This document shows positions 1 through 64,000 of a DNA stretch of 64,000 nt, in pieces. The DNA lies in IMG/VR virus record IMGVR_UViG_3300006874_000001, positions 479-64,478 of that record; one strand, given 5' to 3'. The notes beneath the pieces were generated by a model. That model did no database searches. It was not told where the DNA came from and was given only the letters and a program-made list of their open reading frames with translations. Source of the stretch: a virus (Duplodnaviria > Caudoviricetes). Numbering within the stretch: the first letter of the stretch is position 1; each line of letters opens with the position of its first letter. The position numbers and the translations under genes are program-made.

Positions 1-837
1 AAGAAGGAGTTCCTTATCATCAACGGACACAGCAACGTTGGTAAGACAACGACAGCTCTGTACTTGATTGTCAACTCAGCCATTCGTCATGGATGGAAAT
101 GGGTTATCTACTCAAGCGAGAACACCACTGCGTCGGTGAAGATGAATCTGATGCAGTTTGCGACTGATAAGAAGATCTCCAACATGAACTACATGGAGCG
201 CAAGAATGCGTACAAGTGGGTTCAGGAGCACTTCACAATCATCAGCAACAATCAGGTGTATAGCTACTCAGATTTGCTCGTGTTCATGGAGAAGGTCATG
301 CGTCAACAGCAAGTGGATGCGGTCTTCATTGACCCGTACAACAGCTTGCGGCTTGACCTGAAGAACTCAGGTGTTAACTCTCATGAGTACCACTACGAGG
401 CAGCTTCAGAGTTCCTGACGTTCAGCAAGACAAACGACATTGCCGTGTGGCTGAATATGCACGCTGTAACCGAGGCACAACGGCGCAAGGGTGATGACGG
501 GTTGCCTATCGCTCCGTACGCTGAGGACACAGAAGGTGGCGGTAAGTTCGTCAACAGAGCTGACTGCTTCCTGACGCTACACCGTAAGGTTCAAGCAGAA
601 GATCCAAGCATCCGTGCCATGAGTGAGATACACGTCCGCAAGGTTCGTGAGGTGGAGACAGGTGGGCGTCCATCGCCCCTTGATTCACCGTACAGGATGA
701 TCATGAACAGTAGTCACACTGGCTTTACAAATGTGGTGGGCGTGAACAAAATGTTCCAACCTATTGATTTACAGCCAAGAGACCAGCGTTTATTCACTGA
801 TAAAATTAACATTGACTTTCTCAAAAATTCTGTGTAA
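1..837 (+). CDS. SF4/DnaB-like replicative helicase, C-terminal part (5'-truncated)
   Basis: Frame is open from base 1 (KKEFLIINGHSNVGKTTT, Walker A). Also has VFIDPY (Walker B), a WLNMH motif and NRADCFLTLHR. Confidence 0.85.
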   Translation, partial: KKEFLIINGHSNVGKTTTALYLIVNSAIRHGWKWVIYSSENTTASVKMNLMQFATDKKISNMNYMERKNAYKWVQEHFTIISNNQVYSYSDLLVFMEKVMRQQQVDAVFIDPYNSLRLDLKNSGVNSHEYHYEAASEFLTFSKTNDIAVWLNMHAVTEAQRRKGDDGLPIAPYAEDTEGGGKFVNRADCFLTLHRKVQAEDPSIRAMSEIHVRKVREVETGGRPSPLDSPYRMIMNSSHTGFTNVVGVNKMFQPIDLQPRDQRLFTDKINIDFLKNSV

Positions 838-842
838 CTTCA
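812..842 (+). promoter_or_regulatory. Possible Bacteroidota sigma-A promoter
   Basis: TTG, 20 nt spacer, then TAACTTCA (degenerate TAnnTTTG), ending 4 nt before the GTG at 847. Confidence 0.35.
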
Positions 843-846
843 CTGA

Positions 847-1347
847 GTGAGAAAGAAACAACGAAGAAGCAGGGGACGTAAGTCCGCCAAGAGATCGCTA
901 GGGAAGTTCAAGAGCTCTATTGAAAAGTATTGCTCAGATCAGTTACGAGAACGAGGGGTAAGCTTTACCTACGAGGAAGATACGTTCTACCTCATGGACT
1001 CGTTCCGATTCCCTAACAAGTACTTCAAGATGACGGCCAAGAGGAAAGACATGAGCAATAGAACGAACTCTGTACAACAACCGATTAGGTATACACCAGA
1101 CTTCGTTGGTAAGGACCAGAAGTGGATTATCGAAACCAAAGGGTACTTGCCGTCGCACCATGACTTTCCAATGCGGTGGAAGTTGTTTTTGAAGCACATT
1201 GTTGACAACGATCTCGGGTATGATGTGTACCTTGCAAGGAATAAACATCAAGTCGATCAAGCGATCGATGAGATAATTAAATCTAGAGACAATGACGAAA
1301 GACCAACTAGGCCAGGTGTACTCGATGGCGAGCCTGAGGATGCATGA
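847..1347 (+). CDS. T7 endonuclease I-like Holliday junction resolvase (PD-(D/E)XK)
   Basis: FKSSIE...FTYE...YTPDF...IIETKG pattern; lies next to the helicase. Confidence 0.75.
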   Translation: MRKKQRRSRGRKSAKRSLGKFKSSIEKYCSDQLRERGVSFTYEEDTFYLMDSFRFPNKYFKMTAKRKDMSNRTNSVQQPIRYTPDFVGKDQKWIIETKGYLPSHHDFPMRWKLFLKHIVDNDLGYDVYLARNKHQVDQAIDEIIKSRDNDERPTRPGVLDGEPEDA

Positions 1348-1516
1348 CGCGATTACGCAATCGTATGAGCGGATGCACGATCCAGACGGAGACCCTACAG
1401 AGTCATTGGACCGACTCGAATCAATTATTACTAACCTAAGAGCTACAGTGGAGAGTGAGATTGAGTTTGTGGTGACAGCCCTTGAAGAGCGGCTGGATGT
1501 CACAGAGCAAGGGTAG
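1292..1516 (+). CDS. Hypothetical acidic helical protein
   Basis: 74-aa ORF packed within the operon. Confidence 0.55.
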   Translation: MTKDQLGQVYSMASLRMHDAITQSYERMHDPDGDPTESLDRLESIITNLRATVESEIEFVVTALEERLDVTEQG

Positions 1517-2000
1517 GAGAGCGTATAGCAATGCAACTGGACGCGTAGCTGAGATCAGGTTTATACGTGCAGCTCGAAAGAAAGGGTTGCTCGTAACCAA
1601 GTCTTCACACACTGAGGACAGGCACGAACACATCGACTACTGGCTGGCTCTGTCAAGAGATAAGACCAAGTGGGGCGTTGATGTGAAAGGAAACAATCTA
1701 CCAGATGAGATCTGGTGTGAGTTCAAGAATGTATCAGGAAATCCAGGTTGGATGTATGGTGGTGCCACCATCATAGCATTTGACATGCCCGAAGAGGGAG
1801 GGTTTTCTATCGTAGATAGGCAAGAGCTCGCATTCTTTTGCGAGAAGAACGTCAGCCCTGAAAAGGTGACAGACAAGAAGGAAGCATACCTAAAAAGGTA
1901 CACTCGTAAAGATCGAAAGGATGAGATAACAATCCTTAAACTACACGATCTCAAGACGTTAGTTTCCTATCGCGTTTGGATATACGATCAGGAGTATTGA
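1497..2000 (+). CDS. Putative PD-(D/E)XK-fold nuclease, conserved phage protein
   Basis: HIDYWL...VDVKG...IWCEFKN..GNPGWMYG. The ATG at 1497 is preferred over the track start at 1482. Confidence 0.55.
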   Translation: MSQSKGRRAYSNATGRVAEIRFIRAARKKGLLVTKSSHTEDRHEHIDYWLALSRDKTKWGVDVKGNNLPDEIWCEFKNVSGNPGWMYGGATIIAFDMPEEGGFSIVDRQELAFFCEKNVSPEKVTDKKEAYLKRYTRKDRKDEITILKLHDLKTLVSYRVWIYDQEY

Positions 2001-2041
2001 CGTATCTTAGCCGTCCCTTTTTTAATTTCTAAACCCAAAAA

Positions 2042-3934
2042 ATGAGTTACAACCCAGAGTTAATCCCCTGGGGCGAGGTCGGCTACGCTACATATAAGCG
2101 GACCTATGCACGCCCTATCAAAGACCGAACAGAGGAGTGGGAAGAGACAGTTGACCGCGTTGTCGAGGCGTGCAATAAGCAGTTGAAGTGTGAGTTCAAC
2201 GAGAAAGACCAAGAAGACATCAAGCGGATGATGATGCAGCTCAAGGGAACCGTCGCTGGGCGGTTCCTTTGGCAGCTCGGCACAAAGACGGTTGATCGCC
2301 TTGGCCTTCCGTCACTGCAAAACTGTGCTTTCGTTGTGGTGGATGAGCCTGTACGGCCATTCACTTGGGCGTTCGAGATGCTGATGCTTGGTAGCGGAGT
2401 TGGATTCAATATCCAGCGAGAGCATGTCTACCAGCTCCCGAAGATCCGCAAGAAGGTAAACGTAAAGCACGTAGAGGATGCAGGAGCTGATTTCATCGTG
2501 CCTGACTCACGTGAAGGTTGGACTGAGCTTCTTAAGCGCGTCCTAGAAGCCTCATTTGTAACTGGCAAGGGATTCACGTACGACACGTCGCTTGTGCGCC
2601 CTGCAGGAACGCCAATCAAAGGCTTCGGAGGTACAGCTTCAGGTCCTAAAGATTTGATCTGGGGCATGAACGAGATCAACCGCATCCTGAACGAACGAAG
2701 CGGAAAGCGCCTGCGCCCGATCGACTGCTTGGATCTAATGAATATCATCGGCAAGATCGTCGTAGCTGGAAACGTACGTCGATCTGCACAAATTGCAATC
2801 GGAGACCATGACGATATCGAATACTTGCGAGCTAAGCGCTGGGACCTTGGAGGTATCCCGAACTGGAGGGCTATGTCCAACAACTCCGTGGCTTGTGACG
2901 ACATCTCACTCCTTCCTGAAGAGTTTTGGGAGGGCTACAAGGGGAATGGCGAGCCGTATGGGCTTATCAACCTTGAGGCATCACGACGCATGGGAAGGAC
3001 GGGTGACCTTATGTACCCTGACCCAGACGTCATGGGGTACAACCCGTGTGCAGAGCAGAGTCTTGCTCCATTTGAAACCTGCTGCTTGGCAGAGATCTAT
3101 CTCCCGAACATTGAGACTGAAAGAGAGCTCAAGGATGTTGCGACGCTATTGTATCGCATCAATAAACATAGTCTGGCGATCAAGTGCGCGGTTCCCGAAA
3201 CTGAAGATATCGTTCACAAGAACATGCGAATGGGTATCGGAGTAACGGGTTATCTTCAGGCTACTGAAGAGCAACGCCAATGGCTGACTTCTGTATACAC
3301 ACACCTACGAGCCTATGACCAAGAGTACTCTAGAATTTGCGGATTTCCAACATCTATTAAACTTACAACTGTTAAGCCCAGTGGAACGCTGTCTCTACTT
3401 GCTGGCGTTACACCAGGAGCACATCCAGGATATTCACAGTACTACATTCGACGAATTCGGATGGCTGCAGATAGTGAGTTGGTCGGCGTGTGCCGAGACA
3501 ATGGGTATCACGTAGAGTACGTAAGGAACTTCGACGGCACGGAGGATCACTCCACAGTCGTTGTGAGCTTCCCATGCTCCTTCCCAGAAGGCACTACGTT
3601 TGCTCACGACATGAGCGCTGTGGATCAGCTGGAGGTGATCAAGCGCCTTCAGGCCGAATGGTCAGACAACTCCGTCTCCGTAACTATCTACTACAGAAAG
3701 GAAGAGCTTGACGATATTAAAGCTTGGCTTGATGTAAACTACGCTAACGTAAAGAGTGTCAGCTTCTTGCTTCACAATGAGCACGGTTTCGATCAGGCTC
3801 CTATGGAGGAGATCACTCATGAGGAGTGGCTAAAGATGACAAAGGCTGTGACTCCTATCACCAGCTTGAACCAGCTCAACATGGAGGACATCGATATCGC
3901 TGACTGCGAAGGCGGAGCATGCCCTGTACGATGA
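2042..3934 (+). CDS. nrdJ: Class II adenosylcobalamin-dependent ribonucleotide reductase, monomeric RTPR type
   Basis: LQNC, GNVRRSA, NPCAEQ, TTVKPSGTLS and C-terminal CEGGACPVR. No R2 subunit gene is present. Confidence 0.92.
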   Translation: MSYNPELIPWGEVGYATYKRTYARPIKDRTEEWEETVDRVVEACNKQLKCEFNEKDQEDIKRMMMQLKGTVAGRFLWQLGTKTVDRLGLPSLQNCAFVVVDEPVRPFTWAFEMLMLGSGVGFNIQREHVYQLPKIRKKVNVKHVEDAGADFIVPDSREGWTELLKRVLEASFVTGKGFTYDTSLVRPAGTPIKGFGGTASGPKDLIWGMNEINRILNERSGKRLRPIDCLDLMNIIGKIVVAGNVRRSAQIAIGDHDDIEYLRAKRWDLGGIPNWRAMSNNSVACDDISLLPEEFWEGYKGNGEPYGLINLEASRRMGRTGDLMYPDPDVMGYNPCAEQSLAPFETCCLAEIYLPNIETERELKDVATLLYRINKHSLAIKCAVPETEDIVHKNMRMGIGVTGYLQATEEQRQWLTSVYTHLRAYDQEYSRICGFPTSIKLTTVKPSGTLSLLAGVTPGAHPGYSQYYIRRIRMAADSELVGVCRDNGYHVEYVRNFDGTEDHSTVVVSFPCSFPEGTTFAHDMSAVDQLEVIKRLQAEWSDNSVSVTIYYRKEELDDIKAWLDVNYANVKSVSFLLHNEHGFDQAPMEEITHEEWLKMTKAVTPITSLNQLNMEDIDIADCEGGACPVR

Positions 3935-3988
3935 AAAGGATTGATCAATGCTGGATCTCCCAGCTATATCATATTGGTAGTGTGAAAT

Positions 3989-4015
3989 AAAAGAGGGCCC
4001 TTCGGGGCCCTTTTT
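3989..4015. terminator. Bidirectional intrinsic terminator between convergent transcription units
   Basis: AAAAG-AGGGCCC-TTCG-GGGCCCT-TTTT. Confidence 0.9.
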
Positions 4016-4018
4016 CGT

Positions 4019-4567
4019 TTAGCAGTTCCATTTTCTTAGAGCAAGCGCCTTACGTGTTGGCTTGCCGTTTGGCTTCTTCATGGGTCCAGGCATCCCGCTC
4101 ATACGAGCGCAGAACGACTTACGCCTCTTTGCTGCCTTGCTCCCTGCCTTAAGCTTAGATGGCTCTGTAGTGACTGCAGTCTTAAGCTTGCTACCTGGGT
4201 TAGCACGTCTGTAAGCGGCTACACCCTTTGCAGTGAGGCCTCCCTCTCTGCTCTTGTGAACACCCATCTTCATCTTGGGCATTTTCTGGGTCCTCCCCCC
4301 AGACTTCATAACCTTCATGCCCTCCATGGCTTTCTTTTTTGCCTTGTACCTAGACACCCTTCCCTTCTCCTTCTTCTCCTTTGCGGCTGCAGCTTTCTCA
4401 CCTTTGCTCAGCTCACTCCAGGTCGCTGGGGTGTCTTCTGAGATCCTCTTAGTCGGTCTGAATGTCCTATCCGATCCGCTGTATTCTTCCTTGCCTCTTG
4501 GTGTCTTCCAGTCCTCCTTGAACCATCTCTTCAAGTTTAGGCCTTCTTTAGTCTTTCTTACTGCCAC
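4019..4567 (-). CDS. Basic conserved phage protein made of two small fused domains
   Basis: LKRWFKEDW and RRKSFCARM motifs recur in uncultured marine phage proteins. Likely GTG start at 4567. Confidence 0.7.
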   Translation of the reverse strand: MAVRKTKEGLNLKRWFKEDWKTPRGKEEYSGSDRTFRPTKRISEDTPATWSELSKGEKAAAAKEKKEKGRVSRYKAKKKAMEGMKVMKSGGRTQKMPKMKMGVHKSREGGLTAKGVAAYRRANPGSKLKTAVTTEPSKLKAGSKAAKRRKSFCARMSGMPGPMKKPNGKPTRKALALRKWNC

Positions 4568-4718
4568 CTTTACCCCAGTTTGATGCTCCGACTTTTCTAC
4601 ACTTTGCAATAGCCCCTGAAGCATAGGCTGAAGGCCAGACCTTGTAACGTGCCTTCACCTTGTAGTAGCACGCGTCCTTTGTAGATCCGCCCTCTTTGTA
4701 TGACTTTTTGGCTTGCAT
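4548..4718 (-). CDS. Small basic conserved phage protein, 56 aa (not in ORF track)
   Basis: MQAKKSYKEGGSTKDACYYKVKARYKVWPSAYASGAIAKCRKVGASNWGKGGSKKD; ATG is 4 nt after TATATTTG. Confidence 0.75.
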   Translation of the reverse strand: MQAKKSYKEGGSTKDACYYKVKARYKVWPSAYASGAIAKCRKVGASNWGKGGSKKD

Positions 4719-4722
4719 AACA

Positions 4723-4730
4723 CAAATATA
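4723..4730 (-). promoter_or_regulatory. Late promoter -7 element TATATTTG
   Basis: Matches Bacteroidota TAnnTTTG; 4 nt before the ATG. Confidence 0.65.
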
Positions 4731-4741
4731 ATGACACTGCG

Positions 4742-5050
4742 TTAATTGCAGTCCTTCTGCCTGAGCTCGTCAACAAGAACTTCTAGATGTTCAATACGTC
4801 TTTCTACGTGGTTGAGCCTAAGATTCTGCTCTGCATCGTCAGGAAGGCTCCCCATCTCACCTCTTGGCCACTTGATTCTAAACTCTGAGTTCAGCTCGAT
4901 CTCTTGGTTGTGACGCATTGTCTCTATCTCAAGCTGAGATAGCGCAGACATGATGGTGAAATACAGGGTTACAGCTGCCCCAACGCCCAATACGATCTGA
5001 ATGAGCCACTTGATGTTAATACCTACGTTTGTGCTATCGTCTAACTTCAC
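4742..5050 (-). CDS. Single-TM plus coiled-coil membrane protein
   Basis: Hydrophobic WLIQIVLGVGAAVTLYFTIM segment and a coiled-coil tail; near the holin. Confidence 0.65.
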   Translation of the reverse strand: MKLDDSTNVGINIKWLIQIVLGVGAAVTLYFTIMSALSQLEIETMRHNQEIELNSEFRIKWPRGEMGSLPDDAEQNLRLNHVERRIEHLEVLVDELRQKDCN

Positions 5051-5259
5051 TCTACCTTGTTCTTAGCTAACAACAACTTGATCTCCTGGATGTCTTTCAG
5101 CAACTGCTTGACGTCATCCTTAAATTCTTTATTGTCAGCTTCCAAGGTGTGAACTCTTGAGCTAAGTTTATTGTAATCTGCTTGAAACTTCAACCACCCG
5201 CCTACAAGAGTACTAGCCACTACTAGAAATTCGAAGTGAGATAGGTATTCTTGCATCAT
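5047..5259 (-). CDS. Small TM plus coiled-coil protein, possibly lysis-associated
   Basis: N-terminal hydrophobic segment and heptad-rich C-terminus. Confidence 0.6.
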   Translation of the reverse strand: MMQEYLSHFEFLVVASTLVGGWLKFQADYNKLSSRVHTLEADNKEFKDDVKQLLKDIQEIKLLLAKNKVE

Positions 5260-5699
5260 TTCTTGGCTTTTTCTATGGTTCTTCCTGCGAAGTAGGCTCC
5301 GAAGGCGGTTAGCATGAGTATCTCCAGCAAAGATACGTAGGAATTTTTTACGTTAAATGGCAGATTATCAATGGAGTCTGCAATCATGGTTGCCATAAAC
5401 ATGACCATCAGGCAGATAAGAGTCACGGGTCTAATGTATTTTGCGAGCTTGACGTCGCTCCCCATGTCTGCCTTCCAGCGTTCAGAAACGTTGTTCTGAA
5501 ACTGAACCTCAGCGTCAAGTCTTGCCTTGACTTCTTCTGGGTCCAAGTCAGGATATTGCCTGTCAATCAGGTTCTTTACAACACCTAGTCCACCGCTGTC
5601 TGGAAGCAGGTCCCCAACAGTTTCGAGTACGGATGGTGCCTTCTCCCTGAGCCACTGCCCAAGCTTAGTGTCTCTGATCTTCTTACCTTCTTTCATCAT
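5256..5699 (-). CDS. Putative holin (3TM/GTA-holin-like)
   Basis: RWKADM...IRP, two C-terminal TM segments, and a YFAGRTIEK end. Confidence 0.7.
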   Translation of the reverse strand: MMKEGKKIRDTKLGQWLREKAPSVLETVGDLLPDSGGLGVVKNLIDRQYPDLDPEEVKARLDAEVQFQNNVSERWKADMGSDVKLAKYIRPVTLICLMVMFMATMIADSIDNLPFNVKNSYVSLLEILMLTAFGAYFAGRTIEKAKK

Positions 5700-8600
5700 C
5701 GTAGATCCTTTGCATGATGTCTAACACCATGATTGTGTGTTTCTTAAACATCTTGTCTTCACCAAACTCTTTAATACCGCTGAAGTCTCCAGCAACGTTA
5801 TTCATAGCTTCTAGCTTGTCTGCATCGCTCATGCTCTTGTACTCTTCAGAGTTCACAAGCTTTTCAAGAGCCTGATATCTCTCTCTATTTGCTACAGCTG
5901 CCAGATCGTTGATGTCTTCGATCGAAAATCTCACCTTGCTGTTCATGAACTCCTCATCTTTCAAGAATGAGTACTCCTTTCCAGTAGCTTCAAGGGCAGC
6001 AAGCTCTTTCTTGGTCTTGATTTTTGGAGGTGCGATCCTACGAGTTGTGGCAAAGTATGGTGTTCCGCAGGCGCTAGTCAGCTCCTCCGTCTGTTCGAAC
6101 AGTCTCCACACCTCGTTCGACACTGGGTCGGCTTCTCCTTGTCTTGACTTGTAGACGTCGAAAAGGTAGTACCCGCCAGGGACATCACCTCTAGGACGCT
6201 GCCTGATTGGCTCGCCCTTCCAGTTCACTCTGATTGGAGCGTCACCCAAACCAAATGTTCTGTCTAGAAATGTGTACCTGAATCGCTGCATAATCCTTTC
6301 CTCCAGAGGCAAGTTTGGATCCACTCTAGTGTCAGGGAGGTACTCTCTGTTTTGCTTGTACAGCGCAGACAGTGTGTTTGGAAGGATGGTAGAAGAGACT
6401 GCTTGGAAAGTGGAGCCAGACCAACGCTCAAACTTTCTCTCGAAGTCGTCAGCATCGCCAGCAGAGATGAGCTCTGTAAAGGAGCTAACACCCTGCAAGA
6501 AGCTTTGGTCCATCATGTGAGCCATGGTGCTAAAGGCGGTTACTCCAAACGCATCCCTGAGCATTCTGTTCGCGATGAACGGATCTTCACCGAGAGATGG
6601 GTCAGCTGCATTTGTTGCCTTCACTCTGGCGCCGATGATCGCTCCGAAGATACCCAGCTTCTGGTAGCTCATGAAGTAATCATCTGGTTGCTTAGCTGCG
6701 GTAGCGCCAGCCAAGAACCGCTTGAGAGCTGAGATGTTGATGGAGTTAGGAGGGAACTGATCGTAAGCAATGTTTCTCTCTTCGTCTTCTCCAGCTTCCA
6801 GCGCCCCAGAAATAATTCCTTCTCTAATCATAAGCTCTGTGGCATATGCAACGCTCTGACCTACAATCAACTTACCCATGTTTTGAGAAGCTGATCTGGC
6901 ATCACCTTTCTTCAAATCAGCCATGATCCTTGGGATAGCAATAACTGGTGAGGTGAAAGTGAGTGTCTCATAGAGAATGTTCGCTGGAGTTCTCACGTAA
7001 GGCATCTGGCTTCGAATCAAGAACTTAGCAAACTGTTGGCCGTTGACCCCAGGGAGGAATCCAAAAATCTGACCTGCAGCCTTCTCGACGAAGTTTATGA
7101 ATCCTTCACCAATGTTAGAGGCTACCCCTTGCTCCTGGAACGTCAACTTTCTTCCCTCTTGCTCAGCCCGTTGTCTCACGTCCATTGGAGGGTGCTTAAG
7201 AAATCTTCTCAGTTCTTCACCTTTGAGGCCTCTTGACAAAGCCTCTTGATAAACCTCAATTCCTTCAACACCTCTTCTGAATGGAGTATCACCAACGCCG
7301 AGGAATCTGAACATTACCTCTGCAGGGATACCAAGAGTGCCATTAATAAACAGCTTAAGTCTCTGGCTAAGGCTAGACTTACCATCAGGTCCAAGAGGAA
7401 GCTCAGCGCCCTTACCGAATGCTGAGAGAATAGATCTAAATGGAGCAAAGCCTCTTTGGACCCTCCACTCTGTTACGTCCTTCTCTTGTCCAGTGACAAC
7501 CGCCTCTAGAGATTCCACGAATCCAGCCCCAAACTTTCTCAACCCATACATGTAGGCATTGACTGAGTAGTTTCTTTTGATCGGTGAGTCGAACCCAAAC
7601 AGGTTAAGCGCCTTCTCAATAGGGAGGGCGATGATGTCTCTAGGGATCATCAATGCTGCGTTGTACAGGTTTGCAATCACGTTAGTGACCTGAGACATAG
7701 GGGTCAAAAGGTTACCCTGAACAAGCATGGACCCAATGTCACCCCAGCCTCTTTCAATCACAGCGTTTGTGAACGTCTCCATGCTTCGCTCTGCTTGCTT
7801 CAGTCTCTTTACAGCTGTTTCAAGCTCTGCGTCAACTTCTTCACCTCTGATAGCTCTCTCCATCAAGTCTCTTGCAGCTGCATGACTTTCCATCAACTCA
7901 ACAGACAGAGCGGTGAGCCTTTCTTTCTGAGCATCTGAGAGCTTGTTTCCGCCCCTCTCAACCTCTTTCTCGATCATCATGATCATTCCAGCAGGCGTGG
8001 ACGACTTAAGCTCAGCAAAGTGCCTCAAAAGACGTCCAGCGGTTGTACCGATCTTGGATAGCTCTGCGACGATGCCAGGAATGGAGTCTGGGTTACCGTC
8101 AGCGACAGCCCTGTTGATGAGCTCAACGCCAGCAAGAACACCCATGTCGTCATTGCGCTGAGATAGCCTGCCTAAAGACTCGTCAGTCAACAACCCCATA
8201 AGCTCACCACTATCCATAGACGAAAGCTTATCCTTAGCCTCTTTCAGGTTTTGAGTGGAGATGTAGTTCTCAGGGTTCTGAAGAATCTCAGATCTAACGC
8301 TGTCGTAAAGAACAGCCGTTCTGCCAGCTGTCTGTCTGATTCTAGCAGAGGCTCTACCCTGCCTGATAGCCTCCTCAGCATTCTTAGCAACCTCAGACTC
8401 ATTGAGTGCAACCTGAGAATTGATAGGCATAGAGTCGTACGCAGCCTTAGCCTCAAGGTCTGATTCGTACTTCACGCCAAGAACCGCCTCTGAGTAAGCT
8501 CTAAAGCGCTTGAGCGCGGCGTCATACTTAGGACCGCGCTTTACTCTTTTCGCTCTCTGCTCTTCTGTTTCTGTGCGACCAGCAGTAACAACAGGGTCGT

Positions 8601-11600
8601 CGTAGTCAAAGTACTCGATCTCTCCAGTAAGGTACACGTTGTTCCCAACGATGACGGCATTTTCTGCAGACTTAATCGGTCTCCCCGATACATCGACAAA
8701 TGTGTTATGCTTGAACGGATTGAAGATTGCCTTCACTCCTTCGTAGCTAATCTCTGACATATCAGTGCTAACCAGCTCACCATCAACGCTGGCCATAGGA
8801 AACTTGTTCTCCTGGAAGGTGACAATCTTGTTTCTAGCCTCTTGATTCACATTCATCGTGACGTTAGATACTCGAACGACTGGAGCGTATTGCAAAGCCT
8901 CCCCAGTCGCTGTCTTGTCATGAATGGTCTGCACTGGAACTCCAGTGTTTTTCAACACATTCAGGTTCAGTCTAACGCCAACCTTGTCTCCGATCTCAGG
9001 GGTCTTCCCTTTGTTCATAACCCTGACAGAGTTTCTGTCAGTCTGAAGTGCTTGATCAACAAGCTCCTGTGTAATCTTACCTTCACCTTTCAGGGCGAGT
9101 GCTTCTGTATCAGACCTGTCTCTAAACAGTCTAGAGTCCTCGGCATTTACCTTGAGTCCTGCGTCACCAAAGTCAAGAGCCAGTTGCAATCTGCTCGAAG
9201 CTCTTCCTTCCATTTCGACCTCTTGCTGGGCGCTAATCGTTCCGCCTGTGGATGCGATCACCTCTGGTGCAGGGACATTTATGCTTCGTTCGACAAGCCT
9301 GTTGACCTCTTCCTGAGCCAAATTTTCCGACACACCCTCTTCTACACTCAAGTTTCTGTACGACCCATCCTCCATGATCTTCTCCATAATTGGATGCCAT
9401 GGTGTGTACTGGTCTCGTTGAGCTGTCTCGCTATCAAGGTCCATTCTGAACGCAGCGATTTGATCAAAGGCGTACATCATTTGCCCAACCTGAGCAATGG
9501 TGTAGGGATTGTCTGGGTTTCTTCTGTTGTGGTCATTTACAAACGCCTCAACAACTTTGTATCTCAGTTTCTTTGCGTCCTTATCAAAGTTTCTACCAGA
9601 CATGGGGTTAAACATATCCGCCAGCAGATCTCTTGCTGATCTGTTTCCAGCGTTAGCTTCTGCAAGCAAAGCCTTAACTAGCGTTTTGGTGTGTGCTTTT
9701 GGCGAGACCTTTCCTTTAAGAATCTTCAGCATCTCCGCCCTGTTTACCGTGACAGTCATTCCTCTTGGAACACCCACCTCGCCAGTAAACACTCCCATGT
9801 AGTCCATGAAGTGAGAGTCTTGTGTCAGGAAGTTCTGACCCAATGCCCCCATCATCGTAGCTGCAAAAGATCCAATCTTTGGTGCGCCAATCTTTCTTTT
9901 AGACATCTCCTCAGACGCAACAGGAAGGTCGCTCTTAATTTGAGATCTCTGAGTCATGTCTTGAACAAATCCATCAGCATCAAACTTTCCGTCAACAGAC
10001 AAGTACCTGTTAAAGAGATCGTTGACAGTCTCAAGAGTGGCGCCAATGGTCGTCATGGATGCACCACCAACACCAATGTTTGATTCAGCGAACTTTCTAC
10101 CCGTTGGCAGGTCAGCAGCCTCTCTTTGCTTGTCAGTTGTCTTTAGATCATCGATCAAGCTCTTCGGGATGAAGTCAAATGGCTTTCCTGGGATGTAGTT
10201 TCTCTTGAAGTTAGCTATGCAGGTGTGAAGGATGTTCATAGCCATCCGCATGTTCGGTTCAGCTGGCCTAAACGTAGACGTGGCTGCAACAAGAACATCT
10301 AAGATCGGCGAGAACTGCTCAACAGGAACGCCAGGGAACTCTGCTGACAACTGTGACAAATATTTTTGCTTAGCCCCTTCATACCCGCTAAAGAAGGTTT
10401 CTGGGTTTTCCATACCCAGCTCTTCCATCAGTTTCAAAGAGTATTGAAAGTCTGCAGTCATAGACTTTACGATTGCCTCCTTAACACCCGAGTTCTCATC
10501 CTCAAGCAAAGCAAGCTTTTCTGAGGATGACATGTCTTGAAAACGGATGTTCTTACCCGTGGCTTCCGCTACGGCAGCGTTGATCATTCTAGCACTCTCC
10601 ATAGCAACAAACTGATATGTCGTGCTCTTTGCCTGCTGCTGCCTTTTGTCAATCTCTTTTTGAGTAAACCCTAGCATCTTCATGGCCTCAACCTTTAATT
10701 CATGGAAGCCTTTCAAAGAGAGACCTTGAAGATCAGAGGTGTTGAGATCGACAAGGATGTCCCCAGCCCTAGACATGTCGATGAGTCGGAGAGACGCTCG
10801 TTCCGCAGCCTTATCGTCTCCAAAAATGATGGACTCAGCGTCTCTGAGTTGATCCATGGTGAGCGTTCTGATCTTGCCTACAGCGTCAATAGCGTCATCG
10901 TACTCGATCTCCAAAGCATCAAGAATAACAGCGAAGTCATTACCAACGTATGGCTGAAAATCCTCTTCGGTGTTCTTTCTTTGCTCTCTCACCTTAGCAG
11001 AGAGCTCGTTTTGGTATTTAATCCTGTTTACCCTACGAGCTTCGGCTTCAGCCATTTTTTGACCCTTAGTCTTTGGTGGCTTGAGGTTCCAGTTGATCAT
11101 CCTGTCAGCGTCAATGAACATACCAGTGTTCTCACCTCTGATGATCTTAACATTAGCCATTCTTTTAGGGAACTGGCCGTTGTTCGTAATGTGATTCCAG
11201 TAGTTGATGAAGTCCCACTTCCCTCTGAACGTCTTAGATCGAACCCTTGAGATGTTTGTGTGCTTGTTTGCGTGGCTGTACGTGACCTCAAACTCACCTT
11301 CTGCTGGGATGTCTTGAGGCATCATCAGTCTACCTGAGGAACGACCCTCTGCACCAGAGTCAACCATCTCCTTCACAGAAATATGAGAGCCGTCTTTAAC
11401 CGAATTGGCAAAGGCAGTTACAATCTGTGCAGCAGAGCTGTCAGATGAAATTACAAACTTGTTGTTGGTGGCAGAAAACAGGCTGTTAAACCACAGCTTG
11501 ACGTTTCCAATCAGTGACTTTTGAATGTCTGGGTTGGCTGCAAGAGCTGAGATCATCTCTGTAATCATCTCGTCCTGTGCAATCAACATAACCTTATCTT

Positions 11601-14600
11601 CGCCATAGCGCTTCGCGTATCCGTTGGCCCGAAGATTTTTAATGTATTGCTCATACTTGACCTGAGCTCTAGTGACAACAGGGCTGTTCTTGCCTAAGAT
11701 TTCTGCAAGCTCTCTCGCAAGTCGAGCACGCCCTGTTGGATTCATCTCAGCGAGCATAGGGCTGATTGCAGTGTGGATAACCTCCTCAAGAACCGTCTCT
11801 TCAAAAGTCTTTTTCTTCTGCAGGCCAGTGTCAGTCAACATGTTCGTAAGGATGTTGTCTACAGAGATGTGAATGACTCCATCGACGACATACCCGCCTG
11901 CATTTTCCTGGAACGCATCCATAGACTCCTTTGAGTGCATACGAAGCTTGAGGCCTGGGTGAAGTGCTCTCAATGCCTTTAGAGCGTTGGTCAAGAACTT
12001 TCTTTGCTTCTCGTTGAGACCGCTGAGGTCGTCTTCTGAAATTTCAAATTCACCGTTTTCGTCTGAAGTGTACTCATTGTACTTTCCTTCCAGACCCCTT
12101 GTAGAGGTTCCGTCAACCATGACAGTGTTCCCTTCAACAAACTGATCCTTGCTAATAGCCTCGCCCTTTGAGTTTTGAAAGGTTTCGGTCAAGGTCATGT
12201 TGAACTTCTTGACGTTCCCGTCTTTGTCTTTAATGGCAGAGAAGAAGTCTGTCTCAGCCTCAGCGTCGTTTACACCTTCTGCAAACAGCTGCATGTCACC
12301 ATTAGCTTTAACCAACCCCTTCTTGTGAGCTACAGTTTCTTGTTCGAACATAGCAGCGAACTCCTGTGCTTGCTCGACAGTCATACCCTCAACAAGAAAG
12401 CTATTCTCACCGTTCTGGTACTTACCTTTGACTTCGTGGAACACCAATCCCTGAGACTCCAGCCACTCTCGGGCCTTTTGGTTTCTCGCTTCGTTCTCTG
12501 CATCACTGAGCTCAGCCCTACCCATCGGGTTTTCAGCTGTCAGAACGGCAAATTCATCAGAAGCAAAGATAGAATCAATCTCTTCTTTAGTCAACCCTGA
12601 GTTCTCCATGTTCTCGATTGCTGTGGCAATCCAGGAGTCGGTCCTTCTTGCTTTCGATTCTTTGACCCTTGTGGCTACAATATCACCAGCAGCTCTCACG
12701 TCACCACTCTGTGTGACTGGAAGCCCAAACATTCCGTCAAGGTGAGCAGCTGCCTGCATAACTCCTGACAAGTTCTCGTCGGTATTGTCTTCTGCAAGTC
12801 TCTTTTCTGCTGCCTCTAGGTCCTGCCTAGCCTTCACTGCAGCATCGTACTCTGCTGCGGCCTGGTCTCTTGCTTCTCTAGCCGTTCTTAACGCACCTTC
12901 ATCAACGCTTTGCCCGTTGGCAATTCTTTCTTCCAGGATTGCTACGGCATTTTCAGCAAGTGTCTTCTCGGTTGTCAACCTGTTCTCTGCCTCTTGGCGA
13001 AGCATACCGCGAGCGACGTCAAGCTCATCTTGAGTCATCTCTGTAGACTCACCCTTGTGCTGATTGGTCAACTCGGTGCGCTCCCTTACTAGCTGTTCAA
13101 ACGCGGCCTTGTGAACGGCTGCTTGCTCAGGGTTTACTGAGCGCTGGAACTGTCTGTACGAGTTCTCGATTTTGACATCAAGCTCGCTGATCTTGTTAAG
13201 AACATCTGGGTGTCTTACAGCTAGCATATCGTAGAAAGGTCTGTTAGCTTCAGCCTTCTCTTTGATGGTCTTCTGTGTGTTCTGGATCTGAACCTCAATA
13301 GCTCTTCTTTCTTTTGAACCAGGCTCAAGGTCCCTTGCTTGCTTCTCAAGATTGGCCAAGATATCTCTGGCTTCAAACTCTGCTTGGATATTGACCATGT
13401 CTCCACGAGCAAACATAGCTGCGCGTGCCTGACCGAACTTAGTACCGCTGTACTCGAACACACCACCAGCCAGAGCACCGACAATAAATGAGTCAACCAC
13501 TCCGTTAACAAACTCATCTGTATTGAGTCGTTTGCCAGTGATCATAGCGTTACCGATCATAGTTGTGGCTGTGGTAGCTACCTCCTCCAACCCCTCTGTA
13601 AGCCCAGAGAGACCGTAGTGCTTAAGCATGCCAGTAGCCATCTCCTTGGTCATGATTCTTCCCTGAGCCCTGGTAAGAGCGGTTGCGCCGCGAAGGCCTT
13701 TTTCTGCAGCTGAGGCTGCTCTACCGAAGATAGCGCTACCAACCAAGGCAAACGCAGTCTCAGATCCGCCAACAAGCATTGAAGATCCAAGCCTTTGTAG
13801 ATCGTTTTCAAAAATCGGGGCCTTTCCGTGGGCAACAAGGATCTCATCATCAGTCTTTGTGCTAGAGAATTGATTTATCCCTGATGAAACACCTAGAAGG
13901 CCAGCGCCAACCATAGGCAGTCCTACTGCTGAAGACGCTACAACCAAGCCAACGGTAGGCAAGGTCTCGGCCAAGCCAACAGCAGACTGTCTAAATCCGT
14001 TGTAGATGTCTCCGTTAGCGAAAGACTGACCGATTCCCATTGGAATCACGGTCATCTCGGATCTCATCTTCTCCGCTTCGAAAGCGTTTTCCCTTCTGAC
14101 CTGTGCTGCAGTATTCCCTCCTGTAAACTCATCTTTGACCGATGCGTACAGATACTCTGCTGGGTTGACAACCAAGTCAATAGTCCCTTGATAGAGTCCG
14201 CGTGCCATGTCACTAACAAGCCACTTCTCGTTGTATCTGCCGTTGCCATCAAGATCAAGGGCAAGGCCATGCTGGAAGAACATGTAGTCATCAAGCTTGT
14301 CGATGATATCTTGATCCTTGTCGTCTCCAACGGTGATGCCTTCATCACCGAGAACCCCCAAGAACTCCTGCTTATACTTACCGAGCTGCTCTCTCTGGAA
14401 TTTCTGATTTACTCGTCTCAGACCAACAGCTCTAAGAACTTCTTCGTAGTCTTCGTAAGACATTCGAAGGCCTTCGATTTTGGTTGTAACCTTTCCGTTA
14501 CCATCCAACGATGAGCTTTCAATAGGATCGAACCTGCCTTCGTAACTGCCCATTTGCAGTTCTTTCATGCCGCCTCCAGTCCACACCCCTCTTGACTTGA

Positions 14601-15507
14601 AATCACCTATAACATCAGAAATGCCGAGCTCCCTAGCATCCTTCATCAATGACATGGCCATATCTGCTGGAACGGTAATCATTCTGTTAGGGTCATCACT
14701 GATATCCCTACCGAATTGATCAACACCCATATCCATGATGGCATCAAGACGCTCACCTGACCACTCTTTCCACTGGTCAGAGGCCATCCACATCTTGACA
14801 GCTTCACTGTGTTCGTTCTGAACACGCTCTCTAAAATCGTTCGCTACGACTCTAACGTTGACTCCAGTCTCTTCGTAGAGATCTAGAGACGTGACGAGGC
14901 TCTCTCTAAACGCCTCCTCCTCTTTCATGCGCTCTCGATCCTTCACGGTGGCTTCTAGCAGTTCACGCTCCATCTCAGCCCCCTCGTTGTATTCTTCACG
15001 AAGAACGCCGTTGACGTATGTTTTGCCCCCGTATCTCTCTACCTTGTCTTCGATCTGTAGGTCTTGCGGTTTGTGCTCTCTGGCCCGCCCCTGAAGCTCT
15101 GTTTCGTAGTTGTTTAGAGCTTCGAAGTCAAAGTCACCCGTTGATGGGTTGTACGCCTCCCTGTAGATATCCAACATATACTGCGGAGTCTCCTCTGGAA
15201 ACAAGGAGGCCAACTGCTCGTCTGTTAAATCTGAAAGAGACTCTAAGACCTGACCAGAAGGGTCTTCTGGCTGTTCTTTTTTTTTTAGACCTGTAGCGTA
15301 CTGGAAGTCCTCTTGAGAGAACTCCTGCTCTCCGAGAGCACCAAAGATCTTTTCGTTGTAGTCTGCATCGGTGCTAATGCGCTCGGCAAAAAGTTCTTTA
15401 TCCCATCCGCGATCTTCACCACCAAGAGAGGCGTAAAGGCTATCAATAAACGACTCCTCCTCTACTACTGGGGCGTTCTCTGGGTTGGGGTTTTGATTCT
15501 CTTCCAT
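5683..15507 (-). CDS. Giant internal virion / ejected polyvalent protein, 3274 aa
   Basis: Follows the muzzle genes. Has hydrophobic Gly/Ala segments, coiled coils, SAM-lyase-like and EExxH zincin-like domains, and a C-terminal PYVRTPANIL region. Confidence 0.8.
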   Translation of the reverse strand: MEENQNPNPENAPVVEEESFIDSLYASLGGEDRGWDKELFAERISTDADYNEKIFGALGEQEFSQEDFQYATGLKKKEQPEDPSGQVLESLSDLTDEQLASLFPEETPQYMLDIYREAYNPSTGDFDFEALNNYETELQGRAREHKPQDLQIEDKVERYGGKTYVNGVLREEYNEGAEMERELLEATVKDRERMKEEEAFRESLVTSLDLYEETGVNVRVVANDFRERVQNEHSEAVKMWMASDQWKEWSGERLDAIMDMGVDQFGRDISDDPNRMITVPADMAMSLMKDARELGISDVIGDFKSRGVWTGGGMKELQMGSYEGRFDPIESSSLDGNGKVTTKIEGLRMSYEDYEEVLRAVGLRRVNQKFQREQLGKYKQEFLGVLGDEGITVGDDKDQDIIDKLDDYMFFQHGLALDLDGNGRYNEKWLVSDMARGLYQGTIDLVVNPAEYLYASVKDEFTGGNTAAQVRRENAFEAEKMRSEMTVIPMGIGQSFANGDIYNGFRQSAVGLAETLPTVGLVVASSAVGLPMVGAGLLGVSSGINQFSSTKTDDEILVAHGKAPIFENDLQRLGSSMLVGGSETAFALVGSAIFGRAASAAEKGLRGATALTRAQGRIMTKEMATGMLKHYGLSGLTEGLEEVATTATTMIGNAMITGKRLNTDEFVNGVVDSFIVGALAGGVFEYSGTKFGQARAAMFARGDMVNIQAEFEARDILANLEKQARDLEPGSKERRAIEVQIQNTQKTIKEKAEANRPFYDMLAVRHPDVLNKISELDVKIENSYRQFQRSVNPEQAAVHKAAFEQLVRERTELTNQHKGESTEMTQDELDVARGMLRQEAENRLTTEKTLAENAVAILEERIANGQSVDEGALRTAREARDQAAAEYDAAVKARQDLEAAEKRLAEDNTDENLSGVMQAAAHLDGMFGLPVTQSGDVRAAGDIVATRVKESKARRTDSWIATAIENMENSGLTKEEIDSIFASDEFAVLTAENPMGRAELSDAENEARNQKAREWLESQGLVFHEVKGKYQNGENSFLVEGMTVEQAQEFAAMFEQETVAHKKGLVKANGDMQLFAEGVNDAEAETDFFSAIKDKDGNVKKFNMTLTETFQNSKGEAISKDQFVEGNTVMVDGTSTRGLEGKYNEYTSDENGEFEISEDDLSGLNEKQRKFLTNALKALRALHPGLKLRMHSKESMDAFQENAGGYVVDGVIHISVDNILTNMLTDTGLQKKKTFEETVLEEVIHTAISPMLAEMNPTGRARLARELAEILGKNSPVVTRAQVKYEQYIKNLRANGYAKRYGEDKVMLIAQDEMITEMISALAANPDIQKSLIGNVKLWFNSLFSATNNKFVISSDSSAAQIVTAFANSVKDGSHISVKEMVDSGAEGRSSGRLMMPQDIPAEGEFEVTYSHANKHTNISRVRSKTFRGKWDFINYWNHITNNGQFPKRMANVKIIRGENTGMFIDADRMINWNLKPPKTKGQKMAEAEARRVNRIKYQNELSAKVREQRKNTEEDFQPYVGNDFAVILDALEIEYDDAIDAVGKIRTLTMDQLRDAESIIFGDDKAAERASLRLIDMSRAGDILVDLNTSDLQGLSLKGFHELKVEAMKMLGFTQKEIDKRQQQAKSTTYQFVAMESARMINAAVAEATGKNIRFQDMSSSEKLALLEDENSGVKEAIVKSMTADFQYSLKLMEELGMENPETFFSGYEGAKQKYLSQLSAEFPGVPVEQFSPILDVLVAATSTFRPAEPNMRMAMNILHTCIANFKRNYIPGKPFDFIPKSLIDDLKTTDKQREAADLPTGRKFAESNIGVGGASMTTIGATLETVNDLFNRYLSVDGKFDADGFVQDMTQRSQIKSDLPVASEEMSKRKIGAPKIGSFAATMMGALGQNFLTQDSHFMDYMGVFTGEVGVPRGMTVTVNRAEMLKILKGKVSPKAHTKTLVKALLAEANAGNRSARDLLADMFNPMSGRNFDKDAKKLRYKVVEAFVNDHNRRNPDNPYTIAQVGQMMYAFDQIAAFRMDLDSETAQRDQYTPWHPIMEKIMEDGSYRNLSVEEGVSENLAQEEVNRLVERSINVPAPEVIASTGGTISAQQEVEMEGRASSRLQLALDFGDAGLKVNAEDSRLFRDRSDTEALALKGEGKITQELVDQALQTDRNSVRVMNKGKTPEIGDKVGVRLNLNVLKNTGVPVQTIHDKTATGEALQYAPVVRVSNVTMNVNQEARNKIVTFQENKFPMASVDGELVSTDMSEISYEGVKAIFNPFKHNTFVDVSGRPIKSAENAVIVGNNVYLTGEIEYFDYDDPVVTAGRTETEEQRAKRVKRGPKYDAALKRFRAYSEAVLGVKYESDLEAKAAYDSMPINSQVALNESEVAKNAEEAIRQGRASARIRQTAGRTAVLYDSVRSEILQNPENYISTQNLKEAKDKLSSMDSGELMGLLTDESLGRLSQRNDDMGVLAGVELINRAVADGNPDSIPGIVAELSKIGTTAGRLLRHFAELKSSTPAGMIMMIEKEVERGGNKLSDAQKERLTALSVELMESHAAARDLMERAIRGEEVDAELETAVKRLKQAERSMETFTNAVIERGWGDIGSMLVQGNLLTPMSQVTNVIANLYNAALMIPRDIIALPIEKALNLFGFDSPIKRNYSVNAYMYGLRKFGAGFVESLEAVVTGQEKDVTEWRVQRGFAPFRSILSAFGKGAELPLGPDGKSSLSQRLKLFINGTLGIPAEVMFRFLGVGDTPFRRGVEGIEVYQEALSRGLKGEELRRFLKHPPMDVRQRAEQEGRKLTFQEQGVASNIGEGFINFVEKAAGQIFGFLPGVNGQQFAKFLIRSQMPYVRTPANILYETLTFTSPVIAIPRIMADLKKGDARSASQNMGKLIVGQSVAYATELMIREGIISGALEAGEDEERNIAYDQFPPNSINISALKRFLAGATAAKQPDDYFMSYQKLGIFGAIIGARVKATNAADPSLGEDPFIANRMLRDAFGVTAFSTMAHMMDQSFLQGVSSFTELISAGDADDFERKFERWSGSTFQAVSSTILPNTLSALYKQNREYLPDTRVDPNLPLEERIMQRFRYTFLDRTFGLGDAPIRVNWKGEPIRQRPRGDVPGGYYLFDVYKSRQGEADPVSNEVWRLFEQTEELTSACGTPYFATTRRIAPPKIKTKKELAALEATGKEYSFLKDEEFMNSKVRFSIEDINDLAAVANRERYQALEKLVNSEEYKSMSDADKLEAMNNVAGDFSGIKEFGEDKMFKKHTIMVLDIMQRIYDDERR

Positions 15508-16602
15508 TTAGTTTCTTGGGTTGTATGGGTCGTACAGTTCTCTATTAGCAACCTCTTTGTTGTTGTACATCTCTCTGAGCTGCTCAACAACCTTGTCTAC
15601 ATACATGGTGATTGCTGTAGCTCCTTCGATAGGTGTTGACCCTTCGAACTCGTCTACAGCTGTCTTCACGGCATTTCTCATTGGGTCCGCTGGAGACATG
15701 CTCTCCACGTCGCTCATGGTTTTTACAAGCTGCTCTCTAATGGTGTTCAAGGTACTCTCTAAATCGACTCCGCCGCCAGAAAGAGGATTAACCTTTGCAA
15801 AAAGTGGCTGGATAAATCCCATAGCCACATCTGATGGATCCATGCCTCCCCTCTCCGTGAGAGAAGGCGAGTAGAGCTCGCGCTTACCTCTAGTAGGCGC
15901 ATCCAGAATCGGTCCGAAGACAGGCTTCCCGTCTTCCCCAAGCATTCTGTTTCCCTGCAGGTCGAGGTAGTAACCCTCCCATTGCATGGTCTGCTCGTTA
16001 AATTGCTGGCCCTCAGTATCAACTCCCCCCATGTTAAAGATTCGGTCTTTCTCCTTCAGACTTTCCACGTCATCGGTGAGCTCAAAGTTGTTGTCGCTGA
16101 ACCCATCGGTGATTGCCGATTCAAGGGCTGATCTCTGGTTAATTACATCTGACGATCCAGCTTGAGAGTAACTGTCGTAAGTGGCTCCAAACACTTCTAG
16201 GTCAGCGAGGAACTGCTCGTAACCTCCATTTCCGCTCTCCTCATCGTAGAATCCTGATTTGAGTTTTTGAGCAAAAACATCTCTATGCTTAGCAAATCTC
16301 TCCACGTCGGATTCGGCCCAGTTGTCATACTTCAAGCCGTACAAGCTTGCCATCTGCTGCTGCCGAGTAGCATTTAGGTTTTTGTGTTGCTCTACCTGAG
16401 CTCTTACCTCTTCAGGAGATTTGTTGGCTTTGTCGTTTACGCCTAGCTGATCCTCCAGTTGTTGCTCAGCGGTTTGTTCAGAGGCCTGTTGAGCGCCCTC
16501 TACAGCGATCATTCTTCCGCCTCCCCCTGGGTTTTTTGCAAACGGAGCCATTCGACCACGTTTCGCAACGGACCTAGGTGTGGTTCTTTCCAGGATGCTC
16601 AT
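15508..16602 (-). CDS. Internal virion / ejection protein
   Basis: Acidic helical ORF between the muzzle genes and the giant protein. Confidence 0.6.
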   Translation of the reverse strand: MSILERTTPRSVAKRGRMAPFAKNPGGGGRMIAVEGAQQASEQTAEQQLEDQLGVNDKANKSPEEVRAQVEQHKNLNATRQQQMASLYGLKYDNWAESDVERFAKHRDVFAQKLKSGFYDEESGNGGYEQFLADLEVFGATYDSYSQAGSSDVINQRSALESAITDGFSDNNFELTDDVESLKEKDRIFNMGGVDTEGQQFNEQTMQWEGYYLDLQGNRMLGEDGKPVFGPILDAPTRGKRELYSPSLTERGGMDPSDVAMGFIQPLFAKVNPLSGGGVDLESTLNTIREQLVKTMSDVESMSPADPMRNAVKTAVDEFEGSTPIEGATAITMYVDKVVEQLREMYNNKEVANRELYDPYNPRN

Positions 16603-17471
16603 TAGTCAAACTGAGGTTGATTGAACACACTACGAACGGCGCTGTACAGCCCCATTAGATCTCGCTGAGAAGGTCTCTTCTTTTTGGAGATAGCGTCCTG
16701 AGCTTTATCGATTTTAGATGCCTGTTGAGGGTTGAGGATGTATTCACCACCAGTCATCTCTCCGATCTTAGCCCCTTTCTGTACGATGTCGATAGGGTTT
16801 CTTTTGTGACTAAACTCGCCAGGGGTCTTCTTTACCTTAGCGCCGTTCCTAGCCTCACCGCCAAACCTGGCGTCAAGCAGGCTAGACCCCATGCTCATAA
16901 TGGACTCTCTCTGAGCGTCCTTAGCAGCTCTTTCTCTGAGAGCAGCCTCTCTACGCTCTAGCTCTGCAGCCTGCATGTTCTCTTCGGCTGTAGCCTCGTC
17001 TTGCTCAGCCCCCACAAGCTTTCTCGCTGCAATCTTCTTATCCATCTCAATGTTTTTAGAGAGAGCAGTGTCTTCAAGACCTGCCAGCTTGCTTTCCGAT
17101 TCAATCTCTCTATCCAAGTCGGCTTGTTTGGCACTCTCTTCAGCCTGTGCGGCTCTTTGCGTAGTTCCAGTGATCCCAGCTGCCAAGGCTCGCGGGTCCT
17201 GTGATAGCGCAGAAAGCTCCATGGCCTGTCTGGCTGCGATACCAGAGGTGTCCGTTCTTTTCTTTCCAGCTTGCGCTAGATCTCGCTGCGCTTGAGATAC
17301 CCGTGCGTCAAACTTACCTGCTTCTTCTTGAGCGTAAAACTTGCTTTGCTCTTGCTTAGCCTTAGCCTTTAGCGCTTTCTGCCTGAGCTTGTCGGCGCTG
17401 GCCGTCGCAGCGTCTTGTCTTGCGTACTGACCAGCTGCTCTTGACCGTAAGATATCACCAATGAATCCCAT
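16602..17471 (-). CDS. Internal virion / pilot-like protein
   Basis: Ala/Gln-rich coiled coil and a C-terminal GEFSH...EMTGGEYILN motif. Confidence 0.65.
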   Translation of the reverse strand: MGFIGDILRSRAAGQYARQDAATASADKLRQKALKAKAKQEQSKFYAQEEAGKFDARVSQAQRDLAQAGKKRTDTSGIAARQAMELSALSQDPRALAAGITGTTQRAAQAEESAKQADLDREIESESKLAGLEDTALSKNIEMDKKIAARKLVGAEQDEATAEENMQAAELERREAALRERAAKDAQRESIMSMGSSLLDARFGGEARNGAKVKKTPGEFSHKRNPIDIVQKGAKIGEMTGGEYILNPQQASKIDKAQDAISKKKRPSQRDLMGLYSAVRSVFNQPQFD

Positions 17472-17512
17472 ACTATTTCGTTTGTTCTGCGAATTTACAA
17501 AAAATGCCCTTA

Positions 17513-18370
17513 TCAGGTGTCAAGTCCAGAGTATTCGTAGTCAACGTTGATTGCATGGAGTTCAAAATCCCAACCAACAAAAGCCGCTGACTCTAACGTC
17601 AGAACACAAACTCGACCTCTAAGGCTATCACCATCAATGCTATCTGGGTATGCAAGGTATAGATAGAAGAAGATAGGGCTGAAGATTGCTGGGGCAGCAT
17701 CACCGCTAAGCGTGATCGAGTTACCTGATGTATCTCCTTCGTTACCAGAAACCCTTACAGCATTCTCTTGACCCGTGTAGATTTGCGCTTGACCGTTTAC
17801 AATGCATGTAGGTACAGGGCCGTTATACCCGATGAGTACAGCCTCTTCGTTGAGCGCTGTTGACACTTGAGACATGTTATCCAAAAGCACCAACTTGCCT
17901 TCGGTGGTGTACTCGTCTCGTCTACCAAGGAAGACGATATTAGCTGAAGATCCTGAATCAAATCCTCCAGACCGACTCGCCCTAGGGATGTCAGTGTATC
18001 TAGCCCCCTCTTTAGTCAAAAACTTACTGCTGTCAATGTATGAGTTCTGAGATTCGTGGATGACTTTTGAGTCTGGAAAGGTTGTAAGAAGCGCGTTCCA
18101 TTTCGGAAGAGTCGTCTCTAGAGAGAGGTTCTGAAAGATCTTGTTTCTAGAAGGCTCTTGGTTTGACGCCACAGTCAATGTCACTCCCTTCTGCTGACCA
18201 TAGTAATTGCATTTGTCTACAGTAGATGTGTGACGCCACGCCTGACTCGCTGCAGTGTTCGTGCAGGTGATCATGTGGTTGTCTACGTAGGCGTAACAAC
18301 TTGGCGTAAACGAGTATCTCGTCTTCCAGTAGTCACCGTCTGCAGCGTATGCAATCGTTTTGCTAGGCAT
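17513..18370 (-). CDS. Tail muzzle/stabilization protein, separately encoded C-terminal part
   Basis: Starts TIAY...WKTRYSFTP and contains KIFQNLSLE and KEG motifs like the C-terminal part of crAss-type muzzle proteins. TGATG overlap with the upstream gene. Confidence 0.65.
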   Translation of the reverse strand: MPSKTIAYAADGDYWKTRYSFTPSCYAYVDNHMITCTNTAASQAWRHTSTVDKCNYYGQQKGVTLTVASNQEPSRNKIFQNLSLETTLPKWNALLTTFPDSKVIHESQNSYIDSSKFLTKEGARYTDIPRASRSGGFDSGSSANIVFLGRRDEYTTEGKLVLLDNMSQVSTALNEEAVLIGYNGPVPTCIVNGQAQIYTGQENAVRVSGNEGDTSGNSITLSGDAAPAIFSPIFFYLYLAYPDSIDGDSLRGRVCVLTLESAAFVGWDFELHAINVDYEYSGLDT

Positions 18371-21300
18371 CAGCTTTTGGTTGTTGTGGTTTCTCTACTA
18401 TCTTGTTTCTCGCTATAAGAGCACAGGCTTTGTGAGTGAGCTCGCGCCATAGGATCGTAGTTGTCAGCCGCAGGATCCATACATCCACACGAGACATCTC
18501 CCTCAGGGAAGTCCTCACATAGAGGGTACTGCTTCTTTGTGGTAACAGAGTCGGTCTTTACGTCCCCATCAGGCGTCGGTGTAAACCCAGAAGGTGGGTT
18601 GTAACCTTCACATTGTTGAAGGAAGGCCTCGTCAGTCGTTAGTCCGACAAGCTCAAGAGCGACATTTCTGTCATTTGATGTCGCAACGCCGTCGCCGTCA
18701 AAGTCAATTGCATTGGGGTTGTCGTAGACACCATCGGTAGCGGTGGAGTACATTTCGAGAACTTTCTGAAGCGTAATCTCATTCCCATCTAGAAGGCTAC
18801 AAATGTTAGGGAAGTCGCCAAAGCCAGGGTTGCCCGTGCAATCGTATATCTCATCTGAGATGGTAAAGTTGTCTGCAATGCAAGCATCGTTGAACGCACT
18901 CATAAGCCCAGGTAGGTCTTCGGAAAAATTGAGCGCACCGTCGCCCGTGGTGTCGAAGTAAGCGATAATCTCAGGGATGGTGCAGTTAGCGAACGCTGTC
19001 CACTTTGATCTAAACGCGCCCCAGCGAGGGCCATCTTCGTTAAACCCATCATTTACGTACCCATTGACTGCCGCCGTCAGAGCACCAGAAACGTCCTGTG
19101 CATTAACAATTCCATTTCCGTCATCATCCATGGCGCATGGGAACGCAGCTGGACAGCCGCCAGCAGGGTATTCACAGCTACCATCATCGTTAGTAGCTTG
19201 AGAGTTGTAGTTCGTTGCGGTTGGATCGGTACACCCAAAGACAATACACGATCCGTCGTCTTGCGTCGCTGTGGGGTCGTAGTTGTCAGCCGCTGGGTTC
19301 GTGCAACCGCTGATGATACAGCTTCCGTCATCCTCAGTGGCGGCTGGATTGTAGTTCGTGGCATTAGAGTTGGTGCACCCAGTGATAATCCCAGTGAAAT
19401 TGCCATCGCAATCGTAGTCAGGATCAGGGAATGTGCAACTTCCGTCGTTCCAAGTAGCGTCAGGGTTGTAGTTGCAGGCTGTCTCGATAGTGCATCCTGC
19501 CACACCGCCGCAGTCCCTGTTTTTCTGCATTTTGTAAAGCCTGTCGGTGATGACAGAGAAAACTTCAGGACTAGCGTTGTACCAATTAGCGCCGTACGCC
19601 GTCTTAAACGGCGCTGGACCCAGCTTTGTCTCGGGGTGTCCAAGCCCATTTCCTTCGGGTTGAACGTTGGTGAAGTCCATAAAGTTTTGGTAGAGAGGAT
19701 TGGTCCATAGCCCTATCACAGGAGTTGTTGTCTCTCCCTCAACAGGATCGTACTCAAAGCATTCAGGGAGAGAACACCATTGCCTAATAAGCGCAGGGGT
19801 GTTTCTGACGTTCCCGTAATTGGTTTCGTTGTACTTCGTCGTTGCAGTCAGCTCTTGAATATATGTGATGTCTCTACTTGCCTCTCCGTTGCTAGTGCTG
19901 AAGTTAGTGGCAACGTCTGAAGGGCATTGTATCGTAACGAAGCTCGTGTTGGTTTGAGTCCATCTCAAATCATTAGTGACTGACAACTTCTCTAGCGCGT
20001 TAGAGTTGGTTGACGCATACCACTCGTCGTTAGTCTCAGCTCCTGCAGGCCAAACGTTAGTGCCTGGGAGGATACGACCAAATCCGCTGCTTTCAGAGCC
20101 CGATTTATCGTCGGCGAAGTTATACGTAAGCGTCAGGTCTTTACACGTAAGTGTTTGGAGCTGAATACCACCTTGAGAGAAGCCTAGCGCATCTTGAGTC
20201 TGACTTAGAATAGATTCATCCAAGACAATTTCAGTCTCACCGCTCAGAAACGCACCGTCGATGTTTTCTGATGCAACCATTGGAGCTCCGACGGGTATAG
20301 GATCCCCTGCATCAGGTGCAGCACCAAAAATGATTTTTACGTTTTCCGATGGCAAGATACCAGAAGTCTCTATGAACAAAGTCTTTGTGAAGGTTCTATT
20401 GTTGTTGTTTGAGTTGTATGGCGGGTCGGTGGAAAAGTATACTGGGTTCTCCAGAACCTGCCCCACTGCAGGGAACCCGATCGTCTCTACAATGTTGTCG
20501 TAGTAAATGTAGAAAAACCCATCCCACTGCCCTGTTCCAATTGGCTGAGCGAAAGGAGCAGTATCAGCACTTTGTCCTGACTCGTAAACCTTCACGTATC
20601 GTGGTGGTGTATTCGTATCACTGCTGGGGATGCTTACAGATCCTGAGATCCCCACAAAGTCAGTTGTCTTTGAACATCCATCGTCATTTGAAGCCGCAAT
20701 TGTCAACTGCGCTGCTTCACCAATGGTGTACTCTGCTGATGGAGTCCAACGGAGTATCAGCGTTTCGCTTTCACCAGGAGCAATGGTCTGTCCGATAACG
20801 TCTGGCGTTGGCGATGGCGAGGTAAAGAAGAATAGCGAGAAGTCGTTAGAGTACGTAACTCCGTTGAAAGCTACATCCGTAATGGTGGCCACCCCGTCAC
20901 CAGTATTCGTTACGACAACACTAACGTTGTATTCCACGTTAGGGTTTCCATCCGCATCGACTTGATCTTCAGTCAAGCTATTGGATCCGAAGGAGAACGA
21001 TGAAGGGTCGAACGAAAGGTTAATTTGATCACAACCCTCAACCACCTCTTCGTATTCGCAAGATCCGTCATCGACAGTTGCGAAAGGGTTGTAGTTCAAA
21101 GCGGTAGGGTCTGTACAACCGTAGATTGCCGTTTCTGTCGGACCACCGTCATCGCCCCCTACAACATCATCAGGCACGTCTTTAATCGTGATTAGATACT
21201 CCTTTGTGAGTGGGTCGTAACCACCTGGAATCCTGATGTCAGAGTAGCCAGACATGCTTGAGGTCTTAAGCGCATCTTCAAAAGCTCTTCTGAAGAAAGC

Positions 21301-24300
21301 TGCCATGTTCTTGTCAGAGATGGTTGTTACACCTCCTCCTGGCTGGTACTTGTAAATCTTGCCAAGCGTCTTATGGGCAAAGAACACAGCGTTCTCAGGA
21401 GTGACAGCGACCGACTCGGGGTTACCGTCGCATCCAGCTCTCAACCCAAAAGTTCTTGCTGTTCCGAGTACGTTCGTTGAGGCGACAACAGTGTTCGCCC
21501 CAGAGGTATCAGAGAACAAGGTCTTGCTGGCAGGAACCATACTGACTCTCTCGTTTTGGATCACAAGGATGTCACCAGATTCGTTCATCATGTAGTCAAT
21601 ACCGCCAAACTCCTCGTTCAGGTCCTTGTAGTTAGACAAGGCGTAGTTGAATGACGAGTACTTGATCTTTGTCGCTTCAGGGTTGTTGAAGTCTGAGTAA
21701 GTAATCGTAGCCTCTCTTCTGCTCTCTTTCGCTCCTGGAAGGTATGCGTTAGGCCTTCCGATGAAAGAACTGTCTCCGTCGATCAAATCAGAGGCGGTCA
21801 TCGACTCTGCTGTTACAGGAAGGAAGTTTGGAACTGATGGGTTTGTGCCTGCTGGTGCTTCAGGGTCGGTGTCTCTGATTACATCTACAAGACCTGACGG
21901 CGTGACGTTTATGGCGTATACATCCTCGTTCCCTGTTTGCTTCTTCCTTATGTTCATGGCGATAGGCCTCCACCACGTATCACCCTTAGTGACAGTGAGT
22001 TCTGAAGGGTACAGCACACCGTTTTGAACGAAAGGAAGGTAGTCTGCTCCAGCAGGTGTGTAGGACTGATCAGGGATTTCGTAGTACACAGCAGTCTCTG
22101 ACTTCTTTTTTGCAGGCGAGTAAATCTCTATCAGACAGTTATCACCCCAGAAGTGTTGGTCCTGGTTTACATCCTCGTAAGAAAATCCTCCTGCAAGAGG
22201 GTTGTTTCTAAGAACCAGGAACTGCCCTTGGAGCCAGTTTGGAGCTCTGTTCTCGGTTTCAGGCCACAGCGGGTTTTCAAATGGCCCAAAGTTCTTGACC
22301 TCAAGCACGTCGAAATCAATCTTGTTTGGGTACACCCTTTCATCGCCCTGAGCATACGAGATAACTCTCAACCTATCTCCACTCTTGTACTTGTAGAGAT
22401 TGAGCTCCCCTTCTGGTCCTCGCGCACCAAAAGCACTAGTGTAGGAGATTGTTGACTCTTGCAGGTAGTTCAGAGAAACGTAGATAACAGAAGACCCTCC
22501 AGCATCAGCTCCTGCAGCAAGATATGCTCCTCCAGCCATGTGCTGAACAAAGGACTCAACTGTGCTGTTCGGGGCGTATACAAGCTTATAGTTTGTAGCC
22601 CAAGGGGGTGCAACAGTGTCTGAAAAGTCTAACTTAATCTCGACCTTTCCCTTGCCCTCGTTAGAACCTCTCTCAGTGTCTGAGTATCCTGGAACATATA
22701 CCGTCGTTGCTGGGTTGACAAAGCCGTGCCTTCCTCTCTCGTCGTAATACACAATGCCGAAGTCGTGAAACGCATTGGTCTTGAATGTCCTGTCCTTAGG
22801 GTCTCCTGCGTCAATAATGCTATTGAAAGAGCTAGACTCGGCCTGAGTAGCTCCATTTCTTCTATTGTAGATCCTAATCTTAGTGAATCCTGCGTCGAAC
22901 CTCGTGACAGTATTGTCTTGCCACGTATCTTGCACGTCGTAAAACTGGATATCTCTAAACGCAAGAAGCGGCCTGTATATTGCTGGGGCGTCTGGCGGTG
23001 TCCATGGGTCAGCAGGGTCGCCGTTTGTTTGCAAGCAAGTAGTTCCTACATCATCAGCCCCGAAATTGGTGAGGGTGATGTAAGGGTAAGGAATAATGCC
23101 AGGCATAAAGAAAGCATCTTGAGACCTAGCTGTCGTATACGAAGCTTGGACCAACGGTAAGAAACCATTTTGGTTAAGTGTAACACCGTTTTGGTTTCCA
23201 GTTTCGTTTAGGTTTTTCGCAGCAACTTTGGCAACACCGTACCCGCAGAACTCAGTGGAGTGGATGTTTCCGTTCCAGAACACACCTGTCATAGAAACGC
23301 CATGCTCGTTGTCATTGAACGTTCCAGCACCAACTTGCACAAATACACCGTCTTGAATCGTAGCGTTGTTGACGGTGTTGACAAGACGAGGTATCGTGCT
23401 GAAATAAGAGATAGATCCGAAGATGGAGTTGGCTCCCTCGTCAATCCTTCTCAACCCGCCTGGACCGCCAGCGCCATCTAAGAGGCTAAACTTAAATCGA
23501 GTATTGTTGTAGTAGTCTAGGTTATCTTGATTGGGCTTCGGCTGTCCGTCAAGACCTTGAATCCCCAACCCAACATACCCGTCATTGGCGCCGTTGCCTA
23601 CATTTTGATTGATTGTAGCTCTTCCGCAAGCAAACCTAAAGTTGTCGCTAGGGTAAATGCTGTGCAGGCAAGCAAAGTTTTGGCGTGACGCCTCAGCCTT
23701 GTTTGGCCTATGACATATTTGCACGAATTCGTGAGGGCCATTAAATGTTGTAGTGGTTACCTCGATTCCGTTGACAGTACCCGTATTGGAGCCTGCATCT
23801 ATATACTTGTTAAGGAACAAGTCCATCCCAGGTGTTTCGTTATCGACGTCTAGGTCGATTGTGCTACCTAGGTAATCAACTTGCGTTTGCACATTCAGAG
23901 CGCAATCTGGCCACGAAAGCTGCTTAACGTTTGTGCTAAGCTCTCTGATTTCAGGGTCTGCATACCTGAACAGAGTGAAGTTGATATCATCTGCCAAGTA
24001 AGCGTAATCTCCACCGTCAGCAACGTCTAGATACCTTTTCAAGCTGTCTCTGCCACCGTTTGGGCTTAGTGCTGGAGGTAGACTGCTTTGGTACTGGTCA
24101 AGGCTGAAAGACGGCTGACTTAGAAGGCTGTTGTTTAAGATAAACCAAGGGGAGTTGTCGTATACGGCGAAATCCCCGTTGTTGGTGAAAGGGATAGCTG
24201 ACTGATACGGAAAACTCCCGTCTTGGAAGGTCATCGTAAGGCTTCTAGTATCTAGCCTTCTCATGCATGTAGACAACTCGATATCTGAGATGTCTTTCAC

Positions 24301-26532
24301 AGCAAGTCTAACCTCAGCAGTTCCTCCTGATGACGGGGCGTCGGCTCTAGATACATTGTAGTCGCCTGTTTCGATGCTATCGTATAGCCATTCGCCTGTC
24401 CCCCAGTTCTGCTCAAACATAAAGTCAACCTCTGCTTTGTTCAACAGGGCGTATCCGATAGGAGCTCCATCTACTTGGTTGTACTCTGAGAAATCCCCTC
24501 CGCCTGCAGTGCCTCCAATCTCCGCGGTACCGAGGAGCTCAGACTTTCTCCCGATACCCATGACAAGCTTTCCAGTGGACTCTCTATCATAGAACCTATC
24601 AAAATTCTGATACCCCTGGTCAATAGACATGGTGGGGATGATGTCGGCAGAGACAAGCTCAAAATTCCCTAGGCCGATTGCTTCAAAATTCGTAACTCCA
24701 GATAAAGCTGCAGCCAGAGCGTTAGCAACGCGTTGAGGGCTGTTCTCTTGTTCAATGGTCTTTAGCGTAACCGAGAAGCTAAGCTGCCCGCCTGACCCAG
24801 CTGCTGGGATGATAAATGGGTTTGCAGCGCTAGTTCCTACAACAGCATCAAACGTCCTTCCGATATAGCTTTGTGAGCTTGTTTCCGCTGGCGGTCCATC
24901 TACAGTAGACCACCGAAGGCCCCTGATAACTCCCTCATTGTTTCCAAAGTAAGGGAAGTATTGCTGGCTGTCGTTTCCGTGGCCTGGAGCCCCTAAAAGA
25001 AACCCCTCCCCAGAAGCCTCTGGTGTTTGATACGTTTGATAGTGTGGGTCTAGGTTGTTCTGAGCAAACTGTTCAGTGTAAAAGAAGTTGTAGTTCCCTT
25101 CATCACCTCTAATTGCGTTTTGATGGTAAGAATTTCTTGCGTCGTAAAGGTGAAAGTTCTGTTGAGGAAGAACCTGAATTGTAAGGTTGATCAGAGTCTC
25201 TGGCTCAAGGTCTGGCACGCCAGAACAATCGATCTTATAGCTAGTGGCCTTGTTGAACTGGTGGCACGGCTGGCCGTTCGGAAGGAAGTTTGATCCAGGG
25301 ATCTCCCTGATGATATCAGTGACCTCGATTGTTCCTGAAACAAAGTCATCAGGACGCTCAGCAAAGATCAATGTTGAGGTGCAAGAGACTGGCTGCTCAT
25401 CAAATCCATCAACGTAGTTCCCATACATGAGTCGGTTATTGATAACCGCCTGTGCCTTTGCGATCTTAGGTAGCGCATCATACTGCTTGGCCACCTCGTT
25501 AGGATCGACTCCTGTAACAACCCTATCGTTGTAGAACCTGTAGATCAGTTCGTTTGCTGTATTGTTGGCTACATCGGCACCGTTATAGATTGTTGTTGTG
25601 TTGTCGTTGTAAGTGACTACAATGTTTTCATCCTTCTTGAACTCGTCAATAGCGAAGAAAAATCCATCGTTACCCTCTCTGGCAAGCAACCTGATCTTCT
25701 CGATCTCATCTCTGTTCTGAATGTTAGTATCAAAGTCGATCTCCAGAACATTATTCGCCGTGTAGTCAACCACCTCTTGAGCCCCTTGCTTGACAATAAC
25801 TGGGGGAAACATGATGTCAGAGTATGGCGAGATAGCCGTCTCAACTCCGTCCTTATAGATCAGCTGATACGCAAACTGAAATCCTTTCGTGTTTACGAAG
25901 TTGCTGCTTGATCTACTAGAGTCGCCTGTAAACCTAGCCCCCAAGGTCTTGAGACCTAGCTTTGGGCAGGCAGTGATGAAGTCTGTTTCGTTAGGCCCCT
26001 CACCGAGTGGCGCGTCATCCAAGAGGCATCTGAAGACATTCAGCTTCTTTGGCTCACTTCTTCCATCAGTGAAGTACAAGATACAGTCCTTCTCGTATCT
26101 CTCATCGCCAGACACATCTGTCCTGTGGTTGATGTACACGACATCACCCTTGACGTATCCAAACTCATCGAAATTGAACTTCGTAGAGGTGAACACCTTT
26201 CTGACATACCCAGCAGTACCGTTAGGCAGGTTTCCGTATGGGTCGTAAACGTACACTCCGTGCTCGGCAGTGACAGAGCTGTAAAGGAACATGTAGATTA
26301 CCTTCAGCCTCTCGTCTGTCACAGCGCCGATAACCTTTCCTACTCCCTGGCCCGTAGGCGTGAGGTACGGGATGGCTTCGTTTCCTCTTGCCGCCTTGAT
26401 CACCCCCTCGTTACCTGTCTCTCCTTCTGAGCTGGTAATCAGTATGTTAAGGGCGTCAATCAGTCCTGTATTGGGTATAAGCCTTTCGTCAGCCGACTTA
26501 TTCAGCTTCTTTGGTGTGATTTTATCCCTCAT
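18370..26532 (-). CDS. Tail muzzle/stabilization protein with a large C-terminal adhesin-like extension
   Basis: N-terminal LNKSADERL...DALNI, YFTDG..EPKKLN, NRLMYGNYVDG, FGIVYYDERGR and GGYDP. These are followed by an Ig-like domain, six GCxxxxAxNY repeats and EF-hand-like loops. Confidence 0.8.
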   Translation of the reverse strand: MRDKITPKKLNKSADERLIPNTGLIDALNILITSSEGETGNEGVIKAARGNEAIPYLTPTGQGVGKVIGAVTDERLKVIYMFLYSSVTAEHGVYVYDPYGNLPNGTAGYVRKVFTSTKFNFDEFGYVKGDVVYINHRTDVSGDERYEKDCILYFTDGRSEPKKLNVFRCLLDDAPLGEGPNETDFITACPKLGLKTLGARFTGDSSRSSSNFVNTKGFQFAYQLIYKDGVETAISPYSDIMFPPVIVKQGAQEVVDYTANNVLEIDFDTNIQNRDEIEKIRLLAREGNDGFFFAIDEFKKDENIVVTYNDNTTTIYNGADVANNTANELIYRFYNDRVVTGVDPNEVAKQYDALPKIAKAQAVINNRLMYGNYVDGFDEQPVSCTSTLIFAERPDDFVSGTIEVTDIIREIPGSNFLPNGQPCHQFNKATSYKIDCSGVPDLEPETLINLTIQVLPQQNFHLYDARNSYHQNAIRGDEGNYNFFYTEQFAQNNLDPHYQTYQTPEASGEGFLLGAPGHGNDSQQYFPYFGNNEGVIRGLRWSTVDGPPAETSSQSYIGRTFDAVVGTSAANPFIIPAAGSGGQLSFSVTLKTIEQENSPQRVANALAAALSGVTNFEAIGLGNFELVSADIIPTMSIDQGYQNFDRFYDRESTGKLVMGIGRKSELLGTAEIGGTAGGGDFSEYNQVDGAPIGYALLNKAEVDFMFEQNWGTGEWLYDSIETGDYNVSRADAPSSGGTAEVRLAVKDISDIELSTCMRRLDTRSLTMTFQDGSFPYQSAIPFTNNGDFAVYDNSPWFILNNSLLSQPSFSLDQYQSSLPPALSPNGGRDSLKRYLDVADGGDYAYLADDINFTLFRYADPEIRELSTNVKQLSWPDCALNVQTQVDYLGSTIDLDVDNETPGMDLFLNKYIDAGSNTGTVNGIEVTTTTFNGPHEFVQICHRPNKAEASRQNFACLHSIYPSDNFRFACGRATINQNVGNGANDGYVGLGIQGLDGQPKPNQDNLDYYNNTRFKFSLLDGAGGPGGLRRIDEGANSIFGSISYFSTIPRLVNTVNNATIQDGVFVQVGAGTFNDNEHGVSMTGVFWNGNIHSTEFCGYGVAKVAAKNLNETGNQNGVTLNQNGFLPLVQASYTTARSQDAFFMPGIIPYPYITLTNFGADDVGTTCLQTNGDPADPWTPPDAPAIYRPLLAFRDIQFYDVQDTWQDNTVTRFDAGFTKIRIYNRRNGATQAESSSFNSIIDAGDPKDRTFKTNAFHDFGIVYYDERGRHGFVNPATTVYVPGYSDTERGSNEGKGKVEIKLDFSDTVAPPWATNYKLVYAPNSTVESFVQHMAGGAYLAAGADAGGSSVIYVSLNYLQESTISYTSAFGARGPEGELNLYKYKSGDRLRVISYAQGDERVYPNKIDFDVLEVKNFGPFENPLWPETENRAPNWLQGQFLVLRNNPLAGGFSYEDVNQDQHFWGDNCLIEIYSPAKKKSETAVYYEIPDQSYTPAGADYLPFVQNGVLYPSELTVTKGDTWWRPIAMNIRKKQTGNEDVYAINVTPSGLVDVIRDTDPEAPAGTNPSVPNFLPVTAESMTASDLIDGDSSFIGRPNAYLPGAKESRREATITYSDFNNPEATKIKYSSFNYALSNYKDLNEEFGGIDYMMNESGDILVIQNERVSMVPASKTLFSDTSGANTVVASTNVLGTARTFGLRAGCDGNPESVAVTPENAVFFAHKTLGKIYKYQPGGGVTTISDKNMAAFFRRAFEDALKTSSMSGYSDIRIPGGYDPLTKEYLITIKDVPDDVVGGDDGGPTETAIYGCTDPTALNYNPFATVDDGSCEYEEVVEGCDQINLSFDPSSFSFGSNSLTEDQVDADGNPNVEYNVSVVVTNTGDGVATITDVAFNGVTYSNDFSLFFFTSPSPTPDVIGQTIAPGESETLILRWTPSAEYTIGEAAQLTIAASNDDGCSKTTDFVGISGSVSIPSSDTNTPPRYVKVYESGQSADTAPFAQPIGTGQWDGFFYIYYDNIVETIGFPAVGQVLENPVYFSTDPPYNSNNNNRTFTKTLFIETSGILPSENVKIIFGAAPDAGDPIPVGAPMVASENIDGAFLSGETEIVLDESILSQTQDALGFSQGGIQLQTLTCKDLTLTYNFADDKSGSESSGFGRILPGTNVWPAGAETNDEWYASTNSNALEKLSVTNDLRWTQTNTSFVTIQCPSDVATNFSTSNGEASRDITYIQELTATTKYNETNYGNVRNTPALIRQWCSLPECFEYDPVEGETTTPVIGLWTNPLYQNFMDFTNVQPEGNGLGHPETKLGPAPFKTAYGANWYNASPEVFSVITDRLYKMQKNRDCGGVAGCTIETACNYNPDATWNDGSCTFPDPDYDCDGNFTGIITGCTNSNATNYNPAATEDDGSCIISGCTNPAADNYDPTATQDDGSCIVFGCTDPTATNYNSQATNDDGSCEYPAGGCPAAFPCAMDDDGNGIVNAQDVSGALTAAVNGYVNDGFNEDGPRWGAFRSKWTAFANCTIPEIIAYFDTTGDGALNFSEDLPGLMSAFNDACIADNFTISDEIYDCTGNPGFGDFPNICSLLDGNEITLQKVLEMYSTATDGVYDNPNAIDFDGDGVATSNDRNVALELVGLTTDEAFLQQCEGYNPPSGFTPTPDGDVKTDSVTTKKQYPLCEDFPEGDVSCGCMDPAADNYDPMARAHSQSLCSYSEKQDSRETTTTKS
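19165..19500 (-). repeat. Four tandem GCTxxxAxNYxxxATxxDGSC repeats (coding)
   Basis: Visible in the translation; two more copies lie near 21055-21125 and 18415-18490. Confidence 0.9.
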
Positions 26533-27374
26533 CAGTATTTAGGTGCCTGTCTGAAGTTCTTACGAATTACCTTGAGTGCCTCTTCTTTGGTGAAGTTTGA
26601 CATTCTGGAATTCGCCTTTCTTCTTTCATTGTAATATTCCGCCTTAGCCCTAGCCTTTTCGTTTGCAGGCACGTTGCTCTTTCTTTCAATAATCTTGTAG
26701 TACATGTAGCTCCTCAGGGCCTCTTCCAGATACACATGAACCTCTGGGTCTCCAGCTCTTGCCTCGTCAGCGATGTACTCCAAGACAACCTCAGTGGCCC
26801 CAGTATTCATCTCTAGCTCGATCCTGTTTTGGTCGAGATTGATCCTGTACTCGCCTCTGGAGTAACCTCCACCAGCACCGTACAGTCTTCCTTCGCCTCC
26901 TTGGTATAAGTAGTTCTGAAACACGTAAAAGTCGAAGTCGTTGTCCTGAGCCTCTGATTCAGTTCCAGTCTTATCGTCAACCCTATCCTTGATTTTGTTT
27001 TCAGGGATGTTCAGCGGCGAAGCGTCAAACGTATCAGTTCTCGTTCCCTCAGGGTCGTCAGCTGCCGTCTCCAGCCTTCTAGAGTAGTTGATGTTTCTAT
27101 TCTCATTCAAGACGTAGACAAGCCCGTCAGCACCCACCACACCAAGCTTAGACAAGTCCACGTAGTCATCTGGCAGGGTGACAGTTTGATTTGATTCAAT
27201 GTCTCTTTTGATCGATTTGATCTTTTTGCTGAGATCGAATCCAAATTCACGAATGCCTCTCAAGGCGATATTTCTCAGAGCAATGTCTGATACAGAGCTC
27301 CCGTGGTCGTCGCCATCCAATGTGATGAGAAAGTCTCTAATGATCTGACTCAGCTTTACTTTGTTCATACTCAT
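26532..27374 (-). CDS. Tail ring / tubular protein
   Basis: LPDDYVDLSKL, VVLEYIADE and EEALRSY; upstream of the muzzle gene as in crAss-like phages. Confidence 0.75.
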   Translation of the reverse strand: MSMNKVKLSQIIRDFLITLDGDDHGSSVSDIALRNIALRGIREFGFDLSKKIKSIKRDIESNQTVTLPDDYVDLSKLGVVGADGLVYVLNENRNINYSRRLETAADDPEGTRTDTFDASPLNIPENKIKDRVDDKTGTESEAQDNDFDFYVFQNYLYQGGEGRLYGAGGGYSRGEYRINLDQNRIELEMNTGATEVVLEYIADEARAGDPEVHVYLEEALRSYMYYKIIERKSNVPANEKARAKAEYYNERRKANSRMSNFTKEEALKVIRKNFRQAPKY

Positions 27375-28135
27375 TATCTAGCGGCTTCTTCTTGTTTTCC
27401 GTAATCCAGCAAGTCCTGGTCTCTCAACCTCAAACCAATCAACTTAGCCATTTCATACACGATCTCTGGGAACATCTCCTCTGGGAGCATAAAGTCATAG
27501 GACGCGTCTGGATCAAAGACGTGTTGAGATGGGTCGTTTCCTGACTGTTTGTAGGCGTACGATGGGGAAAGGATTAAAGCCGTTCCTCGTACGTCGTAAG
27601 AGCCTGGAAGCCTGTAATAGACAATCTTAATGTTGTTGATTGTCGTCGGGAATACCTCGATGAGCTCGTGCACTAATGCCACTGGGAAATCCTCCGTTGG
27701 AGTTGACAAGTTGCTGTTTAGAAGCAAGTTCGCCTTCTCCATGTCGTAAACAATCTCGCACCTGTTGCCCAGTCTTCGAGCGCTAGACTCCCCAACTCTC
27801 CCATCTTGTAAAACAACATTCCCAGCTTCAATAGAGATGATCTTTGATAGGTCTTCTGGCTTCTTAAACAGATTGTTAGACTGCTGGAATGTATATGTCT
27901 TTACGTACATTGACAGGTCGTTCATCTTCAAGACCTTGCCGCCAAGGTACCTACCAACACCTTCAGACCTGTTTCTAGCTCGCCTTTCGTCAGAGAGCTC
28001 ATCGAAGAGCTCATTGTAAACCTTCATCTGAGCCATGCCAGCGAAAGAGTTGAACGCCACAGGCGTAACAAAGCCTTTCTGTTCCTTGTTGGCTAGGTCT
28101 TTGAGGGCGCGGTATACTCGATAAACGCTAATCAT
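27374..28135 (-). CDS. Tail ring / head-tail adaptor protein
   Basis: N-terminal VY...LANKEQKGFVTP..FN motif. Confidence 0.75.
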   Translation of the reverse strand: MISVYRVYRALKDLANKEQKGFVTPVAFNSFAGMAQMKVYNELFDELSDERRARNRSEGVGRYLGGKVLKMNDLSMYVKTYTFQQSNNLFKKPEDLSKIISIEAGNVVLQDGRVGESSARRLGNRCEIVYDMEKANLLLNSNLSTPTEDFPVALVHELIEVFPTTINNIKIVYYRLPGSYDVRGTALILSPSYAYKQSGNDPSQHVFDPDASYDFMLPEEMFPEIVYEMAKLIGLRLRDQDLLDYGKQEEAAR

Positions 28136-28139
28136 GAAG

Positions 28140-28147
28140 CAAATATA
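28140..28147 (-). promoter_or_regulatory. Late promoter -7 element TATATTTG
   Basis: 4 nt before the ATG at 28135. Confidence 0.65.
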
Positions 28148-28149
28148 CG

Positions 28150-28184
28150 AAAAGAAAAACCACCCCTTTCGGAGTGGTTTCTCT
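28150..28184 (-). terminator. Intrinsic terminator
   Basis: Minus strand AAACCACTCC-GAAA-GGGGTGGTTT followed by TTCTTTT. Confidence 0.8.
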
Positions 28185-28201
28185 CAGCTCTGCAGTGCTA
28201 A

Positions 28202-29056
28202 TTATCCTAGCCTATCTAATTTTTCCTGAAGTGTGTCGAGTACCGAAGACCCTTTCTCAGTCAAGCAGAATCTCACTGCAATATCCATTGCGTCTTGACC
28301 GTGTGGGACGGAAACGATAAGTCCGTTTGAGTCGAACCAATACACGCCATCAGGCTTCATTCGAATCATCTGATACTCAGTAGCTTGCTTCAAGATAGAT
28401 CTAGCTCTCACGCGAGGGTTGTCAAACGAATCAATAAAATCCTTTGGGTTCTTCTTGGCTACAGTGAGCAAGTTGTATCTGATCTCACTTGTAGGTTTGT
28501 TGATGTTGATTCCATAGAACAAGGCCACTGGGAGAAGCTCCTGGATATCCTTGTCTCTAACCATGGTTACAGCGTCGTTGAGCAAGAACTCTTTGTTCAG
28601 AGTGTCCTCAGCGTCTCGCTTGAGGTCAATCTTTCCGAACAACTTCCCTCCGTTCTCGGTGTTGCCTGGGTGCATCTCCATGAACTTACGCAAATTCGGC
28701 TGGTCCTTTCGAACGAAGAGTCTGCCTTCTCGGAAGATCACGGACTGCTTCAGCGCTTTGTCGCTTTGCTCATCGACGAAGATCGACGGCTCATTTGGGC
28801 AGAACCTGATTTCACGAACAGTATCCTTTTCCTCGTCGTAAATAGTAACCCCCTTCTGAGGAAGCATGTAGACGACTCCTGAAGGCTTTGTGGTCTTGAA
28901 CTCAACGTTGGTGTTCTCAACAACCTTTCGCTTCAATGAAGCTTTTTTCTTGGCAGGAGCCTCCTTCACAACTGTTTCTGTTACAGCTGACTCAACAGCT
29001 TCTGCTTGTGGCTGGGCTTTAGGGCGCCCAGCAGGCCGCTTGGTTTGTGTAGACAT
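28202..29056 (-). CDS. Conserved head-module protein of crAss-like phages, function unknown
   Basis: REIRFCPNEPSIFVDEQ...IFREGRLFV..HP motif. ATG at 29056 follows an A-rich leader. Confidence 0.7.
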   Translation of the reverse strand: MSTQTKRPAGRPKAQPQAEAVESAVTETVVKEAPAKKKASLKRKVVENTNVEFKTTKPSGVVYMLPQKGVTIYDEEKDTVREIRFCPNEPSIFVDEQSDKALKQSVIFREGRLFVRKDQPNLRKFMEMHPGNTENGGKLFGKIDLKRDAEDTLNKEFLLNDAVTMVRDKDIQELLPVALFYGININKPTSEIRYNLLTVAKKNPKDFIDSFDNPRVRARSILKQATEYQMIRMKPDGVYWFDSNGLIVSVPHGQDAMDIAVRFCLTEKGSSVLDTLQEKLDRLG

Positions 29057-29072
29057 GTTTGTATGAATTAAA

Positions 29073-30461
29073 TTAAACGGTTGGCTTGTAAAGCTCATAG
29101 AGGTCTTGTGCAAGCTGCGAGCAGTTTGCTTCTCCGATATCTCTAGCGATGACACCGAACCTTCCTAGTGTAGCAGAAAAGCTGTCAGTGACTTTGCTTC
29201 CTGAGCTACCAAGTTGTTGGATGAAAAGGTTCCCATCTGTCCTTCCTGGTGTGTCTTCGTTAACCTTTCCGATAGGCTCGGTGGTTGATTTCGGCTCCTT
29301 CTTTTTGGCTTCTTGTGCGCTGTATAGGGTTGATTTTGATTTAACTTCTTTGATAACGGTTTTGAATGTAGAGTTCACTGTCAGCGCAGGGATGAACGCT
29401 ACAATCTCACCTAAGTGGTTGTAAAGATACAAATTAAATTCTTTGTCTCTTCTAATGACAAAAACATAACAGAACTGCCTCTCGCCAACCTTGGTCTTTG
29501 ACGACCTCTCTGGGAAGGAGTAGGGCTCTGTTCCGCTGGTTCGGTCTGAAGTCTTTGCTTTTGCAGGCTCTCCAGTAAGCCCGTAATGTCTGATAGAGAA
29601 GACGTCAGGAAAGAACTTTTCTGAAAAACCCGTAGTCTCTCCGCTATCGTCACCAAACAAAACACCAAACCCCTCTCCGCTAGATCCAGCGCCTGGATCG
29701 CCGATAACAAAGTACATTGTATAATCATCCTTGACTGTGAAGTCAGGCACGTCAAGAAACGAGTTTGTAGCAAACTGAACGCATGTCTGTGACAGCCCCG
29801 TCACGGCTGCCGTAGCGTCGGTTTGAGTAGTTACAGAGCCAGTCCCTGTGATAATGTTGTAAGTAGCACCACCAGTTCCAGCATTACGCCATGAGGCCGC
29901 CCCAACGGCCACAATATCTGTTCCGTCAATAGGGTACATGCTTTCGTGATTGTAATCAATCGTAGGCTTGTTCTCTCTACTGCCGAAGTTGACTCCAGCG
30001 ATGATGTTTTGAAATCGGTTTCCTACGTCTCCTGTGCTCACCTTCTGAGACACTCTTTCTGTAGGTTGGGACTTTACTTTTGCCTTAATGTCTGCAACGC
30101 TTGCTACGACAGCCTCCTTAAACGACGATCTCTCGTCAACAGCGTCAAAGTACATGACATTTCTCCCATCTTCTGCAGACACAAATCCCATGATCTTTTG
30201 GATCAAATCCATCTCCTTTCCCACCTCACACGACAGCGTGACGTTTGTCTTTTCGATAGAGTCCCCAACGAAGAGTTCGTTTGACTCATACATTCCAGCG
30301 TTGTTGAACGTAATGTTGATCGAGCCTCTACCTGCTGTAATGAAAGAGATTTGATGTGCTGGAATCCCTAAGATGGGGATATCGACACCGTTCTCTGAGA
30401 ACCTCTTCTCTGGTCCTACTGGTTCAGATCTTCTGAAGATGAAAAACTTCTTGCTTGTCAT
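29073..30461 (-). CDS. Virion protein with N-terminal paralog domain and LamG/concanavalin-like domain
   Basis: N-terminus resembles the upstream ~105-aa paralogs; beta-rich C-terminal part (DYTMYFV, VFVIRRD). Confidence 0.6.
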   Translation of the reverse strand: MTSKKFFIFRRSEPVGPEKRFSENGVDIPILGIPAHQISFITAGRGSINITFNNAGMYESNELFVGDSIEKTNVTLSCEVGKEMDLIQKIMGFVSAEDGRNVMYFDAVDERSSFKEAVVASVADIKAKVKSQPTERVSQKVSTGDVGNRFQNIIAGVNFGSRENKPTIDYNHESMYPIDGTDIVAVGAASWRNAGTGGATYNIITGTGSVTTQTDATAAVTGLSQTCVQFATNSFLDVPDFTVKDDYTMYFVIGDPGAGSSGEGFGVLFGDDSGETTGFSEKFFPDVFSIRHYGLTGEPAKAKTSDRTSGTEPYSFPERSSKTKVGERQFCYVFVIRRDKEFNLYLYNHLGEIVAFIPALTVNSTFKTVIKEVKSKSTLYSAQEAKKKEPKSTTEPIGKVNEDTPGRTDGNLFIQQLGSSGSKVTDSFSATLGRFGVIARDIGEANCSQLAQDLYELYKPTV

Positions 30462-31252
30462 ACTGTAGCTATTGTTACCGTAGCCCCATAAATAACCGTC
30501 GTATTTGACGCTGGGGATACTAGAATCACCAGGTCTTGAGTAGAGCTAGCGGTAATGTCGTTGATGTCAATGTTTGAATTAAAGGCTCCATTTGAAACTG
30601 TTACCGCCGTGGTGTCTCCTGTCTGGTAGTTGTAAGACTGAACTGCCACGGCGTTCAAAGTGGTGAGGCTGGCGTGAACCTGTACGTGAGTAGCCTTGTA
30701 TCCATTAGGAATTTTAACAAACGCATACATGCTGTCAGTCGTGTCAAAGCACCTGATCCCAATCTCACCAGCGGTATCGTCTTCAACCTGAACAGGCCTA
30801 CCTACGTTGTCATTGATTTGAAACTGATGAGGGAGCACCTTGATCGTCGTAGAGTCCCATGGGTCGGTGACAGGGGCTGGATTCTGAATTATGAGCGCAT
30901 CTGATTGATCGTCAAAAACAGGGGCAATGGCAGGGTTGATGTTAATCGTCACGTCAGAGGGGCTGCTAAGCCTCTCTGCGTAATCCATAACCTTGATAAA
31001 AGCCTTCTCTCCAAAATTGATCTCGTCAGTCAGCGCAACCATGAAGGACTTCTGAAAAGCGTACTGCTCGTGAGCTACGGTGATGACGGTAGCGTCAACA
31101 CCCTTGCTCCCCTTGAAGTAAAACTTAGCAAAGCCGCTTGTAGTGATCTCAATACCAGACAATCTAGACACTGGATAGGATGCAGAAGAGTCCATCTCTC
31201 CTTGAGTAGCGTCTGGGTTGAAGTAAAGATATTTCTTGCCAGGGTCGATCAT
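30458..31252 (-). CDS. Virion protein with N-terminal paralog domain and beta-rich extension
   Basis: KYLYF...YPVSRLSGI...EINFGEKAFIKV. Confidence 0.65.
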   Translation of the reverse strand: MIDPGKKYLYFNPDATQGEMDSSASYPVSRLSGIEITTSGFAKFYFKGSKGVDATVITVAHEQYAFQKSFMVALTDEINFGEKAFIKVMDYAERLSSPSDVTININPAIAPVFDDQSDALIIQNPAPVTDPWDSTTIKVLPHQFQINDNVGRPVQVEDDTAGEIGIRCFDTTDSMYAFVKIPNGYKATHVQVHASLTTLNAVAVQSYNYQTGDTTAVTVSNGAFNSNIDINDITASSTQDLVILVSPASNTTVIYGATVTIATV

Positions 31253-31590
31253 GTAAAGCTACCGTCTAAGGTTGTCTCAATCGCTGTGATGTCTCCGTGG
31301 ATGAAGTCTCCATTTGCTTCATCTGCGATTACGATGAACGCGCTTTCACCGAGAGAGATTTCTTCTGCAATGGCTGCCATGACCTCCCTTCCAGTGTCCG
31401 CGTTGATAGACAACACGATCTGAGTGTCTGCTCCTCGTGTCTCCACCATGCTGTCAAAGGACAGTGTGAGGTCTGTCCCGTCAGAGTTGATTTGCATGTC
31501 CGCCAATCTGTCTGCTGGGATTAGTGCCGCATCGTTTGGGTAGATGGTGGCATCGTACGTGTCGCTCTGGAAGAAGAGGAACTTAATCAT
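31249..31590 (-). CDS. Small acidic virion protein (paralog family)
   Basis: KFLFF...IPADRLADM...AIAEEISLGESAFIVIAD; ATG at 31590 is 5 nt after TATATTTG. Confidence 0.7.
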   Translation of the reverse strand: MIKFLFFQSDTYDATIYPNDAALIPADRLADMQINSDGTDLTLSFDSMVETRGADTQIVLSINADTGREVMAAIAEEISLGESAFIVIADEANGDFIHGDITAIETTLDGSFT

Positions 31591-31595
31591 GAACA

Positions 31596-31603
31596 CAAAT
31601 ATA
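31596..31603 (-). promoter_or_regulatory. Late promoter -7 element TATATTTG
   Basis: Directly after the terminator T-tract. Confidence 0.65.
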
Positions 31604-31607
31604 CGAC

Positions 31608-31636
31608 AAAGAAAAAGGGGCCGAAGCCCCTTTCTC
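31608..31636 (-). terminator. Intrinsic terminator of the capsid operon
   Basis: Minus strand AAAGGGGC-TTCG-GCCCCTTT-TTCTTT. Confidence 0.85.
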
Positions 31637-31652
31637 GTCTCATACTATTTGA

Positions 31653-31976
31653 TTACGCTGGGTTTGCGTTACCGTCTGCAACAATAGCCACCACATCATC
31701 CAAGTCTGGGTGGATGTAGTCAGACGTGTGATCGTCTGCAATAGTGATGATGTTGTTTGCGCCTTGGTTGATTGCCTCAACAATGGCTGTGATAACACCC
31801 TTTTCGTTTTCGTTGATAACGCTCAAATCGACATAGTCAACGCGATCAGCTGTATTTGAGGCTGGCTCAAAGTACAACTGGATTTCGTCGTCCACAGTGT
31901 CTGCAATCCCAACGAGTCTATCTACTGGTCTGTATTCGAGAGTATCCTCTCCATCTCTGTATCTAACAAATTTCAT
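31653..31976 (-). CDS. Small acidic virion protein (paralog family)
   Basis: RPVDRLVGI...LYFEP...AIVEAINQ...ITIAD. Confidence 0.7.
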   Translation of the reverse strand: MKFVRYRDGEDTLEYRPVDRLVGIADTVDDEIQLYFEPASNTADRVDYVDLSVINENEKGVITAIVEAINQGANNIITIADDHTSDYIHPDLDDVVAIVADGNANPA

Positions 31977-31993
31977 GATTTTAGTTTTTAAGG

Positions 31994-32311
31994 TTAGGCA
32001 GCAAGAGATCCAAGCGTGATAGCAGAAGCAGTGATATCAGAGTGAACACCTTCACCAGCAACGGCGTCATACACAACCACAAATGGGCTGGTCGAGCTGT
32101 TGATGGCATTGATGATCGCTTCACACACAGCAACCTCTGTTTCGTCAGCGATTGTCAAAGCAATAGAGTCAACGTCTCCCGCATCATTTGACCGTGGCTC
32201 GAAGATTAAAGTAACCGTCGTGTCACCAGTCTGCTTGATGGCAATGAGCTTGTCAACGCTGTTGCAGTAAGCGTCATTTACGCCGTCTTTGAAGTACAAA
32301 AATCTGTTCAT
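31994..32311 (-). CDS. Small acidic virion protein, putative auxiliary capsid protein
   Basis: Directly downstream of MCP; RFLYF...SVDKLIAI...LIFEP...AIINAINS. Confidence 0.7.
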   Translation of the reverse strand: MNRFLYFKDGVNDAYCNSVDKLIAIKQTGDTTVTLIFEPRSNDAGDVDSIALTIADETEVAVCEAIINAINSSTSPFVVVYDAVAGEGVHSDITASAITLGSLAA

Positions 32312-32345
32312 AATGATTAGGTTTTAATAGTTTGACAATAGACTA

Positions 32346-33797
32346 TTATCCCTTGATCATTACGTGCTGGTTTGCAGCGCGGGTGCAGAGTGCAACTTCA
32401 GATCTGTAGTGGAAGACAGCCTGGTCCTTACCAGTATCGCCGTTGTTGGTGTGACCCAAAACGCCGCCACCAGTTACCCAGTGCTCCATTTCACGAGAGT
32501 AGCCGTTAGCTTCCTTGTAGAACATAGCCAAAGCTGGAACGTTCACACCGCTGCGAGCATCCGTAACTTGAGTCAAAGGAACCATAGCGCCCTGGACGTA
32601 GTTAGAAGCACCCAAGAGGGTAGGATCATTCAAGAGCTTCCAGTCATGCTTGTGGAAGGTGTACCCGCCACGAGTGAACGACTTAAAGCCGAGCTTCACA
32701 GCCATGTCAGCGTCGTTGTTGAACGCACCGAACTGACCAGCCAAGCCTGCAGTCACACCAGTAGAGATACCGCTTGCGAGCATGTCATCGATAGCCAAAT
32801 CTTGAGCTCTGTTCACGTACATAGCGTACTCAGATGGAGCACCCTGCTTATCGAGCTCGATGATCAAGTCGTCAAACTCAGCGAAGCTGTCCATTGGGTT
32901 AGACGCTGCGTTCTGAACAACTACACCTCTGTCTTCAATGGCAGAGAAGTAACCTTCAGAACCTGCTCTGTCCGTGAGAGGAGCGTCAGACAATCCAGAA
33001 GCAGCCTTCTTCTCACCGAAGAGGAGCATCATCTCTCTCTTGTCTTCGAAGCGCTTACGAGCCTCTTGCTCACCCTTCAAGTACCAGCGGTAGTTTCCAC
33101 CACCCAAGTTCACCCAACCGATGTTGGTAGCTTGTGATCCGCTCACTTCGTAGCGATCTTTCACAATCATGAATGGGTTGGTGTACTTTCTGATACCCAT
33201 GTCTTGGTAAGCGTGTGGCTGAGCTGTGCCCTGAGCGTACAAGTTACCAATCTTGAGGAGTGTTCCGTTAGAAGCAGTGATGTCAGCAGCGGCCACATCA
33301 GTTTGATCGAGCTTGTTGAGCTTAATCTGGCTGTAAGTAGCTGGCTCCGTGTCGAGCGTACCGCCTTCAATAACGATGAATCTCACTCCAGTGCTAGCGT
33401 CCATAACGACGTCGTTGACTTGGAGCTTGTCATTCAAGCCTGTGTCAGTGTCGTCGAGCTGAACGAAGTCAGCGCCAGAAGCATCGATGGTTGCCGCCGT
33501 GTAGCTGATTGTTTCGTGACGACGACCGATCTCCCACCAGTTAACCTCGTCAGACTGACCGCCTGAGTTGATTGCTCCAGTGAGTTTCAAAAAGCCTGTG
33601 ATCCCCTGGTCGCCATAGGTTTCGACCAATTGATCCATGTGGAAGTCCTTGGTCGTCTTGACCAAGTTATCCAAAGTAGTGTAAGTCTCTGGGGAGACTC
33701 TGAACGACGAAGCGTTGGCAGTTGTGTTGCCTGCCGCTGTCGTAGTGTTATCGATATACGGGATGTTTGTACCCCGCGTAGATGAGAGATTACTCAT
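32346..33797 (-). CDS. Major capsid protein (crAss-like HK97 fold)
   Basis: 483 aa after the scaffold gene; VNWWE.GR, IVKDRYEVSGS, WYLKGE, LGFKSFTRGGYTFHK, HYRSE. Confidence 0.88.
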   Translation of the reverse strand: MSNLSSTRGTNIPYIDNTTTAAGNTTANASSFRVSPETYTTLDNLVKTTKDFHMDQLVETYGDQGITGFLKLTGAINSGGQSDEVNWWEIGRRHETISYTAATIDASGADFVQLDDTDTGLNDKLQVNDVVMDASTGVRFIVIEGGTLDTEPATYSQIKLNKLDQTDVAAADITASNGTLLKIGNLYAQGTAQPHAYQDMGIRKYTNPFMIVKDRYEVSGSQATNIGWVNLGGGNYRWYLKGEQEARKRFEDKREMMLLFGEKKAASGLSDAPLTDRAGSEGYFSAIEDRGVVVQNAASNPMDSFAEFDDLIIELDKQGAPSEYAMYVNRAQDLAIDDMLASGISTGVTAGLAGQFGAFNNDADMAVKLGFKSFTRGGYTFHKHDWKLLNDPTLLGASNYVQGAMVPLTQVTDARSGVNVPALAMFYKEANGYSREMEHWVTGGGVLGHTNNGDTGKDQAVFHYRSEVALCTRAANQHVMIKG

Positions 33798-33810
33798 TTT
33801 TTTCTAGGTT

Positions 33811-34881
33811 TTAGATTTTGAAAGTCATCTTGTTGCTGTTGTTGCTAAAGATGGTTTTGAGTTGCTCTGCCACTGGGGATTGTTGAGTCGGTTGTGCTTG
33901 TGGGTTCTGTACACCAACGTTCGCAGCTCTGTTGACTAGACCTCTCTGTCCGTCGCCAATGCCTTGATTGTACGCAGAGGAGATGATAGCGTCAATGTTG
34001 TCTACCAAAGCTCTGTGTGAGTTGAGTGTATCGAAATCCCAGTTGCCGTCTTCGTCAACGTAAGGATCGAAGTATTGATCAAGATTGACGTTTCTGTCGA
34101 TCAGGCTCTCCCTGTATGCGTTGTCTAGACTAAATGTAAAGGACCGACCGTTTCCGAGGTCGAATTCCAAACCTTCGAGAGCGTCTGTCTCTCGGGCCAT
34201 AGTTTGAATCCAATCATCATTGATTACATCATCGATTGAATCACGGTAGTCTGACTCCTCTGGGAGGGCGTACGTCTCTCGAATCTCTTCGATTGTTTCC
34301 CTAGCTTCCTGAGCGTCGATTTTGAGCTGCAGAGATGCAAGACGCACCTGTTCATCATCGTAGATGTCAGGGTTGATCTTGTACTTGTCGTTGACAAGAA
34401 TTTCGATTTCGTCATAAGAAAGGTTTGGGTACTGTGACGCCATATCTACTTTGATGGCAGTCATATCATCCATTTCGGATGTGTCAAGAGACTGATACCT
34501 AAACCAATCTTCAGGGGATCTATTCGTGCTCTCCACGAACTCTACAATCCCTCGAACTCTGTCATCGAGCTGGTACTCTCCTTGCTCGGTATATGAAAGG
34601 TCTTCAAACGAGTTCACGTCACGCCCGAGCCTTTCGCTCAGGTAAGTGAAGATCTCTTGTTCAAATTGACCCTGGTCATATTCTTCTTGATAGCCTTCTT
34701 GAGGCTGTTGATATTGTTGCTCTTCATACTGCTGAGGCTGCTCTTCGAACTGCCCCCCTTGTTCGTACGAATCTTCCTGCTGTGGCTGCTCTACTGGTTG
34801 TTCAGTAGTTTCTGCTGCCATAGCTTCTGCGAGTTGCTCTGGAGTGTCAAAGAACTCGGCTTTTTCAAATTGCTCTTCCAT
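33811..34881 (-). CDS. Putative capsid scaffolding protein
   Basis: Very acidic, Q/E-rich and immediately upstream of MCP. Confidence 0.7.
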   Translation of the reverse strand: MEEQFEKAEFFDTPEQLAEAMAAETTEQPVEQPQQEDSYEQGGQFEEQPQQYEEQQYQQPQEGYQEEYDQGQFEQEIFTYLSERLGRDVNSFEDLSYTEQGEYQLDDRVRGIVEFVESTNRSPEDWFRYQSLDTSEMDDMTAIKVDMASQYPNLSYDEIEILVNDKYKINPDIYDDEQVRLASLQLKIDAQEARETIEEIRETYALPEESDYRDSIDDVINDDWIQTMARETDALEGLEFDLGNGRSFTFSLDNAYRESLIDRNVNLDQYFDPYVDEDGNWDFDTLNSHRALVDNIDAIISSAYNQGIGDGQRGLVNRAANVGVQNPQAQPTQQSPVAEQLKTIFSNNSNKMTFKI

Positions 34882-34900
34882 TGTATTTAGTTGTTTTGTT

Positions 34901-35275
34901 TTATTCTGTGAATGCAAATCCCGTGAAAGTACCGTCAGAACTTACCGAAGTCCACCTCCCGTAAATAGTCTGCCCAGAAACCATGGTCAAGCCGACGTTG
35001 ATGGTAGGTACGAACTCGTAGTATCCGTCACCAGCAGCTAGTAGGGCGTCGGCGTCTGCAAATCTCTTTCCCGTAGACGGGTCTATGTATGCAACCCATC
35101 CAGTTGGCGATCCGTCAGCGTCAGCAAAACCGAATAGGCCTGAACCTCTAACAATCACGTTACCCGCAACATTGCATGTGATTGCAGAAAAGTACCCAGT
35201 GGACGGTCTTCCATTGGTCGTATCCGTCTCGATCACATAAGAACTCTTGAGGTATTTGCTTGATGGATGTGCCAC
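34901..35275 (-). CDS. Small virion protein (MAHPS paralog)
   Basis: Shares MAHPS, IDP.TG, GYYE and YGR.T with its neighbour. Confidence 0.7.
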   Translation of the reverse strand: MAHPSSKYLKSSYVIETDTTNGRPSTGYFSAITCNVAGNVIVRGSGLFGFADADGSPTGWVAYIDPSTGKRFADADALLAAGDGYYEFVPTINVGLTMVSGQTIYGRWTSVSSDGTFTGFAFTE

Positions 35276-35290
35276 TCCCTATGGTTTGCT

Positions 35291-35665
35291 TTATGCCAAG
35301 TACAACACTGCAGCGTCAGTGGTAGTAGCATCTACTTCAGTAAATCTACCATATACAGTGCTACCAGGTGTAATCTCGATGGTTACAGCCACAGTGTCTA
35401 GCGCTTCGTAATACCCTGCGTCATTGTCAGCTGCTGTAAAGGCAACACCTGTGGTAGGGTCAATATGACTTGTGGCTGCAGCATTGCTAGCCCCTAGGTA
35501 CTGATAGATTCCGCTACCCTTTACAGTAAATGTGCCAGCGCCAGCTAAGACATCTGTGTTTGTAATGGCGCAAATGATCTTACCTGATGGAGCGCTTACA
35601 GCTCCCTGATCTTCATCGATTACGATAATGCCTCCATTCCCTAAGTAGTCGCTTGGATGTGCCAT
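35291..35665 (-). CDS. Small virion protein (MAHPS paralog)
   Basis: Shares the same motifs with its neighbour; both are 124 aa. Confidence 0.7.
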   Translation of the reverse strand: MAHPSDYLGNGGIIVIDEDQGAVSAPSGKIICAITNTDVLAGAGTFTVKGSGIYQYLGASNAAATSHIDPTTGVAFTAADNDAGYYEALDTVAVTIEITPGSTVYGRFTEVDATTTDAAVLYLA

Positions 35666-35668
35666 GTC

Positions 35669-36073
35669 TTATGAAAGTGTTACAGCTGAGCTATCGAGTC
35701 CGAACACACCGAGTTCAACGATGGTGTCAACTCTCGTAGCGTAAGCTTTGATTGTCTGATCTGGTGCCACTGGTACGAAACAAAACTCACCACCAGCCAA
35801 TTTTGCGAATACGTCGTTTGAGTTGGCGTCGTTGTACAAGTACACGTACTTCTCCCTCTCTGAGTCCATGTTTTTCACATAGATGTAAGCAGAAGTGAGC
35901 TTATCGTTTTCCTTGTAGACAACGAGTGCATCATCGTTAACTGCTGTGTGCAGAACCTTAGCTCTCATTAGGTATCCAGAATCTGCAGCTGCAGCCTGGA
36001 CAACATTGAGAGCGACAGGGGTCGTCAAAACGTCACCGCTTGCCAACGCAAGTGTTGCTCTCAGAGTACCCAT
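35669..36073 (-). CDS. Small beta-rich virion protein
   Basis: Starts MGTLRATLAL at a TAATG overlap; paralog of 36073-36483. Confidence 0.7.
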   Translation of the reverse strand: MGTLRATLALASGDVLTTPVALNVVQAAAADSGYLMRAKVLHTAVNDDALVVYKENDKLTSAYIYVKNMDSEREKYVYLYNDANSNDVFAKLAGGEFCFVPVAPDQTIKAYATRVDTIVELGVFGLDSSAVTLS

Positions 36074-36483
36074 TAGGCTTCGAAGATGATGGCGTATTCT
36101 ACAGTCATGTCCGTAGCTACGCTTGGAGTGTATGTAATATCTGCGTCTGTAGCCGTGGTGTCTGCATTCCAAGGGAAGAACATCCAATCTCCAGCATACA
36201 GTCTGCCGACCTCGGTGCCACCAACCTTAACCAGAACGTACTCAGTAGCAGTTGTAGCCGTGTTTCTGATGTAAATCTTGTGGGATTTGTCGTCAGTGTA
36301 CGATGCTGCAGCAAAAAGAGTTACCTCTGTTGTAGCCGTGGTAGTTTTTCTTCCCACCCCAGAAGTTTGATCAAGACCAGTAAGCGAATCAGCTTTGGTC
36401 AAGGTTGATGTAGTGCTGAGCGAGAGGGTGTCTCCAGTCAGGTCCGCGCTAGAAAGCGTCAGTGTTGCAGTGGTTGTTGCCAT
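36073..36483 (-). CDS. Small Thr-rich virion protein
   Basis: MATTTATLTL...IYIRN...LYAGDWMFFPW. Confidence 0.75.
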   Translation of the reverse strand: MATTTATLTLSSADLTGDTLSLSTTSTLTKADSLTGLDQTSGVGRKTTTATTEVTLFAAASYTDDKSHKIYIRNTATTATEYVLVKVGGTEVGRLYAGDWMFFPWNADTTATDADITYTPSVATDMTVEYAIIFEA

Positions 36484-36505
36484 TGTATGGGTTGTTTCGT
36501 TTGTG

Positions 36506-36513
36506 CAAATATA
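36506..36513 (-). promoter_or_regulatory. Late promoter -7 element TATATTTG (capsid operon)
   Basis: Intergenic, 22 nt before the ATG at 36483. Confidence 0.65.
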
Positions 36514-36539
36514 ATCAAGAAGTAATTACCATTTTGACC

Positions 36540-36767
36540 TTAAAGATTTTCAGAGTACTCCATGAGATTACCATAGGTCAAGTCGTCAAGCTTTGCTTCG
36601 TCGGAAATGCCTGAGTCTGTGTAGAAAGAAACAGACGGGATATTCCCAGCCTTAGCCCAAGCAAGAGCCCCAGCCTCAGTTTCGAAATATTCTTCGATGC
36701 TGTCAATCCTTACCACGTATCCAGCAGTAATCTTGTTTCCTGTATCAGTAGCTATCCTTGCCATCAA
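36540..36767 (-). CDS. Hypothetical protein in the tail fibre operon
   Basis: 75-aa ORF overlapping the upstream stop codon. Confidence 0.55.
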   Translation of the reverse strand: MMARIATDTGNKITAGYVVRIDSIEEYFETEAGALAWAKAGNIPSVSFYTDSGISDEAKLDDLTYGNLMEYSENL

Positions 36768-37714
36768 TAAACAGAGTAGTATGTGTTGGTGTCGGTCATG
36801 ACGTTATCTCTGTCTGGCAGTGTCGTGTCGGACCATATAATTGCTTCTGCAAGGTAGCCCTGATATTGAGCTGCACCATTATCAGACCTTCTCCCCAGAG
36901 CCATCTTGAGGCTTCCGTTGTTAATTGTTCCGCTAGTTGGGAATCCAATATCTGTGTCAGCAGTATCTCCATTGACATCAATATCCCCCTCGTAAGGAGA
37001 TGCGGAGGCGTAGTTTGTAACTATGTACTCCGTATTTGTTGATACTGTTGCGTTCGTATCGCTTCTGCCAAGTTGACCCCCACTGTATCTTGCTGAAATT
37101 CTGAGCTTCTGCGTTGCGCCAAGAATGCTGAGCTGTGTTACCTGTGTAGACGTAGAAGCAGACCACTGACTAAGTACTTGTTGACCAGTGGTTACAGTTC
37201 TAAACTCACCTAGATATGATATCAAGAGGTGGTCTCCGTTGTTAGATACAAACGTGTCCTCTAGCCACCTAGCTGTAGAGCTGAAATAAAAGTCTAGAGC
37301 TGGGATAGAATTGGTCGTTGTTGTGATTACACTGCCAGACGCATTCACGATGTATGGTCTAGATGCGGCTGTCGTATTAACCATGTGGTTACCGTTTCCG
37401 CTTTGGTCCCACCACTGGCTCACCCTGCCGTAGTTGCTGCCGCAGTGAGTTGTGAGCGCAGACGTATCTAAGTCGCCGTTAGAGTCAAAACCTATATCAG
37501 CTGTCGTACCAGACGAGTTCTCTACGGTGATAGCCGTAGTGGCTGTAGATGAAAGCTTTCTCAAGCTATAGGCTGCAACAGCACCCGCATGGGTATCAAG
37601 GAAGTAGTCTACTGGCACATCAACGCCTGCGACCTTGGAGATGTTTGCGACAGCGACTCCGTCAACCTTGCTGATAGACGACCAAGAAACTCCAGATAGC
37701 TTATCTATGCTCAT
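36764..37714 (-). CDS. Fibre-associated receptor-binding protein with concanavalin/LamG-like domain
   Basis: N-terminal ISKV.GV repeats; [17 protein letters not shown] and GYLAEAIIW motifs. Confidence 0.7.
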
Positions 37715-39735
37715 GCCACAACAATCCAGTCAGACGATGGGTTGAAGTAAATCATGTTTGCCGAGGGCTTAACTACATACCCAACAATCCTAACAACATT
37801 TCCGCTCCCTGTAGGAGCTGTTGTCGTGACAGTTCCAGCAGTGGTGTTTAGATACACCTTGTCACCAATAGACGCTGACGTGAGCGTAGTAGAGACTCTC
37901 ACCACCCCTCTTGCAAGGAGTTCGGCCCTATCCTCTGCGTCAGTCACCACCACGAGCATGCCAGAGCCACCAGCCTCTGTCGATGCATTGGCCGCTACAG
38001 AGGTAGCGCTACCCAAGTAATGAACCTCCCCAGCGTCGCCTGTAAGTGTGGAAGAGGAGTATACTGAGCCGAGTATCTCTGAGCCAACTGCGTAATTCCC
38101 AGCGATACTCAAAGCAGTCTTGGCACTACTGTTTATTCTATCTGCAGCTAGCTCACCCTCAACTGTTAGCTTTGTTCCATTCCACGTGAGGTTCGCATCA
38201 CCCTCAATGGTGTCTGCATCTGTAAAGACTGCAAGCTGATCATTAGCTGGGGTCCCGCTAGTGTCTACAGTACCGACACTAGTCCAGCTCGTGGTACCAC
38301 TACCGTTTGTTTGAAGAACCTGCCCAGAGCTACCGTCAGTAGCAGGGAGGTAGTAAGTAGTGTTTGACGTCAGGTTAGCAGGAGCCCTGAGGATTACGTA
38401 ATTGCTCTCATCGACGTCATAGATAGCCAGCTGAGCAGCAGTAGCTCCTTGAGGCCTAAACGATGTAACGCCAGTGAGCGTATCGGAGTTTCCGTCAAGG
38501 ACATTCCCCCATGACAGAGTGCCAGCCCCATTTGTTGTTAAGGCTTGACCGTTTGTCCCATACCCGTCTGGAAGGGTGAACGTAATATCAGAAGTCACGC
38601 TGAGCGGAGCCGACAGAGCAATAAAGTTGCTGCCTAGTACGTCAGTCTCATAGAGCTTGATCTTCCCAACGCCTAGACCTCCTGCACCGTCAAACTGAAT
38701 GTCGTCTGACTTGAGGATGATGGCTCCTGTGCCGTCAGGGTCAATGGTGATGTCGCCGTTAGAAGCAGACGTAATCTTGTTTCCGTTGACGTCAAGGTCA
38801 CCACCGAGCTGTGGCGTTGAGTCCAGATCAATTCCAAATGCTGTTGGTGTGGCTACGCCGCTAGCGTTACCAATCCAGATCTGATCCTGAGGTATGTTGG
38901 GGACGTCATTTGCCCTGCCAGCACCCATAACAATTCCAGAGATCTTGTTTCCGCTTACATTGACCTTGATGATAATACCAAGGTTCTGTATGGCATTTGT
39001 TCCTGTTGGCTTAGTAGTCACCCATCCACCAGAAGCCCCAAGATATACGGTCTGACCTTCTGTATAGATAGAAGCGTCAGGGACGTCTACGTTGTTGATA
39101 AACCCAAGGGCGATACCCTGCCCCTCTCCCTCGTCAGCCAGATCCTGATCGAGCACGAAGTGTGCTGGGTAGTTCGTGGCGGCATCGGCAGCGATTACCT
39201 CAGCGAGATTGCCAACAGAGCCCGTGACGTGAACTGGAGTGCCCTTGTATAGGACACCTCCGCTTACATTCTTTACGTTCTCAGAGATAGTCTTTGGGTA
39301 GGCGAATGTAACGGTTCCTGCTCCATCAGTAGTAAGGACTTGACCATCATCTCCGTCAGTAGCTGGTAGCGTATATGCGCTCCACTTTGTGTCGTAGTCA
39401 GTGGCGCTATTCTTCTGAAGAAACTGGTTTTCAGAACCACCAGCAATTACGCCTTCACCAGCGGGACCTGTAGCGCCAGTCTCTCCCTGGATGCCTTGGA
39501 TGCCCTGCTCTCCCTGTATACCTTGTTCCCCCTGAGGTCCAGTAGCACCCGTAGCACCCGTAGCGCCAGCTTCACCTGTGTCTCCTTTAGGACCTTTGCT
39601 GCTAACAGAGATCTCTGACGAAGCAGGCGATGTTACAGATACAGAGGATGTGGATGTAGTGAAGGAGGTTTTCGTACCTCCCGACACACTAACACTTACA
39701 GAGGTGCCGCTTGTTGTGGTGACTGATACTGACAT
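37711..39735 (-). CDS. Tail fibre protein with collagen-like repeats
   Basis: About 15 GXY triplets, repeated LP..DG..GQVL.T.G.G knobs, and [11 protein letters not shown]. Confidence 0.85.
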
Positions 39736-40160
39736 TATACTTGCTCACGGATGTTTGTGTTCAAGTTGAAGGATCCTCTAAGGAACGTCGTGTAAGTATC
39801 GATCCCTGTTGTGCTTGGGATTCTGTATTGAATTTCGTAATTGTAAACGCCAGACTTAATTCTACTCATCACCTGTGAAGAGGCGTTAAAAGTAGCATTG
39901 CCGCTGTCGTCAATGACAGTGTCCTCGAATGTGTTCTCAGATCCGCTTACGTTCGGCGTAGACAAAACGATGCGCTGTGGAGTAGACCCTCTAGCAGGCG
40001 TAGCTTGCTTGACAATAAAAAAGAACTCATAATTCAAGGTGTCTAGCGTGATCGCAGTACCTGCAGAGTCCTTCAATGTAACTGTAAGTGAGAAGCTGTC
40101 ACCGCGTCTGGCAGTGATGTTTAGAGCCTCGCTAACATCAAGATTTACGTTACTGGCCAT
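39735..40160 (-). CDS. Fibre-anchoring protein, BppU-N-like
   Basis: RGDSFSLTV...GVYNYEIQ...FLRGSF. Confidence 0.6.
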
Positions 40161-42624
40161 TATTCAGCATTTGATTGAAGATTCCACTCATGATATCACC
40201 TGTTTCTTCCTTGGCAGGAACCTCTTGAAGCTCACCTCTCATTCCATCTCTTTGCGAGATGAGTTTGCTTTGTTCCACGGCTTGCTTCTTTACTCTTTCG
40301 TCTTTTCTATCGTCTTTCTCTTTTTCGACATCAAGCTTTGACTGCTTGTCGCTGTCTAGCTTTTGAATCATCGCGTTAGCTCTGATCATCTCAATCTCTC
40401 TGTTAAACTCGTGCTGCATTTGAGCCATCTTCATGTCTAGCTCTGCCTTGAGCTGAACCTTCTGAAGTTCTCCTTGAGCAAGAGCTTGAATTTCTTGCAT
40501 CTTTGCTTCAGCCTTGGCGGCTTCTGCTTGCTGAGCAGCTTGCCCTTGAGCTTGAATCTCCTGCATTTTAGACTCTTGCAGCTTTTTCATACGCTTCTTT
40601 CTTCGAAGCACAAGAAGTCTTTCTGCCTGGTTGATGTCTTTCATATCTCGAATAGCCAAGGCGTCTTCAAGATCGATCTCCTTCTGAGCCAGGGATGCCT
40701 GGATATTCTGCTCTAGAAACGCCTTTTCAGTCTCCTCCATTTCCTTCACTACCTGAACACCGAAGTTGTACATCGGAAGGTCTCCAAAGGAAGACAGAAC
40801 CCTCATGTTTTCTTTTCCAATCGCATTCTCATAGGTTGAGAAGATGACTGACTCTGAAGGTAGGATTTGAAGGCATTTCACGACATCTTCGCATACCTTT
40901 TTGTAAAGGATCATCGCGGCGTTTGTGATGTCGTAAATGGCGTTGTTTCCAGCGTTGATTGCTTGCTCCTGAACCCCCACCAAGGCATCCCCTTTTGGTG
41001 ATGACGCATCCATGGCTTCATTGATACCAGTTGTATCTCTGATCATGGTTAGGTAGTGATTGTAGAGTCGAATTAGCTCATTGATATTCCTGATGCTATT
41101 GCCAATCTCTCTGACAGGAGGGTTTTGGAATCCTCCCTCTGGATTCTTGCTTCTGTAGTAGAAGACACCAGTCTGCTCGTAGATATCATGAAGGTCGAGA
41201 GGCTGAAGCTCTCCGCCTTTTCCTAGCTGTACGTTCTCCAGACCTTCAATGTCGATGATTAGTCCGTCTGGCTTTGCTTTAGCTACGGCTTGCTGAATCT
41301 TCAAGTGCGTGAGCTGAAGCATGTCTGCAAACCCGATGCAGCTGTCAACCATAGACTTAGGCATCATGTCTTGCAAGTTGGTTGCAATGACAGAGTACGA
41401 GGTTCTAGCTTTGGTGAGGTCGTGGACGTTCTTTGGAACGTTCATAGCCCTTCCGTACCCAAACAGGTAGTCTTTGGTTCCAAGGACGTAAGAACCCTTG
41501 TAAACCGTCTTCATCTCCATCTTGTGAGGCTTTCTAGCGTACACAGAGTTTTCTTTCTCCTTGTAAGAGAAACCCTTGTAGTAGAAACCAGAACCACCGA
41601 ATCGGTTCTCTTTCTCCTCAAAGTAGATTGTGTCTGTAGCGATAAACTCAAAGTCCAACACGTCTACCAGGTACTCATCATACCCGAAATGGGTTCTCCC
41701 TGTGATCGTGTTGTACGTAGACTTGCCGTATTCAGCTGAGTTGTTACCGTGCTTGTTTTGGTACTGCTTTGCGATCTTAGCGTACTGCTCTTCAGTAAGC
41801 TCGTCTCCCGCCAGTCTCTTCAGCTCGTTAATAGGGATTGTCTTGACATGACCGCCATAGATCAGGTCTTCAAAGTTTGGGTCTTCGGTTCTGCTGTGTA
41901 CAAACTTCTTTGGATCGACGTAGTTGATGCTAATCCCGTAGTTTGGGTCGTTGTATCTCTGAACAACGGCAATCCCAAGAGTAGCGAGGTCGTTAACGCA
42001 TCTTCTGAACGTGTTATCGTTGAAGTTGCTCCAGGACAGCGTCATGTTTGTCGCAATCTGTGCTGCGATCTCAGCGTCTGTCTTGATGTTCGTGTCCAGC
42101 AGGATCTCCGCCTCTTCAAGAGTCTCAGGAAGTGCCTCAGGGTCCTGATCAAGCACAACCCCAGTCTTTTGCTTCAGAGTAGCAAGCTTTTCTCTAGCTT
42201 GAACCTGCATCTTGACCTTGTTCTTTTCCTTGTTCTTCTGAGAAGAAGAAAGAGGGTCAATGGCCTCAAGATTTGGGTAGGGGTTCCTTGAAAGGATCTT
42301 GTTGACTACAATGCGAACAAACTTCGGCAAAATAGGTACAGGCGTGTAGTCGATGTTCATCAAGCTGCCGTCACCTGCGTTTGGATCCATGGTGTTGAGC
42401 AGACGCTTGTAGATGTTCGTGTCCTGGATGCCGTTGGCATACATCCTGCACCTGTCAAATACTCTTTGCCTCTCGCCGTGCAGAGAGTTGCTTTCTTGCA
42501 TCTTCCCCCACTGCTTTTCGATGGCTTTTGCGTACTTGAGCCCGTACTCCTTCCCCTCCTTTACTTCGGTGGGTGCCAATGGGTCAGGGAATCCTCCCTT
42601 GATGTCCTTCTCTGCCTTATACAT
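40150..42624 (-). CDS. Portal protein
   Basis: Downstream of TerL; YGLKYAKAIE, DYTPVPILPKFV, TGINEA.D and a Q/E-rich coiled-coil tail. ATG at 42624 is preferred. Confidence 0.88.
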   Translation of the reverse strand: MYKAEKDIKGGFPDPLAPTEVKEGKEYGLKYAKAIEKQWGKMQESNSLHGERQRVFDRCRMYANGIQDTNIYKRLLNTMDPNAGDGSLMNIDYTPVPILPKFVRIVVNKILSRNPYPNLEAIDPLSSSQKNKEKNKVKMQVQAREKLATLKQKTGVVLDQDPEALPETLEEAEILLDTNIKTDAEIAAQIATNMTLSWSNFNDNTFRRCVNDLATLGIAVVQRYNDPNYGISINYVDPKKFVHSRTEDPNFEDLIYGGHVKTIPINELKRLAGDELTEEQYAKIAKQYQNKHGNNSAEYGKSTYNTITGRTHFGYDEYLVDVLDFEFIATDTIYFEEKENRFGGSGFYYKGFSYKEKENSVYARKPHKMEMKTVYKGSYVLGTKDYLFGYGRAMNVPKNVHDLTKARTSYSVIATNLQDMMPKSMVDSCIGFADMLQLTHLKIQQAVAKAKPDGLIIDIEGLENVQLGKGGELQPLDLHDIYEQTGVFYYRSKNPEGGFQNPPVREIGNSIRNINELIRLYNHYLTMIRDTTGINEAMDASSPKGDALVGVQEQAINAGNNAIYDITNAAMILYKKVCEDVVKCLQILPSESVIFSTYENAIGKENMRVLSSFGDLPMYNFGVQVVKEMEETEKAFLEQNIQASLAQKEIDLEDALAIRDMKDINQAERLLVLRRKKRMKKLQESKMQEIQAQGQAAQQAEAAKAEAKMQEIQALAQGELQKVQLKAELDMKMAQMQHEFNREIEMIRANAMIQKLDSDKQSKLDVEKEKDDRKDERVKKQAVEQSKLISQRDGMRGELQEVPAKEETGDIMSGIFNQMLNNGQ

Positions 42625-42630
42625 TTGCTG

Positions 42631-42638
42631 CAAATATA
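42631..42638 (-). promoter_or_regulatory. Late promoter -7 element TATATTTG
   Basis: 6 nt before the portal ATG. Confidence 0.6.
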
Positions 42639-42642
42639 GCAA

Positions 42643-44751
42643 TTAACCAATTACTCTGTATCGCCTTAGGAATTTCTTCGTGCCGAAGTCAGCTGTCTTC
42701 TTTGGCTTTGCCTTTTGAGCGGCCAGAAGAGCCATCCCAGAGCTTATGGTAAGGTCAAACTTTGTTCTTTTGTCAATCTTAAATCCAATCCAGTCTTCTA
42801 GCGTTTTGTTGAAGTACATCTTCCCCATCAGTCCCGAGTCATAATTTACCCCAACGTGGTCATGAATATACGTCTCAATGGCTTGAGCGTGAGCTTGGAT
42901 CACATCCTGAGAGTTCGAAGGTATTCCCTTGGTCTTGCTTTTCATGCTAGAAGCAGAGCTAAGGTGCTCTGGTCTATCCATTAGGTAGCCATCGTAACCT
43001 CTTGATTCAAAGTATCTTGCGATACCGTACTTATTGTTTTCAATTAAGATAGGGTACCCGTAAAAGAAGGCGCACATCAACACGTCTTCGTAGAAGATCT
43101 TAGCTAGGTCTGGCCTCGATGCGTACTCCACCACAAACATGTTTGACGGGTGCTGCATATGGAACTTATTGAACATGTGCAAGGCGCCTTTCGACCCTCT
43201 TCCGTCAACAGTGGCGTCAAGGTCGTAGGAGTCAACGCCTCCACAACCCCAGTCGTGAGGCGCTACCTTTTTGCCCCTGTCATATTTCAACACATTCCTG
43301 TATTCTGCAGGAGGCATCCAGGCTACCTTGAACCTTCCATTAGGCGTTGGACTGAAGATGACTTCTTTGTCTTTCTCCTTCCAGACGAAGTTGCCTGTAA
43401 CTACTGGATTGGGGAATAAGTCGTCGTTGTGCTCGATCTGCTCATAGATCTTTCCGATGTTGAACAGGCTCCCCTCAATGCTGTCTCTGAATGCCTCGTC
43501 TTCGGTAAAGGGGAACTGACGAACAACCTCATTCAGCTCTGACGGGTCGTCTTTGAGCGCTTTTCTTTCGTTTTTGAGGTACGTCTTCGCCCCAATAGTA
43601 ACCAGCTCGCCATCAAGACCATCCACAGGGCTATCAGGATCTTCCACGATTGGATTTCCATACTTGTCAAAAAATCCTTCGAGTGACTCGTATGCAGGCA
43701 TGAATAGGCGATATAGTCCAGTGCGTGTTCTACCATTTTCATTCCTCATCTTCGGATCGGAGTCCTTCCACAACTCCTTGTACTCTTGACCACCTTTGTC
43801 CATCGGGTTGACGGTGCTTCCTACCAGAGCTTTTCCGACGATTTTTCGCCCGACGATCAAACACGTCCGTTGAATCCTCCAGGCGTCTCTTATGTCTGTA
43901 GGTTTTTCCCATTTTCCTGCCTCATCAAGGTACATGATGTGAAGTTTCTCACCATCGTACGCGTTGTTTGTTGTGTTTTTCCAGTTGATAACAGTATTCA
44001 AAGCCTCACCCTTCTGTGAAGTCTTGTTCTTCTTTGTGATTCGCTTTGATGGCTCTCTGAACGCAAGCTCCATACGAGGGTTGGTAGTACCATCCTGGAT
44101 AGGCTTGAAGAAGAAAGGGTAGCTTCTGAACATGAACACCACCTTCTTCATGAAGATGTTCTCTTGAGCGTCTTTACCAGTCTTTGATTGTATCCCTAGA
44201 AGTTTGTCTTTGACCTGCGTAGCCTCGTCAACAAGTACAGAGGAACAGATATTAGTATAGCCAGAACGGCGACACTTAGTATAAAGCTGACCGATACAAC
44301 GGGGATCAGCTTCGCACGCAGCCATGTGGATAAAGATTTCACGTTGGAACGCAAGATAGTCAGGATTCCCTACATCCATCCTGCTCCACTGTAGCATCAT
44401 GTAGTGCCTGCCCGTAATATATGTAGCGACACCATTGTTGAAAAACCAAAAGCCTTCACGCCTACGGCGAAACTCCTCTTCGATATACGGAGAAAACTTT
44501 TGTCTAAACTCCCTTGGCATCTCCCCCCACTCATCCATAGACTTAATCCTAGACAACTCCTCTGGCATAGGAATCCTCTGCCACATCTGCATGTCGTCTG
44601 GACGTCCATATCCGTGAATTTCCTCTTTGGGAGGCTGAGAGGGAAGTGCAATGAATAGCCCACCGAGTTCAAGAATCTCACCTTGCGTACCCTTGGGGCA
44701 AATTGAGACAACAAGCTCATCATAGCCCTCTATGTTCAGCAGAGTAGACAT
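42643..44751 (-). CDS. terL: Terminase large subunit
   Basis: KCRRSGYT (Walker A), YLDEAGKW (Walker B), VGST, and nuclease motifs GGVDSYD, LIENN and FDLTIS. Confidence 0.92.
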   Translation of the reverse strand: MSTLLNIEGYDELVVSICPKGTQGEILELGGLFIALPSQPPKEEIHGYGRPDDMQMWQRIPMPEELSRIKSMDEWGEMPREFRQKFSPYIEEEFRRRREGFWFFNNGVATYITGRHYMMLQWSRMDVGNPDYLAFQREIFIHMAACEADPRCIGQLYTKCRRSGYTNICSSVLVDEATQVKDKLLGIQSKTGKDAQENIFMKKVVFMFRSYPFFFKPIQDGTTNPRMELAFREPSKRITKKNKTSQKGEALNTVINWKNTTNNAYDGEKLHIMYLDEAGKWEKPTDIRDAWRIQRTCLIVGRKIVGKALVGSTVNPMDKGGQEYKELWKDSDPKMRNENGRTRTGLYRLFMPAYESLEGFFDKYGNPIVEDPDSPVDGLDGELVTIGAKTYLKNERKALKDDPSELNEVVRQFPFTEDEAFRDSIEGSLFNIGKIYEQIEHNDDLFPNPVVTGNFVWKEKDKEVIFSPTPNGRFKVAWMPPAEYRNVLKYDRGKKVAPHDWGCGGVDSYDLDATVDGRGSKGALHMFNKFHMQHPSNMFVVEYASRPDLAKIFYEDVLMCAFFYGYPILIENNKYGIARYFESRGYDGYLMDRPEHLSSASSMKSKTKGIPSNSQDVIQAHAQAIETYIHDHVGVNYDSGLMGKMYFNKTLEDWIGFKIDKRTKFDLTISSGMALLAAQKAKPKKTADFGTKKFLRRYRVIG

Positions 44752-44933
44752 CAGAACACCTGACCATACCGATTGCTTCTAAAGCTAGGGGCTCCAGATT
44801 TTGGGTTTGAAAGCTCCATATACTCACCGCACTTGTCGCAAGTGATCTCGTGACGAGCCTTATCGTTTACGAACTTGATCTTTACTCCTGAGGCTTCTTT
44901 TTCCTCACCGCATTCGCATTTGTACTTAGCCAT
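44751..44933 (-). CDS. Small zinc-ribbon protein
   Basis: YKCECG...CDKCG. Confidence 0.65.
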   Translation of the reverse strand: MAKYKCECGEEKEASGVKIKFVNDKARHEITCDKCGEYMELSNPKSGAPSFRSNRYGQVF

Positions 44934-44945
44934 GTCAATTCAATT

Positions 44946-45022
44946 TGGTACGCCTGACAGGATTCGAACCTGTGACCGTCTGCTTAGAAGGCAGATGCTC
45001 TATCCGACTGAGCTACAGGCGC
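44946..45022 (-). tRNA. tRNA-Arg(UCU)
   Basis: GCGCCTGTAGCTCAGTCGGATAGAGCATCTGCCTTCTAAGCAGACGGTCACAGGTTCGAATCCTGTCAGGCGTACCA folds as a full cloverleaf with encoded CCA. Confidence 0.95.
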
Positions 45023-45032
45023 ATAGTCAAAT

Positions 45033-45962
45033 TTACCTAATAAGAGTCACAAACCCTTGAATAGAAACAACTTTTGTTGATCTGAAGGTTTTTCCTTTGA
45101 TGGTCCAGGTGTAAACTCCGTCTGAAACGTAAGATAATCCACCCTCGCCAAACCACTTATCTGAAGGGTCTTCGCTCCACCAAACAACCTGACCCCATCT
45201 GTTGTAAACCTTACACTCCCACTCTAGCCAGCAGCTAGAAAGCGTAATGGGTCTCCAATAGTCGTTGATGTTGTCACCGTCTGGCGTAAAGACGTTTGGA
45301 ACGTGGATGCATGGGTCTTCACACGGGTCTCCCACTGGTCGTACAGGCCTGGTTGGTCTTACTGGGTCCACTGTGGTCGTGGTGTCTCCGTCTACTGGTT
45401 CTGGATCAACAGGGACAGGAGGTGGAGGGGGGTCGCAACCGCCGTCTAGTGAGAACTCCAACCAGTTGTTTGCAATGTCATCGTCTGGGTACGGGAATCC
45501 CCCAATACCAGGTTCCCCGAAAATGTCGTCGCTGTCATTGATCTGACTAACAGTTAGGATAACGCACTCCTCGAAGAAAGACCCCTCTTCCAGAGCCTCA
45601 TTCCAGCACTGTAGTGTTCCGCTTCCAGCCAAAGAAGTGTCATCTAGTATATTGAAAAGCACAGTGTCTCCAGCCTGAAGGATGTTGTCGCTACCCTCTC
45701 CAATGTCAAATCCTGGGAAGTCCAATGGGTACAGCAGGAGCATAAATTCGTCATCGCCAAAACAAGGCCATGGAGTGATCTCTAGCGGCGGGTTGAACCC
45801 TAGAGCGAGAATAAACTCACCAATGCTGTCTGCCTCTGTGCCACACTGTCCTCCGTTCACTGTGATCAATAGGTCTGTAGAGATAGGGTCAAAACCCAGG
45901 ATCTCAATGTCACACTGACCATACGAAATCAGAGGGATGAAGAACAGAAGCAGCTTTTTCAT
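45033..45962 (-). CDS. Secreted protein with type B T9SS C-terminal sorting domain (CHU_C, gliding-motility-associated)
   Basis: Signal peptide MKKLLLFFIPLISYG|Q, Pro-rich linker, and VPNVFTPDGDNIND...VYNRWGQVV...W.G...DGVYTW...GFVTLIR. Confidence 0.88.
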   Translation of the reverse strand: MKKLLLFFIPLISYGQCDIEILGFDPISTDLLITVNGGQCGTEADSIGEFILALGFNPPLEITPWPCFGDDEFMLLLYPLDFPGFDIGEGSDNILQAGDTVLFNILDDTSLAGSGTLQCWNEALEEGSFFEECVILTVSQINDSDDIFGEPGIGGFPYPDDDIANNWLEFSLDGGCDPPPPPVPVDPEPVDGDTTTTVDPVRPTRPVRPVGDPCEDPCIHVPNVFTPDGDNINDYWRPITLSSCWLEWECKVYNRWGQVVWWSEDPSDKWFGEGGLSYVSDGVYTWTIKGKTFRSTKVVSIQGFVTLIR

Positions 45963-47875
45963 TGTACGAAGATCTTCTTGGTTTTCGTGGCGCTCTTTTG
46001 AATGTAGATGCCTGGGGCTAGGTTCTCTAACGGTCCAGGGACTATCCTTCCAGACATGTCGTAGTAGACTGGTGAGGCATAGCTTTGATCGGTTTGGCTC
46101 GCGCCTTGCTCAGTGAGCTCAATGATTTCGGACACCTCTAAGCTAGTTTCTGCCGAAACAATGCAACCTGACTCCGCAAAGTAAGTCAGGAACTCAAGGA
46201 TGTCCATGACGTTTACCACGCCGTTTCCATCTAGGTCTGCGATGCACTCTCCTTCACACTGATAGTCACCGACAAGAATGGCAACGTCTTCCGCTCCAAC
46301 TACCCCGTCGTTGTCAAAATCTGCTGGGCACACATTAACCTCTTCCGTCTCCACGCAAAAATTAAACACTAGCTGGTTCCAGTCTCCAGAGACGTCTACA
46401 TCTAAAGGGCCTCCATTCAGCCAAACCAAGACTTCGCCTCCGTAAGGGATACCGTCTCCTCCTGTGTCATAGATGATCAGGTTGTAACAGCCGTTAGGTA
46501 GGCACGTCTCGTAGCTTCTAGTGGTAATTCCAGCAGGCCAGTTCCCGTCCTCAATGACAGGGTTCTTGCTGCCATCAGGCAAAAGTACCCAGTCTGTCTC
46601 TGATGCAAAGAAGTCGCTGGTAAAGTCCATCTCCCATAGCGCACCTGGCTCGTAAGCAACGCTACCAGACGCTGTGTTGTTAGCTTCGTACTGATCGCTA
46701 CCAGAGAACAGCGTCACAGAGAAGTCTCCCTGCAGTTCCACGCCACTGAACAAGACTTCGTAGGACTGCCCGTAAGCGATGTCGTTAAGCGTGTAGTTGT
46801 ATGACGCCCCGCTAGCTGTTAGGGTAACCGTTGCTACTGGGGTGGCGAGTGGGCCGACGCCTGTAACAGTTACTGTTACGTCCTGCTCGGGTAAGCAGAA
46901 TGGCGTTTTGTAGTCCACGTTGGATACAGCAACATCGTAGTCTACAGGAGGTACGCATGCAAGGTTGTCATTCCATAGGTCATACCTTCCACCCAACAAG
47001 CAGTCATGCATGCGCTCGGCCTGACCAGTAGTGTACATGTTTCTGCACTGCTCACCAGTGTAATCCATGTAGTTTTCTGTGATTGCGTCAGGACAAGATG
47101 GCTGGCTACAGAAGTAGTTTGTAGTGGTTACAGGGGTGTCACAAATCTTATCCCCTTGAGTCTCACAGTTGGTCTCTTGAGCGCAAGAGAAGGTGTTGGC
47201 AAAGGTGTGATCGATAGTCAGGTAGTGACCAAGCTCGTGAACGAATGTCTTACCAAGATTGAAAGTAGAGACAATCATCTTGTTCGAAAGCATGACCACT
47301 CCGTCACGACAGTCATTCGTTGGGCCTAGGTAGGCATACCCTTGAATACCGCCTCCGCCGTTATTCCCGTCGATCTCCGTCACAATGTAGATGTTGACGT
47401 ACCTGTCTACATCCCAACAGGCGTAGCTCTTCATCGCTAGATCATCCATTCCAGACTGAGTGGCGCTTGGAGAAACACCATCTTGCACGTACTCTGGCTC
47501 ACCTGACAGGTCGTGACGAGTGATCCCTGTTGTAGGGTTTCCATCAGGGTCTCTCTGTGCAAGGCAGAAGTCAATCTTGGTGTCAACTCCGCTGCCATCC
47601 CCAACAGATCCTGGGACTTTTCGAAACATCTCGTTGGCTCGACCAAGCATCTCGATGACCTGCTCGTCAGTGATGTTTGCACCCTCCCCAATGGCTTGGC
47701 CAGTATGCATGATGTGAAAAACGATAGGGAGAGTCGCCCCCTCAACGTCGTTCAAATCGACATTAGATCGGCTTGAAAGCCCCATTGTTTTGACATTGCT
47801 AGACAGAACAACGCACTCCTGAGAGTGCGTCATGAGGCTGATTGTCAGCAAGATAGCTGTTAAAATTCGTTTCAT
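45959..47875 (-). CDS. Secreted M43 (pappalysin/ulilysin-like) zinc metalloprotease with putative type A T9SS CTD
   Basis: Signal peptide ending THS|Q; LPIVFHI, HELGHYLTIDH, ICDTP and NYMDY (Met-turn); two dockerin-like EF-hands; C-terminal YYDMSGRIV...LAPGIYI...KKIFVQ. Confidence 0.9.
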   Translation of the reverse strand: MKRILTAILLTISLMTHSQECVVLSSNVKTMGLSSRSNVDLNDVEGATLPIVFHIMHTGQAIGEGANITDEQVIEMLGRANEMFRKVPGSVGDGSGVDTKIDFCLAQRDPDGNPTTGITRHDLSGEPEYVQDGVSPSATQSGMDDLAMKSYACWDVDRYVNIYIVTEIDGNNGGGGIQGYAYLGPTNDCRDGVVMLSNKMIVSTFNLGKTFVHELGHYLTIDHTFANTFSCAQETNCETQGDKICDTPVTTTNYFCSQPSCPDAITENYMDYTGEQCRNMYTTGQAERMHDCLLGGRYDLWNDNLACVPPVDYDVAVSNVDYKTPFCLPEQDVTVTVTGVGPLATPVATVTLTASGASYNYTLNDIAYGQSYEVLFSGVELQGDFSVTLFSGSDQYEANNTASGSVAYEPGALWEMDFTSDFFASETDWVLLPDGSKNPVIEDGNWPAGITTRSYETCLPNGCYNLIIYDTGGDGIPYGGEVLVWLNGGPLDVDVSGDWNQLVFNFCVETEEVNVCPADFDNDGVVGAEDVAILVGDYQCEGECIADLDGNGVVNVMDILEFLTYFAESGCIVSAETSLEVSEIIELTEQGASQTDQSYASPVYYDMSGRIVPGPLENLAPGIYIQKSATKTKKIFVQ

Positions 47876-48058
47876 TTAGTCTTCGTATTCTTCGTTCCAG
47901 GAGTCTTCCCAAAAGTAATGAATACCGTCGTTACCGTTCTGCCCGATTATGTTAACCCTGTTGTTGAGGAATACTTCGTCTTGCCACCACTTGAATTTAC
48001 TTTGAGTATCGCTCTGCAAATCCTCCTGTGTAGTCTTTTGCTTCTTCGATTCCGCCAT
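47876..48058 (-). CDS. Small hypothetical protein
   Basis: IIGQNGNDGIHY motif; start uncertain because it overlaps the upstream gene. Confidence 0.45.
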   Translation of the reverse strand: MAESKKQKTTQEDLQSDTQSKFKWWQDEVFLNNRVNIIGQNGNDGIHYFWEDSWNEEYED

Positions 48059-48284
48059 TTGTTTGTAGGTCTTTGATCATTTGGTCCAATCGCTGTCTTT
48101 CAACGATCAGTTCTTTGCAATCTGTTGCTGTTTGCTTGATAGACTGAAGCTCTGCTTTTCTCGCGCTGCCGTTGATTTCTGGGTCAACAGGCTTCTTGAC
48201 CTCGTCAATCATGTTGTCGATGGCTATCTCCATAGACTTCATAAGTCTTTCAGCAGCATCAATCGTTGTGAACTTCTTCCGCAT
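47997..48284 (-). CDS. Conserved helical protein, candidate terminase small subunit
   Basis: Helical with a C-terminal GFAER motif; the TerS role is inferred from position only. Confidence 0.45.
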   Translation of the reverse strand: MRKKFTTIDAAERLMKSMEIAIDNMIDEVKKPVDPEINGSARKAELQSIKQTATDCKELIVERQRLDQMIKDLQTNGGIEEAKDYTGGFAERYSK

Positions 48285-48864
48285 ACATCAAGTCTTCAGC
48301 ACGGGTCCGATAGTACTCTTTCCCGTCGATTTTGATTCTGTAGTCTCTGTTCTCTTTGAACCCTACGACGTCACCAACCTTCAATCCAAGATCCTCAATC
48401 CAAGGAGCCGTAAAAGCGACACGACCCTTTGTTGGTAGGCCCTGTTTAAGTTCGACAACTTCGACAACATCTGATTTTGTTTTTAGCTCTTCCTGCTCTA
48501 CTGGCTCCAAGAGAGTCCATCCAGCAAGAGGTCTGATCTCACCATCTTTGTTCTTATACCCGATAGCCTGGTTGTTGATGGTGTGCTCTGGATCGAAACG
48601 AACAAGGTAGTGCTTGTCGTGACCAGTAAGAACCTGACCCTCGTTCATAACCACCAAATGATGGAAGTACAAGGTGTCACCAGCTTCCACACCAGTGTCA
48701 TGCTTCATTGGGGCGCACACAACAGGCCCTTCAGTGACTCTGTGCTCAAACTGACTGCCCTCGAAGTTTCGAGTGTCGATGAACAATTCCAAACCACTTT
48801 CCGTGGTGATAGTGTCGTTGATAGGCTTTTCAAGCTCAACGACGAATAGATCCAATGTCTTCAT
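48259..48864 (-). CDS. GroES/Cpn10-like protein with two tandem domains
   Basis: PLAGWTLLEP...KTKS...KGRV...LKVGDVVGF...IDGKEYYRTRAEDL, with a similar N-terminal half (TTESGL, GPVV, VEAGDTLYF). Confidence 0.7.
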   Translation of the reverse strand: MKTLDLFVVELEKPINDTITTESGLELFIDTRNFEGSQFEHRVTEGPVVCAPMKHDTGVEAGDTLYFHHLVVMNEGQVLTGHDKHYLVRFDPEHTINNQAIGYKNKDGEIRPLAGWTLLEPVEQEELKTKSDVVEVVELKQGLPTKGRVAFTAPWIEDLGLKVGDVVGFKENRDYRIKIDGKEYYRTRAEDLMYAEEVHND

Positions 48865-49100
48865 TAAAAATTACAGTCAAGCTCCGTAATGCAGGGCATA
48901 TCGTCGATAGCCTTCCACAAGGTCTGAGAGTCGTCGGTGTCGATATAGATCAAAAACCGACTCTTGCCATACCTATGGAGGTGTCTGTCGTCTTGAACGA
49001 TAGCGCACACCTTACCGCCGCCAGCTTTCATGCCGACGTAGTAAGCCATAGCGTCTTTAGGATCACGTCCTACTACTATCTTTCTGATTACCCCCTCCAT
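48864..49100 (-). CDS. Conserved hypothetical phage protein
   Basis: IRKIVVG.D.KDAM.Y.VG...LWK. Confidence 0.65.
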   Translation of the reverse strand: MEGVIRKIVVGRDPKDAMAYYVGMKAGGGKVCAIVQDDRHLHRYGKSRFLIYIDTDDSQTLWKAIDDMPCITELDCNF

Positions 49101-49242
49101 AAGGAAACATTTTATTCAATTTCTCTTGTCTGCGCTTGCAGCCACAATCCTTTGTGACAGCCTCTACGGCAGATTTAATGCCAGTCATCTTCGTTACTCG
49201 TGCGATAGTGTCGCCGAGTCCTTTGTCTTTTTCAATTCCCAT
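49063..49242 (-). CDS. Small GLGD...CGC protein, 59 aa (not in ORF track)
   Basis: MGIEKDKGLGDTIARVTKMTGIKSAVEAVTKDCGCKRRQEKLNKMFPY...; fills the gap between neighbouring genes. Confidence 0.7.
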   Translation of the reverse strand: MGIEKDKGLGDTIARVTKMTGIKSAVEAVTKDCGCKRRQEKLNKMFPYGGGNQKDSSRT

Positions 49243-49243
49243 T

Positions 49244-49531
49244 TCAGTTCAAAGATATGCCAGTTCCGTCAAACAGATCTGACAGGTCAATATCATCGTC
49301 TGGATCTTTGTAGCTCGTTCTGATGAAGTCTAGAATGTCCTCTAGCTCTTCTCGGCTACTAATGTCATAGCTGTAGATAGCTTTAAGTCTAGTCTTGTCA
49401 GACTCAACGTCCTCAAGAATGCCCGTCATCATAACGGAGATGACTTCGCCTCGCAGATCGTAGTCGTCAATCAAACGGTCGAGTTCAATAGCCAATCTCT
49501 GCACTTCAAACAAAAAGCCTTCTTTCTCCAT
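49244..49531 (-). CDS. Acidic hypothetical protein
   Basis: Likely ATG at 49531 (MEKEGFLF). Confidence 0.6.
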   Translation of the reverse strand: MEKEGFLFEVQRLAIELDRLIDDYDLRGEVISVMMTGILEDVESDKTRLKAIYSYDISSREELEDILDFIRTSYKDPDDDIDLSDLFDGTGISLN

Positions 49532-49538
49532 ATATTTG
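49531..49538 (+). promoter_or_regulatory. TATATTTG promoter element for the inverted gene at 49557
   Basis: Same octamer as the late promoters, on the plus strand, 18 nt before the ATG. Confidence 0.55.
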
Positions 49539-49556
49539 TGAGTATTGTAGCCTGCC

Positions 49557-49979
49557 ATGCCAAAAAGTAAAGTCTCAAAGAGCAAGAAGTTCAGAGAGTT
49601 CTCGCGTCTACCCGAAAGATACGTAAAAAATAACTACCTCAAAAGTCTGAGGAAAGCTCTCATTTCAACACAAGAACAACACCGTGTGTTCGAAAAGGAG
49701 CTTATGTTTATGTTATGGGCGTACGACCTAGAGTTCTGGACTCTAGACTATGCAGCTGAGCAATACGGGTACAGCAAGAAAAAGATCGGGGAGAGGATTG
49801 TATACCCTCTTATGAGTGAAGGGTTGGTGTACAAGCACTTTGACAAGCTTACACCGTCAGATACGTACGAGGACCACCTCTTTAGAGATGAAACCAAATT
49901 TAACTACAGAGTGAGATATGCTCTAACTCAGAAGGCTAGGCTTCTGGTCCAGCGTTTTTACTCGAAGATGACTTCGTAG
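49557..49979 (+). CDS. Putative winged-helix DNA-binding protein
   Basis: ELMFMLWAY...PLMSEGLVYK...RYALTQKARLLV resembles a MarR-like wing; only plus-strand gene in the late region. Confidence 0.6.
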   Translation: MPKSKVSKSKKFREFSRLPERYVKNNYLKSLRKALISTQEQHRVFEKELMFMLWAYDLEFWTLDYAAEQYGYSKKKIGERIVYPLMSEGLVYKHFDKLTPSDTYEDHLFRDETKFNYRVRYALTQKARLLVQRFYSKMTS

Positions 49980-50428
49980 TACGTCTTGCCCTGATCGTCT
50001 CTACAAGCTTTGAGACAGCGACCACGATTATGGCCATCGTGAACGTAAGACACGTGAACCCAACTAGGATTGTCTTCTGTACCAAACTCCCAAACCACTT
50101 GATCAAACTCCAGATTCTCCCTAATGTAGTGGAAGATTTGAGCGTTTGTAACACCTCCGAATACGTCTGCGTCAAGGTCGAGTGCTCTTCCTTCCATATG
50201 TTGACTACGCTTCGCGCCACCGATAGCACGGTTGAGCTCAGGTCCACGATAGCCTGACGACACATATACAGGAACTCCGAAATGGTCGCGCAAAGGTTGA
50301 AAAATGTGTTCTGCAACTTTCTTAAGATTTTCAGTGGCCCACTCATCTGGTGTATTGTCGATGCCGAGTCTGTCGGCTGTCTTGCTTCTGATGCACTCTT
50401 GCAGCGTCAGGTTCTTTGATAGTTTCAT
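49958..50428 (-). CDS. Peptidase M15 family endolysin
   Basis: SSGYR...LN..IGG...SQH..GRALD...WVHVS. Confidence 0.88.
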   Translation of the reverse strand: MKLSKNLTLQECIRSKTADRLGIDNTPDEWATENLKKVAEHIFQPLRDHFGVPVYVSSGYRGPELNRAIGGAKRSQHMEGRALDLDADVFGGVTNAQIFHYIRENLEFDQVVWEFGTEDNPSWVHVSYVHDGHNRGRCLKACRDDQGKTYYEVIFE

Positions 50429-50727
50429 TTACCTTTCTTCTTGACTTTTTCGTATCTATCAAGTTGTCTTTCAGTTCTATTGGCTAGGCGCCTGTCTCTT
50501 GACTCAATGCGTGATGCCTTTGCCCGCATTCTGCTAAGCTTGCGATTTGGCTTTTTCAGGTCCTTCTCTGTTGTCTCATCAGTAATGGTCGAGGCGACTT
50601 CATCTCTGTACTCGTTGTGTGCTTTGATTACGCCTTGATATTTTTTCTCGTTACCTCTGTGCTTCTCGAACTTACGCTTGATTCTGTCATGAATGCGCTC
50701 AGAACGAGGTTTCTTCTTTGCTCTCAT
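50425..50727 (-). CDS. Highly basic hypothetical protein
   Basis: K/R-rich 100-aa ORF within the operon. Confidence 0.6.
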   Translation of the reverse strand: MRAKKKPRSERIHDRIKRKFEKHRGNEKKYQGVIKAHNEYRDEVASTITDETTEKDLKKPNRKLSRMRAKASRIESRDRRLANRTERQLDRYEKVKKKGK

Positions 50728-50729
50728 GA

Positions 50730-51185
50730 TTAGGAAATTGCTGCGAAAACTTCAACGTCACAAGCGCCACCATTGCCTGTGGCTGCGATCTTGTCAATCT
50801 CTGTCATATCTGTCGATGCCCCTACGCTAGAGTCGCCAGTAGCGTTAGCGTCGATCTTAGAGTTGTTAAGGATGTAGCTCTCTCCAGGGCCGAGAAGAAC
50901 CCCATACTCTTCAGACGAGGTGTCGATTACCTCCACAACAATGCTATTTGATGTGTCGAGATTGGTGATTCTCAAGTATTGAAGGCTGGTGTTCAGTGGC
51001 TTCTGACCTTCTGTAGACCCAGCTGTGGTAGACAACTCAAGAAGTGTATGCGACACGTTCTGGGTTACATTCATGATTCTGTGGTACACCTCTGTGATAG
51101 ATGTGACGTTCTGAACCACCTCTGATCCGCGTGACTTACCGTTCAACGTGATGTCTTCCGATACAGTTACTGTTAGCGTAGCCAT
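50730..51185 (-). CDS. Small beta-rich virion protein
   Basis: MATLTVTVSEDITLNG...YLRITNLD...L.PGESYIL...DVEVF. Confidence 0.7.
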   Translation of the reverse strand: MATLTVTVSEDITLNGKSRGSEVVQNVTSITEVYHRIMNVTQNVSHTLLELSTTAGSTEGQKPLNTSLQYLRITNLDTSNSIVVEVIDTSSEEYGVLLGPGESYILNNSKIDANATGDSSVGASTDMTEIDKIAATGNGGACDVEVFAAIS

Positions 51186-52210
51186 TACTTCTTATTCTTT
51201 GATTTATACTTATTAAGCCATGAAGAATCTGAATGACGTACGGCGACACTCTTTTTAGGTCTTAATGTGTTTGAATGGTGTACAGCGACGCTCTTTTTTT
51301 CTGGGGCTGAGAAGTCAGTAATGCTGTGCTTAGACTTCTTTACCTTAAGGTTTCGCATTATATGTGGCATCTTACCTCCATACTTCATGTTGATACCTCT
51401 CTGTACAGGAGGTGAGAACTCACCGTAAGGGGTTCCCTGGAAAGAAGTTGTCTTCCCTGAAGGTAGTGTCTGCTGCTGAGGACCCATTCTCTCCATCTGC
51501 TTGAGCAAGTGGCCCACAGGAGCGACATTTTGAGGTCTGTTTTGTGGGCTACGCTGCTCATCTCTCATGCTCATCTCTTGGTCGTATGCGGCAGCGTCGA
51601 GCTGGTATTCACCAGTCTCGGGGTCCTGCACAATAGGGAGGTCCAGATCTTCAGGGACAGACATGAACTGCCCCATTCCCTGTTCGTCTCTCATGGTAAC
51701 TCCCTCTACCTCTCCCCATCCGTAGTTGTCTGAGTACACCTGCACTACCTGTCCGTCAGGGAGGCGCATGTTGAGGTACTCACGACCCTGAGGGTCTTTC
51801 ATTACTTCACCAGCATCGGCGGCTACAGTTGCTCTAACGGGACCGCCTTGGTCTCCAGGACCTTCCTGGCCACCTGCTTCTGGGACTACTCCCCCGTCCT
51901 CAAAGCCTTTTTTAGGTGGGGCGAGGACAAGCTTATCACCCATCTGCATGACCTGAAAGTCATCGTCTGGCAGAGCTGGGCCGCCCATACCCATGACGCG
52001 GTCTTGGTAGTTGTCTGGGATGTACACCTTCATGGTGGACCCATCACCGAAGTCGTAGTTAGCGTACTGACCATCTCCGTCTTCCATGACGTCACTAAAA
52101 TACTGTCCAGCGTACGTTCTGTCTTGGCTGTACTGCTTAGGTGTTCCGCCTTGGCGTTGTGCGGAAGGCATCATGCCCATTATGCCTCTCGGCTTGTTAA
52201 AATTCATCAT
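51185..52210 (-). CDS. Putative internal head protein with a duplicated domain
   Basis: Two similar acidic beta domains, FEDGG and MKYGG motifs, basic tail. Confidence 0.6.
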   Translation of the reverse strand: MMNFNKPRGIMGMMPSAQRQGGTPKQYSQDRTYAGQYFSDVMEDGDGQYANYDFGDGSTMKVYIPDNYQDRVMGMGGPALPDDDFQVMQMGDKLVLAPPKKGFEDGGVVPEAGGQEGPGDQGGPVRATVAADAGEVMKDPQGREYLNMRLPDGQVVQVYSDNYGWGEVEGVTMRDEQGMGQFMSVPEDLDLPIVQDPETGEYQLDAAAYDQEMSMRDEQRSPQNRPQNVAPVGHLLKQMERMGPQQQTLPSGKTTSFQGTPYGEFSPPVQRGINMKYGGKMPHIMRNLKVKKSKHSITDFSAPEKKSVAVHHSNTLRPKKSVAVRHSDSSWLNKYKSKNKK

Positions 52211-52287
52211 CGGTCAATCATGTTTTTGACTCCTTTTGGAGCATTAAAGTTCATTACGCCTCCATATCTGAACTCACGTTGTCGCAT
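52207..52287 (-). CDS. 26-aa micro-ORF
   Basis: MRQREFRYGGVMNFNAPKGVKNMIDR; fills the gap and has an ATGA overlap. Confidence 0.45.
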   Translation of the reverse strand: MRQREFRYGGVMNFNAPKGVKNMIDR

Positions 52288-52298
52288 AGTGTTTTTGG

Positions 52299-53762
52299 TT
52301 ACTTCTTAAGTCTTCCGCCTCTTTTAAATCTGGCTTTGGTGGTCGGCTTAGGCTTAGGCTTAGGCTTAGGCATAAACTTCTGCAAGTAGTCGTACTTTGC
52401 TTGGGCGTTGGCGATGGCGTCTTCCCGTTCTTTCGTGGTGGCAAACCGACTAGACTTGGCTGCATTAATCGATGCACCAAGATCCCTAGCTAGTATCTGC
52501 TTGTTTTGGTAAGAAAGGTCTTTGTACGCAACGCCTCCATCTGTTACGTACCCTTCACTGGGGCGTCCATTTTTTACGGACCCTCCACCAGTAAACTTGC
52601 GGGAAACTCTCTTCTTTCTAGCACCAGTAGCTGCCTCTTCAACACCTTCCCTGGCCATTTTCTTTCCAACACCCTCTCCTGCCATCGTTGCACCACCCAT
52701 TGCTCCAGCGATAGCTGCCTTAGCAATCTTCTTGGAATTAACACCGCTCTTCTTTTTCTTGAAGCTCGATACGGTCTTCTTGTTCTTCGGTCCTGGGGCC
52801 TTACCACCGTACTTGAAGTTGTCGCTGCGCTGACCTGGCTTATCAGGCTCACCGAAGTCACCCTTCTTAGGCTTCATGGTGACTTTCATCTCCACGTTAT
52901 CCCAAGTCACGTCATGGGTCTTGTCGATACCCTGCTTCTTCAGGTAGGCGTTGATCTCTTTGTCAGAGGCCCCGCCTTCTAGCATGGACTTGATCTTCTT
53001 CTTTGGATCTGTTGGATTCATTTTTCCTCCTTTTTCATAAGAACTCATAGCTGTCATAGCTGCTCTGTGGTGTTTGTTTCTTGCTGCTCTTTTTTCGTAG
53101 CGATCTCTAAAGCCCTCTGCGACATCAAGGCCCTTGTTTGCAAGACCCTTGGCCTTGTCGAGAAGCTCTTGTCTTCTCTCCTTACGCTCTTCTTTTGTTT
53201 TGCGTGTCTTACTCGGTCTCTCTTTTGCCGCTTCTTCAGACTTTTCCTGTACCTCTTGGGCTGTCTTCTTCTTTGGTGCTGGACCCATATCGAGCGATCC
53301 GATCAGTTGATCTTCAGCAAACACAGACCCCATGCCGCCGCCACCCTTTGGTGACAACCCAAAACCAAGGCCTTTCTTCTCTGCTACAGAGTTGTCAGCT
53401 GTTTTTGGTTTAGCCTTGTCTGCAGTCTTCTTTCTTGGGGTGGTAGAGCCAGATCCTCTGCCCTGCTCGGCTCTTGCGTCAAGAGTAGGGTCTACAGGAC
53501 CGCCTCCTCTCTTGTACACTCTCTTCTTTCTCTTCTTAACCTTCATCTTGGCCCCGTTCTTAGCAAATACCTTAGGCATAGCCTTTGACGCTGCTGACTG
53601 AGCGATCTTTGAACCCAAGGTGCTCGGGACAGCCCCATCTGTCAACCCTGAAATTGCTTGCCCAGCCTTGCTGATAGCCACATCTTTGAGCTTGCTCACT
53701 GCAGCTTTCTTGAGCATTGGTACGGCTGCTTTGGCAGCCAGGGCGAGTAGGGGTAGAGGCAT
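52299..53762 (-). CDS. Lys-rich putative internal head protein with repeated (Y/F)xxGG motifs
   Basis: Low complexity, repeated GG motifs, PKPKPK tail. Confidence 0.7.
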   Translation of the reverse strand: MPLPLLALAAKAAVPMLKKAAVSKLKDVAISKAGQAISGLTDGAVPSTLGSKIAQSAASKAMPKVFAKNGAKMKVKKRKKRVYKRGGGPVDPTLDARAEQGRGSGSTTPRKKTADKAKPKTADNSVAEKKGLGFGLSPKGGGGMGSVFAEDQLIGSLDMGPAPKKKTAQEVQEKSEEAAKERPSKTRKTKEERKERRQELLDKAKGLANKGLDVAEGFRDRYEKRAARNKHHRAAMTAMSSYEKGGKMNPTDPKKKIKSMLEGGASDKEINAYLKKQGIDKTHDVTWDNVEMKVTMKPKKGDFGEPDKPGQRSDNFKYGGKAPGPKNKKTVSSFKKKKSGVNSKKIAKAAIAGAMGGATMAGEGVGKKMAREGVEEAATGARKKRVSRKFTGGGSVKNGRPSEGYVTDGGVAYKDLSYQNKQILARDLGASINAAKSSRFATTKEREDAIANAQAKYDYLQKFMPKPKPKPKPTTKARFKRGGRLKK

Positions 53763-53779
53763 GTTTTACTGTTTGAAGG

Positions 53780-53787
53780 CAAATATA
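53780..53787 (-). promoter_or_regulatory. Late promoter -7 element TATATTTG
   Basis: Shares TGCTTATATTTGC with the element at 54239. Confidence 0.65.
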
Positions 53788-53799
53788 AGCACTTTCATT

Positions 53800-54234
53800 T
53801 TAGCGCTTAGGGGCCATAAGCCTAATTGCACCTCCACCAGCATACAAACCAGCTGTCTTAGCCGCACCCTTGATAACACCTCTCTTTACAAACCCTACAC
53901 CTCTCTGATCTAAGATCCCATCAAGCAAGGACTCGGTGTCTACGTTGTATTTCTCTTGAAGGTTCTGGACGACACCCCTGATCTCACCAAGATTACCCAT
54001 GACATTAGAGATACCGCCTGCAACATCACCTCTATCTTCAGGCGCAAGCCTCTTAACCAACCCCAAAAGGTCATTCATCTCCTGATCACTCATCCCACGA
54101 AGACTAGCGAAGTCTAGAGGTAGGTTTTCAAGCCCTTTGAGGGGCTTTCCTGTCAGGTCACGAGCCCTCTGAATGAACTCTTGCTTAGGGTCAGTATCTT
54201 TAGGGTCGCCTGGACCCCCTTTAAGTACTCTCAT
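53800..54234 (-). CDS. Hypothetical late protein
   Basis: 144-aa ORF with a YAGGG motif; ATG is 4 nt after TATATTTG. Confidence 0.65.
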   Translation of the reverse strand: MRVLKGGPGDPKDTDPKQEFIQRARDLTGKPLKGLENLPLDFASLRGMSDQEMNDLLGLVKRLAPEDRGDVAGGISNVMGNLGEIRGVVQNLQEKYNVDTESLLDGILDQRGVGFVKRGVIKGAAKTAGLYAGGGAIRLMAPKR

Positions 54235-54238
54235 GATG

Positions 54239-54246
54239 CAAATATA
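54239..54246 (-). promoter_or_regulatory. Late promoter -7 element TATATTTG
   Basis: 4 nt before the ATG at 54234. Confidence 0.65.
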
Positions 54247-54252
54247 AGCATC

Positions 54253-54372
54253 TCACCCTTTCTTTTTCTTCCACATGCTCAGAGCAATGGCAATGGACTG
54301 CTTATGAGGTTTCCCCTCACCCTTAAGGATCTTGATTTTCCTTGAAACAAACCGATTCTTAGTAGTAGACAT
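54253..54372 (-). CDS. 39-aa basic protein (not in ORF track)
   Basis: MSTTKNRFVSRKIKILKGEGKPHKQSIAIALSMWKKKKG; the Q.IAIALS motif recurs in small phage proteins. Confidence 0.6.
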   Translation of the reverse strand: MSTTKNRFVSRKIKILKGEGKPHKQSIAIALSMWKKKKG

Positions 54373-54963
54373 AGCTATCCTCGCGTATAAACGTCTTATT
54401 TGCCGTTTTTCCTTCCAAAAACAACATCAGACTCAGCATTGCTTTCACGCCTTGCTTCATATAGCGAAGGTATAAACTTTTTTCTTAAAAGTCAACCCTA
54501 AAGTCAACGTTTAATCAACAGTGTCTAATGCATTGCTAGTCAATAGGTTAGGTTTTGAAGGGTGAAAACCCGAGAAAAATAGTGGGGTTAAAAATTTTGA
54601 TCAGTAATACGCAGATTGGGGATTAACTATACTATACGACGTCACGCATGCATTCCCGAAACGCAATACGACACGCGTTTGCACGTGAAAATCGACATTT
54701 TGCCTGTAACTTTCAGCTTTTTTAAGTTGCTGAGTCTCATTGCGTTATGGCTGGTAGGGTGAAGCACTGCGTTAGGTTACACATCGCAACCCGCTGAAGC
54801 TCTGTGCGGGACAGTCACACCCCTGCTCACACACCTTGCACACACTCACCACACACGGGGACACACATCCCCACGTCGTCCTCGCGTGTATACGTGCACA
54901 CGCTAATTCTTCGCGCCTGTTTTACCGAAGGTAAAATCACGCATGGAATTAGTCCCTTGAAAA

Positions 54964-54996
54964 TTTGGAAACAAGCTACCCATCGCCATATCTTTG
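54964..54996 (+). promoter_or_regulatory. Early sigma-A promoter P1
   Basis: TTTG, 21 nt spacer, TATCTTTG. Followed by the hairpin TGGTTCGA-AGG-TCGAGCCA and an A/C-rich leader. Confidence 0.75.
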
Positions 54997-55046
54997 TGGT
55001 CGTTGGTTCGAAGGTCGAGCCACGCAAACATCAAATACCTAATCAC

Positions 55047-55616
55047 ATGGCAAACGTCCATTACACCCCAACCCACTGCCCAGACACAGGGCGCAAGTTC
55101 ACCCGAGCCGAGCGCAAGGCTGCCAACAAGGCCAAGTACACGGCATCCGTCAAGAGCAAGCCCTCACCTGCCAAGGCGAGCAAGGGCAAGAGCGCATCCA
55201 AGCCTGCGAAGGCAGGGCGTCCAACCCTGACGGCCAAGCAGTTCGATGGCATGGTGAAGCGCAACATGAAGCTCACCAAAGCCCAATTGGTTGACATCAT
55301 CATGAGCGGATATGAGGTCGAGTCCAAGCCTGCGTCCAAGCCTGCGTCCAAGCGTAAGCCCAAGCGTATGAGCAAGAACACCAAGTTGGAGGTTCAAGCC
55401 CAACGTGTGAGCCGAGGCATAGCACAGACGTACATCAAGCCCGAAGAGACGAAGGTCAAGAACGGGAAGAAGATGACCTACGACGAGTACGTTGGCGTCC
55501 CTGCTGAAGTGCAAGCCTACCCCGAGTACGCAGAGTTGCGAGCCATCGGGTACAGCGTGGAAGACGCAGTGCGCTACGTCTCTGCACTCATGGACGGAGC
55601 ACCCCAAATCGCCTGA
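55047..55616 (+). CDS. First early gene: Lys/Ala/Pro-rich protein with histone-H1-like composition
   Basis: ATG at 55047; SKPA repeats including a 12-nt tandem repeat at about 55322-55353. Confidence 0.75.
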   Translation: MANVHYTPTHCPDTGRKFTRAERKAANKAKYTASVKSKPSPAKASKGKSASKPAKAGRPTLTAKQFDGMVKRNMKLTKAQLVDIIMSGYEVESKPASKPASKRKPKRMSKNTKLEVQAQRVSRGIAQTYIKPEETKVKNGKKMTYDEYVGVPAEVQAYPEYAELRAIGYSVEDAVRYVSALMDGAPQIA

Positions 55617-55634
55617 GCCATGTTAAGAACAACC

Positions 55635-56049
55635 ATGCACTTCATAGACACGCTCGTGGCCGTAGCAGGCTCCGTGTCTACATACAAGGCGGTCAAGCAC
55701 GACCCCGAGGCAGAGGCGTACATGATGGACGCTCACCTTGACGAGGAACTCGAAATGTACTTGTCATGAAGAACTATTGTCCTTGGGAGCAAGCATACCA
55801 GCTATGCGATGGCGCCTACACGAGAGAGCAAATCGACGAGATGCCACTATGTGAAATCATGGAGATAATCCTAGGCACATGATGACGCTCGTCCTGCTCA
55901 AAGCGCTTGCAAGCGTACCCACAGGGTGCGAGGTACGGAACATCTCGTTCTCGTATCAGACGTGCTACTATGTGGCGTTCGAGCGTGACGGACGCTTGGA
56001 GGCGGTTGATGGGTGCGTTGTCCTCGAAGAGGATGACGAGGAACCCTGA
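55635..56049 (+). other. Three translationally coupled early micro-ORFs (55635-55769, 55766-55882, 55879-56049)
   Basis: ATGA overlaps chain three acidic ORFs of under 60 aa. Confidence 0.55.
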
Positions 56050-56121
56050 AATGTTAAAAGTGTTAATTTTCTTGGAATCTAGAACCTGACCTCGTATCTT
56101 TGGGGTCGAATCAAACATCAA
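56047..56121 (+). promoter_or_regulatory. Early promoter cassette P2
   Basis: TGAAATGTTAAAAGTGTTAA; TTG, 20 nt, TATCTTTG; GTCGAATCAAACATCAA. Confidence 0.75.
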
Positions 56122-56125
56122 ACAC

Positions 56126-56317
56126 ATGACCTATACACAGACCTGCGAGTTCATCGCACAGCGAATCATGGAAGGACGCGACTACGCCTTCATCAACGAC
56201 AGCTTCATCAATCTCCCTACACCACAGCGGTCAGGGACATACACACAACAGCACACATACGCCCTGCTCAAGGCTCGTGAGATTGTGGATAACCTACGGG
56301 GTGTTCAGGCACACTGA
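56126..56317 (+). CDS. Early hypothetical protein
   Basis: 63 aa after P2; its TGA stop lies inside the hammerhead core. Confidence 0.65.
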   Translation: MTYTQTCEFIAQRIMEGRDYAFINDSFINLPTPQRSGTYTQQHTYALLKAREIVDNLRGVQAH

Positions 56318-56357
56318 TGAGTCCTGATTGGACGAAACGCCGTGAGGCGTATGTGTC
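56308..56357 (+). ncRNA. Type I hammerhead ribozyme
   Basis: GGCACA-CTGATGA-GTCC-TGATT-GGAC-GAAA-CGCC-GTGA-GGCG-TA-TGTGTC. The core and three stems are complete; predicted GUA cleavage after 56351. Confidence 0.92.
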
Positions 56358-56391
56358 AAAGCAAACGTGGCTTTGAGGGGCGTAGCCCGCA

Positions 56392-56458
56392 AGGTGTGAT
56401 GGTGTAACAGGATAGCACGCCACTATGTGGAGGTGCGGGTTCGAATCCCGCCACATCT
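56392..56458 (+). ncRNA. tRNA-like RNA with truncated anticodon arm
   Basis: Acceptor AGGTGTG/CACATCT, D-arm GTGT..GG..GCAC, perfect T-arm GCGGG-TTCGAAT-CCCGC. The anticodon arm is only CCAC-TAT-GTGG and there is no CCA. Confidence 0.7.
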
Positions 56459-56488
56459 AAAATTTGTCAAACATCAAAAACATTAACC

Positions 56489-56662
56489 ATGATAAACATT
56501 TGGGAGTACTACACATACTTCGGACGTGACCGCGACGACTGGGCGGGGCCTCACACCGTGAAGGCATCCACTCGTGATGAAGCCATCCGCAAGGCACAAC
56601 ATGACTGCTTTGGCTCATGCGAAACAGTTTGGAAAAAGACATTCAAAATCGTAAAATCATGA
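56489..56662 (+). CDS. Early hypothetical protein, 57 aa (not in ORF track)
   Basis: MINIWEYYTYF...VKASTRDEAIRKA; A-rich leader and ATGA coupling to the next gene. Confidence 0.6.
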   Translation: MINIWEYYTYFGRDRDDWAGPHTVKASTRDEAIRKAQHDCFGSCETVWKKTFKIVKS

Positions 56663-56856
56663 CACAAGAACAATGCGAACGTGCAGTCAAGTCACTGCAA
56701 AACCACGGCTTCAAGGCCTCTCACGTAATTGGTGCGCCTGACGACCACGGGGTGTGGTTGGATGCCGTATGGACTGACGAACTCGGTGATGCGTGTAGCT
56801 TCCGCATCCACGACGAAGAAATCGAATGGTGGCAAACCCAAGACAAACCAGCATGA
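56659..56856 (+). CDS. Early hypothetical protein
   Basis: ATG at 56659, coupled on both sides. Confidence 0.6.
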   Translation: MTQEQCERAVKSLQNHGFKASHVIGAPDDHGVWLDAVWTDELGDACSFRIHDEEIEWWQTQDKPA

Positions 56857-57035
56857 CAGACCACACAAAATGCCACAAGTGCGGAGGCGAGGGCATCTTC
56901 CTCGGCTCACAAGAAACAGGGTACAGCGCAGGCGGTTGGGTACAGCAGTGCCACGACTTCCAATGCGAGGACTGCCAAGCTACATGGGACGTGACCATGG
57001 AAATCACACCGACAAACCGATACAACCATGACTGA
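56853..57035 (+). CDS. Early zinc-ribbon protein
   Basis: CHKCG...CEDCQATW. Confidence 0.65.
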   Translation: MTDHTKCHKCGGEGIFLGSQETGYSAGGWVQQCHDFQCEDCQATWDVTMEITPTNRYNHD

Positions 57036-57171
57036 CATCGTAAACGTAATCATCAAGCTTGCCCGCATGCAAGGGCAGGCAATCGATCGAGTGGAGGCAG
57101 AGATGCTGAACAAAGCGGTCGAGGAAGCACACGACAAGTGGCAATCCGAAAAGCAACAGGATAGTGACTGA
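57028..57171 (+). CDS. Early hypothetical protein, 47 aa
   Basis: Overlaps the upstream stop and ends at cassette P3. Confidence 0.5.
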   Translation: MTDIVNVIIKLARMQGQAIDRVEAEMLNKAVEEAHDKWQSEKQQDSD

Positions 57172-57243
57172 AATGTTAAAAGTGTTAAAAAACTTGCAAA
57201 CTTGGAATTGCTGACGTAATTTAGCAGTCGAATCAAACATCAA
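57169..57243 (+). promoter_or_regulatory. Early promoter cassette P3, a copy of P2
   Basis: Identical 20-mer; TTG, 20 nt, TAATTTAG; identical GTCGAATCAAACATCAA. Confidence 0.7.
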
Positions 57244-57252
57244 TTTAATCTC

Positions 57253-57882
57253 ATGAAACAATATGCAGTAATACACGGAGTCGCAGGACTTCACGAGGGC
57301 TACTCCGAGACCACTTGCGAGTTCTTCCCCAAGCGTTCATTCGCAGAGAAGCACATGAAGCAACTCATCGCAACCTTCCGAGAGGATGAGACGTGCGTTC
57401 ACATCAACGACATTCAGGGCGACTTCCTTGACGCAAGCGTAATTGGAGGTGCTGACCTGTCCATGACGAGATGGTGGGAAGATTACCATGCCTCCGTGCC
57501 CGCAGAGTTTGACCACGACGACTACATGGAATCTCGGTCTGACGACGTTTGGGTAGAGGTACTCCGAATCATCGAGCTTGATATGTCCAACCGCGACGCA
57601 AACACCGAGTCGTGTTGGCTCACGTGGGACCAACTCGAATGCAGACCTGCATGGGACTACACACCATTGTGCATGTCCTTAGTGGCTCGTGTAACATCTG
57701 ACGTCATGGACACTACAAGTGACGACCACCCTACCCAAGCTCTTCACAACCTTGCACAGCTCGGTGATTTTGTCTCGGCTGTGTACTACCGCAATCATGC
57801 CATCATCGACGTTGACGACTATGTGATGCACGCTTTCCGAATCCCCAAACCCAAAAACTCTGACAGCTATGACGCACAATGA
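57253..57882 (+). CDS. Early hypothetical protein
   Basis: 209-aa acidic ORF after P3. Confidence 0.7.
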   Translation: MKQYAVIHGVAGLHEGYSETTCEFFPKRSFAEKHMKQLIATFREDETCVHINDIQGDFLDASVIGGADLSMTRWWEDYHASVPAEFDHDDYMESRSDDVWVEVLRIIELDMSNRDANTESCWLTWDQLECRPAWDYTPLCMSLVARVTSDVMDTTSDDHPTQALHNLAQLGDFVSAVYYRNHAIIDVDDYVMHAFRIPKPKNSDSYDAQ

Positions 57883-58026
57883 AATGGTACGACGTGTGGT
57901 AGAAGCACGCATGAATCGAATGAACATACAGCAATGCCTCAAAGCACTTCGCAACTACATGATTACGGACTACGGAGGATGCGACATGGAAGAACTCCAT
58001 GAATTTTACCAAAAATACGCAGGATA

Positions 58027-58269
58027 ATGACGAAGAAAGAACGACTACGACAGCAGACTGAACTGCAATACGAGATGCAGAAGGCAGGTCTCAACCTTGT
58101 GGACTGCGGGAACTGCGGAAGCACCCTCATCCACGAGACAATGACGAGAGTCGGTGATATGTATGACATCACCTGCCCCTACTGCGAATACACATCAGAA
58201 CCATGCGACTTCCCTGACCACTTCCACGAGGGGTTCGAGGAGTCAGCAGAATTTCAAGACAATGAATAA
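58027..58269 (+). CDS. Early zinc-ribbon protein
   Basis: CGNCG...CPYC....PCDFPD. Confidence 0.7.
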   Translation: MTKKERLRQQTELQYEMQKAGLNLVDCGNCGSTLIHETMTRVGDMYDITCPYCEYTSEPCDFPDHFHEGFEESAEFQDNE

Positions 58270-58465
58270 CACAATCAACTTCACCGACGAGCAGAAGCAA
58301 GAGCTTGTCGAGCGTATCAGCGATGTGCTCAACGAGACAGGTGCATACTCCGCCCTGTACAAGCTACTCGTTGTCCGCGAAGAGGTGCTACTGCACACCG
58401 ACATGGAGAACCTTGCCGAAGAAATCGAAGAATTTATTTTCAACTTCACAAAAATCGAAGAGTAA
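58262..58465 (+). CDS. Early hypothetical protein
   Basis: ATG at 58262 overlaps the upstream stop. Confidence 0.55.
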   Translation: MNNTINFTDEQKQELVERISDVLNETGAYSALYKLLVVREEVLLHTDMENLAEEIEEFIFNFTKIEE

Positions 58466-58570
58466 TGACGAAGAAAGAAATCATCGAAGACCTCTGCCAC
58501 AAGGTGGCGGACATCAAGTACGACCTGCAAGTGGTACTCGACAAACTTTATCAACTAGAAAACGAAGACG

Positions 58571-58765
58571 ATGAGTAAATCAGCAGAAACAAGCACGATG
58601 CAAACCGTCATTTACAACGCAGCCATTGGCACACAGTTCATGGACATCATGGAGGACTACATGAAGCGTCAAGATGACGACCCAAACTTTGATGGGCATC
58701 ATGAGCTATACGATTTGTACCACGACCTTTCAACCCTTTATTTCAACAACAATGAAAATGACTGA
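58571..58765 (+). CDS. Early hypothetical protein
   Basis: 64-aa packed ORF. Confidence 0.55.
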   Translation: MSKSAETSTMQTVIYNAAIGTQFMDIMEDYMKRQDDDPNFDGHHELYDLYHDLSTLYFNNNEND

Positions 58766-58970
58766 CATCACAGACCGCATCATCAGCTACGAGATGGGCG
58801 ACATGAACGACGCGGAAACGCTCGAACTCTTCTCCGAACTCATCTCAAACAAGATGGCTTGGGGACTGCAGGGACACTACGGACGAACAGCCAACGCTCT
58901 CATCGAGGACGGGTGGATCGACTCGGACGGGACTATCACAGACAAAGCACACGACAACGACATTCTTTAA
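58758..58970 (+). CDS. Conserved small phage protein
   Basis: IISYE.G...LFSELI....WGLQGHYGRTA..LI..G motif. Confidence 0.7.
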   Translation: MTDITDRIISYEMGDMNDAETLELFSELISNKMAWGLQGHYGRTANALIEDGWIDSDGTITDKAHDNDIL

Positions 58971-58987
58971 TTCAAAATCCAAACATC

Positions 58988-59605
58988 ATGCAATCAGTAC
59001 AAGAATCCAAGCAAGAGCTTGAAGCGGCTATCCGCTACGCAGAGAACGCTATCTCCTCTGCCCAAGGCACCATCGAGTCGATGGAGTTTCGCCAAGAGAT
59101 GGCACAGAAGAACTACCAAGAGCAGACAGGGCGTGAAGAAGCGCTGACCAAGCAGGTGCAAGAGCTCGAATCCAAGGTGCAGGGTCAGTACGACGACATC
59201 GTCATGCTCGAACGTGAGGTTGCCAACCTCAAAGAGTGCCTCAAGATAGAGACGGCAGCACTTGAGCGCATTCGAGAGGACATCCCTACCATGCCCGTCA
59301 TCCCCAAGGCTGTTGCCATCGCCATCTTCCGTGAGGGTGTGGCACATGGTGTAGCCAACGCTTGCGATGAGATTGACAACGACGCTGGAATCAGCATCGA
59401 AGAGAGCGAATACGTTGGAGGGTTCGAGGTATCGTTCAGCCGACACATCGACCTCTCTGACCACCTCGACCTTGACTGGATGCGCGACAAGGTGGGTGAC
59501 TACGATGAAGCATCTGTCATTGAAGCCCTCAAGAACCTGTGTGCAGACAAGGAGTTCGAGTGCCGTATCCACGGGGTTGACGACCAAGAGCAAAAGGTTA
59601 ATTGA
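58988..59605 (+). CDS. Coiled-coil early protein
   Basis: ATG at 58988 after an A-rich leader; N-terminal coiled coil and acidic C-terminal domain. Confidence 0.7.
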   Translation: MQSVQESKQELEAAIRYAENAISSAQGTIESMEFRQEMAQKNYQEQTGREEALTKQVQELESKVQGQYDDIVMLEREVANLKECLKIETAALERIREDIPTMPVIPKAVAIAIFREGVAHGVANACDEIDNDAGISIEESEYVGGFEVSFSRHIDLSDHLDLDWMRDKVGDYDEASVIEALKNLCADKEFECRIHGVDDQEQKVN

Positions 59606-59662
59606 TGTTTGGCCTTGAGGGGCTTGTGTGACTGAAACGTCAGTCCGCCCCTCTTCACTTTC

Positions 59663-59734
59663 AAGGGAGCGCAGTCGGTGCGTACGTCTGAGTTGTAGGC
59701 AGACGGCAGTTGTGTTCGAATCCCAACCTCCCTT
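59663..59734 (+). ncRNA. Second aberrant tRNA-like RNA
   Basis: AAGGGAG/CTCCCTT acceptor, CGCA/TGCG arm, CGTCTG-9nt-CAGACG arm, GTTGTG-TTCGAAT-CCCAAC T-arm; no CCA. Confidence 0.6.
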
Positions 59735-59749
59735 CAATTCAATTCACAC

Positions 59750-60217
59750 ATGAACATTTTCTATTTACACGAAGACCCGCACGTTGCGGCCACCTACATG
59801 TACAACAAGCATGTAGTGAAGATGATTCTCGAATCAGCGCAGATGTTATGTACGGCGCACCACCACTATGGCAACCACGACGTGCCATACAAGAAGGCGC
59901 ACTACAACCATCCTAGCACAATTTGGGCAAGGTCTTCACGAAACCAATACTATTGGCTATACCTTCATATGATGGCCTTGGGTGACGAATACACGCGTCG
60001 CTACGGCAAGGTGCATAGCTCGATCGAAAAATGTGGTGAGGTGCTACGCTACGCTCCTGAAGATATGCCCAACCTTCCCTTCGAGCAACCGCCACAATGC
60101 ATGCCTGACGAGTACAAAGACCCGTGTAGCGTGACCGCGTACTGGAACTACTACATCGGGGATAAACACAACGTAGCTAACGCAGATGAGCAAATTAAAA
60201 CAGCCCACTTCACATGA
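59750..60217 (+). CDS. Pyrimidine-dimer DNA glycosylase (DenV/Pyr_excise)-like protein
   Basis: MNIFYL...KHVVKMILESAQML...HYNHPSTIW...EY..RYGKVH...PQCMPD. Confidence 0.8.
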   Translation: MNIFYLHEDPHVAATYMYNKHVVKMILESAQMLCTAHHHYGNHDVPYKKAHYNHPSTIWARSSRNQYYWLYLHMMALGDEYTRRYGKVHSSIEKCGEVLRYAPEDMPNLPFEQPPQCMPDEYKDPCSVTAYWNYYIGDKHNVANADEQIKTAHFT

Positions 60218-60337
60218 GTAGAGACCTTACTGAATTTCAAAAATTTCTAGAAACAATTTCAAACGACAAAAACACACACACACCACGAGCTCGACGTCGC
60301 AAGATGGAACGAGCAATCAAAAAGTACAACGTAAACA

Positions 60338-60823
60338 ATGGCAAAGTATCAACTGACAGAGAGAGCGAAACATGACCTAGCCGAGCTAGAAGCAGAGGTC
60401 AACAACATCATTGCTCAATGCACCGAAACCGAGGGTTTTGACTTGCGTACAACCGAGTCGAAGCGGTTGTATAGCACAGCAGTTCAGCTCATGTGCATGT
60501 TTGTGCGTGATTTCATGCATAGGTTCGAGCGACACCAACGGACTAGAGCCTTGGCTGAATGGTTCGGAAAGGACAGGACGACAATGCTCCACCACTTCAA
60601 GGGCGGAAACATCCGTCTTGAATCTGAAGAAGGCTTCAGGCACATGTACTCCATGCTCAGCTCGTTGGGAATCCAATGCACCACGGAGGGATGGATTAGA
60701 TCGCACGAGTTGCGAATCAGGTTTATCGACAGGCAGATTTCTATCCTAAAGGATAGGAGAAAGAAATTAGAAAAAAAACGCGAAAAAGGTTGCAAAATCA
60801 CCCTTGACGACCTATCTTTGTAA
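60338..60823 (+). CDS. DNA-binding protein with a DnaA domain IV-like HTH
   Basis: LAEWFGKDRTTMLH resembles the DnaA signature IG..FG.RDHTTV.H. Confidence 0.55.
   Translation: MAKYQLTERAKHDLAELEAEVNNIIAQCTETEGFDLRTTESKRLYSTAVQLMCMFVRDFMHRFERHQRTRALAEWFGKDRTTMLHHFKGGNIRLESEEGFRHMYSMLSSLGIQCTTEGWIRSHELRIRFIDRQISILKDRRKKLEKKREKGCKITLDDLSL
60790..60820 (+). promoter_or_regulatory. Sigma-A promoter of the recombination/replication operon
   Basis: TTG, 20 nt spacer, TATCTTTG; (CAATT)n leader before the ATG at 60843. Confidence 0.7.
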
Positions 60824-60842
60824 ACTCAATTCAATTCAATTC

Positions 60843-61397
60843 ATGTCTAATTATCAGTTCAAGACCACGAACATCCGTGGCAAGAAGTACGTCGAAGTGA
60901 ACGAACGTATCAAGTTCTTTCGGCAAGAAGCCCAGTACAAAAACTGGACCATCTCGACAGAGTTCCCTGTGATGGACTCCGAGATGTGTGTATGCAAATG
61001 CGTCGTTGCTGACGCAGAAAAGCGAGTAATCGCTACAGGTCACGCTCACGAGGAGCGTAGCTCATCTAACATCAACAAGACAAGCTATGTCGAAAACTGC
61101 GAAACATCCGCTGTCGGAAGAGCGCTGGCGATGCTCGGAATCGGAATCGACACGTCTATTGCGTCAGCTAATGAAGTCGAAGAGGCTATCGCAAAGCAGC
61201 AAGCCATCGTTGACAATCCTCAAGTTCAGAAGCTTGCCAAAGCGCTCGACGCACCGCTAGAGAACATCATGGATAAGGCCGTGGGTTACATCAAGTCCGC
61301 TACGGACAAGAAGAAAGCCTTCGACGCCATCATCAACAAGCACGGTGACCAACTCACCGAGAAGCAAGTATCAGGACTCAAAAAATTCGTACGATGA
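60843..61397 (+). CDS. Rad52/Sak-like single-strand annealing protein
   Basis: GKKYVEVNERI...ATGHAHE...ENCETSAVGRALAMLGIG. Confidence 0.7.
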   Translation: MSNYQFKTTNIRGKKYVEVNERIKFFRQEAQYKNWTISTEFPVMDSEMCVCKCVVADAEKRVIATGHAHEERSSSNINKTSYVENCETSAVGRALAMLGIGIDTSIASANEVEEAIAKQQAIVDNPQVQKLAKALDAPLENIMDKAVGYIKSATDKKKAFDAIINKHGDQLTEKQVSGLKKFVR

Positions 61398-61759
61398 AAA
61401 ACCTAACTAATTTCCAACAAGCTATCCTAGCGTCAGCATTTGTGTCGCTATGGATTTCACTCACCATGTGGTTCACTGGCAACGAGATGGTTGCCCTGTA
61501 TGTAGGCATGTGGACCCCGACAATCTTGTCCCTATCTCCGTTCTTCAAGGGCAAGGAGATGTCCAAGCGAAAGTATCGGATGAAGGCGCGAAATTCAGGC
61601 AAGAAGCCTGTAGGACGTCCTGTGGGCTGGCGCAAGCATGACAACGTAGCAAACCGCATCATCACGATGCGTCGCCGTGGGCACACGATCCGTGAAATCT
61701 CGGAGACGATGAACGTCCCCAAGTCAACCATCCACAACTACATCAAGCGTGGACACTAA
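61394..61759 (+). CDS. N-terminal TM segments fused to a C-terminal HTH
   Basis: Two hydrophobic segments, then GHTIREISETMNVPKSTIHNY. Confidence 0.6.
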   Translation: MKNLTNFQQAILASAFVSLWISLTMWFTGNEMVALYVGMWTPTILSLSPFFKGKEMSKRKYRMKARNSGKKPVGRPVGWRKHDNVANRIITMRRRGHTIREISETMNVPKSTIHNYIKRGH

Positions 61760-62519
61760 CATGCGGGAGCAACTAACGGAGAAGGTGGGCAAGCCTCACC
61801 TCTCCTACTCCTCCCTCAAGTACGCTCTTGGAGACATGAAGCTCTGGGAGATGTACATGCGGGGCCAGCTCAAGAAAGAGTCTGAAGCCTTGACTTTTGG
61901 GAGTTTGTATGACATGCTCTTGTTTGAACCAGAAAAAGCACATGACACTTACTATGTATTGGACGATAGCGACATTGTTGCTAGTATTGGGGGCAAGTAT
62001 CCTCGCAGTACGAAACGCTATAAAGAGTGGAAGGCCGAAGCGGTCGAAAACAACTCGAACAAAGAGCTGGCGAGCCAAGAAGACTGGAAGAAAGCGCAGG
62101 AGATGATTCAACGTCTCAAGGACTGTGGGCTTTACGACAAGAGATTTGCAGGTGGCAAGTATCAGGTGGAGTTCAACGTAGACCTTGACGGGGTTCCTCT
62201 CAAGGGATTTCTAGACTGTTTGCAAGGTGATAGTATCATTGATTCTAAGTCGTCTCGATCCATCGACAAGTTCAGGTACGACGTTAATAGCTTCAGCTAT
62301 GACATCCAAGCCTACGTCTACACCAAAGTGTTCGGCATCAAGGACTTCTATTGGGTAGTGCAAGAGAAAGCATTCCCCTTTTACCCTGCAGACGTCAAGT
62401 GTTCTGATGAGACGCTTTTCAGGGGAGAGATGAAGTTTCACGAAGCCTTGGAAAACATCAAAAACTGGCTTCAGAATGGAACGCCTACTGAAAAGCATTA
62501 CGCAGAGTTTATTGTATAA
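61749..62519 (+). CDS. PD-(D/E)XK exonuclease (RecE/ExoVIII-like)
   Basis: LSYSSLK, FGS...LFEP, KGFLD...IDSKS, YDIQAYVY. Confidence 0.8.
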   Translation: MDTNMREQLTEKVGKPHLSYSSLKYALGDMKLWEMYMRGQLKKESEALTFGSLYDMLLFEPEKAHDTYYVLDDSDIVASIGGKYPRSTKRYKEWKAEAVENNSNKELASQEDWKKAQEMIQRLKDCGLYDKRFAGGKYQVEFNVDLDGVPLKGFLDCLQGDSIIDSKSSRSIDKFRYDVNSFSYDIQAYVYTKVFGIKDFYWVVQEKAFPFYPADVKCSDETLFRGEMKFHEALENIKNWLQNGTPTEKHYAEFIV

Positions 62520-62615
62520 CCACACCATGAAGCTTTTGGCTACGGGATGTTTCATGGTATTAGTTTACGTAGTATCACTAATTCTTATTTCCAAAATCCT
62601 TAATTTATTTCTGTC

Positions 62616-62918
62616 ATGAGTGACACTAAGTATGATTCCGTACTCGTTGGGTACACCGAAGAGCCTCGCATGTACGAGGGAGAGCTTTCTTCTTGGAGCG
62701 TTCGCTTCAAAGACCACGAGCTCAAAGAGATGATTGAGAAGTACGCAACATCTCGCAATCAAGAAGGCCAAGGTGGCAACATCTACCTCACGCTTTTCAT
62801 GTCTAAAAACGGCAAACCTTGCTGTCGTGTGTTCGACCCGAACAGCGAAGCGGCCAAGGAGCGTCGCAACGCAAAGGCAGAAAAGTCAGAGGCTGAATCG
62901 GATGCCCTCCCGTTCTAA
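62616..62918 (+). CDS. Putative single-stranded DNA-binding protein
   Basis: Small beta-rich protein with an acidic tail ending DALPF. Confidence 0.6.
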   Translation: MSDTKYDSVLVGYTEEPRMYEGELSSWSVRFKDHELKEMIEKYATSRNQEGQGGNIYLTLFMSKNGKPCCRVFDPNSEAAKERRNAKAEKSEAESDALPF

Positions 62919-63198
62919 AGCCCCTATCTACCACATGTATGCTCGTGTCGCCTTCAAGAAACGGAAGGTAGTACACGAGCGTACTAAGTGGATTGTCTCG
63001 GTCTTCGACAACCCTCATGATATCATGACCTATGACTCCAAAACAATGACGAGGCTCCAAGATGAGCTCTACGGAAGCACAAAGTCAGAGAGACATGTCA
63101 TCATCAGGGAGGTCTTTGACCTTCAGAAGATTAGCGATTCAAACCTAACTATCGATGAACACAAGTCAGCGAATCAAAGAAAAGTGCAAGAGGCTTGA
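62902..63198 (+). CDS. Hypothetical protein
   Basis: Likely ATG at 62902 within track ORF 62734-63198. Confidence 0.55.
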   Translation: MPSRSKAPIYHMYARVAFKKRKVVHERTKWIVSVFDNPHDIMTYDSKTMTRLQDELYGSTKSERHVIIREVFDLQKISDSNLTIDEHKSANQRKVQEA

Positions 63199-63520
63199 AG
63201 AGCTTCTTCTGCATAAGAACGAAAAGTACGGGAACTCAGCACTTGAACCGCTGAACATTTTCTCGGAGGCAAATGCCGTAGCTGGTATCAAGGTAAGAAT
63301 TGACGACAAGCTGAAGCGCATACAGAACGCGGGGCTCGTAGACGAAACAGAAGACACACTCCAAGACCTTGCAGGGTACTTCATCCTGCTGATGATTGCA
63401 AAAGAAAATGAAAGTAACTCTATTCAAGAACGTATACGACAAGACCACCCCGCACCACGTGACGATGAAGACCGCTTTGCGTCGCATACAGGAGGGGAAA
63501 TCGAGTTCGGCTATATCTGA
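63155..63520 (+). CDS. Nucleotide-modification-associated domain 1 (DUF1599-like) protein
   Basis: KNEKYGNSA...VRIDDKLKRI...EDTLQDLAGY.IL. Confidence 0.75.
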   Translation: MNTSQRIKEKCKRLEELLLHKNEKYGNSALEPLNIFSEANAVAGIKVRIDDKLKRIQNAGLVDETEDTLQDLAGYFILLMIAKENESNSIQERIRQDHPAPRDDEDRFASHTGGEIEFGYI

Positions 63521-64000
63521 TGTCCGAAGTGGCAACAAACAGGCGAAACTCGGGCTACCAGTCGTATGCTTCAGCGGGGAGTTCTCTAAGAGGTCGGATG
63601 ATGCGCTTTTCGAGCATTCGGGATACATTATCCTCGACTTTGATCACGTTGATGTTGACGAGACCAAGAAGCATCTTGGCACGGACGATCATGTTTATTC
63701 ATGCTGGACGTCGCCGAGCGGAGACGGAATCAAGGCACTCGTCAAGATTACGAACCCTGAAAGGCACAGAGACCATTTCCGAGCGCTTGTAACATACTTC
63801 GACAAGCAGTACGGACTGCAGGTCGATGAGTCAGGAATTAACGAGTCTCGCGCATGTTTTGAGTCTTACGACCCAGACATCATCATCAAGGACGAGAGCA
63901 AGCCGTTTGGTGCGTTCATGTCTGAGATGGCTCAGCAACAGGTTCTAGTCACAGACAAGGGTCAGTACACAGACTACATGAAGCTCAACCTAGCGGCTCG
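63408..64000 (+). CDS. BT4734/VirE-N-like primase domain protein (3'-truncated, not in ORF track)
   Basis: MKVTLFKN...KLGLPVVCFSGEF...HSGYIILDFDH...WTSPSGDGIKALV...SRACFESYDP; open to the window end. Confidence 0.85.
   Translation, partial: MKVTLFKNVYDKTTPHHVTMKTALRRIQEGKSSSAISDVRSGNKQAKLGLPVVCFSGEFSKRSDDALFEHSGYIILDFDHVDVDETKKHLGTDDHVYSCWTSPSGDGIKALVKITNPERHRDHFRALVTYFDKQYGLQVDESGINESRACFESYDPDIIIKDESKPFGAFMSEMAQQQVLVTDKGQYTDYMKLNLAA

Follow-up and report, generated by a model that had tools for sequence, protein, structure and literature searches.

[quoted passage not shown] With this cassette, the phage probably remodels the surface of the infected cell. Export of both proteins through the host T9SS had been proposed from a sequence-only reading. 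It stands as the best reading of the comparative evidence, except for the type A C-terminal domain (CTD) that was then given to the protease.

Genomic context of the cassette

The window is the whole stretch of 64,000 nucleotides that was analysed. The phage record is 64,478 bp long, carries direct terminal repeats and has a completeness of 100%. Genes for TerL, portal, endolysin and holin were all found in it. The source is a complete ~64.5-kb podophage genome, from an apparently non-integrating phage of Bacteroidota. Its TerL is 40-48% identical to those of Flavobacterium and Cellulophaga phages, and the isolated relatives infect hosts of these two genera. The pair and its neighbours are the following.

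42643..44751, minus strand: TerL (phrog_6681, E=1.3e-204); backbone, downstream flank of site A
44946..45022, minus strand: tRNA-Arg(TCT), found with ARAGORN; backbone neighbour
45033..45962, minus strand: gene 2, T9SS type B cargo (the "partner"), 309 aa; ORF, PF13585
45959..47875, minus strand: gene 1, secreted M43B (pappalysin/ulilysin/mirolysin-like) zinc metalloprotease, 638 aa; ORF, PF05572
47997..48864, minus strand: 95-aa ORF and GroES-like gene (phrog_13932 5.1e-44, PF00166); backbone, upstream flank of site A

The ORFs of genes 1 and 2 overlap by 4 nt (ATGA), on the strand of TerL and the portal gene (phrog_6547, E=3e-189). This agrees with the earlier description of two overlapping late-strand genes. 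The pair had also been placed, together with the tRNA, between a candidate TerS and TerL. The tRNA and TerL are in place, but no TerS was identified. The candidate TerS upstream is unsupported; that region holds the GroES-like gene and two small ORFs without a family. The tRNA belongs to the backbone. It was rejected as a part of the cassette because it keeps the orientation of TerL in loci L009 and L028 despite an inverted cassette. Likewise, the GroES-like gene/95-aa ORF is kept beside TerL in cassette-free relatives.

Two families were searched across the whole phage record. Neither PorP/SprF (PF11751, at E≤1) nor a tyrosine integrase (PF00589) was found, in line with the reported absence of T9SS machinery and integrase.

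Gene 1 encodes a predicted M43 protease

The features of gene 1 are listed from its N-terminus.

47822..47875, minus strand: signal peptide (residues 1-18, MKRILTAILLTISLMTHS followed by QEC, the Q-E-C being conserved); read by eye, pattern conserved in the family
46976..47758, minus strand: catalytic domain (~residues 40-300), with HELGHYLTIDH and Met270
46352..46933, minus strand: two beta-sandwich domains (~residues 315-406 and 412-508); strands of the AlphaFold model, pLDDT 79-91
46163..46330, minus strand: dockerin-like module with two Ca-loop-like repeats (residues 516-571); NF041540 and PF00404 borderline
45962..46078, minus strand: C-terminal tail (residues 600-638), remnant of a type A CTD, of which it keeps the C-terminal half; hhalign and model

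Gene 1 matches Peptidase_M43 (PF05572) with 63.2 bits, against a cut-off of 23. The zinc site fits HExxHxxxxxH and the Met-turn is present. H213, E214, H217, H223 and M270 are invariant among 52 family members. The motif HEXXHXXGXXH usually has a glycine; gene 1 has threonine at that place. Sequence matches in the PDB are ulilysin (1.2e-23) and mirolysin (2.1e-20), and the fold matches the same two enzymes (mirolysin 7od0 and ulilysin 2j83, E=1.7e-14, probability 1.00, TMt 0.67-0.68). The pLDDT of the catalytic-domain model is mostly 85-93, with the exception of a Cys-rich loop (224-265). These matches indicate that the protease is an intact M43B enzyme of the pappalysin type, and the earlier assignment to M43 holds.

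The family comprises 306 proteins with E≤1e-3, out of 8000 candidates scored. For the beta-sandwich region, PF07705 (CARDB) is precomputed in some of the relatives. M43 proteases are common in Flavobacteriales, where 220 of 301 sampled genomes have a match at E≤1e-5, often in several copies. Cysteine 21 of gene 1 is kept in at least 90% of the family. A role for it as a cysteine switch would be a guess; the PDB alignments begin at residues 43-48.

Dockerin-like EF-hands had been described after the beta-sandwiches, and this is partly supported. D519, D521, G524, D530, D547 and D558 are invariant, and the module has 13 D/E and no K/R. A homologue (L218) passes the PF00404 cut-off with 28.1 bits, and 20 of the 52 relatives match NF041540 at E≤1. 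However, the scores of gene 1 itself fall below the cut-offs (NF041540, 28.2 bits against 29; PF00404, 16.7-18.9 bits against 22.9).

The tail of gene 1 is a partial type A CTD

A complete type A CTD is an Ig-like beta-sandwich of about 70-80 aa with seven strands. Such a domain had been assigned to the protease, and here the sequence-only reading failed. TIGR04183 and Pfam give no CTD match on gene 1 at E≤10, whether the whole protein or the last 60 or 100 aa are searched. A six-frame scan of the genome likewise gives no hit. The model of the tail has three short strands only, preceded by a disordered linker (572-599). In hhalign, the tail aligns with four bacterial type A CTDs (probability 95.4%); the alignment spans 32-80 of the 85 template columns and lacks the "PNP" half. 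A full type A CTD was rejected on these negative searches, the three strands and the half-length alignment. Instead, the profile and the model indicate that the tail is a remnant of ~38 aa, homologous only to the C-terminal half of the domain. Eight of its residues (D606, G609, R610, L619, G622, Y624, I625 and K634) are kept in at least 90% of the family. TIGR04183 is weak in the relatives, with 11 of 52 at E≤1 and a best E=4e-4.

The nearest scanned homologues of the same architecture are from Flavobacteriales (L158, L160, L161 and L162; 624-688 aa). Like gene 1, they have a signal peptide, an M43 domain and a beta-sandwich region, and they are 28-44% identical to it over query residues about 35-507. 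In contrast, all four end in a full type A CTD (30.8-56.1 bits; TIGR04183 model positions 1-72), where the phage family has the dockerin-like module, a linker and the half CTD. We propose that gene 1 descends from Flavobacteriales proteases that were type A cargo of the T9SS. Since it fails all type A CTD models and has three strands only, the protease alone might remain periplasmic.

Gene 2 encodes a type B cargo protein

The features of gene 2 are, from the N-terminus:

45918..45962, minus strand: signal peptide (residues 1-15, MKKLLLFFIPLISYG followed by QCD); read by eye, "GQCD" conserved in the family
45438..45917, minus strand: acidic Cys-bearing beta-sandwich N-domain (residues 16-175); small phage-associated family
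45309..45437, minus strand: Pro-rich stalk (residues 176-218), 14 Pro in 43 aa
45036..45308, minus strand: type B T9SS CTD (residues 219-309); PF13585 and TIGR04131, pLDDT 80-95

The type B CTD, described before as clear, is confirmed by the profiles. PF13585 (CHU_C) gives 51.5 bits against a cut-off of 27, over model positions 1-85 of 86. TIGR04131 has a cut-off of 35; the whole protein stays just below it with 32.5 bits, the last 90 aa alone reach 35.8 bits, and 49 of 49 family members match this profile. Bacterial relatives of this domain are nearly all from Bacteroidota.

By inspection, the N-terminus consists of MKK, a hydrophobic run, and SYG before the Q. The 49 relatives keep this pattern, with the exception of a few whose gene calls are truncated or extended. 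Both proteins of the pair show what had been read as a Sec signal peptide followed by glutamine (K/R, hydrophobic run, small residue, Gln), and the pattern, judged by eye, is conserved in both families.

With 32 D/E, no K/R, five Cys and a pI of about 4.05, the N-domain fits the acidic, Cys-containing domain described earlier, and the proline content of the stalk fits as well. The stalk is modelled with pLDDT <50 at residues 185-209. Only 25 relatives of the N-domain occur among 1.84 billion representatives, and 8 of the 10 scanned carry CHU_C. Its nearest Atlas cluster is 100% viral, and none of the best 80 bacterial genome matches covers it. The whole protein has 100 relatives with E≤1e-3, and 86 of them match well beyond the CTD. 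A Cys-containing repeat is common to longer partner homologues and to a 2720-aa protein of the window.

The two genes are paired and under purifying selection

A survey of related phages for the cassette, with its dN/dS, had been suggested. It recovered 67 partner and 140 M43 relatives in viral contigs, and the pair is co-inherited. The partner lies directly downstream in 42 of 61 M43-anchored loci, mostly with the 4-nt overlap, and M43 lies directly upstream in 48 of 67 partner-anchored loci. For M43, 34 of 1081 pairs were usable and give a median dN/dS of 0.062; for the partner, 51 of 1953 were usable, with a median of 0.056. These values indicate that both genes are under strong purifying selection.

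The partner is absent beside 16 of the 61 M43 genes, and M43 is absent beside 19 of the 67 partner genes. So each gene can presumably function alone, and an obligate complex of protease and partner is unlikely. A partner-less M43 (L168) still has the dockerin-like module, which makes a docking of this module to the partner less likely.

Among the 61 M43 genes, 34 have the tail and the partner, 16 the tail only, 9 the partner only, 2 a fused type B CTD and none neither, a pattern confounded by relatedness, as the tail-less forms make essentially one clade. The natural fusions of M43 to a type B CTD are in L229 and L230. That of L229 was verified as a single ORF, with 63.6 bits for PF05572 and 56.3 bits for PF13585.

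The cassette is mobile

Phages with a TerL 75-88% identical have the cassette at two sites (A and B) and in both orientations. Isolated relatives of the phage lack it. The shared DNA begins 30-62 nt upstream of M43 and ends at the stop of the partner. Within these limits, identity is 84-89%, compared with about 75% for the flanks. The site labels interleave in clades with support of 99-100. This distribution indicates that the pair is a self-contained, horizontally mobile accessory cassette, or "moron", moving as a unit.

Within 120 nt upstream, 19 of 47 copies have the motif TAnnTTTG and the other 28 lack it; in the background, 146 of 4599 windows (3.2%) have it. At site B, a hairpin and a T-run often precede the motif. 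Opposite to the late operon are 17 copies at site B and 2 inverted copies at site A, of the 47. The window has one match before gene 1:

47910..47917, minus strand: TACTTTTG, fits the promoter motif (-7) of Bacteroidota, 34 nt upstream of the start of gene 1

It sits within a small ORF (47876..48058) that is seemingly conserved in L010-L012, and it may be a coincidental match. The window shows no excess of sigma-70-type promoters or terminators.

Proposed mechanism

Both products would leave the cytoplasm of the infected cell by Sec. The gene 2 product, an acidic and disulfide-stabilised beta-sandwich on a Pro-rich stalk, would pass through the host T9SS by its type B CTD. It would then be held at the cell surface on a PorP/SprF-like shuttle of the host, as an "orphan" type B substrate. 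According to the available text of PMC12618676, type B CTDs need PorP/SprF-like shuttles, orphan substrates use one common orphan shuttle, and recognition is highly specific. PorP-like proteins are also described to anchor type B cargo (PMC9143113, available text). Since the phage has no PorP/SprF gene, gene 2 would be an orphan substrate that relies on the shuttle of the host; given the reported specificity, we take this use as an assumption. The gene 1 product would exit with or beside its partner, guided by the half-CTD that remains in its tail, or else carried by the partner or docked to it. The protease would then cut proteins at or near the surface of the infected cell. We infer the timing of expression, the dependence on Sec and T9SS, the physical association, the substrates and the benefit.

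The likeliest payoff, though a tentative one, is that phage receptors displayed by the T9SS are destroyed or masked. In this way, superinfection would be curbed and fewer progeny would be lost on debris. Gliding-motility gene mutations are found in phage-resistant F. psychrophilum, as the accessible part of PMC9804748 reports. A more elaborate effector system, which we think improbable, would have the partner occupy the host shuttle, compete with the type B adhesins of the host (class of SprB) and dock the M43 protease, which would bind by its dockerin-like module or its half-CTD. The protease would then strip the displayed receptors, and superinfection, gliding and re-adsorption to debris would be blocked. 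If true, it would be the first receptor-destroying or receptor-masking system acting through the type IX pathway, and a natural probe of the specificity between type B CTDs and shuttles.

Comparison with known systems

T9SS cargo of phages is already in print, on computational evidence, with type A CTDs and, in the available text of the reports, with no protease/partner pair (PMC7468147; de Jonge 2019, PMC6949934). Bellas et al. 2020 (Nat Commun, PMC7468147) described such genes in "Cryophage" and proposed a hijack of the host T9SS. The likeness lies in a Bacteroidota phage, T9SS sorting domains and variable genome islands. However, the cryophage cargo in that text consists of an endoglucanase, a GH39 and a PA14 protein with type A CTDs, whereas the full CTD of our cassette is type B and needs a specific PorP/SprF shuttle. 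The protease/partner pair, the truncated type A CTD and the discrete mobile unit in many viral contigs are also unlike that cargo. What appears new is the pair as a mobile moron, with a protease and a type B partner.

In both sequence and fold, the gene 1 catalytic domain best matches ulilysin and the mirolysin of Tannerella forsythia (MEROPS M43B), and it shares their zinc site and Met-turn. Mirolysin is made as a zymogen and is a type A cargo of the T9SS. Identity to the two enzymes is 25-29% in the fold alignments, and the phage enzyme differs in its extra two beta-sandwiches, dockerin-like module and half-CTD tail.

For gene 2, the closest likeness is to the orphans of Flavobacterium johnsoniae. 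[quoted passage not shown] Like gene 2, they have a type B CTD without an adjacent porP/sprF-like gene; they are surface-localised, and their secretion depends on a shuttle encoded elsewhere. In contrast, gene 2 is phage-encoded, its shuttle would be that of the host, and its passenger is from a phage-associated family.

The cassette also resembles lambda bor/lom and T5 Llp in being present or absent among related phages. These are non-essential morons, often self-transcribed, encoding exported envelope proteins that alter receptor availability or the cell surface. They use Sec/Lol lipoprotein routes in Proteobacteria, whereas the cassette would be addressed to the Bacteroidota-specific T9SS and includes a predicted enzyme.

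Alternative explanations

An accessory role in lysis or release is possible but unlikely. Here, a Sec-exported protease and a surface protein would act alongside holin and endolysin at the end of infection, weakening envelope proteins (outer-membrane tethers, surface layers) or freeing progeny from debris. The protease lacks a full CTD, so it may be periplasmic. The cassette or its parts adjoin lysis genes in several unrelated contexts. Site B is next to a holin (phrog_3427, 2.9e-22) and two small ORFs, and an M15 endolysin lies 2 kb from site A. A different phage lineage has 17 loci with the partner gene but no M43. In L045, the one read in detail, the partner follows genes for an M15-like endolysin and for a small membrane protein; 6 further loci have an endolysin-like match just upstream of it. 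An M15 endolysin follows the partner-less M43s of L168 and L173, and an endolysin-like gene is downstream of the pair in L015, L029 and L041. Nevertheless, unrelated morons often insert at module boundaries by lysis genes, which makes adjacency a weak argument. Isolated relatives without the cassette still lyse their hosts. The complete and conserved type B CTD indicates the cell surface rather than the periplasm, and many copies have the host-type promoter motif and run opposite to the late operon.

Slightly less probable still is nutrient scavenging, in which a surface-tethered extracellular protease would be added to the T9SS secretome of the host and supply peptides or amino acids for virion production. 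The frequency of M43 in Flavobacteriales and the type A cargo status of all four scanned nearest homologues agree with it, and the available text of Bellas 2020 (PMC7468147) proposes "additional enzymatic capabilities" for phage T9SS cargo. However, the gain in a short lytic cycle is doubtful, as hosts already encode several such proteases. Scavenging also leaves unexplained the phage-restricted partner domain and the lone partners.

A particle-borne depolymerase, with the Ig-like or CTD-like domains as capsid or tail decoration, is very unlikely. The cassette lies on the structural strand near TerL, beta-sandwich domains are frequent on virions, and the Cys-containing repeat is shared with the 2720-aa protein. 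Against this, the conserved, cleavable-looking Sec signal peptides would take the proteins out of the cytoplasm, where virions assemble. There is also no match to a PHROG structural family, position and orientation vary, and isolated relatives lack both genes.

A chimeric assembly or a recently captured, decaying host fragment, for which the slightly higher GC of the cassette (0.50 vs 0.45-0.48 nearby) would speak, is excluded for practical purposes: the genome is complete with terminal repeats; independent contigs without errors, taken from runs that were not flagged as the source, span the p95-to-M43 junction (X17, X19, X22) and the partner-to-tRNA junction (X17, X19); L010-L012 and L065 have the same arrangement; both families are large and phage-borne, with dN/dS about 0.06; the best bacterial M43 match is just 40-44% identical, over the catalytic domain; and the gene 2 N-domain was not found among the bacterial genomes searched. 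Of the grounds on which the sequence-only reading said it could fall, these two do not apply, and the type B CTD profile passes.

Implications

We return to the reading of a cassette addressed to the host T9SS. The type A CTD of the protease seems to have decayed to a half domain in a lineage that offers a type B partner or fusion. This leads one to ask how small an export signal can be. The partner would provide a natural "orphan" type B signal read by host shuttles, useful for dissecting shuttle specificity (PMC12618676, available text). With two small genes and cultured relatives that lack the cassette, the system is tractable.

Proteins displayed by the T9SS serve Bacteroidota in gliding, polymer degradation and virulence. 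Mutations in the T9SS machinery have been linked to phage resistance (PMC9804748, accessible part). A widespread and conserved cassette aimed at this system would show that phages manipulate the T9SS surface from within.

Genomic context of the cassette

The IMG/VR virus record that contains the window is 64,478 bp long, has direct terminal repeats and is rated 100% complete; the window omits its first 478 bases. Its minus strand carries a long block of structural and packaging genes. [quoted passage not shown] Genes 1 and 2, together the cassette, overlap by ATGA.

5256..5699, minus strand, holin
40150..42642, minus strand, portal (phrog_6547, E=3e-189)
42643..44751, minus strand, TerL (phrog_6681, E=1.3e-204)
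44946..45022, minus strand, tRNA-Arg(TCT)
45033..45962, minus strand, gene 2 (309 aa)
45959..47875, minus strand, gene 1 (638 aa)
48259..48864, minus strand, GroES-like gene
49958..50428, minus strand, M15 endolysin

TerL is 40-48% identical to those of Flavobacterium 'elemo' podophages, Cellulophaga phages and one uncultured podovirus. No tyrosine integrase was found in the phage record, in line with the sequence-only reading, which saw no integrase. That reading had also placed a candidate TerS upstream of the pair. The ORFs there are GroES-like or family-less, and the TerS identity was dropped after family searches. PHROGs holds no family for the protein of gene 1 or gene 2.

Giant ORFs of 3274 aa (5683..15507, minus strand) and 2720 aa (18370..26532, minus strand) lie within the structural block. 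A single plus-strand ORF of 140 aa (49557..49979) stands amid the minus-strand late block. It is 66-79% conserved in relatives, and family searches gave no match. Directly after the holin, 5047..5259 (minus strand) encodes a 70-aa protein that combines a coiled coil with a hydrophobic segment at its N-terminus; it may be a lysis accessory. A similar gene sits between M43 and endolysin in viral locus L173.

The protease and its C-terminal tail

Gene 1 matches PF05572 (Peptidase_M43) with 63.2 bits, against a cut-off of 23. Across 52 aligned relatives, residues H213, E214, H217, H223 and M270 never vary. The metalloprotease is intact, as first read. The closest solved structures by sequence are ulilysin (1.2e-23) and mirolysin (2.1e-20), and a fold search returned the same two at E=1.7e-14 (TMt 0.67-0.68). 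The PDB alignments begin at residues 43-48, beyond Cys21, which is no more than a conjectured cysteine switch. In the AlphaFold model (mean pLDDT 78), the catalytic domain is followed by two beta-sandwich domains (about 315-406 and 412-508). Next come a helical Ca-loop module (516-571) and a disordered linker (572-599); residues 600-638, here called the tail, form three short strands only.

Dockerin-like EF-hands had been proposed for this protein. The Ca-loop module does resemble a dockerin, but it scores slightly below both curated cut-offs. NF041540 matches 20 of the 52 relatives at E<=1, and one distant viral homologue passes PF00404.

The sequence-only reading had also given the protease a type-A-like C-terminal domain (CTD). 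Type A CTD models, TIGR04183 among them, did not match gene 1 even at E<=10, including when the C-terminus was searched in isolation; 11 of the 52 relatives match weakly. The last ~38 residues are nevertheless conserved: D606, G609, R610, L619, G622, Y624, I625 and K634 are each kept in at least 90% of members. Four Flavobacteriales M43 homologues carry a full TIGR04183 domain (30.8-56.1 bits, model positions 1-72). We compared their CTDs with 50 of the 52 phage sequences, as two lack the tail. hhalign aligned them with 95.4% probability, and phage residues 600-636 correspond to template columns 32-80 of 85 only. The first half of the type A CTD, with the 'PNP' strand, has no counterpart in the phage tail. 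Because only the C-terminal half is covered, we interpret the tail as a truncated descendant of a type A CTD and not as a type A CTD itself.

The partner and its passenger domain

Gene 2 matches PF13585 (CHU_C, the type B CTD) with 51.5 bits over model positions 1-85 of 86. TIGR04131 matches its last 90 aa with 35.8 bits, and it also matches 49 of 49 relatives; the clear type B CTD first noticed by eye thus stands. The passenger domain, a beta-sandwich of ~160 aa, has 32 acidic residues, no basic residues and 5 Cys; a stalk of 43 aa with 14 Pro comes after it. This composition agrees with the acidic Cys-containing domain and Pro-rich stalk described from the sequence.

The N-domain is rare: an exhaustive phmmer search of 1.84 billion representative proteins found 25 relatives. 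A C-terminal CHU_C is present in 8 of the 10 scanned, including forms of 561-1231 aa. A bacterial scan with one genome per species gave 528 relatives, and the best 80 are nearly all from Bacteroidota. These best 80 match the CTD only, from residue 167 at the earliest and with at most 44% identity, and none matches the N-domain. By structure, the nearest ESM Atlas cluster is a CHU_C cluster that is 100% viral. Other structure matches there are CARDB-like sandwiches only (query TM <=0.51), and the ESM Atlas feature search matched nothing usable. Among PDB folds, the model found only generic Ig/FN3-like sandwiches (TMq <=0.23), with no functional lead.

At residues about 1803-1832 and 2344-2474, the 2720-aa protein contains a repeat of ~25 aa with Cys residues, GC.DP.A.NY[ND]..AT.DDGSC.Y. 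In the longer partner homologues P0027 and P0033, 1-3 copies of this repeat (48-76% identity) replace the Pro-rich stalk; it is absent from the partner of the window. Low complexity alone was dropped as the cause of the stalk match to the 2720-aa protein, since the Cys-containing repeat is real. Its occurrence in the 2720-aa protein and in these homologues hints at a common ligand. Type B CTD matches are also present in LR745206.1 and LR756502.1 (uncultured phages of 635-642 kb), in up to three places per record.

Signal peptides

A Gln at +1 after the signal peptide is a Bacteroidota habit. Inspected by eye, both proteins start with 1-2 basic residues, a hydrophobic run, a small residue and Gln. 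The predicted cleavage contexts are THS|QEC in gene 1 and SYG|QCD in gene 2. This pattern, a Sec signal peptide then Gln as originally reported, is kept in both families. In some phages the two cassette proteins bear a near-identical unusual signal peptide, MF[KR]LNALWF...FFQLNEMFGQ (partner P0066; M43 proteins P0204 and P0213). It suggests duplication or conversion between the 5' ends of the two genes.

Authenticity and selection

The cassette is neither an artefact nor a recent host fragment. The stretch was located in 22 DNA sequencing runs, which belong to 16 studies; no RNA run with it was listed. Three runs not flagged as possible sources (X17, X19 and X22) contain error-free contigs across the 95-aa-ORF/M43 junction, and X17 and X19 have them across the partner/tRNA junction too. 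One contig of X1, a flagged possible source run, covers 44987-48432. Contig breaks fall only within the tRNA, a high-depth repeat. The bridging in independent runs argues against a chimeric assembly.

Each protein belongs to a large family with full-length members, on contigs that reach ~60-65 kb. A survey of related phages for the cassette and its dN/dS, proposed from the sequence, returned 67 partner-anchored loci in IMG/VR. We estimated dN/dS by NG86 for pairs with 0.05<dS<1.5. M43 shows a median of 0.062 (range 0.025-0.096; 34 of 1081 pairs) and the partner a median of 0.056 (range 0.018-0.934; 51 of 1953 pairs). An M43 match is present in 220 of 301 sampled Flavobacteriales genomes. Identity over the catalytic domain is no higher than 40-44% in the best of them, and no match reaches through the dockerin and tail. 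These low ratios, the phage families and the distant bacterial M43 proteins speak against a recent host fragment.

Linkage between the protease and type B signals

Of 140 relatives from the M43-anchored scan, 80 were retained, and in 61 of these the sequence continues for at least 600 nt past the M43 stop. The partner is adjacent in 42 of these 61, or 43 with a looser gap that adds the disrupted L210. A subclade of ~612-aa M43 proteins (11 loci) has no partner and adjoins an M15 endolysin. The order is reversed in L218, with a 632-aa CHU_C protein then M43. In L229 and L230, a single ORF of 951/960 aa contains both PF05572 (63.6 bits) and PF13585 (56.3 bits).

Table. Tail and type B signals at 61 M43 loci
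Tail plus partner: 34
Tail only: 16
Partner only: 9
Fused type B CTD: 2
Neither tail, partner nor fused CTD: 0

These counts are a pattern and not a statistical test, because the tail-less forms are essentially one clade. Complex prediction of the two mature proteins with both alignments gave an ipSAE of 0.00 in both runs, without controls, and weighs neither way.

Among larger viral contigs (88-152 kb), L220:3806-8046 has tandem M43 genes. L231:4001-9549, and also L232 and L235, carry M43, a small secreted protein (211 aa, type-A-like tail) and a 712-aa CHU_C protein.

Mobility and insertion sites

M43 lies directly upstream of the partner on the same strand in 48 of the 67 partner loci, and not in 19. 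We compared insertion sites in loci with the window's flanks and in five further records searched whole. Among these phages, whose TerL is 75-88% identical to that of the window, the cassette occupies two sites. Site A, from the 95-aa ORF to tRNA/TerL, holds it in the window, L010-L012 and L065, and inverted in L009 and L028. Site B, from a class II ribonucleotide reductase to the holin module, holds it in 18 loci, counted by script. Most relatives have the cassette at site B; the window has there an unrelated 201-aa ORF (DUF5872 and DUF6321; 4019..4624, minus strand). Site B resembles a hot spot of accessory-gene exchange.

The shared DNA is sharply bounded: L008 (site B) and L009 (site A, inverted) have in common only the DNA between a point 62 nt ahead of M43 and the stop of the partner gene, at 89% identity. 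L009 and L010 share a co-linear cassette at 84.5%, with the flanks (about 75%) inverted. We also built a quick ML tree from 41 distinct M43 proteins. Clades supported at 99-100 (SH-aLRT) mix copies from different sites, for example {window A, L065 A, L019 B}, {L010 A-direct, L009 A-inverted, L007/L008 B} and {L028 A-inverted, L027/L020/L022 B}. By the starred branches, the A-direct label must have arisen at least twice, and so must the A-inverted label. The cassette is a mobile unit. The tRNA was considered as a member and dropped: where the cassette is inverted, the tRNA keeps the orientation of TerL, and it is therefore part of the phage backbone. Isolated relatives lack both genes, and 50,697 phage records gave one weak M43 match and three CTD-only matches.

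In L062:3216-5902, the partner stands alone at site B, preceded by the beta and alpha genes of a class I-like ribonucleotide reductase; the window instead has a class II enzyme at 2042..3934. A stretch of ~85 nt just upstream of the cassette in L019 (3883-3967), perhaps a repeated regulatory element, is 76% identical to window 59662-59733, which lies far away in intergenic or early DNA.

Promoter motif

TAnnTTTG is the consensus of the -7 promoter motif of Bacteroidota. Of 47 copies, 19 have this motif in the 120 nt that precede M43, against a background of 146 of 4599 windows. It lies mostly 4-23 nt ahead of the chosen start codon, and at site B it comes after a GC hairpin and T-run. In loci without a complete upstream M43, 11 of 19 have it 4 nt ahead of the partner's start. 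The window's copy, 34 nt upstream of M43, may be chance, because it falls inside a small ORF whose end appears conserved in L010-L012; the cassette may be read with the late operon. A sigma-70-type scan of 44000-49500 gave no excess (promoter-like 3 against 6.0 expected, terminator-like 5 against 3.5).

Proposed role

Bellas et al. 2020 (PMC7468147) reported, from computation, type A T9SS sorting domains on proteins encoded by a phage of Bacteroidota. T9SS sorting-domain proteins in gut phage contigs are mentioned in a passage of de Jonge et al. 2019 (PMC6949934). The sequence-only reading knew of no characterised example. It holds for experiment, as we found no experimental study of phage-encoded T9SS cargo in the full-text literature searched, but computational mentions exist. 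A 2024 T9SS review, searched for phage, contains nothing on phage-encoded cargo, and the full-text literature searched gave no description of an M43/type B pair; supplementary gene lists may bear on both points. Such cargo is thus a known but barely explored kind. What is new here, relative to the literature searched, is the type B addressing, the protease/partner pair, the decayed type A CTD, and the demonstrable mobility and breadth.

Passages of PMC12618676 describe PorP/SprF-like shuttles that handle type B CTDs with high specificity, and an orphan shuttle, Fjoh_1677, common to three orphan F. johnsoniae substrates. Over-produced type B fusions were secreted there only if the shuttle was co-produced. 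PorP-like proteins anchor type B cargo, according to PMC9143113. No PorP/SprF gene was found in the phage record, consistent with the earlier statement that T9SS machinery is absent; therefore the partner would have to use a host shuttle and be carried by a PorP/SprF-like protein of the host. Since a type B CTD needs a shuttle that the phage lacks, we read the cassette as a putative phage device that addresses an acidic surface protein and an M43 protease via Sec and T9SS. These two routes would place both proteins on or outside the infected cell.

A role in lysis or release competes seriously with this reading, since in several lineages the cassette or parts of it are again found next to lysis genes. 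For a device that acts at the cell surface through T9SS, we infer that receptor destruction or masking would be the most attractive payoff, because phage-resistant F. psychrophilum has mutations in gliding-motility genes, as PMC9804748 reports.

Follow-up and report, generated by a model that had tools for sequence, protein, structure and literature searches.

mascRNA and MEN-beta are tRNA-like RNAs with a shortened anticodon arm, in which RNase P cleavage at the fold both frees the small tRNA-like RNA and generates the upstream RNA's 3' end. HDV-like theta ribozymes reportedly act in 3'-end processing of decoding suppressor tRNAs. The tRNA cluster of phage T4 includes stable tRNA-like RNAs, which are processed by RNase P. 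In engineered guide-RNA release cassettes, a short RNA is placed between a 5' hammerhead and a 3' tRNA, and its ends are set by processing.

Hammerhead cleavage leaves a 2',3'-cyclic phosphate and a 5'-OH end, according to the accessible text of PMC6765202. In phages and prophages, hammerheads with the conserved core lie between the genes of polycistronic phage-type transcripts, several per operon; tandem intergenic copies cleave in vitro, and transcript processing is their proposed role (Perreault et al., 2011; PMC3088659). In plant mitochondria, tRNA-like folds of non-canonical shape that keep a conserved T arm, the t-elements, lie within mRNAs, and their ends coincide with mRNA termini; they provide a precedent for the use of such folds as mRNA end signals. 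The presumed cutting enzymes are RNase P and RNase Z, and a released t-element may gain a non-encoded C or A (Forner et al., 2007; PMC1920247). An acceptor stem, T stem and T loop suffice as a model substrate of RNase P, which also cleaves tmRNA precursors, viral tRNA-like structures and mRNAs (PMC11143913). In literature drawn mostly from non-subscription journals and taken without supplements, no description was found of a phage hammerhead beside a tRNA-like element, or of the mimics described below.

The DNA analysed here (the window) is a stretch of 64,000 nt, positions 479 to 64,478 of IMG/VR record IMGVR_UViG_3300006874_000001. It comes from a lytic-looking freshwater phage of ~64 kb, probably with a Bacteroidota host, one of a clade of phages of ~60 kb whose relatives include phages of Flavobacterium and Cellulophaga; its nearest TerL relatives among cultured phages are 40-48% identical. 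A previous sequence-only reading had placed a ribozyme, hairpins and a tRNA-like fold at 56308-56458 (+), and a check of the sequence finds all of them at these positions. The locus is made up as follows:

56126 to 56317 (+): upstream early ORF, 63 aa, from the ORF list.
56308 to 56357 (+): hammerhead ribozyme with open stem I (type I topology), from its sequence, covariation in 9 cassette variants and copies in the clade.
56351/56352 (+): predicted self-cleavage site, after GUA, from the H17 position and hammerhead chemistry (PMC6765202, accessible text).
56356 to 56376 (+): hairpin 1, a 7-bp stem UCAAAGC/GCUUUGA with a 7-nt loop, pairs kept in 14/14 variants.
56378 to 56388 (+): hairpin 2, GGGC-GUA-GCCC, then the linker GCA (56389-91); stem identical in 14/14 variants, loop RUA.
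56392 to 56459 (+): non-decoding tRNA mimic (TLS-1), with A56459 as discriminator, from the Rfam tRNA score and pairing in 14 variants.
56460 to 56488 (+): leader of the next gene, with the clade leader motif UGUCAAAC[A/U]UCAAA and no Shine-Dalgarno sequence.
56489 to 56662 (+): downstream early ORF, 57 aa, 'DRDDW' family, from the ORF list.

In the hammerhead, stem I is formed by GGCACA (56308-13) with UGUGUC (56352-57), the conserved core consists of CUGAUGA (56314-20) and GAAA (56334-37), and the NUH triplet is GUA (56349-51); stem II is GUCC/GGAC with the loop UGAUU, and stem III is CGCC-GUGA-GGCG. The stop codon of the upstream ORF (TGA, 56315-17) lies inside CUGAUGA. If the ribozyme cuts between A56351 and U56352, as predicted, the upstream mRNA would end in a 2',3'-cyclic phosphate and the product beginning with UGUGUC would carry a 5'-OH; the RNA end that the sequence-only reading predicted at 56352 is the first base of this 3' product. 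The three helices recur across the clade, where the stems pair in all 63 distinct hammerheads (85 copies), with 6/6 pairs in stem I, at least 4 bp in stem II and at least 5 bp in stem III. There are 5 sequence types of stem I (which was partly fixed by the search pattern), 8 of stem II and 11 of stem III; position N7 is occupied by C, U or A, and at H17 60 copies have C and three have A. In the cassette variants, stem III shows both compensatory and length changes. With regard to position, 62 of 70 copies in 58 viral loci lie 19-36 nt 5' of an ORF start, two lie 46-48 nt before one, three precede the hairpin-and-mimic module, and three are placed otherwise. Judged from this distribution, the hammerhead is the generic intergenic module of the clade and is not special to the cassette; the special part is the hairpins and the tRNA mimic.

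The Rfam hammerhead models remain below cut-off at the cassette (Hammerhead_3, 24.4 vs 48.5; RAGATH-1-hammerhead, 14.9 vs 56.3), and at gathering level Rfam reports no hammerhead in the window or in 7 related loci. The minimum-energy fold of the single cassette sequence contains neither the hammerhead nor the cloverleaf, as another long-range structure is preferred (z -2.14). For these two reasons, the support for the cassette is comparative, not thermodynamic. The pattern CTGANGAG..CGAAAC has 2 matches in the window vs 0.07 expected by chance. The other copy (33511-33553, minus strand) lies inside a structural gene and does not figure among the matches to the core that form two or more stem II pairs.

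The tRNA-like fold proper comprises 67 nt (56392-56458). It has a 7-bp acceptor stem, from A56392-U56458 to G56398-C56452, a 3-nt connector, a D arm (GUGU/GCAC) with GG in its loop, a 4-nt variable region and a T arm reading GCGGG-UUCGAAU-CCCGC. The bases labelled U8, A14, G18, G19, A21, G26, A44, U48, G53, U54, U55, C56, A58 and C61 presumably occupy the canonical tertiary positions. The anticodon arm is replaced by a stub, CCAC-UAU-GUGG (4 bp, 3-nt loop). TLS-1 has the make-up of a tRNA-like processing signal, with an intact acceptor/T-arm stack and elbow, a non-canonical remainder and a position between ORFs of the same strand. It reaches the Rfam tRNA cut-off (RF00005; 36.2 bits vs gathering 29), which the more distant variants L141, L184, L191 and L192 do not. 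ARAGORN calls no tRNA at the fold in the window, as the sequence-only reading had expected; given the variant with a 6-nt loop in L001, it reports 'tRNA-?' in the same register as TLS-1. The sequence lacks CCA and continues with AAAA, which, together with a stable hairpin 3 nt before the predicted site and A at -1, is atypical for good bacterial RNase P substrates. In the phage's own tRNA-Arg, CCA is encoded. Two identities were considered for the mimic and rejected. An alanine identity (G3-U70 and A73, as in tRNA-Ala and tmRNA) was dropped because the third acceptor pair, G-U in 11/14 variants, is G-C in L183 and C-G in L191 and L192. As a tmRNA, 67 nt would leave no room for a tag frame; the Rfam score is 20.1 vs 47, and ARAGORN finds no tmRNA.

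Homologous cassettes are found at 14 other loci. In 14 distinct variants, the acceptor keeps 7/7 and the T stem 5/5 pairs in 14/14, with 6 acceptor types, and hairpin 1 likewise keeps 7/7 pairs in 14/14, five of which are swapped by compensatory change (GUGAG/CUCAC) in L141, L183, L184 and L192. In alignment A2, all 276 of 276 cells pair and 8/23 pairs show compensatory change; most pairs of the nine close variants (88-97% identical) never vary, and few evolutionary events may lie behind the compensatory changes that separate the groups. As controls, slid versions of A2 pair in 40-53% of cells, and 0/500 shuffles reach the observed score. From its covariation, the module is an RNA encoded on the plus strand. 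On the opposite strand, the G-U pairs of the stems become C-A mismatches. The stretch from acceptor to T stem varies from 25 to 65 nt, and the anticodon region is a stub with a 3-, 4- or 6-nt loop, no arm at all, or a long irregular arm (rod), but the 5-bp anticodon stem with 7-nt loop that decoding calls for is found neither in the window nor in any of the 14 variants. Such freedom of the anticodon region would be expected if selection acts only on the part that is read by tRNA-end enzymes. These data bear out the proposal of the sequence-only reading that the four elements form one RNA cassette, and show it to be conserved. They also support a maintained non-decoding mimic, as the normal tRNA that it took as the mark of simple decay occurs in 0/14 variants. 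The arrangement that it singled out, a hammerhead 5' of such a mimic, is present in the window; it is less distinctive than supposed, since the hammerhead is generic to the clade and the hairpin-plus-mimic module also occurs without one, behind another tRNA-like element, in L141, L183, L184 and L192.

Matches outside these viral loci are scarce. Bacterial genomes give 0 matches to a first pattern and five to a second (L186-L190), with ~4 expected by chance and no T arm behind any of them; L185 and L194, from the viral scans, are chance matches as well. Among cultured phages, nothing matches 55000-58000 or the region of the second mimic described below, and the cassette as query returns fragments only: Agrobacterium phages OLIVR1-3 match it at a hammerhead core and other phages at T arms. 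In Flavobacterium phage elemoF 6-3D, one hammerhead-like site comes with a similar leader and a poor stem II, and a further site is doubtful. Regions of this kind attract spurious ORFs from gene callers: an annotated ORF runs over the hammerhead-like site of the cultured Flavobacterium phage, and minus-strand ORFs are likewise called over the cassette (56268-56456 and others). The latter are considered non-coding because length changes of 1 nt and 3 nt in the stub and stem III would break any frame.

The 3' end of the mimic lies 28-40 nt before the next ATG in 13/15 loci, namely all those in which the start of a downstream ORF is visible (L003 stops short of one, and in L002 the ORF extends beyond the locus); this spacing is the same niche as that of the hammerhead cut. 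Sequencing runs that contain half or more of the sampled words number 21 for DNA; the one RNA run, a metatranscriptome with a share of 0.07, yields three contigs, placed on 57349-57864 only, outside the cassette. Giant virion proteins raised the possibility of an N4-like hairpin promoter, which was abandoned as neither PHROGs nor Pfam finds a virion RNA polymerase.

The reading preferred here, with a probability of roughly 0.55, is RNA punctuation of the early operon, by which self-cleavage and host tRNA-end enzymes would release a 40-nt hairpin RNA and the tRNA mimic. The cassette would be an RNA-level processing element inside an early polycistronic transcript. Once UGUGUC is transcribed, the hammerhead, conserved and covarying as it is, would fold and cut at 56351/56352, and the upstream mRNA would end just past its stop codon with a structured, cyclic-phosphate 3' end. 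Hairpin 1, whose outer two pairs use U56356 and C56357, also the final two bases of stem I, could then close fully by pulling these two bases from stem I. According to the substrate rules, RNase P may next cut at 56391/56392 and a 3' enzyme after ~56459, the mimic having retained the acceptor/T-arm stack and the D/T elbow that these enzymes are expected to read. The products would be a 40-nt two-hairpin RNA with a 5'-OH, a ~68-nt mimic unable to decode, and a downstream mRNA beginning ~30 nt before its ATG with the standard leader of the clade, which lacks a Shine-Dalgarno sequence. The small RNA of ~40 nt and the mimic foreseen by the sequence-only reading are consistent with this anatomy and with the accessible RNase P substrate rules (PMC11143913). 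Hammerheads and tRNA mimics may be two interchangeable 'scissors' between early genes, each giving its cistron a short 5' leader.

A second mimic in the window also ends shortly before an ORF start:

59617 to 59653 (+): structured hairpin 5' of TLS-2, inner stem covarying among relatives.
59663 to 59734 (+): non-decoding tRNA mimic TLS-2, with 18 distinct variants in the clade.

TLS-2 has the acceptor AAGGGAG/CUCCCUU, the D arm CGCA-GUCGG-UGCG, an arm of 6 bp with a 9-nt loop, and a T arm with a 52:62 mismatch; its 3' end lies 15 nt before the ATG at 59750, no hammerhead is present, and both Rfam and ARAGORN miss it. The hairpin before it combines an outer helix (GAGGGGC/GCCCCUC) with an inner hairpin (GACUG-AAACGU-CAGUC), the loop of which resembles that of hairpin 1. 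In relatives, further tRNA-like families sit directly after stop codons, and the clade has at least 5 different families, which have in common only those features that processing enzymes need. Rfam reports nothing in 54300-56320, in the array of L184 or for hairpins 1 and 2. The generic hammerhead, the modules that lack one and TLS-2 favour mRNA punctuation over the other role suggested by the sequence-only reading, that of a decoy for tRNA-targeting defences.

The main rival to punctuation, possible but held only tentatively, is a small-RNA gene, in which the mimic and/or the 40-nt RNA would be selected as trans-acting and the hammerhead and RNase P would only mature them. End-modifying toxins, the CCA-adding enzyme, EF-Tu or a defence sensor, as readers of the acceptor and T arm, could be the targets. 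One point that speaks for it also speaks against punctuation, namely that a hammerhead immediately upstream makes the mimic redundant as a cutter. Downstream of the module stand at least four unrelated gene families that in other phages follow a plain hammerhead leader, and the module is for this reason taken to be portable and not tied to a gene. L141, L183 and L184 have tandem arrays of two or three mimics ahead of a terminator-like hairpin, an arrangement closer in appearance to a cluster of small-RNA genes than to punctuation. At the DNA level, the cassette keeps 88-97% identity, vs 36-75% for the neighbouring proteins. Lastly, none of the 14 variants departs from the sequence of hairpin 2, of the linker GCA or of the first two acceptor pairs, while the rest of the acceptor covaries. 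Such sequence-level conservation would seem beyond the reach of a pure processing signal and is partly ascertainment: the distant variants (L141, L183, L184, L191 and L192/L193) were found by patterns requiring hairpin 2 and the linker, so that their wider invariance is not independent evidence, and the sequence of hairpin 2 was left free only in the search that yielded the 9 close variants. Against a trans-acting role, the common denominator of the tRNA-like families is limited to processing features, TLS-2 is placed exactly like a punctuation mark, and the 39 window proteins scanned include no recognisable partner (no RNA ligase, CCA enzyme, synthetase or RNA-binding family). Should this rival be right, the released RNAs would form a new class of small RNAs in phages, mimics of that half of a tRNA which many enzymes and toxins read.

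It is also conceivable, if rather doubtful, that the payload is the 40-nt two-hairpin RNA and not the mimic, released between two RNA scissors and bound by a specific protein. In all 14 variants, a tRNA mimic follows this RNA and either a hammerhead or another tRNA mimic precedes it; being flanked by two scissors, it would obtain defined 5'-OH and 3'-OH ends. Hairpin 2 and the AAACGU loop motif, which recurs in the hairpin before TLS-2, might then be the site of a host or phage protein, for instance in an anti-defence decoy. The RNA folds as two hairpins with a z of only -1.26. Inspection by eye of pairing between the hairpin 1 loop and the mimic, and of a C(GCAA)G hairpin at the linker, showed no conserved partner. 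Were this reading true, the many tRNA mimics of the clade would form a general small-RNA maturation system.

An unlikely alternative is that the mimic is not released by RNase P and that hairpins and mimic together cap the 5' end, stabilising the downstream mRNA or aiding its translation without a Shine-Dalgarno sequence. 5'-terminal stem-loops are known to stabilise bacterial mRNAs, and hairpin 1 begins 4 nt from the new 5'-OH end. The atypical RNase P site (hairpin at -4, A at -1) and the unencoded CCA fit a cap as well. However, the downstream gene varies among the variants, the acceptor/T-arm stack and elbow nucleotides, which a mere cap would not need, are intact, and in L184 and L192 the module precedes a long hairpin or other elements and not a gene directly.

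It is very improbable that the inverted repeats act as DNA, be it as a promoter, a site of recombination or an operator bound by a dimeric regulator. Both repeats are perfect palindromes (7-N7-7 for hairpin 1, 4-N3-4 for hairpin 2), and modules could be shuffled with the conserved sequences of hammerhead and leader as homology arms. The sequence of hairpin 1, however, changes completely with its pairing kept, which fits an RNA and not a sequence-specific operator, and the G-U pairs in the stems are strand-specific. With regard to promoters, a sigma-70 scan finds a weak site at 56464-56493 and is no better than chance (4 found vs 3.7 expected), and a candidate Bacteroidota -7 box after the mimic, TAAAATTTG (TAnnTTTG-like), was rejected as it is not kept in relatives when compared by eye. 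Weaker still is the idea of a functionless, decayed tRNA pseudogene that lies beside an unrelated hammerhead by accident, for it resembles a tRNA minus its anticodon loop but is already contradicted on comparative grounds by 14 variants in which compensatory changes have kept the acceptor stem, the T stem and hairpin 1 fully paired, by a cassette far better conserved than its flanking genes, and by the finding that no relative has a normal tRNA at this position or with this sequence and no tRNA of the clade resembles TLS-1.

If punctuation is correct, a clade of aquatic Bacteroidota phages splits its early operons into single-gene messages by two RNA-encoded scissors, the self-cleaving hammerhead and a tRNA mimic that exploits host tRNA-end enzymes. 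Several unannotated families of non-decoding tRNA-like RNAs, which tRNA finders and Rfam do not report, would be added as well. Compared with the intergenic hammerheads of Perreault et al. (2011; PMC3088659), as the accessible text describes them, the ribozyme here has a fixed leader ~25 nt before the ATG clade-wide and is followed by two hairpins and a mimic; in that text, tRNA appears only in the title of one reference. Under the punctuation reading, intergenic phage hammerheads would gain a concrete, testable function, that of supplying mRNAs with a short 5' leader for translation in hosts that work without Shine-Dalgarno sequences. HDV-like theta ribozymes also couple a small self-cleaving ribozyme to a phage tRNA-type gene (Kienbeck et al., 2024; PMC10879173), but the ribozyme fold is different, and in the present locus a hammerhead precedes a non-decoding mimic by 40 nt; the words 'hammerhead' and 'tRNA-like' never occur in the accessible text of that paper.

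The tRNA-like domain of tmRNA shares with the mimic an acceptor and T arm without a decoding anticodon arm, and Rfam aligns both ends of the mimic to tmRNA, but the mimic has no mRNA-like reading frame or pseudoknots. mascRNA and MEN-beta are eukaryotic nuclear RNAs, and with a score of 18.8 vs 42.5 on Rfam RF01684 the mimic is an analogue, not a member, of that family. The engineered ribozyme-RNA-tRNA cassettes are man-made, and the T4 cluster RNAs lack a ribozyme; the likeness of both to the present locus is drawn from their general description. Should the 40-nt RNA prove to be the payload, the cassette would be the natural counterpart of these engineered constructs. As for plant mitochondrial t-elements, they are organellar, have no ribozyme partner and have experimentally mapped ends (Forner et al., 2007; PMC1920247, accessible text), whereas the phage cassette is known from sequence alone; if it punctuates the early operon as proposed, it would be a phage version of organellar tRNA punctuation.

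All four elements that the sequence-only reading had joined into one RNA cassette are present in the window:

56308-56357, plus strand: hammerhead ribozyme, cut predicted between A56351 and U56352
56356-56376, plus strand: hairpin 1
56378-56388, plus strand: hairpin 2
56392-56458, plus strand: tRNA-like fold of 67 nt, the mimic TLS-1

The UGA in the hammerhead core CUGAUGA is the stop codon of a 63-aa upstream ORF. This is the only hammerhead in the window; Rfam hammerhead models score below their cut-offs on it, and a single-sequence energy fold of the cassette favours a different structure. TLS-1 reaches 36.2 bits with the Rfam tRNA model (cut-off 29), with 3 bases replacing 9 anticodon-loop model positions, and ARAGORN calls no tRNA there, in keeping with the pseudo or undetermined call that had been expected. 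Its acceptor stem extends from A56392-U56458 to G56398-C56452 (the register with a 12-bp acceptor/T stack), and a 3-base connector separates it from the D stem. By our own reading, the core and elbow letters are all canonical (U8, A14, G18, G19, A21, G26-A44, A15-U48, G53-C61, U54, U55, C56, and A58). The two hairpins and TLS-1, hereafter the module, look like a ~100-nt insertion into a hammerhead leader, and the motif UGUCAAA is present at both sides. In sequencing run X3, a single DNA contig connects positions 56295 and 56658 through 14 other letters (its shorter side spans 43 letters; likeness threshold, 85), a weak hint that the cassette and the 57-aa ORF are missing from a related phage in that sample.

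All but a small part of a complete virus record (64,478 bp, direct terminal repeats) lies in the window. The structural genes, among them those for terminase, portal, and two giant virion proteins (3274 and 2720 aa), form a long minus-strand block, after which a plus-strand block of many small genes, whose leaders have no Shine-Dalgarno sequence, begins at ~55 kb. We infer that the host belongs to the Bacteroidota. The large terminase of the phage shares 40-48% identity with its counterparts in Flavobacterium (Elemovirus), Cellulophaga, and other Bacteroidota phages, and a type IX secretion C-terminal domain protein lies at 45033-45962. Such a host is also indicated by the type IX secretion C-terminal domain protein and M43-type metallopeptidase at 45033-47875 (minus strand) and by a BT4734-like N-terminal domain at 63396-63998 (plus strand). 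The sequencing runs with this sequence are labelled freshwater metagenomes. The 39 proteins scanned included none recognisable as an RNA polymerase, RNA ligase, CCA enzyme, or integrase, and on that ground we assume transcription by the host and a lytic lifestyle. A normal tRNA-Arg (TCT) with encoded CCA adjoins the terminase gene (44946-45022, minus strand), and relatives have Arg-TCT, Ile-TAT, and Met-CAT tRNAs.

Architecture-only search patterns (hammerhead core, gap, T loop) located complete cassettes in 14 loci, 3 of them viral and 11 from metagenomes, giving nine distinct variants, the window included, that are 88-97% identical; in pattern scans of bacterial genomes, matches occurred at chance level only. 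In the nine-variant alignment, all 401 cells of the 46-pair structure are paired (slid partners, 32-52%), with compensatory change at only 2 pairs, a consequence of how similar the sequences are. The stub stem CCAC/GUGG is invariant across these variants, and its loop is UAU, UUAU, GAA, or UGAAAG. Proteins beside the cassette are only 36-75% identical among relatives, and the gene 3' of it belongs to at least four unrelated families. The mimic ends 28-40 nt 5' of the next ATG in 13 of 15 rows of variants; in the other two, the locus ends first (L003) or the ORF runs off the locus (L002).

A 23-nt BLAST match in locus L141 prompted searches with patterns based on hairpin 2 and the linker, which recovered five distant variants (L141, L183, L184, L191, and L192/L193). 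In these, the sequence of hairpin 1 differs while its 7 pairs are the same, and the T and acceptor stems covary, with six acceptor types. The stretch from acceptor to T stem varies from 25 to 65 nt: the anticodon-type arm is absent in L141 and L184, whereas between these stems L183 has an insert, L191 an 11-bp rod, and L192 an irregular arm. In a 12-sequence alignment, 276 of 276 cells are paired (slid controls, 40-53%), compensatory changes fall at 8 of 23 pairs, and the covariation score was reached by none of 500 shuffles.

A ribozyme and stem I pattern matched 55 viral stretches, mostly from contigs of 13 to 78 kb, many of them ~60 kb. Together with the cassette loci, these stretches contain 85 hammerhead copies with 63 distinct sequences, each with three fully paired stems, of 5, 8, and 11 types. 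Among 70 copies in 58 viral loci, an ORF starts 19-36 nt past the cut in 62 and at 46-48 nt in 2; three more are followed by the hairpin-mimic module and three by something else. The 3' product starts with UGU[G/A]UC in every case, usually followed by AAACUUCAAA. From this spacing and constant product start, the hammerhead-leader unit is therefore the normal intergenic punctuation of this clade of Flavobacterium- and Cellulophaga-related phages, which agrees with the transcript processing proposed earlier for phage hammerheads (PMC3088659; PMC6765202). The mimic 3' end and the hammerhead cut occupy the same niche relative to the next ATG.

The unit itself (L131-L182 and others) runs from the cut through UGU[G/A]UCAAACUUCAAA to the ATG, with up to four copies per 3-kb stretch (L180 648-2237, four in 1.6 kb). 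Other arrangements also occur. In L191 (~10960-11142), a clade hammerhead with a ~130-nt insertion in stem III lies directly 5' of the hairpin-mimic module. In L135 (4258-4400) and L181 (5613 onward), another hammerhead-like core, in which the 15.1-16.1 pair would be A-A, immediately follows a hammerhead, and after it comes further structured sequence in place of the leader. The cultured Flavobacterium phage elemoF 6-3D (NC_055853.1 16030-16137; L197 1480-1540, minus strand) has a hammerhead-like site, in which stem II is poor, then UUUGUCAAACUUUAAAAAC and an ATG; the opposite-strand "hypothetical protein" annotated over this site may be spurious, and the site is a possible entry point for laboratory work. 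In Agrobacterium phages OLIVR1-3, an unannotated stretch of 27 nt at ~3966-3992 matches the core and stem II of the window hammerhead (96%).

A second mimic family, TLS-2, emerged when T loops paired with a fitting acceptor stem of 7 bp were sought. Some relatives also have tandem arrays that lack a hammerhead:

59617-59653, plus strand: G-rich hairpin 5' of TLS-2, inner loop AAACGU similar to the hairpin 1 loop
59663-59734, plus strand: TLS-2, non-decoding and unannotated, with 18 distinct variants in the clade
L141 2715-3018; L183 12170-12389; L184 12572-12753 (minus strand): two or three tRNA-like elements in tandem

TLS-2 lies between an ORF at 58988-59605 and, 15 nt 3' of it, the start codon (ATG, 59750) of the gene for a pyrimidine-dimer glycosylase. 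As in TLS-1, the acceptor stem, D arm, and T loop are conserved, and one arm is of highly variable length (63-130 nt for the whole element); neither Rfam nor ARAGORN detected it. In the three arrays, TLS-2 stands immediately 5' of UGUGUC-hairpin 1-hairpin 2-TLS-1, with a third element of ~129 nt (TLS-3) between TLS-2 and the TLS-1 module in L141, and a long terminator-like hairpin ends each array. UGUGUC is retained there, though needed by no ribozyme stem. Other loci have more tRNA-like families directly after stop codons. For instance, a 76-nt element (acceptor CCGCGAG/CUCGCGG, T loop UUCAAGU), not called by ARAGORN, follows the stop codon immediately in L003, L156, L158 (11818-11893), and L172. 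The acceptor of a 65-nt element in L159 (3123-3187), AGGCACA/UGUGUCU, has the same sequence as clade hammerhead stem I; one closing helix seems able to enclose a core of either kind, ribozyme or tRNA-like.

Sequence and comparison show that the cassette consists, at the RNA level, of a hammerhead, two hairpins, and a tRNA mimic that is L-shaped and has no decoding arm, all on the plus strand within co-oriented genes. We put the probability that its selected role is punctuation of the early transcript at roughly 0.55. The hammerhead would cleave itself at 56351/56352, and RNase P would cut at 56391/56392, because an acceptor stem, T stem, and T loop suffice as a substrate for that enzyme, which also cleaves other tRNA-like RNAs (PMC11143913); the 3' end would be trimmed after the discriminator. 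The main rival, compatible with punctuation and in itself rather unlikely, is a trans-acting role for the mimic or for the 40-nt RNA (56352-56391). It is favoured by the redundancy of a mimic 3' of a hammerhead, the portability of the module, the tandem arrays of mimics, and the conservation of hairpin 2 in sequence, which past the nine close variants is partly built in, as the five distant ones required hairpin 2 to be found. Three minor alternatives are a cis-acting 5' cap, a pseudogene (the sequence-only reading had named a normal tRNA in relatives as the sign of decay; none occurs among the variants compared, and no clade Arg-TCT, Ile-TAT, or Met-CAT tRNA is similar to TLS-1), and a DNA site (the strand is fixed, because several stems contain G-U pairs).

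Hammerheads also adjoin tRNA genes elsewhere. On unrelated contigs of viral and metagenome origin that have tRNA arrays (two measure 347 kb and 87 kb), the cut is predicted exactly at the first tRNA base (L006 6483-6720, L016 2319-2439, and L018 857-988); L006 has two tandem ribozyme-tRNA units, and in L016 and L018 the Rfam tRNA matches begin at the predicted cut. For these tRNAs, the ribozyme would take the place of RNase P.

Intergenic hammerheads of phages are already known (PMC3088659), and the HDV-like theta class supplies known cases of ribozymes adjoining phage tRNAs (PMC10879173); the text of the latter paper does not mention hammerheads or tRNA-like elements. In full-text searches of the main texts of papers, mostly from outside the subscription journals, neither the coupling of a hammerhead to a non-decoding tRNA mimic nor mimic families of the TLS-1/TLS-2 type were found described. 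tRNA-like processing signals are already known from organelles and eukaryotic nuclei. The nearest precedent for tRNA-like punctuation is the t-elements of plant mitochondria (PMC1920247).
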